Shown: positions 1 to 64,000, numbered from the stretch's first letter. The stretch is DNA of 64,000 nt from Yuukianura sp. NJ FZ-2021 (GCA_046563655.1 CM102286.1:7316001-7380000), one strand, 5' to 3'. Numbers and translations are program-made. The notes: generated by a model from the sequence alone, not told the origin.

Positions 1-3000
1 AAATTTTCAAAAATGTTGTTTCAAAGAATTTTTAAAGTTAGAAGTTGGCGACATTCAAGTCATCGATCTACGCTGCCTTTTATTTCCATATTAGATCGTT
101 TTTTTTTTACATTTGACCACTAATGTAAAACAACAACAAAAAATGAGTTGTGGGTTGTATTGCAAATGGGTTCAGATCTTTGAAAATTCAAAGTTGGAAA
201 TGTCAAAGTTTTGATTGTGAGTAAAATCTCAATTCTTGAGTTGATATGTATGAATATTGAACATGTAAAACGTACAAATTGATACATATTTGTGGCGTTT
301 CTTTTATTTGTGTCTTCTTCCACTTTTTTTTGAAATTTTAGCGATGAACTTTTTGTATGGAGATTTGCGAAGTGAAAGGCTATTGGGCGTTAAGTGAGGA
401 AATCCGAGTCAAGTGAAGAGCAGTTGATACGGTCAAGTTTAAATTGGGCGTTTTTCTTTTGCTTGAGGTTTGGATTTAAACGAAACTCGGAAAGCAGAAG
501 GGTACTTGACTAGGACTTCTGAAAAAAATCTAAAATCTGGAGGACTCCTATTCTAGAAGATCCGTTTTCTAGTTGGCTAGAAGATATACTCAGAGCGTAG
601 GCAGAGTGTCAGTTCTATTAGAAGGTTTTAGTAGCTTCAACTTCTAGTTTTACTTTCTAGTCCAAAGTGGAAGAGAAAGTCAGTTGTTAGGCAAGGCAGT
701 CGGTGGAAAGTGGCTCCGCTTTTAGTTGACACTAAATTTATGGTCCAGCACAAACCCTATTGATTTCTTACCCAAAGAATAGTCTCTTTTGCTCCCTTTA
801 ACATAACAAAAAAAGTGATGGAACGAGTCTTAACTTTTTTGTTCTTAAGCAGGGACCTAAACTTGTCATAAAATCTCAGCTTGGGATGAAACATTGGGAA
901 AACCCAAATTTTGGGCCTAAACTAAAAAAAAATGATAGATTTTATTTTGGAATAAACTGATAGGGCTGATTTTGGAATTGAAAAAATGAAATAGAAAACA
1001 ATGTGTAAATTCTAAAAATAAAGTTTCTGCTTAATTTTCTTTTATGCGTGTGCGTGATTCAATTCAAATTTTTTCTTTTTGTGTTTTGGGTGTTCTTGTG
1101 CATGTAACGTGTAGTTTTTTTTTTCGGAGCGGCACAACTTGAGTGCCAAACATTTGATTATACACGCAATTAACTTCCAGCTCAAAAAAAGTTATCACGC
1201 GTGAGGGCGGGATTTTTTCAACTCTCGTTTTTGAAATTGAACCGTTTCTGGAGGTTTTTGACGTGCGTTTTGAACGAAAAGAAGCAGAGGGCAAAACTGT
1301 TTGTTTGAATGTGCGTAACATGCGCACGAAACGTTACTTTCAAGCTAGTTTTGTGGAGTAATAACAGTGAGTAAAAGAACCAAAGGCCATGTCACCATTA
1401 TTAATAAAGTTTTCAAATGGTTAACAAGTAGTGAATGGAACCTGTCATGCCTTTTCCCGCTTTTTCAAAACTTCCCTCCAAAATTAAGCTCCGTGGAACC
1501 TTTGACCACAAAATTATAATTTGAGGCCCATGAGAACCACGCCCTTTTCACCAAACACGCAAAAGGCTGATTGGGAACTTTTTCAGGAAATTCCAAAAGT
1601 GTCGTTGTACTTTTTCCGAGAGCTTTTCTTATAAAACCGCGACACTAGGGAAAAAGAAGAAGTTTTTTAAAGCTTTTTTTGAAAAGTGAAAGTTAGGTTC
1701 CAGAATGTTCAATTAATTGAGTTCATAGGATGATTCGAGTCATTGAATCGAAAGGAAAGTTTTATAATTGAGACTCCTTTGCCCTCTAGTGACACTTTCA
1801 ACTTTCGACTTTTCACTTTCTCCATTCCTATTCATTTCGAATTTTCGTATTTTCCCACTTCCAAAGCCCCAAAACTTTGTCACGTTATTCCTTCCTTTGT
1901 GTGGTTCAGTCGATTTCAAATTCATTGTTAAAAGTTGTGCTACTCACAACTTTTCCTGGTGACCTCTGAACTTTCTCTCCTTACACCCTCCGATTACTAT
2001 ACCAGGGTTACAAAAGTTACAATTACAAAGTTACAACTTTAGCTTGTTAGTTAACTTCAAAAAGTTACACAAGTCTCTCACACTTTTCTCCTTTTTGTCA
2101 TCAAGGTTCACAGCAGAAACTTTTCAACTGTTTTGAAACAAAAATTTAATACAAAAGGGTATTTGAAAAAGAGCTTTTTTTTCACTTTCCTTCCTGGGTG
2201 TTTTTGACAACTTGTCGAACAAATTTTTAGTGTATTGCTTGTGTTCTCATTAATTTAAGAACTCCCGCTTCGCCAACGTCCACTACCAGCGTGACACTTT
2301 TTTCCCGGTCGACCAAGCACTGAAAGGCTAAAAAACAATTTTCATCTTCTTCAACAGCGTCATTCGATGTCACAAATTTAATCGACTACATTTGTCTTTA
2401 TCCCTAACCTCCTGTGTAGTTCTCATCAATCATCTTCATCCTTCTTGTCCTTTTTACTAAAACATGAAAAGCACTTACTGGATCAACAACACAATTTTTC
2501 AAAAAATGGCGCCAAAACTTTTGCAAACAAAAAACTTCTTTGTTATAAAAATTGTATGCCATAACCTTAACCTTTTAGAAGCTACTGTTTACGACATTTA
2601 AAGCTTACATTAAAAAGTTTTCAAACGCAATGAAAATGTAAAAGTGAAAGTGTCATTGACCCTGTTTCTTAGAAACCACAAGAATTTAATTTTTTGTGAA
2701 AAAAAACACAAACTGAAAAAATTGAAACCCAAAAAATATGACTCAGTTTATTGTCGGTTTACGCACAAAACTTTTATTTCAAAATTATGTGTTTCAGTGT
2801 GGAAATTTTTTTTCGTTTCCTGTCCAAAATTTTATTTGACGAAGAGGGAGGAGGAAAGTGAAAGCAAAGTTTTCTTTTGTGGTTATTTTTTATTATGGGG
2901 GAAAATCAAATCTCAGAAAAATTTTGGTTTTCTGAAGCCACACTTCAATCTAGTTTTTCTTTCGTCAAAGTTGATGCAATTTGTGTATGAGGGGGACTTT

Positions 3001-6000
3001 GCTGGAGGTTGGCTTGAACCCTTGAAAAACAAACACAAATCTTTTCTATTTGTTCTTTTCTGTGTTAAACCTTGTCGTACGAGGGAGTGGAGGGGACGAT
3101 GTTTATGAGTCTCTTCTTTAAATATCCTGGAGGCCAGAAAATAAGTTTCTGAGGCTTAGAGTTCAAGGAGGGAAACTTTGAATTTTTGAAATTTGAAAAT
3201 CCTAAAAGTACTTTCTCTGGCGTTCTCAGTACTAGAGACTTCAGTCTAACCTTAAGCCTAAAGTAGAAAGTGAAATGGAGACGGGGGAGGAAGGATGATT
3301 GAGCCCTTGGAGCTCAATTCATAAATGTCATGAGGGGAGAAAAGTGTATGTCCTTTCTGGAGAAGAACTTTTAGCCTCAAGTACTTTTCTATAGTTACTC
3401 CCTCCATGGTGTAAGTTCGAGGTTTGAAAATTAAAGTTCCCCCTCTTGTTAAAAAACCCAAAAACTTTGATGCTTGAAGTGAAAGCTTAAGAAAAGAGAA
3501 AGTCAGCAGGATCAACAATATTTAATTTCGACAAATTTTCTTTGTTCAAAACTGTCATTTTTTTCTCAATTGAAACATTTTTAGTAAAAATAAGTCTCCC
3601 CTTAAGGGAAACAGTGTTTCTGCATCGTGAACATCACTGCACTAGCCAGTTCAAATAATGTCTTCTGAACATTTTTTTTTGAAATTTTATTCCTTGAAAA
3701 TATTTTAAAAAATGGTGACTCGTTTTGGTTGGTTGGCTTAAATCATGAATTCGCTGCACGTTATGCGAAACAAATGATGAGATGTTTGAGGTTAGTAGTG
3801 TGGTGGTATCCTAGTGTCGATTTCTTCATCATTTTGTCTTGTCTTGCCTCATTGCGTATTCGTGGCTGTCGACCACTGTCGTTGTGGTGGGTGATGGCTG
3901 ATGATGACTATGTGGAATTGTGTGTCTGTGTGGCAGTAGTAAAAGGACGGAGATGAATTGACGTGTAGGACTTCTCTGTTCCCATTTACGAGAACATAAA
4001 ACCTACGTTTAGACTCATGGTCAAAGGTATGCAACTTTCCAGTGTCGCTTGATTGCTGTGGTGGATGATGAAGGACAATAAAAATGGCTGAAGTAAGGCA
4101 GATCCTGTGAAGACTGGTGGCAGGCGTCGCCTAGACATTTGCGAGACGTCGTGAATTACGGATGAGACATTTCCCTCCGAATTCCGTGGAAAACGTGAAT
4201 TCGGTGGAAACGTTTTTATGAACCATGAACGGCACATACTGTACAATCTTGCGGAAACTCATTCAGTACCGAAACTTTACCCGCCAAAGTTTGAAACCGT
4301 GAGACCTCCGATTTTGGTCGGAAAACATGCTTTAGATCGAAACCGACGTTATTCCCAATATCGGGAGACTACATTATGTAAGCTCAAGTCAAACTGAACC
4401 TAACGGACGGTTTCAAAGTGCTTTCAAAATAATAAGGAAGAATGGTGTAAATTGGTGGTCTGTGGGGAATGTGATGCAATCCTGTGGGAACTCAGGACTC
4501 GAATATGAAGTAGGAGAAAATTACGCCGGAGGGCAATTTCTCTAGTGTTTCCTCCATTTTCTCTTGTGTCCCCAAAAAAGTCCTAGAACTGGAAGTGATG
4601 ATGAATATTTTGAATTTTATTTCCCGCCACTCCGAAAAAAAAATTCCCGCAAAAACTAAAGTGGATAACAAAGGAGCAAGTGCATGAAAAGTGCCTTCTG
4701 GCGCATTTACACCCCAGTTCCCCTCTCCACTTTCTCCTATCCATATTCTCACCTAACCTAAAGCAATTCCATTCGGCCTTATTTTTACCAATTTCCAATT
4801 TGAATTTTCCCTCCTCCTTTCCATCGTTACTCCTAGTTTAAGTTCTTTGGATTAGAATTTTGAGAGACCCTGGAAAACTATTTTATTTACCATATCGCCC
4901 TCTGACCTCACCGCATACTCCATTATGTAAAAACATCTCAAAAGATATTCTACAGAATCGAGACAATCAACGACAAAAATCCCATCAACTTTTTATATTT
5001 TCATCATCATAAACTTCTGCTAACTCCGAAATGACTTTTTTCGTCTTCCTATGTTTTTTCATTTTCATTTTGAATTTTTACGGGCTAATTCTTTCTCGTA
5101 TGAAAAGAACTTTGGAATTGGAAATGAAGGAATTTCAAAGCCTATTCCAAAAATACGACTCAAAAAATAGATGTCGCCATTTTCAATTTTTTTTTCAATT
5201 TTTATGAAAGATTTTTATCATAAACGACAGCTTTTCGATTAAAGGCATTTTGCAGCTAAATACCAGCATAATTTACACAAAAACATTTTAGAAAGTGTTT
5301 TCACAATATAAAAATCAATTTCTTCTTTTCTTGTAAAACTGCTTTTCGTTTCGCTGTGTTCTCGAAAAGTTGGTTTTTAAAATTCAGCTGAAATTATTGG
5401 GAATTTGTGACACGTGCCTAAAATTTATGCTTGTAAAATACCGTTTACGAAATTTTTGTAAAGTGAAATCGTTGCATGTTTCCGTTTCGTCTTCATCACT
5501 TTCAGCACTCTCCAACGGGAAATTATTTTCAAAGTGTTCAGCGTGGTTCTAAAGTTGTAATTATTATTGAATTCAGCGGGAATTGATTGTTTTCTGAAAA
5601 GTTTTAATTACGGAACTCCATTCCCCTCCCATGTGTCATGAAAGTGTAGTAGTAACTCATTGCATGATTTTAAAAAAAAACAGGGGCGGACCGGAGTGCG
5701 CTTAACTTTGAATTATTTACTGTTACCGCCCGCTGGGTCCCGCTTTGCTGCACTTCCTACTTCCTGTGAACGTGGAACTCTCCGCCGCCAAAGGAATGTC
5801 GTACGCTTACAACCTAACTCAACTTTCTTCTTATCAGTCTCCTTTCCCCCGTGAACTAATTTCCAGCTCATTTTGAATTTCCCGCCGGGGTCCCTTCGTT
5901 TCCCGCCATTGTTGAACCCTCTCTCAGATTCCATTAAAGTGTGTGCGTGGGACAAGGGGGATGGAGGCGTGAATTTGTTTGTAACCTCTGGCATACCGTC

Positions 6001-7323
6001 GAGGTCGCGCTCTATTTGCATATAAATTGGAAAAGGATTGAGATACCTCTGTCTTTTCTCAAGGCCTTAACGAGGTCCCTTTGGCGGAAATTTTCAAAAT
6101 TCAAAAAAATTTGAAGAAAACTCGCCCCCGGTAAACCCACAACTCATCGTCGCACAACAATAAGTCGGTCGTCGTAAGCTTCGGCTGTCTCGGCTAGAGC
6201 CCTTGAGCTCATAAAAACGGCTTGGGCGGTTCCCTTGAGGAAGAGGCTTCATAGTTGTATGACTCCGGAAGTTTGAATCTTGCCGCCTTTTTCCTGCTTC
6301 AAAAAAAGAGAGAAACGCTTCGGCTGCGCTTCAGACAGTAAGTCGAATAGGAATTCCGGATTTGAACTCCCGTTCCCGAGCTGCCATTAGTTTGTTCAGT
6401 GATGCACAAATGTTTGAGACATGACCTTTATGAAACGATAGTCCGATGTTGTCATGTCACATGACCGCTCGCGTAGCTTCAAAACACGGAACGTGAGCTA
6501 GGTTTTGTGGTTTGTGTCTCTGGAACCGTATGATATGACAATAGCAGGTTCAGATTCATTTCACTTTTTTTTAAAAAAGACGCGCCATGACCATCCATGC
6601 TTTTCCTGAGAGAAAGCCTATTTCAAAATTCCGCGCTTTCCTTTTATGCCGTATGCTTGTCCTCGCTCCTAAACTCCTTTCTGCCTTTTCGGATGAATTA
6701 TTGAGAAGACTGACACGTTTTATCTGGGTCGCTTTTCTTCCATTTTCTTTTTTTCTCTGGAAGCGCTCTGAGGTCGAAAAAAAAACTAACATTTGCAACT
6801 TTCTTTTTTCTGCTCCACTTGGGGAAAGTCTAATGGCCACACATGGTTCTCCAATAAAATAAAAATGAGAAGGCAGGAGATTGAAAGGAAAGTTGGAGAA
6901 AGTATTATTTAGTCACTTTCTTTGACCTGTCAACCGTTTCTTTTTGGCCTCTCTTATGGTAAAAGTAAGAAGGACTTTTGTAAGTACTGTCCCATGTAAC
7001 TCTGGGGCCTGTCTCAAAGTCTGACTTGTCGGACAAGTCCTAACTTCCATGAGAAATGGTTAGGTTAGGAAAGTGCGGTGGACAAAAAGAGAAACTTTGT
7101 CTAAAGTTTCTGGACTTAAACATGAATTGTGTGTCATGATGCTCTTCAAAGATACGCGCGTAACTGCACATGTATAGTACTACGTACTATTACAAAAGTT
7201 ACGTTTTTGACCTTACTGTATAAACTTTGTGTGTGTTTCAGAATTTTGTGACTTTCGTAATCATAAATTTGAGTCAATTGACATTCTTGACAGAATATGA
7301 AACGAGTTTTTGTTTTTTGACAG

Positions 7324-10300
7324 CCGTTCCAGAACCGCCTGGGCGACCACTCATACTTGCTTTTACTTCTCGAACGGTCAATCTCTCTTGGGCTCCACCC
7401 ATGGACAGTCACAACAGTCGAATCTCTCACTATGTCATACACACGCGGTAAGTTCAAAAAAAGTTGCCGACTATAAACAAAGGTTCACGCTTAGATTTGC
7501 AGAACATGACACAAAATATAATTTACAAAAATCTACGTGTGTTGATTTTTACTACTTACTAATATACGCGAGTGAGGGCTATACATAGTGAAATACATAC
7601 TCAATATTAAAATTAGTTCACTTGTTTATTTATTTGTAAAATCAAGATCTAAAATATGGTAGACAGACGTAAGTGCGACCTATACGGCATGATATAGGTT
7701 AATGAAATGCCAAACTTTCTCTTCCAAATGTTAGACTTTCAAAAATTGTGTGTTTTAAAAAAGCAGGCATTTCATCAATCAATAATTTGATTTTTTTGAA
7801 GGAAAAGTTTGAGATCGATTAGTCGCACAAATTATACCAGAAAAAAATTTGAAATTCTTTGAAATTGTATATATTACTGTCTAAAAACATGTCCACTTTT
7901 TTTTCAACCAGGAAAAAAAAATTACCGTTCTTTTTTGCGAAAAAAGGAAGCGGAAACTTTAATACTGAAGGAAGTCCTATATTATGCCATTTCTGTTTCT
8001 GGAATTGGCCGTTTTCAGTAGAGTAATGGGCTGTTGTCTGAAGCGCTTTTCTTTTTTTCTAGCAGAAATTGAGCAACTTTGATCAAGATATAAAAATTTA
8101 TTATTGTTTTTGATATTTTCGATTGGTTTGGTTTGGACTTTGGAAGTTCTTTTTTCTTTGTTAGAGTTTTTACTGCCCATTCGATAACCCAGTTAACTCA
8201 GAGCAGACCAAACAGCAAGGGCCTGTCTCAGGAGAAAGCAAAAGTGAAAGCTTATTTCTGTTTTCACTTGGTCGGACAACAAAAGGCTTTTTCTGGAGCA
8301 GCTAACAGAGTATACGGTTACGTACGAACTTAGAACTAGCCAAAGTTCATATGGATGAGCCCGCTCTTTTCCTCATGAATTGAATAGGAACCTCAACCTC
8401 ACTATCTTCTTCACTTACTTAAATATTTATAAGGATAAACAATGGGTGCTGCAGAGGACTTAACAAAAGTTTGCCAACACTCTCGTATCACACGAAACAG
8501 ACCACACTCGAAACATGGAGCTCGCCGCAATGTTTTTATCTCGGCTCAAATACAACGGCGTAGTGCAAAGCACGACCATCGTCGTGCGTCATTCCGCTCA
8601 AATTTCAGATTCCATTTTTCGACCGTTTCCAAATTCTAAATTCAAAAATGACTGATGACAACCGTACGTTTCAGCTGTGCGAAATAAGGACTTTACCGGA
8701 AAATTGAATCAAGGAAATTTTGGACTGAATTCACAATAATAACTTATGCAAAAGCTCTAAGCACAACTTTCCTTATACAGTTCTTGTAGGGTCGCTTCAA
8801 GGTCACGTTAAAGACATTTGAAGTCGAGTTTTTTTATGCGTTTTTTGAACATGCCAAGATTTTGCACATTTGGCAAACATTTGAAAAAATCTTTAGATTT
8901 TTTAAGATGTTAGATCAGAGTAGGTCGGAGAATTATATGTTATGTTGGGGTAGGCTAGAAAGTCTAGAATTTTAATATAGTCTTTTTTGTTCGAAGATTG
9001 TTTTCTTTTTGCTGATCATGAGAAAAAGTTTTCATAGTTTTGGTTTTTGTCATGTTTTCGTAATGTTTGCTGAGGTGTCAGCATTAAGCTAGCAAAGTGC
9101 CAAAATATGAAAAGTCGAAAATGGATTCTGAGAAAACAGACGCTTTAGAATTTTTTTCCAAGAATTATGGGCTGTTGAGGAATCTTTGGCATTCAGCAGA
9201 ATTTGACTTTTCAAGTCGAGTCTTTTGAAAGTCCATTGTATTGATTCTTCCCGCGCTTACACCGCACCCAAGACAAGCAGTTGACTTTCACTTTTTTTTC
9301 TGCATCATCATCTTCTATCTTTTCCACACTGGAACATTAAAGTCCACACAAGAAGAAGTTTGGATAATCGTAATCTTCCAGAAAAAAAGCTAGGTTAGGT
9401 TAACCTAGATGGAAATTCAAAAGATGCGAGGAGGAGAAAAAGTTTGCAAAGGCTAAGTTCGCTTTCTTCGAAATCTTTTTGTGGAACCCGCCACGTCTTT
9501 GTCTTAGATTCCAAACTATGAACCATTTCTTGAAGAGTTCTGCGCCGTTTTCAAGTTAAAAAAACTGTTACCGCCACGGTGTGTGCTCCGTTTCCTCTTG
9601 ATCGAACACCATCTGAAACTTATAAAGCGCTGCCGAGGCACTCCCAAGTCATTTTCATGTGTAAAAAAGTTAAGCTCTTCTGGATAAGTTTTAAGTTCTT
9701 CGATTTCTCTTCTTTCTGCTAGTAGTTTCACTTAGGGTGCAGAAAAACCCCCTTTAGTCTAAAGGAAAGAGGTGTGCGCCACTTCAATTGAGACCATTTT
9801 TCACTCGAGGGTCGTAAAGCGCTGCCCTAAAATAATTCAAAAGGGCAGTTAAGGCCAGAGTAGGAACAGTGAAATGAAAAACCGAAGGTGAAAGTTCAGA
9901 TATATTAGATTGGAGACTAAGGTTACATTAGGTGAATGCCCTTAAGGACTTTAAGTTAACGTCCTTTGAATAATTTCAGGTAGCTCTTGAAGGGCTTTCA
10001 CAGTTTCAAACGGTGAAAGTTTGTTCAAATGGGTTGAGTTTTGATTCAACGGGGACCTATTCGTATTAGGTTAATTTTTGTATAGCGAAATTAGGATAAA
10101 GTAGAGACAGACAGGTGAACTGATTATCGGAAACTTTTTTAGACTAAAATAAGAAGGTTTTAAAAAAAAACTTTTTTAATGTGGATTCTATCACTTTTTT
10201 TGAAAAGAACTTCGCGCCAGTTTTAAAAACTTTCACGTTACTGCCATGCTGTCTCTAGAGACACACAAGACTTTCTTCCTCTAAAGATGTATTTCATGAA

Positions 10301-13300
10301 ACAACTTTTTTCTTAGCAAAAGTAGAAAAGTTGCTAAAAAAAACCAACAGTTTTGAAGACAGAAACAGTTGCAATTTAATTTTAAACTTTGGCGGCAAAA
10401 TTTCTGTCATTACTTTGCACTGCAAGGGAGCTATTGTAAGTTTTTTCAATTAATTTCTGAACTTTGCACATTTAATTTTGAGTTAATGAAAAACTATTAA
10501 AAGTGAAAGTGGACCACAGCGTAAAATCAAACCACTTTTCACGGCCATAAGTGAGTGGCACCATAAGAGCAATTTCTAGTGCTAAATGTGGAGATTTTTC
10601 CTTCAAAATTTTTAAGAAGGGTCATAAAAGAGTTTTCTTAAACTCAGAAGTGCCACTTGAACCAATCACACTGAAGTGTCACTTCTAAAAATTCTGAGAT
10701 TAAATGGATCGTGAGTTCTTCTTTAAGTGGATTTTTAGCACACACAAATTGAAATTCAATTAAGAACGTGTCACATTTTCTCACTTTGAGCGAGTGGGAA
10801 TTGTTGACACAAATTCCGGGAAATCAACAAAAATTTGAATTATTTACATAAGGGGATGATATAAGTAGTAAAGTGGGTGGGATGTGACAAAGGAAAAGAA
10901 TAATCTTATGCGTTGACTCATCCATTTTTGCATGAAAGACAGGAGAAGCAGCAGGGAGTCATCAACTTTCTCCCTTTTTTAAAAAAAATCGGGAGAAACG
11001 GCGCCAGATGCAAAATTCAAAAAAAAAATTTGGCTTTGGCGCGCATCTTTCTTAATCTTGGAACGTTATAATCTCTTGGATGTTGATTCTGGACATGAAC
11101 AAAGTCCCAAATCTCCACTTTTTTTCTTCCCCACACTTTCATTTCCTCAGCTCTTTTTGAAAAAAAAAGTTGAAAAGAAAAAAGTGGGAGAAAGTCGTTG
11201 TGAAAAATCCTCCAATAAAAATTCCAGGACACTTTCCCTTTCTCTTTCTCAACTTTTTTTTTTATAAAATTTTTTGGAGAAAGTCTCACATCAACTTAAT
11301 GGTTTCCTAGATTGATTTTCTGAAGGAGAAAGTCATTGAGTTCTTTCAAAACCACTATGCAAGGCCCACCGCCATGGTTTGTAGTTCCACCGCCACGGCT
11401 TCTTGTCTGACTCTGGCTATAGTAGTGGAAGTGCTGGAGAAAGTGACATTAGGCCCAAGGAAAGCTTCCGCACTTCTAGAAAGTCCAATGACAATATTCG
11501 ACAGAGTCGGAGGGGCTGCTTAATGAACTGAAACTCTGAAAGTCGTCAGCAGGGGACTCGAGGCTTCCTCTGGAGGCCATTGTGTTTCCAGCTCTCTTGA
11601 TGAACTACATGTCGTGTTCCACTTCTGCCGAAGATGACGATGATGGGAGCAGTGTCTTTTGAAAAGACGAGAGGAGAGACATGAACCTTAGAGGGAATGA
11701 CAGCCTTAGACTTTATGATTAACCTAACCTAAAGCTTAGTCTACGGCAACCTAACCAGCCTACAGTTAGCCTAACATAGCCTAACATAAGTTTTCAGCAC
11801 GAAACAAATGTTAAATCATAAAGCCAAAGTAATATTGCAGGATGAGCCAAAACACTCCCATTGCTCAATCAATCTTTTCAAAATGTCTTCAAATTGTAGA
11901 ACATTTGACAAAGTTAATCTCGTGTAACAAGTAGTGTGTCACACTTTGTCTTCTATATAAAAAATAACTAATCTATTAAAAATGGTTTTGAAGTAAGATA
12001 GTTTTACTTTTCAACCAGATTTTCTTTTGAATTAGCAGTTCAAGGAAAACCAAAATTTAATATTTGGTCAAGTAGAAACGAATACATTTACAATTTGTAT
12101 TGAAATCATTGTCTAATTTTGTTTGGTAACGCCAGTTGTGATTGTTGGCTTTGCAGTATTTTTTTTACGAAAAAATGTTAATTACAGTTTTTAATTTTTT
12201 TTAAAACTTCATAGAAGTTTTTTTGTTGTTAGTGGAAATTTCTTCGTGGAAAAATTCTGTTTTATTGAAACCAAACCACGGTAGCATAGAGTGAGTCACG
12301 CCAAAGAATCGTGGTGGATGGTGTCGACGGCGGCAGCGGCGCTAAAATTCTAATTTTGAGTTTTTTATTGTTCACTCAAGCGGAGAATTTGAATGAAGAT
12401 GAAAATTTTGGAAATCCGATCCTATTCATTTTCAGAGCTCTTAATTTAAAACTTGGAATTTTCACATTTTCTCTCTTTCTCTTTGTTATCCTCGCTTTCC
12501 CCTCCTGTGTGTGGTTAGAAGATCTGGTGCTGAGTGCGTGGAAGCGTCGGGAGGTTGAAAAATCAAAAAGCGCGCGTAACAAGTGTCGTTGTGAGGCTAG
12601 GCAGAGATTTCTGACTTTGAAATGAGGCCAATTGTCTCTCCCCAATGTCTCCGTGCCACAAAAAAAAAGAGTAGAAAGCCACATTCGGAAGAATAGAATT
12701 CCTAAGGATAGGAGGCACTTTTGCGAGGAATTAATTTGACGGTTGGGGACACATGGTTTTCCTACACACTTTTCCTCCTTCCAGCTCCTTCGTAAGTGCT
12801 AAGTCCAACAGAGCTGGGCATCGTGACCTCCTTCCAAGTCTTCCTCTCGAAGACATTTTGCCTAAAGTTTTCTCTTCCTTGGAACTCGTAGGAGCTGAAA
12901 CTACTGCTGGAAGAAGGAACATTCTGTCAGAGTCTGCTTACAAAAAGCCTAATAAATTTTGCGGTAAAGGAGGAGAGACCAAGGAGTATTCTCTAGTTCA
13001 GTAGCTAGCTCGAGCTAGTATGTGTTAGCTAACGTTACTGCTAGCTGTTAGCTCAGAAGAGTCAAGGCTTAAGACGTTTGCTGCCGAAAGTGTTTGAGAG
13101 AACGGAATAAATAAATTGTTTATGCAGAGACGACGAGAAAATAGATTCTCAAACTTTCTCTTTTTTTCGCTTGGAGAAAGTTGCAACTCGGAGGTCAAAA
13201 GACAACGTTCGAGAGAACTTCTTTTCTTCGTTTTTTAGAAGAGAAACTTTTGTGGAAAAGCTTTAACAGCTAGACTTTGTAGCACAATTTGTCACTTTAA

Positions 13301-16300
13301 GAAAGAAGAAGAAAAAGAAAAAATGGGGTTTCCAACACTGCCACACCCACGACCAATTCAAGAGTTGAACTTTCCTACAACCACAAATTGAAGGAAAAAC
13401 AGGACTTTAAGACCATGACATTATGCATATGGATTCAGACGGAAGAGGGAGGAGGGGGCCTAAAGCCAGTAGTGCTTAAGTGCCACTCGCTACTTGAACT
13501 TTTGGCTCATTTAACTCCGACATTTGCATTTTCCCGCTTAAACTGAAACTGGAAAACCTAAATGGGAGGTTTAATTCGTCTTAAGTGAAAGTGGAATTTA
13601 ATTGCACCGCGCTTTCTAATTTATTTAACTTCATTCAGTTTCATTCGAGAGAAAGGAAAAAAAGAACTTTAAAGCTAATGCCCCAAATGCTGTTTCATGT
13701 GTTGTTTAATTTAAGGCGATTAGAAAAAATTCAAAAAACATGGAATTTTTTTTAAAATTTGTATAAACTTTGCTTAGATTTAAGTTAATTCAGAAAACTT
13801 TTTTCAAGGTTTTTGAAAATGGCCATCTTTGACTTAAGTCAAAACGATATTTGGGTTTTTTTTAAATGTTAGTTTTACGTGTTTTCAATTTTTATTTACA
13901 TGTAACTGCTGCGTTACATGTAACTCTTTACAACTTTTCTTTGAAAGAAACTTTGCTGTGCACAGGTTGAAATTTATGCAGCGTTGCGTTTTATCCCAAT
14001 GGAATTTAGTACAATGCGAATGATATGAAAGTCGACGTTGTCTCTGGTGTCATGTTTTGCAAATCTTGAAGCGTCAGAATCACAATGAAAAACTTTCTTC
14101 TTTCTTCCGTTGAAAGTGTGATGCATAATGCATCTCTGCTGTTCACTTCTACTCCTTTTTTCAAACTTGTCATTTTCATAGTTTCTATGATTGAAGCTAT
14201 GGTAAGGAAGGGAGGTGACATTGCCAGCAATTGTCTACCTTCTCAAAATTTGTTTCACGCTTTCCATAACGCCAGTCGGCTGCTCAGCGCCAGATAAAGA
14301 GTCTCAGAAGGCTCATGTAAGGAAATTCAAAAAATGGCGCCTATTTATAACTCTCTAGTTCCTGTTTGTCTTCCCTGACGCCTCCAGAAGAAAAGGTGGA
14401 GCTGAGTGGGTGTAAGTGTGCAAGAAATGAAATCGTCGGTAATTTAAAAATCTCTTTAAATTGGAGACGTGTCTTTTTCCGGGCTTTAACACAACTTACC
14501 TCACCTGTCAACGTCAAGCAGAACACGTTAGGGACTTTACCTCGCACAAAGTTGGGCGTGTATGCTGCGTTTTCACCAATTTTGAACGGCGACACTGACA
14601 CTGACACGACACTGTCACGCCACGGATTTGAAACTGGCGTGAAAACCATTTATTTCATAAGTGTTTCAAACGAATTAAATTCAAATCCGCTAAAACCTGG
14701 ATAATCACAAAAAAAAATGGTTCAACATTTTTTACCAAAATAACTTATTATCAAACTTTCACTTTTTCAATTTCAGAGTTGGTGAAGATGGTGACTGGGA
14801 AAAAACGCCTGGAATTGTTACAGAAAATAATCGTACAACCCATCAAATCACTGGACTTGACCCATTCGTTGTCTACAGCTTTCAAATTGTCGCGGTCAAC
14901 GCACTGGGTCAAAGTCCACCCAGCAAGGAGTCGTATTACATCGTCACTCTTAGAGAAGGTAAAAAGTCTTGACTTTTGAACTCTTACTTAACCACCGCAT
15001 AACCTTTGACGTTAAAATTTTCACGCTTGACCAATGAATGACTCATAAAAATTTGTTCTGGAAATTTTGCATTTTCTAAATTCTATTTGAAATGAATCAT
15101 CATTTATTGGAACCTTGCAAAAACTTTTTTTAAACGAACGGCATAAAGTTTGATAAGTAGTTTCTGTGGAGAAAACCAGCGCCCGAATCTAGTTTAGAAC
15201 TTTGTACACTTTGGTAGTTTTTGGAAAAACTTCAGTTCCAGTTACACTCTAGCAAGAATCAAAGTGTAGTAAAGTGTTCCAAAATTATTATAGGTTATAA
15301 ATATAAAGACTTCCCTCCAAAGAACCTCCGCTTTCTCCTTTCTCACTAAAAGTTTAATCTGGGAGGCTTCTGGAGAGAAAACGCTCTTGAACAATAGACT
15401 TCCAACGCCAACTTCCAAAAAGGAAAAGACAAAGGCTTGTGGTGGTGATGGTGGTGGGCATTGTTAGTCCCACCATCTTCTTACCCAAAAGGAAGCTCTG
15501 CGAAATGGTGGGGCAATTCTGGTGGGTCCATTTCTAGTTCCAGATAGTTCTCCTAATAAGGTCCCTTGGAAGGATAATGAATGGGACAAGTTGGGCCATA
15601 ACCAGTTGCCTTTTTTGTTTCTGTTCCTACCACGTTCCAGTGATCTTAGCACTACGGTGTGTACTAAAGAACGCTACTGCAGCAGGGGAATAATAATCCG
15701 AGGGAAGAAAAATATGAGAACTTTCTCCAGAAATTTTCTAAAGCACGAGCAAAAAATTTCGTTTTTTATGTTTTTGGAGAGAACACTTTAAGGATCTTGA
15801 TCACAAGTTGGAAAAAAAGAGGGGAGCCTTTTTACGTTGCTTTGGAACGTGAGCATAAAGTATCTTGTCGAGGATATTAACTTTCAGATTTTTTCATTTG
15901 TTTTAGAAAATGTTACAAGTTGCCCAAGATGTTTTTTGCTTAGTTTCATTTCAGAAATTCAATATTTCTGGAAAGGAAGCTGGAAATTTTTGAAAAATGA
16001 AATCGAAAAAGTCGAATTGAGTAAATTCATAACTTGGTTTCACCTGAAGAGAAAGACGTAGTGTATCAAAAGGAGACAATTTTCTAATAAAAAGTTAGTC
16101 ATCTAATGACACCATTTTCTCAAGAGAAACTAACTTTTCCTTTCATGTTTCACAAATTCTGGAGGGAGTAACTATGAAAAGACCCAGCAAAACTCCAATA
16201 AGTTTAATTAAGTCTCGACGACCAAAAGATGAAGTGGAGAAAGTATGAATAGGACGAACGAGGATGATGATGAATTCGTGCTGGTAGAGGTCAAAAGATT

Positions 16301-19300
16301 CTTGTTTTGCGTGGGTCATAAGGGAAGTAACTAAGGAACTGAAAACACAAGCGATGGCCCTAGCTAAAGTCAGAAGGGAGTAACTATAGTGGAAGATATT
16401 TCTAACTTATTAAAAGAGGGAGTTCATTTGTCGCCTCGATGGGTGATGACGAGATTAGGATCCTTGGCGCGCGATAATTCAAAAGTTTTTTTGTGTTCGT
16501 GGAGAAAGTGAACACGTTAGGGTAGTAGCCTAACCTAACGCATAACGTAAATTAAAAGGGAGAAAGTGACTGGCGGAAATTGGAGGGGCATCCGGTAGAG
16601 AAAGTTGGCCAAAGAAAGTTCTAGGGATGGAACTTTCTTCTTTATGAGAAACTAGGGCAACGAAGCGTGTGATTGACTAATTCACAGAAACCTATGACAC
16701 CCCATACTTTCCCCTAACTTAGTAATCAAACCTCTCCGTAAATCAAAGTATTAGTCCACACCTAAACCTTATCCTAACTTCACGTTGTATGTGAAAGTAC
16801 ATCTTTCGCGCAAAAGCACTTTGTGTTTAAAACGCCAAAAATCCAAATTCTAAAGAAAATGTTTTTTTTTGAAACGCAGTACCGGATGGAAAACCAACAA
16901 TTACAAATGCGCAGAACGCAAGCGCAACATCAATTCGTCTCACATGGCGTCCACCGCCACGGAACACTTTGCATGGGGAGTTTCTTGGATATCGTCTGGC
17001 CTTCCGCCCAAGAGACCGCGGACCGACGTCAATTCAAGAAATTTACATACGAGATCCACATGCCGAGGTGATAATTGATTACCTTGTTAGGCAAAATTGA
17101 TTGAATTCAAAATTTTGAACTTTTTTATTTTATTTTACAGACTTTTACAATTCAGAATCTGCTAACATTCACTCAGTACTTGGTTTCACTTCAAGTGTTC
17201 AATCCCGAAGGACTCGGACCCCCAACTACTGTGGCCGTCATCACAGATGAAGGAGGTAAGAACGTGAAAGTCTCCATTTCAAAAACCGCTGCCAATTTTC
17301 TTCTCCCCTGCTTTCTTTTTTTGAAACCAAACTCAAAGGGCGGGAACTTGACAGGGGGAGAGTCAAAGTCGAACGGTTTTCAAAGTGTCGAAGAAAGGAG
17401 TTGAGGTCGACAGGGTGACATTTGACACACCACACCCTACAACTTAACTTTCTTTTCAAAGAAAAAAATAGTGGTCAAGTGTGACATGTCAATGGTGACT
17501 CATTGAAAAGAAATAGCGCCAATCTTCAAAAAGAAAGAAACGACAAACTGTTCACACAAATTTTCACGGCGCGCGCAAAATTTATCTACGACGGTTATTG
17601 ATTTAATTCTCTATTTCTTCTTGCACATTCATTAATGGATTTTCCTTCCTTATTAATAAAAAACTCTAACTAAAACCTTTCTCGAAAAAAAAATCGAAGA
17701 AAGCATTGCACTCAAGCTTCATCATTTATGCATAACGTTTCTGAAGCAGAGATCGTCATTTGAAAATGTTTCCGAAAAAAGAAAATGTTCCTTCATAAAA
17801 GTTTTACTTTCCCTGCCACTCATCCAAAAGTCAAACGGAATTTCAATGTCATGAAGAATTGACGTAACATGTATCTTGCATTTAACCTGGCCTGAACATT
17901 CTTTTAAGTTATGTTACGTTAAAGTTTACATTTGGCAAGCCTATATGTTAGATTTGCAAAACCTGACATGACACAGAACATCACTTGAAAGAGAAACTTT
18001 TTCTTCTGATATCTCAATTCCAAAAAGTGGGTAAAATGAAACGTTCCTTCTAGAGTTTTGAGCCTTTGTTGTCAAATTCTTTGATGTCTGTGGATGTACG
18101 ATTTTTTTGAGTTCAGACTTTAAAGGTTAAAAGAACTTTTAAAAAAGGTTAACTGATTTGAATTGATTCTTTTATATACTAGCCTAGTTTTCATTTTTGG
18201 ATGATTTGCTAATGTATATGCGCTTTAATTGAACTTGAGCTTCGTTAGCTTTGTTTTTTTTTTTTTGTGAATTGTTGTTGGCGTAAATCCAATCTTTTCT
18301 AAAAACTACTTTCACTCTGCTCTCCTGTCAGTCCCAGGCCTTGCAACATTAGAGCCCATCTAGTAACTTGGAACTGACATAAGAGATCTGTTCGTTTAGG
18401 AAAATGAAACGAAACTAGGTACCGTTTCAGCAAAAGTCAAACCGGTACGAAATTTCAGCTGCAGTTGCACCGTGACATAAAAAATGGAAAAAATTATGAA
18501 CAGCTTTAGCTTTAATTTGGAGCCTTCATGTTTCGATTCCCCTTCTCACTTTGTTGCCTCAAAACCGACAAAAGTTCCGACTAATTTCGGTTCGTTTGGT
18601 TTCACAACCGGCGCACAGGTTACCGGTTCCTTAATTTATCACAAAAGAAGCCCTTCTGTTCTAAATGCTAGTCTGTGCGTGTCCCTACGGAGGAATTGTC
18701 GTCCCTTGATATCATCTCCAGAAGTCCTAAAAAGTCCTTCTTTCTCTTCTCTAAATCAAGAGCTCTTGTCTACTACCTCCTTTCCTTTCCCTTCAAAATC
18801 AATTTCCTACAGTTTTTTAAGTTCTCTGTTCTTTTTCCTGGAGGATGATGTTCCAGGTCCACAGTGTTTCTCTTTGCCCCAAGTGAAGTCACAGGAAGAG
18901 TTATAGGATCTTCCCATACTACTACCCATCTGCTGTCACTTTTTCTCCATCTGCTGAGGTCATTTATGTATTCGGAAGACGCAGTCTTCTGGGTCAAAAA
19001 CCTTGCTCAGGAGACATACATTTTGGCGGGAGAATCCGAAGCTAACTTCATTAGGAATCAAGACACTCTGGAACCTCCTTGACTATCTGATCCTCCTCAT
19101 GAACCCTCCACTTTTCAAAGCATTTTTCATTTCAGAACAAGCGCTTTTCATTTCTACTTCAAATTCCAAAAAAAGAAAGTTCTCAAAAATGGTCTTCAAA
19201 CTTTTCCTGATAGCGAAAAAATTTTTTTTTAAACAATTAATTTGTCCTTTTTTCTGAAAAGAGTAAGACACTGGCTATCTACTTTTGCATGTTGCTTTGT

Positions 19301-22300
19301 AATTTTTGTTACATGATGGATGATATTTTTTACTTTTTCAAGATTTTGAAAATTGGAATTTCAAAGCTGGTTTTACTGAATTCTGTTAAGTAGTTTGATG
19401 TATTTACAAGTACTGCTTGAAGCTCGAAGTCAAAAATATGACCTCAAATATTTGTTAGGTTAATTTTCGTCATATTAGGTTAAAGTCATCAAACGGAGAA
19501 GTAAAGGGTGGTAGTGCGTATCGTTTACGTAATTTGAAAAAGGCGGGAAGAAAGTTAGAGAATGAGTTTGCGACATGTTACGGATATGAGCTCATCACTT
19601 TCCAGTCCCTCCTACGTCTTTAACTTGTCTACTTTTAAAACGAAGGGAAATGAGCCTCTTTTCTCTTTCTCGCTAATAAATGGAAACTACTTTCTTTCTT
19701 TTTTTTTTTTTGAAAATCTGTCCCGAAAGACGGGGGGTAATGGGGTCATAACCTTAAAGGAAAGATCCATTAACACTAAACGGACTCATTTTCAAATGAC
19801 CTGCCGCTCCCGCCTCCCCGTTTTTCCTGCTTACGCGAACAGATTTGAGTTTAAACGGCCATCTCCAAAAAGATTTTAACTTAATTAACTTAATTTTGAC
19901 CTTTGACCTTTCATTTATCCAGTTCCTAGTAAACCGCTGAATGCCACTGCTCGGTGGGTCACTGACTCCATGATGGATTTGGCATGGGAACTGCCTGCAA
20001 ATCCAAACGGAAAGCTTGAAGGCTACCGAATTTTCTACATGCAAAGAAATTTTACGGATGTTGTCACAGTCAAACCGGCTCCGGTCAACCTAACTTTCAC
20101 TTTACATAATTTGGGTAATGATTCTTAAAAATTTGACATGTGTTGGAATTGTATGGTGTACGAACTTTTTTTTACTTTGATTAAACAGAGTCGTACACAG
20201 AGTACAAGATTTGGATTAAAGCTTTCACTTGGAAAAATGAAGGAGAGTCGTCGGATGCGATTGTGGTGAAAACAGACGTTGGCGGTCCAACTGCTCCAAG
20301 CTTGTTCAATGTCTCATGTCAAGCCGAAGACGCCCTCTACATTCAATGGCAGAAACCAAACAAGAAAAATAACGCTTCTGTGGACTTCTACTACGTCGAT
20401 TATCGACGCGATGATTGGTTGGAATTCGAAGAACTCACGGTCACCGCCCATTTGGACCAATCGGATCAAAGTGTACGTCCAGCATAACAAAAACCAAAAG
20501 CAAAGCGTGAAAAACATTTTTTCATATACGGATTGTCTCAGTTTGCCAATTTCGAACAAAAATTGTAAAAATTGAAGAAATTTTTGAAAATTGTTCCTGT
20601 TTTAATTCTTGTAGATTCTGCTTCAGAACTTGACGCTGAACGTGGTTTACGAAGTGCGAGTTCGCGGCGGAACGCGTAGTGTTTTGGAACCCGGGAAAGT
20701 ATACAAAGGTCAATTTTCAGATTCCCGCAAAATTCAAATGGAACCGAATTGTGAGAAAACGCGCGTCTACACGCTACCGCAAGCCGCCCACGAGTTCACA
20801 CCAACCCTAGTGTTTATTTCCATCGGAGCTTCCGTATCTCTCCTCCTATTTCTCGTCGTCCTTCTGGTTTGGCGGTAAGGAGCGAAAATTCAAAATTTAA
20901 TTAACGCAAAAAGGCTCAGAGGAACTTGCGGGATTAATCTACTCCGTACAGACCTCGGTAGCCACTGGGATCCAAAAGCAAAACCTTCGTCTGCTGCCCA
21001 TTAATTTCCGTTTCTGTTTACGTTTTGGACAGGAGATGCCTGGGGGGAAGGTACTACTACTTGAATGACCCGCCACGAATTCCCACAGTCTGTACTGGAA
21101 CAGGCTGGAATGGTGACCTCTCTGAGGAAATGAAACAGGCAATTCCCGCTCACTTATTTTCAAAACATGTAGCTGAACTACACGCAGACGGAGACATTGG
21201 ATTCTCCAAGGAGTATGAAGCCTTCCAGACAGTTGCTGTAACTGATGACTATCCGGCTGAACACTCTCAGCATCCCGAAAATCAACAAAAGAATCGCTAC
21301 TTGAACATTTTGGCATTTGACCATACGAGGGTTCGTCTTCAACCGATGCCTGGGCAGAAGAAGTGTGTAGACTACGTCAATGCAAATTTCATCGATGGAT
21401 TTAGAAAACCAAGGGCCTACATAGGAACACAGGGTCCACTGCCATCAACATTCGACACTTTTTGGCGCATGGTGTGGGAACACAATGTCCACATCATTGT
21501 CATGATTACAAACTTGGTGGAGCGTGGGCGGGTAAGAAATGGATACTTTGAAATTTCTTTTCTGTTTTTTTTTCTAAGCCGACATTTCAAGTCTTTTTTT
21601 CTTTTTGTCTTCGCCATTTCAAACCAGAAGTTTTAAATTTTTCCAATCAATCCTTAAACGACAATTCACTTTCTTTAATAAACTTAAACTTTATGCATCA
21701 AACTTTTTTTACAACGTTTAATTTGCAACACAAGTTTAAAATTTCAAAAACGAAGTAGATATGGCGATATGGCATCCGAAATGAACCTAGTTTTTGGATT
21801 TGTGATTTTGCTAGAATGCTGTGTTAAACTAAGGCTTTTGTTAGGTGTGAGAAAGTAAAGGAGCGGGAAATTTTGAAAAACAAGGAAAATTGTGCCTTTA
21901 TGAGACGTAGTCAATATATAGGCATAGACAGTAAAAACAACTAATCTGTCACTTCCTTACCACGTTTTCTTCGAAGCAGAGAAAGTTTTTGCTTTCTCTA
22001 TATTTTCTGTATTCCAAATAGAATTTGGTTAGAGCTTAGAGTGAGCCAGGGGGAAAGGAATAAAAGAAGGATTTATGAATCTGCCACAAACATTTTGTCA
22101 ACCACGAGCTTTTTATTCAGACCAAGGTTAGGCTGGGTTTTTTTTCAGGCTAGGTTTTTCTTTCACAAAAATTTTTCCCTGGGAACTTTTTGTTTTCTGA
22201 ATTTTACATTTTATGAAGCTTTTAGTTTTCTTGCCCTGACTTTCAATTCTGTCACCTCCTCTATTTCTTTTGTTTATTTTATCAACGGAGCAGTACAATC

Positions 22301-24578
22301 AAGGTTGCATTGGTTTGAGCAATGACACTTTTTATTTATGTTTCGACAGAAGAAGTGCGATATGTACTGGCCAAAAGAAGGACAAGAGACTTACGGGGTC
22401 ATTCAGGTCAAGCTGGTCAAGGAAGATGTCATGGCTACCTATACAGTTCGGACACTGCAGCTAAGACATTTGAAGGTACAGTCGGGATCAATTCTCTTTT
22501 AGAACAAAATTAGAATGTTTTTTTTTCAAATTTTAGTTTAATTTTAAAATTTTAGCTAAAGAAGAGAAAGTCGTCCACAATCGAACGCACAATTTACCAG
22601 TATCACTACACGAGTTGGCCTGATCATGGCACTCCCTCTCATCCATTGCCAGTCCTAAGCTTTGTCAAGAAATCTTCAGAAGCAAACCCACCTGAAGGTG
22701 GGCCAATCATAGTCCACTGCAGGTAAAGTTTGACCTTTGACCTTAACAGAAGCAAATATTTAATGAGGTCAATCACTTCTGATGTTTTCGCAGTGCTGGA
22801 GTGGGTCGAACTGGGACTTACATAGTTCTAGATGCAATGCTAAGACAAATCAAAGTACGTGGAGATTTAAATATTTTTGGATTTCTGCACCACATTAGAG
22901 CTCAAAGAAATTTTCTTGTCCAGACAGAAGAACAATACGTTTTGTAAGTCTAATTTTTAAACAAAACAAAAATTTTCATAAAATCGTTTTCTTAAAAAAA
23001 CTTTATTTTTTTTTTTTCAAATTTTCTGTTTTCAGTATCCACGATGCCCTGCAGGAAGCAATTCAATGGTAAGGCTTTCCGTCTCTTACCACGAATGGGA
23101 TTTTTTTTCCAACGTCGTAACTTATGTTAACTAACCAAACCTAATTGACTTGAAATTTAATAATTTTTTCAGTGGAGAAACAAATATCAGTCGGTCCTAT
23201 TTTTCACGCTACATTCATACACTTCTGTCGGGAAGCTACGCTGACGAAAAATGCTCCGTGATGAGTCTACTTGAGTATCAGTACAAGGCAAGTAGAAGTT
23301 TCGAAAAAAAAAATCAAATTACGAGAATTTTTTCAATTTTTTCTAATATTTAAAAAAAAATGTTATTTCATATTTCCAGCTTGTGACACAGTTTGCTCCC
23401 AAAGAGAATCAACTTGCCTCCGCCCTTAAAGTTTACAACTTAACTAAAAATCGTAACTTGGACTGCATATGTACAGACGCTTACCGTGTAATTCTCACAC
23501 CAAAATCCGGACTAGAAGGAAGTGACTACGTCAATGCCACTTTTCTACCAGGTAAAAAAGTTCAAATTTTAAAAATTCCAAATAGCAATTTTTTTCAAAT
23601 TCAAAGTTTTTTTTTGTCCTAGGATTTGAAAGACTCCATGAATTTATTCTGACTCAACATCCAATGGACACTACAGTGGGCGACTTCTGGCAAATGCTTT
23701 GGGATCACAATACACAAATGGTTGTCGTTCTGTCAGCAGCAGATGAGGAAGACTTCCCCATCTTTTGGCCAGGATATGACGATGACCTTGACCTTGGCAC
23801 TTTCCGGGTCAAGTTGGTCCAGGAATCAGACCGAGTTGGTTACGTTCTGCGTGACTTTTCACTCCAGTCGTTGAAAGATGATTTTGAAATGAGCGTTAAA
23901 ATGATCCAATCCTCCCATTGGCCATACCACTGTTCCCTCTCCATTGCTTCCGTCTTTGACTTGGTTCAAATTGTTCAAGACTCCACGGCTTCTGCGTATT
24001 CTGGTCCATGTGCAGTAGTTGACAGGTTAGAATTCAACAAGTTTGTACAAAAATTTATACTTTACCGTGCTAAAATTTTGTCGTTGCTGTGTACAGGTTT
24101 GGTGGTTTGGAAGGAGCTACCTTTTGTGTCCTAACAACTCTGTTCAAACAACTAAATGCCGAAAGTTACATCGACCTTTACATGTATTCCAAGCTGTATC
24201 ACGAGCAGCGTCCCGGTATTTGGAAATCTCCGGTAGGTGTATATGATTGCATTTTGCTTTAAAAAATTTAACGAAATTTTGAAAAACCATTCTTTAACTT
24301 TTCAGGACGATTACTTGTTTCTGTACCGATGTATGGAGAGCATTTTGAATCGAAATTCGAGTGATAGTTGTGATGTCATGGGTAGTCCACATAGTCCATC
24401 TTCTTTTCATCCACCAATAGGAATCGTTGAAACGATTACCCTAACATGTCCACCAGTAACGACACAACTCAATGGTAGAGTTCCTCATTACATCGGTAAT
24501 GGAACAGGCAATGGCAACGGTATTCTGAGAGCAGCTCCTGACGGAATGGAGTCCAGGCACAACGATCCAATTGTTTAA
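7324..24578 (+). CDS. Ptp99A: Receptor protein tyrosine phosphatase, Ptp99A/PTPRG-like (4 FN3 repeats, TM, active D1, inactive D2); 5' signal-peptide exon not identified
   Basis: Phase-compatible exons: 7324-7447, 14777-14958, 16880-17067, 17141-17255, 19923-20114, 20189-20472, 20615-20874, 21033-21531, 22350-22475, 22556-22722, 22794-22943, 23036-23068, 23173-23287, 23380-23551, 23623-24025, 24097-24232, 24306-24578. FN3 starts [49 protein letters not shown]1 motifs [47 protein letters not shown]2 has VVDRFGG (Cys replaced by Asp); [18 protein letters not shown] resembles Ptp99A. Confidence 0.93.
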
Positions 24579-25446
24579 GAAAACCAATCAACGCGCCATT
24601 TTTGAAAAAGATCTCCCGCAACTGTGATACCTTCTTGAGTTATGTCTATACAAAAACTGCTTTTCATAAAAAAATAACCCACTTTTGTATAATTGTCTTG
24701 TCTATGTGTCCCCAGCAATATGCATTTTTTAGTTTTTGAATCGAAATTTCGAATATTTGGTTGTAGTTTGTTATCATTGAACAACGAATGGAGTATGTGC
24801 AGAGTTAAACCGCCGCCCAAAGATATGTGAAGTTTTTCGGCCTATAATTTCGGCTGTTCCGGCCTAATTTAAGTAACTCTCTGACAAAATTAACAAAATG
24901 TTGTTTCGTTTTGTGCTTGGATTTTATTTTTCGGTTTAAGAAAATTTCTTTGGAAAGCTGTTAATGTCCAACCAAGATTTTGTTTTAATCCAATGACATG
25001 GAGCTTTCAAATCATCTACATTATATAAAAAAAATATTCGTATAAAATTTAATTATAAAAAAAAATTGAACAGCCGATTTGTAGTTAAGTTGTGTGTAAT
25101 AAAGGAATAACTATATATAAATAAATTACGTGTTCTGAAGCAATAAAACCAAACTTTTGTTTCGCAAAAGTTTTGACCTCAAGTGACCTCTGTCTTTTGA
25201 GTAATTTCAACAGTTCTTTAAAACATATGACCAATATAAAACTGTTATTCTATTAAATAATTCGGAATTATAGCTCAATTTAAAATTAATTCGGATGTTT
25301 AATTCCATATTATGTAACAATTGCAATATTAATTTTATTAAAGTAAAAGTAAACGAAATGAATAATACTCTCTTCGTGGTCATAAGGAACGTTCGTGGCG
25401 TCACTAAAAACCGGGCAAAATATTGCGGGAAAGGGTCAAATCATTT

Positions 25447-28262
25447 TTTTTTTCCAATTTTTTTTTTTTTTTTTTTTTTTTTTACAGTGGGAAAACTTTT
25501 TATTTCTGAACCTTAATTTAAAAACACTTGGATGAAACTTAAATACTAGAGATAAAATATTTCCAATAATTCTCTTCCGGAAGGAAGCGTTCCTAAGATT
25601 GAGGCACAGTTGCCACGTTGCATTTCAAGGCTAATTCTCTGGAAAAGGAATGACGTGGCTTTCTGTTCCCCAGTGTAGTCAGCAATCCGTTGGCCAATAG
25701 ACTTCAGTATCTTCAAACCTTCGTCTCCAATGACCCCGGATGATTCGATTGCGATGATTGATACGATGAAACGATCTTCAAGTTCTGCGTAGACGTTATG
25801 TTTGTGTGTTTCGGCGAGAGCAGCGGCATGTCCGCAGACGTTTGAACATGAGTGGACATAGGATGATGCAAACGTATCCCGACATGTAAAATCCCACGCT
25901 AAGGAACGACCAGACTTCCAAGGAATTAATGTGATGCCATCTGGTCGTTTTCCGTCAGATCTCGAACAACCGGGCGGTTCCTTGATGCTTGGAATTCCTG
26001 CTGAGCGAAGCGCTCGAAAGATTAAGTCGTTGACAGAGTTATGTCTGGAGTGGCGTCCAGCGCTTTTTAAACAGCTTAGGCCGTGAAGTCCGTCGCTAGA
26101 AACTTGAGCTCCGCAAACACATTTGTGTGAAAGGCAGATATCTGAGCCGAGGCGTAGAGCACATGAGATTCTGAAGCATTCGTTATTTAGCAGGGTGCCA
26201 AGTTGAGGAGAAGGAATCGCGTTCAGCCAGTCACCGGCATGTGGAGAAGCGACAGCAAGAAGGCGAGCTTTGTCAGTAAATGTTGAGCCCTTATGAAGCA
26301 GTTCGTTGTAGGTATTTTTACTGATTTCAAATTCCCATTGTTTTTGTAGTTTGGGATTTTCTGGGAGTGGGAAGCCTTTCTCCATCCATTGTGTTGTAGC
26401 CAGATCATAATTGACATCGAAAGGTGACAGACCGCTTGGCAGGAAGAGGTTGACGAGATCAGAACAGCAGTGGATTGAGGCCAAAAACGAAACAGTAGCA
26501 CAATCAACAGCATGACGGATTCCCAGACCTCCTTCGGAGACAGCAAGAGAAGATTGACGCCAAGAGGATTCAGATAAGTTGATGTTCGTGATGTTCACTA
26601 GTACTTGACGAAGACAATTGTCATAGGTTGTCAAAAGGTCGTTTTCCAGGAAAGACGGGAAGCAACGTAGGAAGTAGATCAGCCTCGGGGTAGAAATAGA
26701 TGCTCTTAGGAGGAATAGAGCGGCGTGGGCAGGTAGTAAAGAGAGCCTTGCAGAGAGGCGACTGAAATCTTCTGTTTTCTTTTTGATTATACGACGACAG
26801 GAAGCAGTGTTTAGAGGTGCACCGAGGAGTTCTGCGTTTTCTTCATCAGGGACCCCAATGTCGTCAGCAAACGCGCGAAAAGAATTCACAATTGAGCCAC
26901 TTTCAGATGGACTTGCGTTGAGGACAATAATTTCGCATTTCTTGAAGTTTAGATGTAGGCCAAAAGTAGCAGCATCTTTGTCAATTCGCTTCAGTTCGGA
27001 TAGCACGACCTCAGGAGAGTCTCCAATAGTAGCATCATCAAGGTACCAAACATTAAATTCCGTCTTGATAGAAGTAGCCATAGGATGGACTGTCAGGGCA
27101 AAGAGGGCTGGACCAAGGGGATCCCCCTGTTGCACACCTAGGCTGGACTTGATTCTGCAGGATCCGTAGAACAAGTCGGAATCAGTTGAGTAGGCTTGAG
27201 ATACAAAATTGTAGAAGTCAGGGAAGGTATGTTTTACTGATTGCAGCATTTTGTCTCTTCTAATTAGATTAAATGCGTTCCGGAAGTCCATCTTGAGCAG
27301 CACCTTGGGGGATGAATGAGGAGTATTCGTGTAGATTCTAGCAGCATGGGCAACTGCTTCTGCTCCGTTCTTCACACCGACGCCAACTTGTGTCGGACTC
27401 AGGTATGGTGTTAGATTCTTCATCATTTCGGACAGTACGAGTTTCGAGACTAGGCGTCGCCAAACCAAACCAATGGCTATCGGACGAATGCCTCCAGTTT
27501 TCTTCTCAATGGCGACGAGCGAGGCTCCAAAGAAGAGTGGACGGATTTGATCAGGAAGAGAACCATTGACAACGAGATTGGCTAACTTCGTAATTGAAGA
27601 TATGAGATTGATGCCTGCATCTCCCGTTGATTTTGCGATTAGCTCTTTGAGAATTTGTGGTCGCAAGGAATCTATTCCTCCTGAAGAACCGTTCCGGAAT
27701 GACAGGATTGACTTTGTTATTTGTTCATCTTCAAAATGGATTTCGTATGGCTGAATTTGATCATGATCAGGAAGTTGACTTGGTTCGGGGTGTTTTGGAT
27801 GTAGAAACTGTAGGGCGTCACGCGTGGCAGTATCTTCGGTTGCCAAAGAGTCATCGCAGCAGAGTAGACGAACAGCTCCGTGGATGTCGCCATCAGCAAG
27901 CTTGGAGAGAATCCGGGAGGACAATTTAAAGTCTGAAGGTTTTCTCTGAATGGAGCGAGAAGCGGAATTGGAGTTTGGAAATGAGTGCTGGTTCAAAGGC
28001 AGAGATGAAGGGAAGTTAGAAATCTTGTACTTCACCCACGTTGTTAGATTGGAAACATTGTCAGACTTCTTAGGTGAAGACAGAATGAAGAAAGGAAATA
28101 ATAATAGTCTTGACCAGGACTCCTTGGAATTACACGAGACGACATCATTGATCAACTTGGAAAGGCATTCAGCCGTTGAACGTCTGGCTCCCTTCGGAAC
28201 ATGTTTGAGAGTGGGAACTGATGTTTTCAGATTGGCGAGCAGTAGACCGAGGTCGTGGTTTT
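25447..28262 (-). mobile_element. Non-LTR retrotransposon, CRE-like (RT + restriction-like endonuclease), 5'-truncated
   Basis: Poly(A) tail (T26 at 25458-25483 on + strand, then TTGG and a further short A run), AATAAA at 25499-25504 (minus), exact 13-bp direct repeat GGTCAAATCATTT at 25434-25446 and 28263-28275. Confidence 0.93.
25546..28262 (-). CDS. Retrotransposon ORF: reverse transcriptase + zinc-knuckle-like motif + PD-(D/E)xK restriction-like endonuclease, N-terminus missing
   Basis: Frame is open from the 5' junction (...HDLGLLLANLKTSVPTLKHVPKGARR...) to the stop at 25546; GGIRPIAIG, DFRNAFN, QQGDPLGP, WYLDD, CVCG...HGLSC, RHN, KRPDG..., AWDFTC motifs. No ATG at the 5' end. Confidence 0.92.
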
Positions 28263-28685
28263 GGTCAAATCATTTGTTTACATTTTTAAAGTATACAGAA
28301 CGCATGTGACGCAGTAATTGTGGTGACCACGGTCAATGTCAAACACACTATGGATTTATCAGTTGTATTTTATTGCAAATCGTTTTACCGTTGACTTTAA
28401 CGTTGTGGACTTATGAATGCCCTGACCTCGTTGTAACAGAAGCGTTAGAAGGTAACTCGTGGGGATTTCCATGGCAAAGGTAACGGGAACACTGAAAATT
28501 AAATGTTTATTTATTTCAATCTCAAGTTGTGCTTGTGATTCTCAACTTGATTCTCTGTGCTGTTTGCTAAAGGTAGGTGCTGGATGCAAACCAAACTGAT
28601 TAGAGGTCAAGGACAATCCTCCGTTGGGCAACAGCTCGAGAACCTGTTAACTGTATAGCCTCAAACGAAAATAATCGAGGACGAG

Positions 28686-29969
28686 ATGTGGAGTAAATTA
28701 TTTCCGCGTGTACTCCAATGGAATCAGCAATTCGCCGTCACCTCTTTACTGTCGGTAAGATGACTTTCCAGTTACACTGGACAAGTATACGCAAATTCTT
28801 CCTTGCTGCAACGTCGTTACATAGTGTATTTTGGACTTTTCAGTCTCTTCGTTCTCGTGGCGCTAGTCTTCCTGTTGCTAGAAGTAATACCGCCGGTCAT
28901 CGTGTCCGTCCACAAGTATTCCTTATTCCTGTGCCAGTACTTGCTTTTGGCCTAGCAGTGGCAAAGTGTGATTCGGACTCGGATTCCAGCAATCGCAAAT
29001 GTGGCAAACGCTTACCAGAATGTGCTCCGAAATGTACAAAGAGTGACCTTGAGAAGATGAAGAACCCAAAACCAAGTTGTGCTCAGGCAGCCGCTAGGCC
29101 ACCTAATCTTTGCTCAAAATGCGCTAGCATTGACGTGGATTTGACAGCACAGGTACCCAGAAACTACTTCCGACTAGGTTTTGGCTCGATTCGAATCCTT
29201 GTAAGTTGGTACTCCATGTTTTCATAATTCTCAGTCAAATGAGAACGCGCCAGCACCAGAAGAATTGACACATTGCTTCATGCTCAAGCAAGCGGCTGGA
29301 CTAACGGTTGACGCAGTTACCCGTCTTTTGACGCAAACCGTTGTTGCTTTGGATGACTACCATCAGCAGTATCGGTGAGGTTTTCAAATTCCGAAGGGAA
29401 GTACACAAAAAGTATTCAGCTTCAAATTAACACATGATTCATATTATAGGGAAATGATGGGAATGTTATTAACCCTCCTGGAAGAAGGTCGTGCTGCATC
29501 TCCACTGAATTCGGAGTTAATAAATTGCAAAATGATCGTTCTCAGAAGTCAAATGGAAGACGTCCGCAAGAATCTTAACGTACGTCCTTATAAATTATAG
29601 AAACGGCAAGTTTCAAAACTGGGAACTCTGTTAAAGAGCATGTGCATGTATTTTAATAACGATTTCTTCCCTAGGAGATTGAAATGTTTCTCTCGAGTGT
29701 CGAAACCTTGGCAAATCAGGCAGCTCAAACAGCTTACTTGGCACGAGCAGAATACCCCAGCATTGCATTGTCTGAGAGACTTCAGTCCGCTTTGATTCAG
29801 GTGATTCCTTCATTATATTAACTTAGAAATCATCCGATAGGAATTGGCTGATGAACATGAATTCTATTCAAAGGTGGGTACTATCAAGGCCCAAACGAAG
29901 GAACTGGAGAACGATTTGATTCAACTTCAAGCCGTGGTAATCGTTGAATCTGGAAAGTCTTTAAAATAA
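28686..29969 (+). CDS. DIABLO: Smac/DIABLO-like mitochondrial protein
   Basis: Exons 28686-28754, 28844-29152, 29235-29374, 29450-29579, 29675-29800, 29874-29969, all GT-AG and in phase. Presequence-like N-terminus (MWSKLFPRVLQWNQQFAVTSLLSSLRSRG..., no acidic residues) then a hydrophobic stretch. LTHCFMLKQAAGLTVDAVTRLLTQTVVAL and AAQTAYLARAEYPSIALSERLQSALIQV align by eye to vertebrate SMAC ([57 protein letters not shown]). Confidence 0.8.
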
Positions 29970-30003
29970 TTACAAAACAAGCAAAACCAAGTCTCCACTG
30001 AAG

Positions 30004-30010
30004 TATAAAA
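30004..30010 (+). promoter_or_regulatory. Candidate TATA box of the small orphan gene
   Basis: TATAAAA about 115 nt upstream of the ATG at 30121. Confidence 0.45.
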
Positions 30011-30120
30011 GCAAGAAGAGAAGACACGTTTTCACTAACTCACTCGCTCAAACGAACACCGCTCACCCCAACTCGCAAATCAATTCTTGCCTTAAGTTTA
30101 ATCAGAATCAAACGTAGACG

Positions 30121-30591
30121 ATGGGAATCGTGTAAGTTAGAAAAGATTTTTGAATATTTTTATACACGAGGAGGACAATATAACCTCCTTCCAAATTTCT
30201 CGTCCTCAATTTTTACCAGAATAAAAAAAAATATTTATAATCCAAGCGATTTGTTTGTTGTGTTAGCTTGACACGACTTTCTCCAGAAGTGCTAAACAGA
30301 GCTGGAAGTAAAGTACAAGTATATTTATGGGACTGCCACTCTAGTGACCTCCCCTACAGCAATTCAATCATTAAGTTTGAGCTTTCGGGTATAAGGGAGG
30401 GGTCAATCTCATTCTCAATGACCTGGAATGCATCAAAGACGCAGTACACCTTAGAGCCGCAAGCACAACTACTGCTAAACTCTGCTGGAATGAAAGAAGA
30501 TGATGCTGTTCGGATTTATTCAGTGACTGACAGGGGGTCAAATGTCGCCTACTTTGAAATTTCGAAGGAATTCCGATTCCTGAAGAAATGA
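30121..30591 (+). CDS. Small uncharacterised protein, about 111 aa (MGIVLTRLSPEVLNRAGSKVQVYLWD...)
   Basis: ATG GGA ATC GT/gtaagt (30121-30131) splices in phase to ttag/C TTG (30267-30591), supplying a true start for the 107-aa ORF; upstream TATA. Confidence 0.65.
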
Positions 30592-30902
30592 TCTAACTTT
30601 TGAAAGTGGAGTAACAAAAACAAAAATTTTGAAATTTAGATTTGGAAATTATGTACCTAACACGAGGACGTTAATTTCAGGAAAGAAAAGAACTATTGTG
30701 TGCCAGTTGTGCACACATATGGATGTATTTCACTGTGTGGAATTTGAGAGTAAGTGACGATATGGGAATGATACCTGGAAGTACGTCTAATGACAGTAAT
30801 TACTTAACTAATTTCAATTTTAAGTTGTCCAGTACAGCTGGAGAGTCATGTCCTAACTTTCAGTTTTCAATATAGTTTTGTTTGAACAACTATTCTTTCG
30901 AA

Positions 30903-33900
30903 ATGGGTAAGAAGTTGAAAATTTCGGAAGCCGCTGTGACATACGGATCCACCGCTGGAGAATCCAGCTCCGGGGGTTTAAAACTTAAAAAAGAAATTGG
31001 TCTTCTGGAAGGAGTAGCCATCATCTGCGGAATGGTCATCGGAAGTGGTAAATACCAAATTTTGATATTTTTCTGAGAATTTTTTGAGAAACAATTTTGT
31101 TTTCAGGAATCTTCCTAACACCGAAGGGCGTCTTGGAGCAAGCTCGAAGTGTTGGACTAACGTTGTTGATTTGGGTACTTACTGGATTCATGTCCATGAT
31201 TGGAGCATTGTGCTATGCAGAACTAGGTACAAAAACATGTTTTAAAATCTAAGAAAAATGGAATTTTTAGAATCCAATTCTTAAAACGTGAAATGAAAAT
31301 TCCAGGCACAACTCTCCCACAGTCTGGAGGCGACTATGAATATATCAAAGGTAAAATAATATAATTTTAAAAAAATATATTTGAAATAATATTATAACTT
31401 TGAATTGATTGCAATTAAAGAGGCGTTTGGTCCACCATTGGCGTTCCTGTACTTGTGGGATGCTCTCGTAGTTTTTGTGTAAGAATTCACATTTGAAAAC
31501 ACTTTATAAGCCTGGCATTAACCTAACTTTTTGTTAAACTAACATTAGGCCAGTGTCCAATGCCATCCAAGGACTCGTTTTTAGCAAGTATGTGATCCAG
31601 CCTTTCTTTGAACTTGGGTTTGAAGTTCCGGATGGAGCAGTTAGGCTAATGGCTGCCACTACCATCATCTTCCTAACGTTTCTCAACTGTGTCAATGTCC
31701 GCTGGACAGCGAAACTCAACAACTTGTTTCTGGTTGGGAAAGTGGTGGGGCTACTCACAGTGATTCTGGTGGGTTGCACTTACCTGGTCCAAGGTCACAC
31801 ACACAACTTCAGCCATCCCTGGGTCAACAGCCAAACTGATCCAGGATCCATCGCTGTCGGTTTCTACTCAGGCGTCTTCGCCTACGCTGGATACAACCAA
31901 CTCAATTTCATGACAGAGGAGCTCAAGGATCCTAATAAGTAAAATCACAATATTTTCTAAACTTCTTTTCCAAAAGCATTTTTTTTTTTGCAGAAATCTT
32001 CCTCGGGCCATTTTCATATCTCTGCCACTAGTGACCATCGTCTATGTTCTGGCGAACGTTGGGTACTTGGCAGCGTTGCCAAAAGAGGAAATGCTAATGA
32101 GTGATGCCATTGGAGTCGTAAGCATTTTAAGGCATAATCTAATTAGGCTAACTTAATTTGCTGTTTTTTGGTACTTGCGTATTAGTCGTTCGGTAACAAA
32201 ATGTTGGGTGCCTTTGCTTGGATAATGCCAGTGTTTGTAGCCATGAGCACTTTCGGATGCTTGTCAGTTCACATCATGACCTCTTCCAGGTACTTGACCT
32301 TTGGGCAAACTCAGTTGAAACTCATGCAGTTGAAAAAATGTTTTCTAACAAGCTTGTTTTAGACTCCTGTTCGTGGGTGCTCGTAATAGACACTTCCCGC
32401 AAGTACTTTCACTCATCTCAGTTGACCGCTACACGCCAACACCAGCTCTTGCTTTTTTGGTAAGATTGACCTTTGACTTAAGTTGACCATTCACTTTTGA
32501 ATTAGTAACTGAATTTGATACTTTTCAGTGCCTTCTTAGCCTCATGTACCTCTCTACATCAGACATTTTTCAATTAGTTGAGTATGCGTCTTTTGTAGAA
32601 AGTTCATTCATCTTCATTGCTATAAGTGGACTACTGTGGATGCGATACACGCGCCCAGATTTGAATCGACCAATCAAGGTAAAGTTCCAAACAAGAACCA
32701 CCCTGTAAATGTAGTAGGGGTGAAATCTACCCCCTTGGATAGATTACGAGTGGAGTTCACACATTACGTGATCTCCCATGACGATGAAAGGCAAACTAAG
32801 TCCTTTTTTTTATTCCCAACGAAATTCATTGCTGCTTGCTATCATTTAAATACATCATTTAAACCATTTACAATATTCTGCAAAAAAAAAAAATTTTTTT
32901 TTTTTGGTGGGAAAGGTTGCCCCTTTGCTTTTTTCTGCACTTTACCGTTTTTTGACTTTTCGAGAATGATTGGAAGGGCCCCCTTCCCTTCCATCAACAA
33001 ATTTTTTTTTCACTTTTTGTCCCAAACGCGCTTAAATCTTATTTTCACAGAATGAAAAAAATATTTTTTTTTTCGCTTTTAACTTTTATCGACACTTTAA
33101 AACATTTCCAATCGTTTTCTGCAAAAAAAAAATTTGATGGCAAGGGTACCCCTTCCCCCTAATATTAATAGCAGTGTTCACACGTTTTAAATTTAAAACA
33201 CGATTTAAAACGTTTTATGTCGTTGCTAGTTGGGCCGGAGAAAATAGAAGCACGCAAATGGCGCTGGGCCGGTTTTTCTATGCAAATCTGAAACCATCCT
33301 TTCTTATGCTTCTTAAGGACGTGTGATATGCGTCTAATAAACAATAATCGTTAAATTTAGTAACCACGATAACCGAGTTTTTGAAGTTAGTAAAAGATGC
33401 AGACATCGACAAAAAGAAACACCCTCGTGAGTGGTGAAAAAGGATCAGTGCAAAGATGATCAAAAAAAGTATGCACTTTCAAACAAACAAAATACTGACT
33501 CAAAGTTCGGTTGCCGTCGTCTGGGTTTTGTCAACAATTTTTCTGAGGCTGCGACTTTGAAATTGAAAAATGATCTGGGACAGCGTAGGAATGTCGCACA
33601 ATGACCCACAATATATCAAACTTTAGGAAAAGACTTGATCTAGTTTCTCGCTGAAAAAAAATTACAAAATTTTAGTTGTAACTGTAAAAAAAATGGACCC
33701 AAACATTCCACCTCCATATTTACATAGATGGAACTAAAACTTTGTAATTTTTTTTAGCGAGAAACTAGATCAAGTCTTTTCCTAAAGTTTGATATATTGT
33801 GGGTCATTGTACGACCTTTCTACGATGTCCGAGATCATTTTTCATTTCATGTGTTACAGCGGCATTTTGACCCCCAGTTTCCAGGGTGTCCGCACACCTT

Positions 33901-34243
33901 AATTATTTATTTTTCTTTCAAATAATCATTCGTCATGCAATTCTTTTTACATTTACTTATAAGTCTCGATGTTTTTTTAAAAATTAGTTTTTAACTACTT
34001 TAGGTTCCATTGGCAATTCCCCTTGTGTTTCTTGTTCTCTGTGGATTCCTGGTAGTAATGCCTGTCTACGTGCGACCTTATGAAGTGGGCATGGGGGTCC
34101 TTATTACTCTAACGGGAGTGCCAGTCTACTTCCTCTGCATTTGGTGGAAACAAAAACCAAAAGCATGGAACCGAATTTCGGATGAAGTAACAATACTTGT
34201 CCAAAAATTATTTGTAAGTGCCTATCAAGATCACCAGGACTAA
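30903..34243 (+). CDS. gb: SLC7 / LAT-family amino acid transporter light chain, genderblind-like
   Basis: Exons 30903-31047, 31107-31226, 31306-31350, 31421-31478, 31549-31938, 31994-32117, 32186-32289, 32363-32459, 32529-32678, 34004-34243. [65 protein letters not shown] and SVHIMTSSR recall Drosophila genderblind. The family is secure, the orthology less so. Confidence 0.88.
33564..33844. repeat. Long inverted repeat (about 113-bp arms) inside the only long SLC7 intron, probably part of a non-autonomous DNA transposon
   Basis: 33564-33677 is the near-perfect reverse complement of 33732-33844 (core ACAATGACCCACAATATATCAAACTTTAGGAAAAGACTTGATCTAGTTTCTCGCT). Confidence 0.85.
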
Positions 34244-36153
34244 GAAGGACCGTTTAACAACTAACCTACTAATGAAAAACGTCAGAAAACTGCGTCTAAA
34301 GTACCATAATTGCTGTACCTGTTACAAATATTGTGATTCACTAGCTCCACCAACATTTTCCCATGCATAAAGTATTGAACGAACGAAAAATTCAACCTAT
34401 TTTTAATAATACATATAATAAAATGGATAACCATGCTTACAACGTTGTACTTTCATTTGACAACATTTCAGAAGAATTGGAATTGGTATCATTACTTGTG
34501 CAGTTGAAAATGAAAGGCTGACATGACAGCATGCACGTCGCAAGGAAAAAATGCATTCATACACTGCAGCCCAGAAGAAATACAAATAGATTTCGAGAGA
34601 ATTCGAACAAAGACGAAATAGAAACAGGGGGAGGGGGTGACCATCGTGGGGGGTTTAAGCTTAAACAACCTACAGCGTAGCCCATTGCCGCAGCAACACC
34701 TAGACCGGTAATTAACGAGGCTTGACTTTGCCGAGCTTCTAAGAAATCAATTTACGATAAGTACTGGTCATTGTGTTTACTCATTTGTCGACATAATTTC
34801 AAGAAATTTTTCCACTTTTGCGACGTTTCACTAAATATGTGGCTGGTTTACTGATGTAGTTCTACGAAAATAACTTCGTAGCAAGGAGCGGAGGAGTACA
34901 AGTGACGATTTTTCGAGATCGCGACGAATTGTGGGGATTTTGGGTGGTAGGGTCGGGGAATAGAACCTTCAGGAACAAACAGTCACGGACAGGCGGGCAC
35001 CAGAACGTCAAAATACGAACGAATGTTACGATTTCACACTTCAAGACTTAATGTTTTCAAACGTTTTAAATTGATTTATGGTTGGATTCTACTACTACTC
35101 GAAGTTTCGTCTACTTTATTGTGTATTATAGCCATTTCAAATATGTTAACATTTTTCTTTTCCAAAAACTCCAACCTACTTTCAATTTATACCTAGTTAT
35201 AATTTCCAATACAACCATTTGTGATCTCGCAAAACTTTGTTACGCGGCTAAAATAATGTTTTTACAGTTAAAAATATTTCCGAAGTGAAAACAAATTAAG
35301 ACATTTTTAGGCTTTCCCAAACGCAACACGTTCAGTGCAACGTTTTATTTTGGGTAAACAGCAATTCAAACAATTGCTGCCCAATTGATACTGAGGAAAG
35401 TTGTCGTAATTCAAAAAATTTTAACGCTGCTACGCCGATATTCTTCTGTTTGAATTTATTTTTAAGGAGTAAAGGTAAAAAATAAGTTCCGTTTTCATGG
35501 CAACAAATTCCTGCTTGTTTGTCATAGACTGTTTAGTTTGTCCTCTATTCGTTCCTTTGTTCCAAAAAATTGGCCTCCTGCCTTCCCCTCCGCTATCGTT
35601 TTATTGCGTTTCAACTTCATCTCTCGCTCACTTACTCCCAGAGGCTAGAGGAGGGCGGATGTAGCACTTCATCTGTCGTTTTGTAAATCTACTTAAATAG
35701 TTTTCGCAATTTCCACTTTGAGAGTGTCTTCAAGAAACTACTTATCACTCAGATTGCAAAACTACCGAAGGAGTGACGGAAAGTGTGACAGTCTTCTTCC
35801 TAACTCCCATCTTGAGGTCATTTATCTTGAGTTTCAACAAAATATTCATTATAAGGTAAGCTAAGAACATTTTTATTCATAGGATGTAGTTTCTAAAATG
35901 GGTGCTGAGGCGCTGAGAGTGCGCTGAACAGAGAGTTAGTTTAGGGTGAACGGAACGCGAAGTTGGGGGTAGCCATTAGCGATTTCCTGTTCCTTAATGA
36001 GTTTAAGCCCAGACACATAGGTAGGAATACATACTTTTACCCCCGGATTCGAAAATTAATGTAACAGATGCTTCGAAGTATGAACTTGAGATTTCTTTTA
36101 CAGTTACTATGGCCTAAACCATTCTAAAAAGATCCTAAATGGCCTCTTAGAAC

Positions 36154-36543
36154 CAGTGTTCCGTAAAAAGCGCTTTTTTAAAGTCGATGCTTTGCTTTTT
36201 GCTGTAAATAGCTTTTTTTGCTGTTTTTGCTTTCTTTGCTTTAAAAGCAAAAAGTTGCTGTAAATGCCGCTGGAAGGAATGTGGCCAAAATCGACTAACG
36301 TGAAACTGACGTATTATACGTCAAAATCACCTTATTCTTGTTATATAACGTAACTAAAGTTAGTTTATGACCGTTTTACCTTAGAAAACGAAGAATTTGT
36401 CTTAAAAAAGTTAATTAATTGGTCTTTCAAAAACAGCAAGTTTAAAAAAAAGCAAGTGTGAAAATCGCTGCTTGCTGCTTTTGCTTTTAAAGCAAAAAAA
36501 GCAAGCAAAAAAAGCATCTGCTTTAAAGCACCTCGGAACACTG
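36154..36543. mobile_element. hAT-type MITE (390 bp)
   Basis: TIR CAGTGTTCCG / CGGAACACTG, 8-bp TSD CTTAGAAC (36146-36153, 36544-36551), GCTTTT subterminal motifs on the left mirrored by AAAAGC on the right. Confidence 0.9.
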
Positions 36544-37263
36544 CTTAGAACGTATCGTAACGAAATAAGGAAGCTTAAAGTGTTGTACTCGGGGGGAAAA
36601 GTGCCAATTTAATTTGCTGGGAGTTTTGCTAATCCTAACCGTTGTTTACAATAGAGGATGTAAGCAGGGTGGAAAAATTTGTCATCTTTTAGCAGGAATT
36701 TTTCGAAAATGGCTAACTGACGTACTGTGTTAGGGTGGGTGACTCCGCTCTGACTCATTTCTTTATGTGAAAACGTCGTGAGATTGCAAGCGCTGTAACC
36801 GTCCGCCATGACCAATACAGCTTTGTACCATGTCGTGAGAGAATTGACGTAAGAGGAGTGAGAGGCAATGACGCCACAAAGTGGCAAATGATGGCCATCC
36901 TGAGAGTGATACTAGGTGGAGATAGTTTCTTTGTTTGCGAATAGTACACTTCATGTAGACATCGTGAATGTTCATTTTTAGCAATTTTTATCAAAATTAA
37001 TATGTTAGAATTAAAAATGGCAGGAAAATCAACTTTACGGCATTATTAATAGCTACATTGTAACATATAATTATTAATGCCTTGTATTGTTTTCTTTTCA
37101 GGTAAACCATTTCTTACTTTACGTCAAGAGGCATACCAGTTGGTTGTGGTGGGTATCGATTGGGTACGTAGGGTATACTGCTCATTTCATTCAGTTAGCT
37201 ACCCTTTCATAATAAATCGCACGTAACGTATCGTGCTTGACACAACGGAGCAACCACACGAAA

Positions 37264-37773
37264 ATGAAGGCCCTGGCAACTCAATTGACATCATCTTTCA
37301 GAAGCCTCCTAGATAACGATTCCCAGTCCCTAACAGACGACAAATTGTGTCAGATCTCCGAGAAGCGACACGGAAAGTGTTCTACTTCAGTACTGATGAA
37401 GCGAATTGCAGAAGCCACACACAAGCGCAGAACATTCCGGAAAAGGTCACGCTGTAGCGATCTACGTGCAGAGGCAATCCTATCCAATATGATCAAATTG
37501 GCCAAAAATGACTTAGCAAAACGACAAGAAGAGAAACGGAAGAAGGCGAAGACTTTCTCCTACCATTTAAGCGTAACTAGTCAAAACTATTTTTGTTCCG
37601 GACCATCAGACGAGGAATTCCTGTGCAAGGCGCAGGACCCGTCAAATGAAGACGAAGTCATGGGCGGTGACCAACTCAAGTCTCACATATTGGAAAGCCT
37701 TGACTCATTTTTCCAAGGTTTGAATACCATAAGGTCATGCAGTGACCTGCCTCAGCCATGCCAGAGCTACTAA
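37264..37773 (+). CDS. Uncharacterised 169-aa protein, possibly SERTA/IER-like
   Basis: Single-exon ORF from ATG 37264; probable 5'UTR intron from the donor near 35856 (ataag/gtaagc) to the acceptor near 37101. DLRAEAILSNMIKLAK and an acidic tail ending LESLDSFF loosely recall SERTA-domain proteins. Confidence 0.65.
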   Translation: MKALATQLTSSFRSLLDNDSQSLTDDKLCQISEKRHGKCSTSVLMKRIAEATHKRRTFRKRSRCSDLRAEAILSNMIKLAKNDLAKRQEEKRKKAKTFSYHLSVTSQNYFCSGPSDEEFLCKAQDPSNEDEVMGGDQLKSHILESLDSFFQGLNTIRSCSDLPQPCQSY

Positions 37774-40700
37774 TTATACATCCAGAAATCGACTGAATAA
37801 TTTAATAGGATTTGCTCCATCATTCTGTGATAATAGCTTAATTTGACTCACAACATATCCATCGTTGACGCGGAACGTTACATTACGGCAACGAACTTAT
37901 GTGTATACATTGTATTATTGACAACCTATTGAGTTTATAATGAAGGATGTTGAAATTAACCAAATCGTTTTTATTTGTGTGAATGCTGTATGTCTAACTT
38001 CAATTTGAATCCTTTCAGTACCTACGAACATGGGAAGTCTGGGGTTGACTGTCACCTCGTCCTCTTGGGAGTTTAAGTCAGGTCACCTTTCACCCCACCA
38101 CCATCACGGATTTCGGTAATTGGGTACTAAAGTATAGTATAAGGTCCTCCCATCGATCAGAAGGAAGTACACGGTTCTCAAGCAACGATTGTAAGGACGT
38201 TCGTATTAAATTATTACGGGTTTCGGGGAACAAAACGGGGTTTGAGTTTGAGACTTAGGAGGCGTAAGAGGTACGATGCATCGGGATCGGATCGGCGAAA
38301 CAAATTAAGGTCGGTCGGAGCACAGATTGAGAATTTTGACGAGATGTCTAACCACGTACGACAGGCAGAGGCCACGTTAAGATATGTCGAGGACGCACGG
38401 AGAGAAACGTGATTTGGTGTACGCAACAGGTTATCATCTACTATTTATAAATCTTCATAACTCATTGACTTTTAGTGGGGATTTCAAAAACAACGAGGTT
38501 GCACGTAAGGGGGTGGGGAGGCTAATGTTTTTTTAAGTCTGAGATTGCAGAGTTTCCCTGGTTTGCTGCCGGTTTTTTCTAATATTGTCACGGTAATTCG
38601 CGTAAGGTCAACGTCCTAGGTGCTTTTACATTGACATCATTTTGTAATCATGTGTCGTTCCAACTTGTGCATTTCTTTAATCTCACATTTTCTTAAATTT
38701 TTTATAATGTTCCGATCTCTTAAAGCTGCAATTTTCTTTGATAAGGCTTAAAACAAGCTGTGCTCGAGAGTACAAGTCCATTTGACCACGAATGCTGTCC
38801 TCACGCTTTGATGTGGCATTATTAGACAACCAACCACTAAATTAACAGTAACGGAGCAAGCGGTAACGGACTTTAGAACTTCTAATGACAAATTGACAAG
38901 TCATGGCTTTAGTTGGATGATTATGCGGTCATTGGTATTTTAAAAGTCTTAGCTTTACGGCTTGTTTGGTATAACTGCCATGCCTTTTCTTTCTTTTGTG
39001 TGATAAACGTAGTCGGCCTGAAAACAGTAAGTCTGCGACACAAGCAGGATTTGCATTTCGACTCGGTTTTTAACGACATCTACGTACCAACGTACCAACG
39101 TTCAACTGTATTGATGGTAACCCGAAATTTTTTTTTCCAAGAAACTTACATGCCCAGTATCATTTGAGGTTTCGTAACTGCTATGGGAAGTATTTTTGTG
39201 CTGAGTTTTGTTTACAGTTTATCCAAGACATGACAATTCCAATTTTCTATGAGTAGTTCCGGACTCCGGCGAATGAATTTTTTCCGAAGCCAGTCGTCAA
39301 GCAACACCTTATGAATCATGAAGTTGAATTATTTTAAGAAAATATTTTTGATGACACTGGCATAAATTTTAGGGGGCTACCATGTTCGTTTTTTTAAATA
39401 TGTGTTTTAGGCGATGTGTTTTTCGGTCGGCCATATGCTTCGAAAACTTTTGTTAAATCTCATTGGGTTTGGTCAAGTTTGAAATATGTGTTTACTAATA
39501 TTGAATTTTGGAATGTGTTAAGTTTGGTAATGAAAACTTGCGAATTTCTGTTCCCTTTCTTTGTGTGTAGGCAAGTATTTCTCTTGGGATTTGGGATGAG
39601 AATGGCCACGGCCACACTACGATCTGTAACTTCTACATGGAATGAAATGATAAATGGCGTCATGGTTTGTGAAGTTAAAATTGAGGTTAAACATTCCGGT
39701 AAGAGCCTAGATAGGTTGAAAGTAATTGTTAACTATACGTAATTAGAAATGTTACATTAGATAGTATCATCAGTTAAATTCAAAGCACATGCTTTTAGGC
39801 GTAAATGCCATTTGGCAGTAGGGAGTTTTTTCTTTGTCCTTACGTAGGAAATTCGTCAACACCACGAGCTTTATCGGAAGCCAAGCAGAATTTGTCAGCG
39901 TTCGAAGATTAGAAGGCAAATGATTTCCTCCCCTGTCCCAAATGAACGCTGCTGGACCAGTAAGTTGTCTCTTGTCATTGTCAAGGTCCTCACCCTGGAG
40001 TATTTTCAGAAATATGTCAAGATGCAGGAGATATTGGCAGAATGAGGTCTTTCGAAAGAATTCTCGGATGCTGATGAGCTAACAAATTTCATGAATGAGG
40101 TCAACTCTGAAAGGAGAATATCGGGAATCGGTCAAAATTTTTCAGTCATACAGAAAAGTAGTCCCTGTTAAAGCCGCAGATAAATGGTGGAATGTGTTTG
40201 TTTTCTCTAGTGAACTACGTTTGTCAAATGCAGTCAATATGGAGTGTATACAGTGACGACAGACAAGTATTTCCCGACTGGTTCGGACGTTTGTAAGTGA
40301 AAGTTATTTATCCACTAGTGCCTACTGCCTAGTTCAATTTTTTAAGCGATTGTGTCGTGCCTTTTCGTGTTTTTTCTTCATCTTACAAGTTCAAGGTTTT
40401 GATAAGTTCGAGATCTCAATGTTTACATGGACGTATATTTTTGTGTAAAAGACGTTATATTTTTAACGTAACTTCGTAAGCAACGTATTCTACATAGGTA
40501 TGTTCGTAGAGGTTAAATATTGTGGTAGTAGGTTGTTTCGTGTTGTATTTACCACCACTGTAGGTTTTCGTCCGACACCTGACCGGCGAGCACTTCGTTG
40601 TAACCGGAAGCAGGGAGTCGCTTGGGAGTTTGCAATAAATGCAGCCAAGAGGTCAGATCAAAGAAGTTTCTGAAACGGATTGAAGTTGTTTGTGAACGCG

Positions 40701-42218
40701 ACATGCGAATGAATTTGGATGAAATTTCTGGTATTTTGCAAAAGAAACGAGAAGTATCCGTATTTTCAAGTATTCAGTCACTCCATTACAATACCCCCTT
40801 CATCAGGATAATTCATCTTTTAATTTGAATCCACTCAACGTTTCCTCCTACAACGTCTTACGTCCCGCACAGGCTCATTTTTCAACTTAGAAGATTGCAA
40901 CTGAATTCGATAGAAGTCTTTGCGGAGATATCGTCCTTCAATTTTGAAAATCTAGAACCAACCAGAGAACGCAATCAGCTTAGGCGTAATTCGGGTCTTT
41001 TCTCTTTTTGCGGCTACTTCAAGGGGTTACAGAAATCGGTTTACAAGAGAATTGCTAATCAAATACCAGCAGAATCCATCCAACCCAGCCTTGGCCCTCA
41101 GCACTTACCGTAATTCGGTTTATTCGCTAACTTCAACCACAGTTCTCTTCCCTACCATCACCGCAACCCCCAGCGCAGACGCAGAGTACAGGTCATTTTC
41201 AATTTTTCGGAGTATGGAAAACGTCAGCATTCTTTCGTACAACGTTCCTTGATACCAAGTAGAAGGCCATAGGGCAACCCAATCGAACATTGCAGTATTG
41301 CCAGTCTAATTCGTCCACGGTTTCGAATTGATCTCATCCGCCCTTACGTTTAGTCCATCGTCCACTGGTCTACTCCAATTCACAATTCCCTTCAATCGCT
41401 AAAGAGAAGCTGTGACCCCGATGTATTCTACTAAAGTTTCCGATCTACCAATCAGGTTTTCACAAACAACGCGCACAGTCTTCACGCAACAGTTTTCGGC
41501 ATTCAAGTTAAAGCGTTTGAGTCTTTCTTCGTACAAATGAAACCAACAATTTTGAAGTCTCCCCTAATGCAGCTCAGGTCAGTTTGTTTCCAATGAATTC
41601 CAAAAATGGCGGGTGTTTTTTTTTTGGCGATTTAGGAGTCAAGTTGGGTTCCGGTATGAAGTGTTTGGCGCTCTATGAATCCGTTGACCCAATCCCGAGT
41701 TTAGAAGAGGATTTGCACTAGGAGAATATCTCACGAATCGTTTCCCAATTCAGCTAACGAAACTACTACTCAGTCAGTAATTTTCAACCTTACAACCTCT
41801 AGAATCGATCCTCAGCAGTTTTCATCCCGTAGAATCGGTCTCAGCAATTTTCAACTTCACGACGTCTAGAATCGGTCGTCCTCGCTTTTCAATTTTGCGA
41901 AAATAATCGGGAAATCTTTTCGGGGGGAATCAATCGGTTTACGTCAGAAAATGAAATGCCAGGGTCAGGAGTCAGGAAGATTCAATCAAAGCCTTGAGAG
42001 GGATGATCCCAATTTACACTTACTTCGTCGTACAACGGTAGCTTCTTCCCCTTAGTAGTGGGCTCAATATTGCAGGAGAGGAAATTATCCGGGCGCGTAC
42101 AACAGGAGAAAGAGGCAGGAGCACAACAGTACATTTTTTCAACAATCATCTTCCGCCAGGCAGTTCATCAGGAATAAGAGGGAATGTTATCGTCAGTCCG
42201 TTGAGGCTTTTTTGCCAT

Positions 42219-42580
42219 TTGTCAAACCCCAACGTCAAAAAATTCAAACATTTCATCAATTACGAAGAATTTCAATTTTTCAATACGAAGTTTGAGTCAA
42301 TAGCCTAGACAGGCGTGAAAACTTTATCTCCCGAATCGGTACTTACACTACTCCTTCAGTTACGAAACACCATACTTTGTCAGAATATGCTCTTTACCAG
42401 TTGTCAAATTCCAACATCACAAAATTCAAATATTTCGTCAATTACGAAGAACTTCAATCTTTCACTACGAAATTTAAGGCAATAGCTTAGACAGGCGTGA
42501 AAACTTTCTCCGGAAACTTTCCCGAATCGGTATTTACACCACGCCTTCAGTTACTAAACACCACACTGTGTCAGAATATG
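42219..42580 (+). repeat. Diverged tandem duplication, 2 x about 175 bp
   Basis: 42219-42389 and 42401-42580 share TTGTCAAA...TCAATTACGAAGAA...TAGACAGGCGTGAAAACTTT...CCCGAATCGGTA...GTCAGAATATG. Confidence 0.9.
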
Positions 42581-45500
42581 AGCTTGCGTCGTATCCACTA
42601 CAAGCGGTCCCACCTAAGATTCAGAAATGCGTATCACCACCATTAAGGTTTCGTTAAGCCACTCAACTCTTGTTGCAGTATTCCTTGACCATCGTTCCAA
42701 TCATGAAGCAGACGGAAAAGTAATTGATTTTGATCGTGTTTAAAGCGGAAAATCTGGAGATTTGAAAATTTAGTCCAACGGACGCAACTTCAATTTCGGT
42801 ATCTTTCTTTTTCGGAAAAATTCAGCCTCAGTCTGTAGTCACCTTCAACATTTTTAAATCAGTTTTTTGGACCCCAAAGCGTCGTTTACAGAAGTTTTTC
42901 ATGTCTCAACACTTACAGCAGGGTAACGTTTGGATCAGCCCTTCCAACATGCTCTTTGGCCCGAATTGAATGTCTCATGTCGTCTCAAGGCTACAAATGT
43001 TAATCAGTCAACAGAAACAGTACTAGCAATGGGTAAACGTTTTGTGTATTCACTGGATCAGGATCCATCAGTCGGCAGGCGGGAGGTCAGTCAAAGGTCA
43101 AATTTTAAACTCCCGGGTACTAAAAAGTAAAGCGAAATTGGAAATCAGTCAACGTAACATCCATTTCCGTCCATGTAAGAATACTCGAAGCATACCTTGG
43201 TGAGGCCTCTTATACTTTCATCATAATGCTCTCCGTCCCAGCAAACGTCTTTTGCTAACGTAGGAAGGACTGCTAGTCGTTTTACAAACGCTCACGGTAC
43301 GTAAAAGTTGATTAGAATTTGTTATTTCTAGCAGCTTCTTGAAAGAATTTTAATACTTTTCGGTTTTTATAACTTGGTGGTCTTTGTTTGTGGTTCAGAA
43401 TTTCAAGTCAACTTTAAATACAAATCAGAGTCTATGTACTTCCGGGTAGCAGAAGATGTTTTGTTGCTGATGCTACGGATAAGGTTTGGACTAGAACAAT
43501 GGTTTCCTCGTCGGTCGTCCATGACAAATAACATGTCCCAGTCGCCACTAGGATTCGTTGCAGTTAGATTTTGACCTTAGGGAGGATGTGAGTTACATTC
43601 GAAATACATCGGTGAAATGCGGTCATTTACTAGAAGCTTTCATTACTGAACTACGAAGTATCTCAATAATCTCGTCGGTAACTCTTTTCGTATTGGTCAA
43701 GCTTTTCAAAAGCTTCAGTCTTCAAAGGTACCTTTGTCAAGTGTTAGTTTTTAATGAAAATATAACTTACAGAATCTTAACTAAATTGATGACTTAACTA
43801 ACATTAGGTTTTGAAGTACTAGCAAGAAGTACGGGATCAACTTTAGTGAGGGTCAGGATAAATCTTTGCTAAAGATTTTTCTTTGGAAGTTGCAGTCTTG
43901 CTCATTTCAACTTTTAAAGCTGATCAGCATCAAAGTCAGTCCAGTCCAATACAAAGTTAATGTCGTCATGAGAAATCCAAATCCTCCCGCAAGTCGTCCA
44001 TCTCAGACGTTTATACCAGAAATTAGCAGTTCGTTTTAAAAACATCACTCGTAATCTGTGACGTAAAGTTTTCAGAAGTTTCAGAAGTTGATTTTTCAAT
44101 TATGAATTGGAATGTGTCACCTCGGGAGCTGTAAAAACCTAATCGCTTTTCAAATTCTTAACCATAACCAGGAGGGAGGGATGCTCAAATACTAGCTTAA
44201 TCGTTTTCTACTGTACCGTCATGCCCAAGAATGTGATTTTGCACGAATCTTCCTTACACCGATCTCAATAGTCGTCCTAAATGCTGAACACCGCCTTTGC
44301 CTTCTACCACAGCCTTAGCCGTTTTCTTCCTTCCGATGAATTTGATGATTTGAAGCATTTGTGGCCCTCATCTTTGCCTACTTCATCTTTCCTTCCATGC
44401 TTTCCAACATTGTGGCCTACTCCTACCCAGTATTGTCAGTATTTTTGAAACGCAGTCGGACCTACTAAAGAAACTGTTTTGAGTACACGAGTAACTCGGG
44501 TTTACTTTGAAGAGAAGTATAAGGAAAGAATTCTAAAGTTGTTGGAAGTATCGAGAAGTATTAAATGCGGATAAAAGCTCAGACCCCAATGTCTTGTATT
44601 ATTGAAAAAGTATTTTGAAGTCATTTCTGAAGCCAGTGATTCTTGTTGATGAGCCCGGGAAGGGGTCCGACGTCGTAAGGTACAGAAGTACTAAAACCCC
44701 GGGCTATGAGTCGCTTGATGAGGCTTCCGGCGTCGAAGGCATTACCGCCTGTTCCAGACCCAATAATTGTGATATAAATAGTTAAACGAACTGTGCCATT
44801 TTTGTAACTATTGTATTTTGTTCATTTCGTTTTTTTTTGAAAACATGCCTTAATAAAAAGAATTGAACTGAATCTATAATGAAATGAGATTTGAATGTTT
44901 CATTTGATGTTGAGGACAACTTTCATTTTTAGTAATCGGTTGGTTTAGCTTCGTCCAATCCGAAATTTTTGGACACTCCTGTCAAGGTCACATACATATA
45001 GCTGTTTTAGATTTCTCGATTCAGCATTCAACCCGTATCTAATGAACGTTCCGAGAATATTTAGCTGAATGGGCTGTTCTGTGAGTATGCTGAAGACGCA
45101 AGTTCCTGGTTTCATTTTGTTAGTTGTTAGCGTACCGTCGTCGAACAGTCCGAACACTATACATCCGAGTGATGAGCCATATTCTGTCCAGGAAACGTCA
45201 ATTCAACTTTAGGAAATTTTTCGCTCACTTATGTACGAGATGTACTCTCTCATCCTAACTTCAACCAACTAAGGGATTTGTATGTCGAACACGATTTGAC
45301 AGTCAAACGCGAGGGGTTGCTATAACATGATGATCATTGTTGACTTGAAACTCTCGTCAGGTCAGTCGTCCCTCGTCCGTCAATGACGACACCAATCATA
45401 GGATCCACGTCTAACGATTTGGATATTCTAAACACTTTCTCAACATGTTTCAACCTTAATGTTGAAAGTGAAACCGGAGAATGAAAGTAAAAAATAGAAC

Positions 45501-45916
45501 CTATGAAAAACGTTGTGAGGAGAACGTAGGTGAGTTGCTGAAGCGTGGACGGGAGAGGGCGTTTGTCACCTTGAGCTTTGAGGTCGGATATCAAATTTCT
45601 TGGATTCGTTCTTAAGAACGTGGGTGAGGATAAGTGAGAGATTGGGACTGTTTAAAAATAACGTTATGTGAATATAAGGTGGCTGGATTGGGTCACGTCT
45701 ACGGAATGTAGGTTTCTGGGGGAAAGTTCTATTTTTGTGATATGAAATTTGCAAAGTGGGGTCTTTATGAAGTCGGAATCTGGACACAGCGGAGCTCAGT
45801 CGACAGACGCTTGTTCACAGATCAGCTCATCGACAGAGGTAACTGATAACACATACCTGGAGCATCTTCACAATAAACTGCTTTATTTCGTTCCAGGATA
45901 AGCCAAAGAATCCAGC

Positions 45917-46740
45917 ATGTCACCAAGTCCCTTGTACAGAGTAGGCGGTGGAGGATACTACCTCACTTCTTATGACCACGATTATTATGGTAACAAATCA
46001 AAATGTCAGGATTGGTCAGACTTAGGTTGTGTCAATTTAAAAATGTTGTTGTAATTATTAAAGGTGGCAAAACACCGGCCTACTACTCGAGATCATACTG
46101 GGACAGTTTGTCGGAAACGACAAAACCATTTGTGAAGATTGAAGAGCTGGATAGCAGTACGAACAGTGTCATTTCCAGGAAAAACTACGCCTACACACCG
46201 TCGTCGCTGGCTCTCTACTCGGGCTTAGGACTCTCGTCGTACGTCTCTCCCTCATGTAATCAACACCATCAGTTTACGTATTTAGTAGTCGATTTTCGGT
46301 AGTTGATTAATCATGTTTTATTTTTAGCGCTGATTTACCCAACGACACTCTCCGATTACTACCCCTACTACCGTATGTCGACGTCACTGTGGAACGCTGA
46401 TCCCATCACCTACAGCAAAGCGCTACTCTCCGTGCCATCGCACTACTACAGCCCATACAGCTCCCTGTACACGCCTTGGAGAACGTCATTGTACGCGCCA
46501 TGGAGGCGGAGCTACTACTTGCCAGTGACTGACATGTCTTACTACATCAACAGACTCCTCCCCTACTACTACCATCCACGCCCAGTGTACCACACTACCT
46601 ATGCACCCAACTACCACTACCACTACGACCCACCACGCACTTCGGTGACACGAACCACAAGGTCATGCATTGTACCACAAGTGACCTATACGCCTGCCCT
46701 CACATACTACCGCTCTTATTCTTCAAACTACCTTCTCTGA
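45917..46740 (+). CDS. Tyr/Ser/Pro/Thr-rich low-complexity protein, about 225 aa, no signal peptide
   Basis: Exons 45917-45989, 46064-46255, 46328-46740 in phase; strong TAC codon bias; starts MSPSPLYRVGGGGYYLTSYDHDYY. Confidence 0.8.
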
Positions 46741-47059
46741 ACACATCGTCACTTAAGGGCCCACCCTACGCCTCACTTCCCTGCAAACAACGCTTCTTCT
46801 CTCAAAGCTCAAGGGCTTAACGTAACTCTAAATCCTAGAATTCGAACAAATATAGCAGAATTATGCTTCACTTGAACATTGTGACGGTAGAATTACTTTA
46901 AATATGTCGTTGATTTATATGATACATTTGGAAACCAATCTCTGTGTTTCAAGTTTCAGTCTTGTTCGTTTGTATTTGAATTTGGTACAAAACAACATGC
47001 GCATGCATTACGGTTACAAGTGGTAGAACAATGTGAATGGGGTAGGTATTGACTTCCAA

Positions 47060-48326
47060 TTAGTTTGGAACATGCTTATCAGCATGATACAGTTTGAAGA
47101 TGGCGCTGAGAACGGGTGCAGTATCAGGGTCCGACAGCCACAAGTTTGCAGACGACGAACTCTCGATGATTCCAAGGAATGCTTGTAGAATCTTTGGACT
47201 GTTGAAGCCAAGACGAATGATGGGATTGGAGACGATGGAATTGAGTAAACGACTAGATGGATCCAGTCCAATCACTTTGTCTTCAGCAATTTCACGATCC
47301 TCGGACAACAGCCAGTGGGAAGCATGTATCTTGCTGTTCTTCCCAACTCTCAGAGCATCAACGATTTCAGCATCCTGGTAACCCATAGCTCGAAGAGACT
47401 CCAGGGCAGATTGATTGGGACGAAACTCTCGCTTCTTTAGTTCGATCAGTCCGGCAACAATTCCGAGCGGAGTCGTCTCAATTTCAGGTGGAGGAGGATA
47501 GGTAAATGAAGTTCCAGGGATAGCACGATTGCTACAATGAGCCAATCGATTTTTGACTTTGGCATGCATCTAAATTGTGAATTGTGAATTAGTAATGAAT
47601 ATAGATTTTTAACACTATCCGAAAGATGTATAGAACTTACGTCGCGGCAAACAGTTTCCGCATCAGGGTTTCCGTTCAATAAAGTAGACATCACCGAAAT
47701 CAAAGAGATCAAGATTTTTCTCAGCTCAAGTTGAAACTGAAACGAAAATTATACTGAAGACGGAGTCAAATGACAGAGGAATCACACAATATAAATATCG
47801 ATCTTAGAAACGCCTTACGTCTCCTTCAGACCAACTCTGAAACGTCGCTCCAGTTTGTGAACTTGTCCCTGTGGATGGCCCCGGCGCAGAATCGGAGGCT
47901 GACAGATTACGGGTAGCTTCGTCAATATCCTCTTGGGTGGGTCCCTTCAACTCAATGTCCATGGTTAACGGCTCCTCGACTAGCGAGCGTCTTCGAACCA
48001 GCAGCAGAATATCGTTATCCTTCAGCTTCTCGTCATGAATAGTATGGGCGTCAGCAAGCGTGCGAAACTCACTTGGGTACACAACTGTGATAATAAATGT
48101 GTGTTTAGTATAGTGATTACGATGTGATGCCAATGAAATCAAAATTACCTCGGAATCCATCCCAATTCACATCAATGTTTGGCACATTATAAAACTTTTC
48201 GAATGCCTTTTGTTTCAGCTCGGCAATTGTAACGTTGGGATCCATTTGTACATTCCATATTTGACATTCCGCATTCATGATTTGCAGCTTAGTGCCCATG
48301 AGCATAGTGGACTCAGATACGAACAT
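47060..48326 (-). CDS. UBAC1: Ubiquitin-associated domain-containing protein 1 (KPC2): UBL + UBA + STI1-like
   Basis: Exons 48326-48149, 48084-47819, 47736-47641, 47569-47060. MFVSE start, FQLELRKILISLI, KKREFRPNQSALESLRAMGY..DALRV..ASHWLL, GLDPSS..NPIIRLGFNSPKIL..DPDTAPVL. Confidence 0.88.
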
Positions 48327-48893
48327 AATAATTCTTGTGAGAGTTCTCCCCTGCTGCGGGTGCAGTGTTTATCTTCACAAATGCTGCGATGTGACTCCGT
48401 GAACCTGAAAAATTAATAAATAAAAATTTAATTTATGTTTTTTTTTAGTTTTAGGCTTGTTAGGATGCCAACCGTGTTTGTTTGTTTACTTTCGCTCACT
48501 TCAAACACGGTTGGGTTTCACTCCATAAGGCGAGTGTGTATAATGTTGAGAGATGGGAAATCCGCGGAATCCGCGGATTGTGCATCATGCACAATTTTTG
48601 TTGAACGAAGGAAATTCGTTTGCTTGTGCCCGCTTGGCGAATCAAAGGCAGAAAAAAAACGTAAAGCGCTATGAATCTCATAGAACGCAAAACATTCTCA
48701 CACTTTCCAAATAATTCCTTAAATTGTATTTCTAAGCTTCGCCAAATTAGAGTAAATAGTTTACTTTACAATTGTGGGCACAAGCGTAACTTCGTGTGAC
48801 CTCCAACCGGGGTCACTTGGAAACAACTTTTTGATTTTGTTTATTTTTTTGAAAACATTTCGTCAAATGGAGTGAGACCAGAGTAGTTTTAGG

Positions 48894-49232
48894 CAGGGAG
48901 GAAAACCCCGTATGGATGGAGCTATGGGTGAAACACCCCATCCAGGCGCGAAGCGCCTGGACCACCCCCCACCCCCTTGCCAACGTTTTTCGTAAAATTC
49001 CGACAAAAACTAGCGCGAAATCACGGTTCGGTAACTCAAACTCTAAATTTTATTGCGTCTTTGGCGCAAATACAACGCTTTTAAGCCGAAATCCGCCTCC
49101 AAACTGCGTTTTTGTTTCTAAAAACTAAAAATTTAGTGCGCTATTCAGGGGGCCAAGTGCCCCCCCCCCCACCCACCCCCCGGCCAAGCTAGGCGACCAC
49201 CCCTCCAAGGATCACTGAGGTTTTCCTCCCTG
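48894..49232. mobile_element. hAT-type MITE (339 bp)
   Basis: 14-bp TIR CAGGGAGGAAAACC / GGTTTTCCTCCCTG with 8-bp TSD GTTTTAGG (48886-48893, 49233-49240). Confidence 0.92.
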
Positions 49233-50259
49233 GTTTTAGGTCTGGTAAAATCCTAACGGGTGAATTTGATGTATTAATGGCATATCTCCCGATTCGCTTG
49301 CGTATTTATAATTTTGCGTCAGTTTAGTAATCTGAAGGTCGACAAACGCAACAAACCGATCATTCCGAGACACCAAAGGAAAAGTGAAGATTTAGATTCA
49401 GTACCTTAACAATGGCTGAAATTAAAACCTGTCAACAGAACTGTACTAGCCCTTGTTAATATGCAGGGACAGCGGCTCAACTTTTGGTTGTAAAATTACC
49501 TACTGCAATTCTCGTATCCGTCCGTTCTGTTCAACGTTCAAAACAACATTCTCGAAGTTAATGTAGCGGTTCTCTATCTTTACGTTAGCTAACACACACA
49601 GCTGATAGATACCGTATAATGGCGAACTAATCCGCTGAAAACTCTGAAAACTCAGATATTCCCGTGTTCGACTTTTGTGTTTGAAAACAATAGTGTCAGA
49701 GATGGGCCGGAGATAATCAATAGTATACTATACAGACAGGGGCTATTCGCATAGATTATTATAGCATTGTAATTTTGAATATGTTTGATCGATGGAATTT
49801 TATAGCTTCAACGATTTATAACTTATTTAATCCATAATTCTATTTATTCATAAAGAATTAACTTGTAAATACTACAACGTTTCATGCCATTCCCATTCCT
49901 TCTACAGCGGGAAACTTCTCCAGTAAGGCGGTGTGAGTTTTAGTGTAGGTAACTTTTTCTCAAACGCTCTTCCTTAGTACAAACGTAAACAAACATTAGT
50001 TGATTAATTAACATAACCTCCTGATTGAATGTGCAACAATTTAATACCGATTGATTGATAAGCCGTCGCGTGTCGCGTCGTCCCAAATTCCATCTTCCAC
50101 TTGCATCTTGTCTTACTTTGTGTTTCCGATCAGCTAAGCTTCTTTAAAATATCTTCCATTTTTATTCATTTTTGATTGGAGTCGGTGATTCAGGTCAATT
50201 TCCGCAAGGAGGTCCAATTATTGACCTTCAAACGGCTGCTGTGCTGTACTACCTTCGTC

Positions 50260-51158
50260 ATGTCGTCTTTTTTGCGTAATCTGTTTTCTGTAGCGTGGTA
50301 CGTGAGAAGCAATATCATCAACATTTGCATTTCATTTTCTAAAAAAGAATATGAAGTTAATTCCTTTTTCTTGTGAATAGCAATTGCACAAGAAGCACTT
50401 CTCGGCTGTTACAAATTCCACTTTTGCCGTGCAGATTCAAGCCTCTTGGATACGATGTCTCCAGTTATCCCGTCCCCTTTTCTAGAAGTATACATGCGTC
50501 CGCTACGTTGTTGTAAGTGTTTAGATTCCAGTATCTGGAGTCAGCATTGGTTTCGTTGATGTCTATAAAACTAAATTTTTAATAGTGCGGAACCATTGAA
50601 GAAAAAGAAGAAGATGGATCCTGCTATCATCCGAGCTAGAGAAGAAAGGAAAAGGAGGCGTCTAGAAAAGCAAATTAGAAGACTGGAGAAGCATCAACGT
50701 CAGTTGAAACCTTTCGACGAAACGGAAATCCCCATCTCTATAATTGATGAAGCGAGGTTGTTTTTATTAATATTACTGTACTTAGCTGCTACAGTAGTAG
50801 TGCACGAATTGCTACTGATGTGTTGAATCTTTGGTATAACTTTAGGCAAAGATCACGGCAACTTCCCCAATTACCAACAGAAGTTACTGATGCCCGTTGG
50901 AAACTGGTGAAGGAGTGGGGAAATTATAAGAGGAAACAAGTCGAAGCAGAAGTACGATTTTTTCAAATGATGAAACACAGTCAGAATGTAGCGTTAGATG
51001 AACTACGTAATGAGTCAATCTTTCTCTACGAACATGCGATCAAGATCGACCGTGACTTGATTCCTTATCAAGTCAAAGGGCCTACCGATACTCCGCCAAT
51101 TGAAAACTACACCTTCGTAGAAGGGGATTACATTGACGTTTCCAGAAAGTGGGACTAA
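50260..51158 (+). CDS. MRPL40: Mitochondrial ribosomal protein L40
   Basis: Exons 50260-50297, 50381-50512, 50586-50756, 50846-51158; presequence then AEPLKKKKKMDPAIIRAREERKRRRLEKQIRRLEK, GPTDTPPIENY..EGDYIDVSRKW; AATAAA just downstream. Confidence 0.93.
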
Positions 51159-51219
51159 GCACTTAAGTTTTTAATAAATGTATATGAATAAAATCAGAGT
51201 AACTGCACAAACATTTTTA

Positions 51220-51686
51220 GGCTGAGTTGCAGTTTTGTTCTGGAGCCTCCGTTGCGGCCGTCGGCTGTCGGCTGTCGGCTGGATATACTCTTTAGGTTAG
51301 GTTAGGTTAGTTAACCAAAAATTTTCCAAATTCCAAATAAAAAATTTCAAAAAATTACAAAAATTTTCCAAATTCCAAATAAAAAATTTCAAAAAAAAAA
51401 TTTGGAAAATTTTTGGTCAACTAACCTAACCTAAAGAGTATATATCTAGCCGACAGCCGACAGCCGCCGCCGACAGCCGACAGCCACCTCTAACCTAGGA
51501 CCCTTAGACTAACCTAGGACTCCTGATAACAAAAAACAAAAAAAAAATTCAAAATTTTGAAAAAATTTTTCAAAAAACAAAAAAAAATTGCAAAATTGTT
51601 GGTTAACTAACCTAACCTAACCTAGAGTATCCAGCCGACAGCCGACAGCCACCTCGGAAGCTTCAGAACAAAACTGCAACTCAGCC
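51220..51686. mobile_element. Non-autonomous DNA transposon (467 bp), Merlin-like ends, carrying TTAGG repeats
   Basis: TIR GGCTGAGTTGCAGTTTTGTTCTG / CAGAACAAAACTGCAACTCAGCC, 8-bp TSD CATTTTTA (51212-51219, 51687-51694); internal (TTAGG)n/(CCTAA)n and (GCCGACA)n arrays. Superfamily inferred only from GG ends and TSD length. Confidence 0.88.
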
Positions 51687-52128
51687 CATTTTTATTCAGC
51701 ATAAATCGGCAAGAGCTTTCGTTTTTTTGGATGTCAGAGAATTCAGTGGTTTGTTCTCCATTCTTCTTTTAAAAAAACTAACATGTACCTAGTAAATTGT
51801 TTACTTTTATTTAAAAAAAATATTGTATTTTAATAACATTTTTTTAGTACGAGTACGAGACGCATCCACTCATCGTCAGCTGAGCTGTTGTCTCTGGAAT
51901 TGCGAATTGAAGTTTATACTACCTAAGATCAACAACGGCGCGTGGCTTGGAGGCAAGTAAGGTCGTCTCGAAAGTCCAACACCGCCGTCTTTAGTTTGTT
52001 GATACTCATCAGCGGATTGGAAAACGGACAGCAGAAAATTTCTGCTACTATTTTGAAGTAATCGTTAAGCAGTAATTCTTGGTTTTTCGGGTTTCTGGTC
52101 ATCATCATCGTGAATATTGACGAAGGCA

Positions 52129-55100
52129 ATGAATTGGCCTTCATCTAGGGTCAGAGAAACGTTCATACAGTATTTTCTTAGGAATCCCAGACTGCCTCAT
52201 GTTTTTATACCTTCATCGTCAATTGTGCCGCAAAATGACCCATCTCTCGCATTTGTCAACGCCGGGATGAATCAGGTATGTCATTGTAATCCAATTCTCG
52301 TTATTTCACGGTACTAAATCAAAAGGCCGCTGCTAAAGCTTTCTTTTCTAATTTCAGTTTAAGGGCACAATTTTGGGCTATGGAAGACCAAGACATCCGA
52401 GGGTTACCAACAGTCAGAAATGCTTACGGATTAACGACCTAAGTGTAGTCGGAACGGATTCGTATCACCACACATTTTTTGAAATGCTTGGAAACTGGTC
52501 GTTCTCGAATTATTTTAAGGTAAGCATGTTACATGATACTCTGAGCTTGACCTTGGTCTGAGTATACATTTACATACGTGGATAAATGGCTGGCTGAAGA
52601 TGAGGATATCTAAAATTGTCATTGAAATGTTTCCTAGAAAGAAGCTTGTGAGATGGCATGGGATTTGTTGATCAATGTTTATGGACTGCATCCTGAACGC
52701 TTGTACATAACATATTTCTCAGGCGGCGAATCCATCTCTGCTGATCGCGAAACGAAGGAAATTTGGGAAGACATTGGGTAAGCCTAGGTCCCAAGGCCGA
52801 TCATGTAGCAGCAAGGGAGTTTATTCTGAAGAATGTTTATTTACGGGAGAATAAGGATCCGAATCGTATGTGTTATTCTCATTTTACGTGTGCCACAGGT
52901 GATCTCTTGTTTAAACACCTTCGGCAGTATCCCCCCACTTTGCCTGAACGGTTTTAATATTTATTTGCTCGTTTGTGCTTGGCCATTACATTTATTGATT
53001 TTGAAATCGATGACTTTAAATTTCAGTGTACCTTCATCCCGAATTCTTCCATTCGGTAAAGACAACTTCTGGTCAATGGCAAACATTGGTCCCTGCGGTC
53101 CATCCACTGAAATTCATTATGACCACCGAGGAACGTACAACGATCCTAGCAAAGTAAACCAAGATTTTGCATCAGTTGTGGAAATATGGAATCTGGTATT
53201 CATGCAGTACAATAGGTTATGAGCTTAAGCTGAAACTCCCTGGAAGAATTTGATATTCATGGTTTAACTATTCATAATCTTTATAGGACTCCTAAGGGTA
53301 CCTTGGAGCGACTTCCGTTGTCTCATGTTGTTGACACTGGAGCAGGATTGGAGCGACTTACTGCAGTGTTAAATGGGAAAATATCCAACTATGACACGGA
53401 TTTATTTGCTCCAATATTTCAAACTATTCACCAGGTTAGCATTTAAACATTGACGCCTCTTGGGATTGTATAATATAATGATCCAACTAACGTTTTTTTT
53501 TGTTTTTAAGACTGTTGGAGTTCCTATCTACACTGGAAGTTTTCAGCCGGACGCCCAATTAGACTTAGCATACAGAATTTTAGCAGATCATATGCGGGCG
53601 ATAGGCGTGGCGCTTGCAGACGGAATTTTGCCTCAAACCAAGTGAGTAATGCGTTTCCAATACATATACACTTTCGGGTTTTATTAAAGTAAAGCTGTGC
53701 TTCAACGACTAATACGGTTTGTTCCTCTTAATTTAGCCACAAAATACGAAGACTTATCCATCGGTCCCTCTCTATAATTGAGACACATTTCCTGCCTAAA
53801 GTAGACTCGGAGGCAGATATCGTTGATTTTTTGACAGACATTTTGGAGACAGTGAGTATGACAATCTCACACTCATATCCAGAAGTCGAAAAGATGAAGG
53901 AGGAAACCATAGAAATTCTAGAAAGCGAAGTACATCGATTTATTACATCACGAAGGAATAGGACAACTTATCACCCATCACTTCCAAAGTTGCTCACTGT
54001 CGACTTCCCTGCTCTTGCCCGGATTAAGCAGTCGGATCTTGACACGGTAAAAGCAAATGGAGTAGTAGATGGCCCGACGGCGTTCAAATGGTACGTAAAT
54101 GAAATCTATTAATTTATCAATACGAAGAAAGAACTACAACAAATCTACAGTTATGGGTATTCTTTTTCTATTTACCAGGTATGATTCCAATGGCGTGACA
54201 GACGAAGCAGTAGCAGAACTTTGCAAAACCCTCAATATACGATTCGATCTCGACGGGCTACAAATGGAAATGGACAAAGTGAAACGCGTTTTTCGAGAAG
54301 ATGTGGCCAAACAGCTTTTATCCAGTGAGGAGAGTCTGTTCGTCAGAAAGATTGAGTCGTTGCTGTCTCTTTATAATCCACACACCAGTGGAGGTGTATT
54401 CGAAACCAACTTTGACCTAAAAGCTGGTCCAGTCGTCCAAGTCGAATGGGTGTTTGATTGTGATGGAGACCTCGTCGAAGAGCTGTCCGCCGATGAAGGT
54501 TCGTCGTATTGGCTACTCCTAAATCGAACTCCGTTCTTTCCCGGATCTGCTTCTATTGTAGCCGATATAGGCACTATAGAGTTAGAAAACAATTGTCATG
54601 TTCCAATCGTCGATGTGAAGCAGCTTCCGTCTGGATGGATCCTCCACTTAATTACTGTACGTAATTCTGCAATAATTGAATTGAGGATTATGGTTAATAT
54701 TGACATAATGATGGTAAAGGCTAACAAGAATTTTTCTCCAGGATGTACCCGAAATTGGTGTGCGCAGGAAGGCAGAAATACTGGGGTACACTTTGGACCA
54801 ATCAAGACGAGTCGGACGAAGTCTAAGCTTCAACGCAATGTACTATGTCAAGGAATGGCTAAAAGCTAACTTTGGAGTACTAAGATTCAATGAAGAATTT
54901 GTATCCTGGGATCACATAAGACTGGAGCTGACGCTTCTAAACGGAGAACTAAATCACTCGTATGTGCGCAAGTGCGAAGAGCACGTCCGGAAACACAATA
55001 TTCCTATTATCCTGAACAAGAAAACATGGAAGCAAAACGGTGTCTATGACCTTGTCTTTGCTACTGGAGATTCAGCTAATGATTCTATATCAGTCGGGAA

Positions 55101-55867
55101 AGAACTATCGGAAATCATCATGGATCTCAAGCAACTACTCACCACGGCAGAACAAAACTATGCTGTAATTCGGAACAGTATACGAGAACGGGTTGATCAT
55201 CTGTACGATTACATTCATCATGAAGAGACTTCAATTCCTTATGAAATATCTTTGAAGGCAGAGAAAATCATCAATGAAGCAGAACGTCTTTTAGAAAAGA
55301 ACGAACTTTTATTTGAAACTGCCAGAATAGCGAACGAGTTGCGTGAAATAACGGAAATGGGTCAACCGTTTATTGTGGAAAGATTTAACAGCGACGTTGA
55401 GTTTCCATCTTTAATCAAACTCACTCGTGCTGCAGGCAAGACTCCGGCCATTGTCATAGTCGATTCTCCAGATGGATACATCCAAGCACGATGTTCAGTT
55501 CCAGAGGTAAGCCACAAGAAATTTAAAAATTTCGAAAACTTTAAAATTTTGAAATTTTGATTTCTGAATTTGTCTTTAAATTGTGACCTTTATGTTGCAG
55601 GGAATTGTGACAGAAGAGTTCAGAGCGGATAAATGGATGAAGAGTTTTGTGAGCGAACTGGGGCGTGGAATTTACCAAGCACCGCGAGGCCAGGACCCAA
55701 AAACTGTCGTCAATTTAAAGCGAGTGCGAGTACCAAATTTGGCTGAACGTATCACGCAAGGAATTCAAGCTGCACGAGACTTTGCCGCCTCCAAAGTCAA
55801 CTCTGAAGGTTTAGAAGTACTGAATGAAACAAACAGTAACACTCAAAGTCAGAAGACCAGTGACTAA
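52129..55867 (+). CDS. AARS2: Alanine--tRNA ligase, mitochondrial type, divergent C-terminal half
   Basis: Approximate exons 52129-52275, 52358-52519, 52637-52777, 53027-53215, 53287-53434, 53511-53642, 53737-54090, 54179-54659, 54742-55506, 55601-55867. [88 protein letters not shown]. The true start may lie upstream. Confidence 0.9.
52788..52898 (+). pseudogene. Gnaq: Isolated G-protein alpha-q exon inside an AlaRS intron
   Basis: ag/GT CCC AAG ... GCC ACA G/gt, 111 nt, encodes (G)[36 protein letters not shown], matching G-alpha-q [36 protein letters not shown]; no other G-alpha exon seen in the window. Confidence 0.85.
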
Positions 55868-56227
55868 GGTACACGTTTCACTTTGATGAGCAAGGAGACT
55901 AAAATCATCTTGAATTAACCTCAGTGCTTACTCCGCGACCAACACTCTTAGGTTTAATTGGATAAGGAGGAGAGACGATCTTCTGAGCAGACGAAGCGGA
56001 AGTAATGAAAACCTTCCATTATCTCTACATACATCTTGTGACGGGTTGTGTTAGTGCTCGGTCTCTTGCACTTTTGACACAACCAGACTTGTAAAATCCC
56101 AATTATTGAATGAGTAAAACATGGCTTTTTCCTGTTGGTTACAAACAATAAAACTGTCATGTCAAACAAACATTGAGATTTAAGAACTTTGGTGAGGTCC
56201 TTGTCCTCTGCCATTTTGCTAACAACA

Positions 56228-57095
56228 ATGTGCCGAAGTACACTTTCGCTTATTCTGCTCACTTTTATGTGTTCCGTGTTTAGTATTTCCTACGCTGGAA
56301 GCGTTGTTGCTGGACATGGTGTATTTACTAACCGGAGGAATGTTTCGTCCATGATTCGGAGAGTCTTAAGTGATGACACCCTGCGCAGACGCACAGACGA
56401 GACGGACTCCGACGAATCTGGTGACAATGGGAATTCCGGAAGGTCTATTGGTGAACACTGGTTCTGGAATCGTTTTGACTCCAAAGTATTGTCTATACTG
56501 ACCTCTCCAGGAAAATTTTCACTTTCAAATCTTCTGGAACAAGCAAAAATCAGTCTGATGGGACGCATTAGTAAGTTTCTCGACATAATATTTTCGCAAA
56601 TCATTACAGATTTCTGAAAAACTGAATTGAATTGTTGTTTTCTTACAGAATCAAACGCAGCCATTGCGGTTAAGGCTCGAAGTGACATGGGGTGGGATGG
56701 GTCTAGCAGCGGACATAGCGGCGGTGGACATGGAATTCCTACTTTGGAAATCGCGCTGTTAACTCTAGCGTTTCTCACTTTTGCGGTATTTGTGATTAAC
56801 CTTATCCAGGTAACAAGTGACAAATGTTTAATATCATTCTTTAACCAGCATTTGTGGTAACTTGAGGTAACATTTTCTTCTAAATAATCAGCAACTGATT
56901 GCTCGTATGATGATGGCAATGAGCGGATCGGGGATGATCGGACGCAAGCGCAGAAGCTTGTTGCCGCTTCCATTAAGAACTGATGCCCAATCGCTGCAGG
57001 AATACTCAGAACTTACCACTTCAGTACTTGCAGCGATTGAAAATACAACTAGTACATCGGAATTCAACCGCTCGGCAAAGAATTTTTTCAGTTGA
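56228..57095 (+). CDS. Uncharacterised membrane protein (signal peptide, Gly/His/Ser linker, one TM, RKRR site)
   Basis: Exons 56228-56570, 56649-56809, 56892-57095 in phase; MCRSTLSLILLTFMCSVFSISYA, TM IALLTLAFLTFAVFVINLIQ, GRKRRS. Confidence 0.8.
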
Positions 57096-57647
57096 AGTGG
57101 AAACGGATTCGAATAACATGTACACGTATACTCATTTTTAGCTAACAATTGGTAAATAGGAAGTTGTTGTAGCCTTTAATCGTCAACTCATTCAGTCAAT
57201 AGCTGTATTTATTTCAGACGTAACTTAAAAAAACAGGCATTCAGGATTATTAGTGCTCATCAATTCCTCTCTTTTTTTATTTTGGAATTTTGAGGACTCA
57301 TTAAAAGTTTCTTTTGTAGCTTACCCACTTTCCCACAGCGCATGCGAAACTTTGCCATAGGCCATAAGATATGATCTTTTTGCGTCCTTAATTATGGGAC
57401 TCCTTAAGATGCTTTTTAAAATTTTGTCACACCTTAATACCAAGTGTAATTACAGCCATCTTCACACGTTGGCACTTTTGCCAAAATTGACAATTTCTTA
57501 AGCGGGAACTCATGAATATAATACGTCTAGAACTTGTGGTGGATTCTTGACAGTCAGTATTGATCCCTGATAGAGTTGAGTTCTTTACTCAACAGAGCTA
57601 AGTATTCGGCTTTAGGAAATTTTGAAATTCTGGCAAAATTTTGAACG

Positions 57648-58665
57648 ATGCAGGATAATGTTTCGCTTCAACGCGTTGTTCTTATTGTGTTCTTGGGAAT
57701 CGTAGTTAGTGTGATTCAAGTAGCGTGTAATAAGCAAAATGGAGGAATCCATGTTGAGCATACTACGGCGTCTCCCGAAAGTGGCCCGAAGTCTCCATTT
57801 TCCAGTTTTGACCAAGGCATTAGTGATTTGACTGGTCAAAATTTCAGTACTTTTAGAATTTTACAAAGAAGCATAGAGACGCTCAACACTCCGTCTACTT
57901 GGATGCCAGGGATTCTGAAAACCATGAAGAATTATTTAGGTAGCTTTGAAGTTTGAGCAGATTTTCAATTCAAAACAGACTCTAATTTGATGTTTCGCAC
58001 CAAAAAATTGAATTTTCCAGGGAATGCAAAACAGTTTGGAGTGCCGGGATTCGGGCCGGGACTGGGTGGACCAGGATTTGGATACGGCGGAGGAGACTTC
58101 GGAATGACCGGGGCAGCTTGCATGATTGCTCTTGTGGGGATAATTACTTTTATGATGTTTTTGTTACAGGTTAATTATTCAATTCAAACAAAGTATTTCT
58201 AAGCTAAGCTATGAGACAAAACTTATGCAAACTTGATTTTGTGTCATGCTGCAGCCAGGAATGCATCATAAGAAGCGGAGAATGTCGCGGCGACTGCGTG
58301 GAAATCCTCCATCATCTCCTTATGCCTACAAGTCATCATGGGAACTGCCGGAAGGAGGAAAGCAATTCTCTTCCGACTCCACACCCTATGTCATGAGTGG
58401 ACCAATTGTAATGCCCGGTCCACTTCCAACGATGACGACAACAGGAATAGAGCCAGAGTATGAAAATGGCTACTCTGTACAGAAGCAATCCAAAAGCAAA
58501 GGTTACAAAAGTAAGTCGAAGACTATGGGATCTTCTGCTGGAAAATCGTACTCAAGCGCGGCAGCGATGGAATCAATCGACGAATATGCAATGCCTTCGG
58601 AAAATAACGAAGATAAACTTACCAAGGAAGAGATCATGTACATCCTTAAGTCTCTGGATGATTGA
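57648..58665 (+). CDS. Uncharacterised membrane protein (signal peptide, Gly-rich linker, one TM, basic motif)
   Basis: Exons 57648-57939, 58021-58169, 58255-58665 in phase; VVLIVFLGIVVSVIQVAC, GFGPGLGGPGFGYGGG, TM AACMIALVGIITFMMFLLQ, HKKRR. Confidence 0.8.
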
Positions 58666-59138
58666 AATTCGTAACGTTGACATTCGTCAAATGCGTCGTC
58701 TCACGCACGATGTTTTTTGTATACTCAGCTACCAAGTATCTTCACTAGTGTAACAATTTTGTTGGATTTGATTTTTACAATTTCGCTTTTGACAAGAAAC
58801 AATAGGCTAGAGGTATTTATAGCACCTGTATTTATTTAAAATGTTTCAAAAAATTCCATAAGTGCAATAATTATGTGCTGTTCCACTCGCTACAGAGTTG
58901 TTGATTTTAGTTAATTACAAATTGGACGTTTCCACTGCGTTTTCCAAATTCTACAGACCCTATATTGCCGCTAGGTGAAAGTTTGATCAATTTGGTTCAG
59001 AAATTTTAGAATAGAGAAAACACATTAACACGCCTCGCGTTTCATTTTTTTTTTTGCACAACATAGAACGTATACTAATTTAATCCAAAATCTCGATTGG
59101 TTTTATAAGGTCAATTTTTGAAATTTTTACACTAGTAA

Positions 59139-60867
<1,729 letters not shown>

Positions 60868-61643
60868 ACGAGTTCTTCCGCTAGTAATGATTTGAATTTA
60901 CACAATTGGTAGACAAATTCAATTGGATTGTAAATAAAACTTTCAAAAAAATTTTTTTTAAACCCTTGCTCTGTCTTCAATGCAACCTGCCAGGCTGCAC
61001 GCCTACTCTTTTTTCGAATTATAATAAAAAAAAATTCTTTGCTTTAAAAATCTGTTTCTAAAAAATTTTTATAAAGTTTCAATAAATTTCTGTCATAATC
61101 AATAAAATAAATAAGGTGGTACCTAATCATTACTATGAGCTAAGTACCATACACTAGAAAAAAAAGCATTTGTAAGAAAAACCGTGTCGATTTGTAAAGT
61201 GTCCAGGACTTGCTATTTTTAGATCAAATTAAATTCGCATGTTGAGTTGCTTTTTTACGTGGAAGTGGTGCTGTAGCTGGTGGTATCAGGTAACTGACAA
61301 TGAGATATTGATCACCGCCACCTTGGATACTTCTTCCGTCATTAATGGAACCAGGGGTGTGTGTTCCCACAAAAAAAAAAGAAAAAAAGACATAGAACTA
61401 GAACTAATTTTTAGAAAGGTGTTTGTTAATTGCATAGTCCATTATCATTTTCTCGGGAATTCTATAATGACACCCCCTCCCCCGCTAGTAGTTTTCTGGA
61501 ATGTAAAAGTCGCATGTTTTGTGCCAAAATAATTCTATACAGGAGGCAAGCATGAGTGATTGACTGACTGAGTGAGTGAGAAGAGTGACAATGTTTGTCA
61601 AAATGATGAAAAATGTTCAGACAATTTTTGGTTTGCGGAAAAG

Positions 61644-64000
61644 ATGTTAGCTGGAAAGAGTGATAGTTTGTGTGGTGAAAGCAATCAATCGGAATTCGAT
61701 TGTACTTGCTGCATGGATTTCCTGGATCTAACAAATGGTGAGTTGAACCACCTCAAACCTGACTTTCATTATTTTCGTGTTTCTGCATTTCCGCACACGT
61801 CGTGCACTTGTATTACACTTACGATTTCTTAAGAAAACTTTTACTTTCTTCTCCACAAAAAAATTCTAAAGACTTTCTCCACTTAAAGTTTCCGTCTAAT
61901 ACTGATTTGACGGCGGCACGCATTTTGCAAGCCATGGCGTACCAGCATGTCTGTCATGGAACTCCAAGCCAAGTACTTCCCTATTCGACCTCGAGGTGTG
62001 TTCACGGTAGTTTAGAACAACAGTAGTGCCAGGGAAAGCTTGTTCAAAAAAAAGGTCAAAATTTAGTTCAAAATTTTTCTAAACACTGGTTCAAAAGATT
62101 TGTTTTAAAAGGGGGAGTGATGTCCACTGAACTGAGGAATGCAATTAAAGTTGCTGCGCTCTACCCTCCAATGCAACATGAAGAAAAGGCTTGTAATCAG
62201 CAGAAGCTGCGAGAACCTAAGCAACTTTACAGCGCCACTTCACTACAGCATCCTCCCAAGTGGCCAATAGAATGTCAGGTAATTTTAATTAAAAAAAGCT
62301 TGATTGGAATATTATGTGTTGAAACTTTTTAACACAAGTTTTAACTCAAATGTTTCAACTTAACAAATTGTAATAAATTTGAATAGGTTGTTCCAGAAAA
62401 AGTCGAGCAACTAAATATTCCACCTACAATTCCGGAACCGTTTTATGTAACAACAAATTCAGAACCGCAACCGAGGCCAGTCGGAGAGGAAATGGGAACT
62501 GTAATTTACGACTATCAGCCAAAACTCTGCGTTGATTATGTAATACATATTTAATAATTACATTTTACAAGTCAATTTCAAGAGAAAAATGAAATTTTTT
62601 GATTTTTTTCTCAAGTATTGTCGTTCATCTTTTGTTGGAGCTGAGGAACTAACAGCCTATGATTTTGATGAAACGACACTGAAATTTGAATCGCGGTTTG
62701 AAGGTGGAAATCTTGCAAAAGTAATTAAGGTGACCAACGTTTTTTACGAACTGTACCTCCGACCAGATATGTACACAGACAGACATGCGCAATGGTACTA
62801 CTTCCGAATACGAAACATGAAAGAAAATATTGTTTACAGGTGGAGTTGTTTGATATACTATGTAAATTATTGAAAATGGATTGCTTAGAACAGATTTTGA
62901 TGAGTTTTGTTCCTATTGTTGGGGTTTCCTTAGATTTTCAATAGTGAACTTAAGTAAGGCCGACAGTCTGTATCGGTATGGAATGAAACCACTTCTGTAT
63001 TCAGAGAAAAACGCTCAAATGAATGGCGTCGGGTGGATGCGAACTGGCCACAATATTTCATACTACAAAAACGACATTATGTAATTCCAATGTGGTACAA
63101 TAATTTTTCAAAAACAAATTAAGTTTATATGTGCTTTTATTTAAATAGGATGACTGAGAATTCTGTTACGTACACTCTTACGTTCAACTTAAAATTTCAA
63201 CACAGCGATGATACGGTTTATATTGCTCAGTGCTATCCCTACACATACTCAAATCTCCAATTGTATCTACAGGAAATTCAGGTTATACGCAAACAAGCGA
63301 TGTTAAAAGTTAATAATTTGAATTAATTATTCCCTTAAGCTGTATTATATTTTATTCCGTAAATTTTAGTCTGATCCACATAGAGCGCGTCTTTGTCAGC
63401 AGCGTCTTTTGTGCAAGTCCTTGGCAGGAAATAATGTTTATGTGCTGACCATCACAGCTCCAGAAAGTCAAGAAGAAGAAGAGCAGGTCAAAGTTAGTCC
63501 TAAATATTTTAACCACACATATTTTGTTGTCCTCTAATTTGCCACAGAACAAAAAATTTCTCTGTTTAGAAGCCAGCAATCGTGTTAACGGCTCGTGTTC
63601 ACCCTGGAGAAAGTCCATCATCGTTTATGATGAAGGGGGTAATTGACTTCCTCACAAGTGAAAGTCCTCATGCGGAGGTCAGTATAGCTTTGAAAGCATA
63701 AGTATTTGTGTACCGAACCTCTAAAACTACATTGTTGTAATTTTTAGGTTCTGCGGAATCGTTTCATATTCAAGATAATTCCGATGTTGAATCCTGACGG
63801 AGTGGTTGTTGGAAACTCAAGGTGCTGCTTGTTAGGTCAAGATTTGAACAGACAGTATCGAACTGTTCTACGCGAAGCGTTTCCACAAATTTATCAAAAG
63901 AAAGTCCTCCTCCGACGACTTGTGGATGAAAACGGGATTTTTCTATATTGTGATATTCATGGCCATTCCAGAAAGAACAATGTTTTCATGTACGGTTGTG
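61644..64000 (+). CDS. AGBL2: Cytosolic carboxypeptidase (M14D, CCP2/3 / NnaD-like tubulin deglutamylase), 3' end outside the window
   Basis: Approximate exons 61644(or 61713)-61737, 62112-62278, 62387-62539, 62616-62839, 62934-63080, 63149-63281, 63370-63486, 63569-63677, 63748->64000. [66 protein letters not shown]-terminal block suggests the CCP2/3 group. Start codon uncertain. Confidence 0.9.

Follow-up and report, generated by a model that had tools for sequence, protein, structure and literature searches.

Fragment capture at DNA breaks is known from yeast (PMC1976456) and numt patches have likewise been described (PMC2567098). Human class 2 templated sequence insertion polymorphisms (TSIPs) are copies of transcribed loci that display microhomology and untemplated letters but have no poly(A), and they are described there without target duplication, whereas class 1 insertions have both a duplication of at least 5 nt and poly(A) (PMC5110952). 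A related proposal, the break-repair model of intron gain, envisages that foreign DNA is end-joined at a staggered break, leaving short direct repeats at its limits (PMC3443670). With respect to G-alpha-q (Gq), the variants of Lygus hesperus and other insects switch after Pro292, one variant being without residues 291-326 (PMC4553527), and Drosophila exon 7A, from which the exon naming is taken, holds V303 on helix 4 and is part of the eye isoform (PMC5765363).

The locus described here, which lies in the window (the whole 64-kb stretch of DNA that was analysed), resembles class 2 TSIPs in being a copy, tens to hundreds of nt long, of a remote locus that is intact and transcribed, inserted where another genome has an empty site and with no long target duplication. 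It differs from them in its hexapod host, in that the patch is a complete exon with both of its splice sites, placed in sense orientation in an intron of a foreign gene, and in having a 4-nt target duplication. End joining and short direct repeats are shared with intron gain at double-strand breaks, although here an intron has grown rather than been born. As when exons are shuffled by intronic insertion, a symmetric 1-1 exon has been delivered, together with its splice sites, to the intron of an unrelated gene; unlike productive exon shuffling, the host intron is of phase 2, the acceptor tract is lost and there is no sign of use. Compared with exons 7A and 7B of arthropod Gq genes, the copy is alike in encoding the first of two tandem alternative exons, but it is located outside any Gq gene.

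The AlaRS host and the exon copy

The host gene is certainly AlaRS. The features that concern the exon copy and its surroundings are:

52638-52777, + strand: AlaRS exon 5' of the intron; Pfam tRNA-synt_2c positions 100-139 (E 2e-7); ends ...EIWEDIG in phase 2, GG/ (...GAC ATT GG)
52778-53026, + strand: AlaRS intron of the filled allele; GT at 52778-79, AG at 53025-26; 249 nt (89 nt in the empty allele)
52788-52898, + strand: copy of a Gq alternative exon of 7A type; 111 nt, AG/GT-bounded, phase 1-1, helix alpha4 to strand beta6
53027-53215, + strand: AlaRS exon 3' of the intron; Pfam tRNA-synt_2c positions 142-207 (E 4e-16); AlaRS in the PDB (E 2e-17)

Because the two flanking exons match consecutive stretches of the Pfam family, the host gene is judged intact, with nothing missing at the intron, which opens GTAAGCCTAG and closes TTTCAG at 53026. 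At 249 nt it is oversized relative to the adjoining introns (82, 118 and 71 nt), as the preliminary description had noted. Only 5 residues, counted from the M at 52129, precede the conserved N-terminus of AlaRS, and that ORF has no presequence. No Pfam match was obtained for the C-terminal ORFs (54718-55557 and 55580-55864), and a homologue search with the former returned none of 3273 candidates at E 1e-10 or better. The DNA runs described below point to a second AlaRS paralogue in the genome, with loose ends at 52462 and 52500. The presequence, C-terminal ORF and paralogue observations would together fit, without proving, a divergent organellar copy of AlaRS.

On reading the sequence, the segment 10 nt after the AlaRS donor is as first described, with AG at 52786-87, 111 nt, and then a donor GT at 52899-900; translation of 52790-52897 gives 36 stop-free residues. 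Its phases are those of Gq, with G/GT for Gly at the start (G/GT-Pro-Lys) and ACA G/ leading to Asp at the end, the exon limits and phases being judged against the ...YDGPK... and ...CATD... of arthropod Gq models. The similarity of 52788-52898 to Gq is beyond chance, and the identification first made from the sequence alone agrees across the PDB, arthropod models and tblastn. In a phmmer search of PDB chains with the 36 residues, Gq/G11 (residues ~291-326) ranked top (E 1.4e-5), Go, Gs and Golf ranking far below among all PDB chains. A 42-residue query from the window returned 16 proteins from a large protein collection, the top four named matches being Gq models of the arthropods Frankliniella fusca, Nymphon striatum, Kerria lacca and Rhynocoris fuscipes (76-82% identity, E 7e-20 to 9e-17), and tblastn of six Gq proteins against the 64-kb window matched the copy at E 3e-14 to 2e-11. 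The Pfam G-alpha model scores the 36 residues alone weakly (E 0.07; 12.7 bits against a cut-off of 48.8), as expected for a single short exon. Metagenome contigs that were scanned for exact 40-nt matches to the exon gave none.

All four arthropod models are overlong (380-473 residues) and hold two tandem versions of the exon, the first characterised by DHVAAREF... and the second by RDA..AREFILRMFVDLNPD...; in the same four models, identity of the copy to the second version is 44-51%, compared with the 76-82% to the first. The copy is thus of the mutually exclusive exon 7A type of arthropod G-alpha-q, as judged from its sequence. That it would be the orthologue of Drosophila exon 7A is drawn from the exon order in the other arthropod models, not from a fly alignment, and the label of a 'photoreceptor' variant comes only from the Drosophila literature.

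Within the 64-kb window there is no further copy of the exon, and the tblastn search revealed no other Gq exon below E 0.08. A Gq-like match at 59291-59383 (E 0.085) was rejected, as it is an AG/GT-bounded exon of TTLL1, the best named match of which is from Folsomia candida (91%); by this single exon the animal would be a hexapod, probably a springtail. Apart from TTLL1 and AlaRS, the window also has a receptor tyrosine phosphatase with fibronectin repeats, a reverse-transcriptase ORF, an amino-acid permease, a UBA-domain gene, an MRP-L28 family gene and a cytosolic carboxypeptidase.

Parent locus, empty allele and junctions

Five public DNA runs cover the stretch, X1 to X4 being from one sample, possibly the source of the window, and X5 from a second organism, B; contigs of X1, X2, X3 and X5 were compared with the window at 80% likeness. 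They contain the parent Gq locus that the preliminary description had proposed to seek, and a separate parent locus is present in both organisms.

52784-52939, + strand: stretch matching the parent Gq locus; 156 nt, 4 differences (X5 record 26; X1 records 4 and 7)

The X5 contig (record 26, 495 nt) aligns without gaps along the whole of 52784-52939, differing at 4 letters, and its flanks, 117 nt ahead of the match and 222 nt after it, are unlike the window. Two X1 contigs behave likewise: record 4 (8419 nt) covers 52784-52828 with a single other letter and record 7 (3638 nt) covers 52861-52939 with three, each then becoming unlike the window. Loose ends of the parent locus were seen on the left in X1, X2 and X5 and on the right in X3 and X5. 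The similarity thus falls within the limits of the insertion defined below. At positions 2497-2523 of record 7, ~2.5 kb downstream, there is a second exact match of 27 nt to 52874-52900 (the YSHFTCAT codons and G/GT), which is probably exon 7B of the parent and agrees with the tandem 7A/7B layout of the arthropod models. The X1 depth of the unitig shared at 52799-52890 (67.6) is approximately that of the AlaRS-side contig (35.8) plus that of the parent contigs (23.8-28.7), which indicates two copies and not a repeat family.

At 52891 the copy has T and the parent C (TGT/TGC), which is silent, and at 52909, in the intron part, the copy has G and the parent A; the parents of organisms A and B agree at both positions. 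A left difference would lie at 52798, as judged from the ends of the shared unitig on the assumption of 31-letter words, and would be silent, 52798 being the third position of an Ala codon; the fourth falls within 52892-52939. If the placement at 52798 is right, the copy peptide would equal that of the parent exon in the window's own sample. That both coding differences are synonymous could hint at constraint; silent differences may be equally expected if the copy stems from a parental haplotype with silent polymorphisms, and selection is not thereby shown. Since the parent aligns with the copy ungapped, the residue by which the segment exceeds GNAQ and other vertebrate Gq, correctly seen earlier, is a trait of the species' real exon and not a sign of decay.

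The filled allele is present in contigs with 0 other letters: X1 record 1 spans 52000-52828, X1 record 6 (part of a 21,975-nt contig) spans 52861-54000 and X3 record 19 spans 52712-52859. These contigs bridge both junctions of the insert, record 6 having the copy-specific letters at 52891 and 52909, and misassembly is therefore less likely, although X1 to X3 are not independent of the assembly, being from the same sample as the window.

Comparison of the AlaRS intron in the related genome, as had been suggested, revealed an empty allele in organism B, from which 160 nt (52782-52941) are absent. One X5 contig (record 25, 709 nt) joins 52344-52781 directly to 52942-53169, with no letters between (sides of 438 and 228 nt), and 45 of 666 letters differ between the window and this contig in the AlaRS region. 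The empty allele keeps GT...AG, with 89 nt between the same AlaRS exons, a size similar to that of the neighbouring introns. It is this single run of organism B, sequenced at low depth (about 5x), that firmly supports absence of the insert, contigs being able to show presence and not absence. The same joint of 52781 to 52942 is found in one X2 contig (depth 73.5), the shorter side of which, 29 nt, is below the tool's 31-nt rule; the empty allele is thus probably also in the window's own sample.

Two other joints were seen in the runs. In X3, 52785 is joined, not necessarily directly, to 52998 with a shorter side of 33 nt; this may be a further empty, divergent haplotype. A joint of 52494 to 53176 in X2, with loose ends at 52462, 52500 and 53204, was considered as a variant of the locus and rejected, being read as the AlaRS paralogue, which shares conserved motifs.

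Comparison of the filled allele, the empty allele and the parent gives the following anatomy of the insertion:

52782-52941, + strand: inserted segment; 160 nt, with limits that can be shifted to the right by as many as 4 nt; missing in X5 record 25
52782-52785, + strand: left direct repeat GCCT; 4 nt, target duplication or microhomology
52899-52939, + strand: Gq intron 3' of exon 7A; 41 nt, beginning with the donor GTGATC; the parent contigs (records 7 and 26) run through it
52940-52941, + strand: untemplated filler TT, absent from both the parent and the empty target
52942-52945, + strand: right direct repeat GCCT, the second copy

The empty target reads ...GGGTAA GCCT GAACGG... and the filled allele ...GGGTAA GCCT AG(exon)GTGATC...CCCACT TT GCCT GAACGG.... 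At the left junction CT (2 nt, from 52784) is common to target and parent, and on the right the match to the parent ends with the T at 52939. The sequence at the junctions contains no poly(A) and no run of A. The GCCT duplication is short, and simple microhomology fits it too. The AlaRS donor, GTAAGCCT, is identical in the filled and empty alleles. Of the parent's upstream intron, no more than the final 2-4 nt were copied, which accounts for the lack of a pyrimidine tract before the copied acceptor, a feature remarked on at the outset.

Proposed origin and template of the insert

We consider, with a probability of about 0.88, that break repair pasted an unspliced Gq segment into a pre-existing AlaRS intron, where it would be a neutral or slightly harmful passenger. 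A DNA break would have arisen in the 89-nt AlaRS intron, about 4-8 nt 3' of its donor, and end-joining repair would have filled it with a copy of ~154-156 nt of the unspliced G-alpha-q gene, running from the final 2-4 nt of the preceding Gq intron through the complete 111-nt exon 7A and 41 nt into the intron that follows, with the parent locus being left intact elsewhere in the genome. The junctions would be of the end-joining type, with the 4-nt GCCT duplication, the CT shared on the left, the two untemplated T on the right and no poly(A). In the window's lineage the insert is present, whereas the related genome is without it; it is most likely neutral or slightly harmful. As with class 2 templated insertions, the site is found empty, the donor locus is still present (X1, X2, X3 and X5) and the junctions have the character of end joining.

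The proposal that templated capture of Gq sequence had enlarged or created the intron therefore holds with respect to capture and enlargement, but not to creation, since the empty allele already has an intron of 89 nt at the site. For the same reason, retention of the GT...AG intron in the empty allele sets the locus apart from intron gain by double-strand break repair. A processed retrocopy is ruled out by the 41 nt of intron after the exon, the 2-4 nt before it and the lack of poly(A), and the source was thus unspliced sequence and not mRNA, as had been proposed.

It is possible, though doubtful, that the template was RNA, either unspliced Gq pre-mRNA or an excised intron with a skipped exon 7A, which would have been reverse transcribed as a patch. 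The source is transcribed and the copy spans an exon-intron border; transcribed sequence is overrepresented among human class 2 insertions, which reverse-transcriptase inhibitors reduce (PMC5110952); and the window itself has an intact reverse-transcriptase ORF of 907 residues at 25549-28269. However, a free or copied DNA fragment accounts for the same junctions, the locus has neither poly(A) nor a long target duplication, and its sequence cannot separate an RNA from a DNA source.

Splicing, function and significance

If the AlaRS exon is read through into the intron, it meets GGG TAA at once, as the preliminary description had pointed out, and if the inserted exon is read in the AlaRS frame, a stop follows after 21 residues, because a phase 1-1 exon is misread in a phase 2 intron. 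The copied acceptor would be unusable with the AlaRS donor, as the two are only 10 nt apart. The only plausible effect on AlaRS would be splicing of the copied donor at 52899 to the acceptor at 53026, with retention of 121 nt (52778-52898) and an immediate stop. By this route the insert may affect AlaRS, with the use of CAG/GTGATC (52899) sending part of the transcripts to nonsense-mediated decay, as a mild defect or a selected brake; we regard this as unlikely. The distance of 128 nt from this donor to the acceptor is of a size typical for the genome, compared with a 249-nt intron that is unusually long next to neighbours of 71-118 nt, and the stop follows directly; but the authentic donor, TGG/GTAAGC, is nearer than CAG/GTGATC to the usual consensus, and the lack of the insert in organism B speaks against an indispensable regulatory role. 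Yet more improbable is the fuller proposal that the filled allele would be a segregating exon delivery with measurable use of the copied donor, that is, a hypomorph of an essential, probably mitochondrial AlaRS that drift or dosage selection would maintain.

A working Gq exon, either of a huge Gq gene interleaved with AlaRS or used by trans-splicing, is effectively excluded. In favour of such an exon, the splice signals at both ends and the reading frame are undamaged and the phases suit Gq; however, the parent locus still has an exon 7A of its own, with a probable 7B ~2.5 kb downstream, the insert is absent from organism B, the 64 kb hold at least seven other genes and no other Gq exon, and the pyrimidine tract of the acceptor is lost. 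With similarly negligible probability, the filled form would be ancestral, with a 160-nt deletion giving the 89-nt intron, or would be an assembly chimera: the 4-nt repeat at the limits could mediate a deletion too, but such a deletion must excise exactly the Gq-matching stretch (52784-52939 within 52782-52941), Gq is the source because Gq genes of other arthropods carry the exon in place, and contigs from three runs of the window's own sample bridge both junctions, on the right with copy-specific letters.

Thus, the insertion of the Gq segment by break repair is an ordinary scar of a known kind, of which this locus is a well-documented new instance. No effect on Gq is to be expected, because the parent is intact, and views of Gq signalling and of AlaRS are unchanged. 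In annotation, the segment should be masked as Gq-derived, to keep gene finders from predicting a Gq pseudogene or an AlaRS-Gq chimera. Presence or absence of the 160 nt is a potential PCR marker for lineages of the animal. More broadly, with the donor, the empty site and both junctions readable, the locus offers a clean natural example of intron growth and of the carriage of a whole exon, the delivery of which fails, as most such deliveries do, because the phases are mismatched and the acceptor tract is lost.

Haplotype differences around the AlaRS start and intron

Record 8 of X2 (one of four public DNA runs of a single sample, possibly the window's source) differs from the window at 19 letters and has 7 gaps over the 191 nt of 52474-52664. 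A second haplotype, ~10% different in intron sequence of the alanyl-tRNA synthetase (AlaRS) gene, is present in the window's own sample. Across 52000-54000 generally, most of the variants of this haplotype in the public DNA contigs are common to organism B, a related organism represented by run X5, which suggests either that animals were pooled or that diversity is very high.

The haplotypes also differ by a second indel, i.e. at 52047-52105, immediately 5' of the AlaRS start codon, where contigs of both X2 and X5 have 24 other letters in place of 57 nt. In one contig of X3 (another run of the same sample; depth 38.9), position 52785 is joined to 52998 with an unstated number of intervening letters; this joint, which lies within the 249-nt intron carrying the G-alpha-q (Gq) insert, may represent a third form of the AlaRS intron.

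AlaRS genes and neighboring features

There are two AlaRS genes in the genome, as evidenced by public DNA contigs of a paralogue (...GNWSFGDYFKKE...) that match the window only at conserved motifs, at 52462-52500 and 53176-53204, and diverge beyond them. With respect to the window's own AlaRS, the C-terminal third (54718-55864, + strand) gave no match to Pfam profiles, with neither tRNA_SAD nor DHHA1 being found, and a homologue search with the C-terminal end returned nothing at E 1e-10. The C-terminal end is unusually divergent.

Other features of the window are as follows.

7200-24200, + strand: large gene for a receptor-type tyrosine phosphatase; encodes fibronectin type III repeats, with phosphatase-domain sequence in two exons
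25549-28269, - strand: uninterrupted 907-aa reverse-transcriptase ORF (RVT_1, E 1.6e-18)
50575-51155, + strand: mitochondrial ribosomal protein L28 family gene (Pfam MRP-L28)
59150-60480, + strand: TTLL1, tubulin polyglutamylase subunit
62540-64000, + strand: gene for a cytosolic carboxypeptidase (M14 domain and the associated N-domain)

The phosphatase gene takes up the first third of the window. The MRP-L28 family gene precedes the start of AlaRS by ~1 kb and shares its orientation. The reverse-transcriptase ORF, which is probably a young retroelement, lies in a patch with a G+C content of 0.46, as against ~0.39. The carboxypeptidase gene adjoins TTLL1 on the same strand; the cytosolic carboxypeptidase family removes glutamates from tubulin, so a writer and an eraser of this modification are adjacent on one strand.

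Probable pair of alternative exons at the parent Gq locus

At the intact parent Gq locus (X1 record 7, from the same sample), a 27-nt stretch comprising the 3' end of exon 7A, the alternative exon type copied by the insert, and its donor recurs exactly ~2.5 kb downstream. The site of recurrence is probably exon 7B, the tandem alternative to 7A. Gene conversion, or constraint acting on the splice-site region, may account for such DNA identity between alternative Gq exons that otherwise differ.
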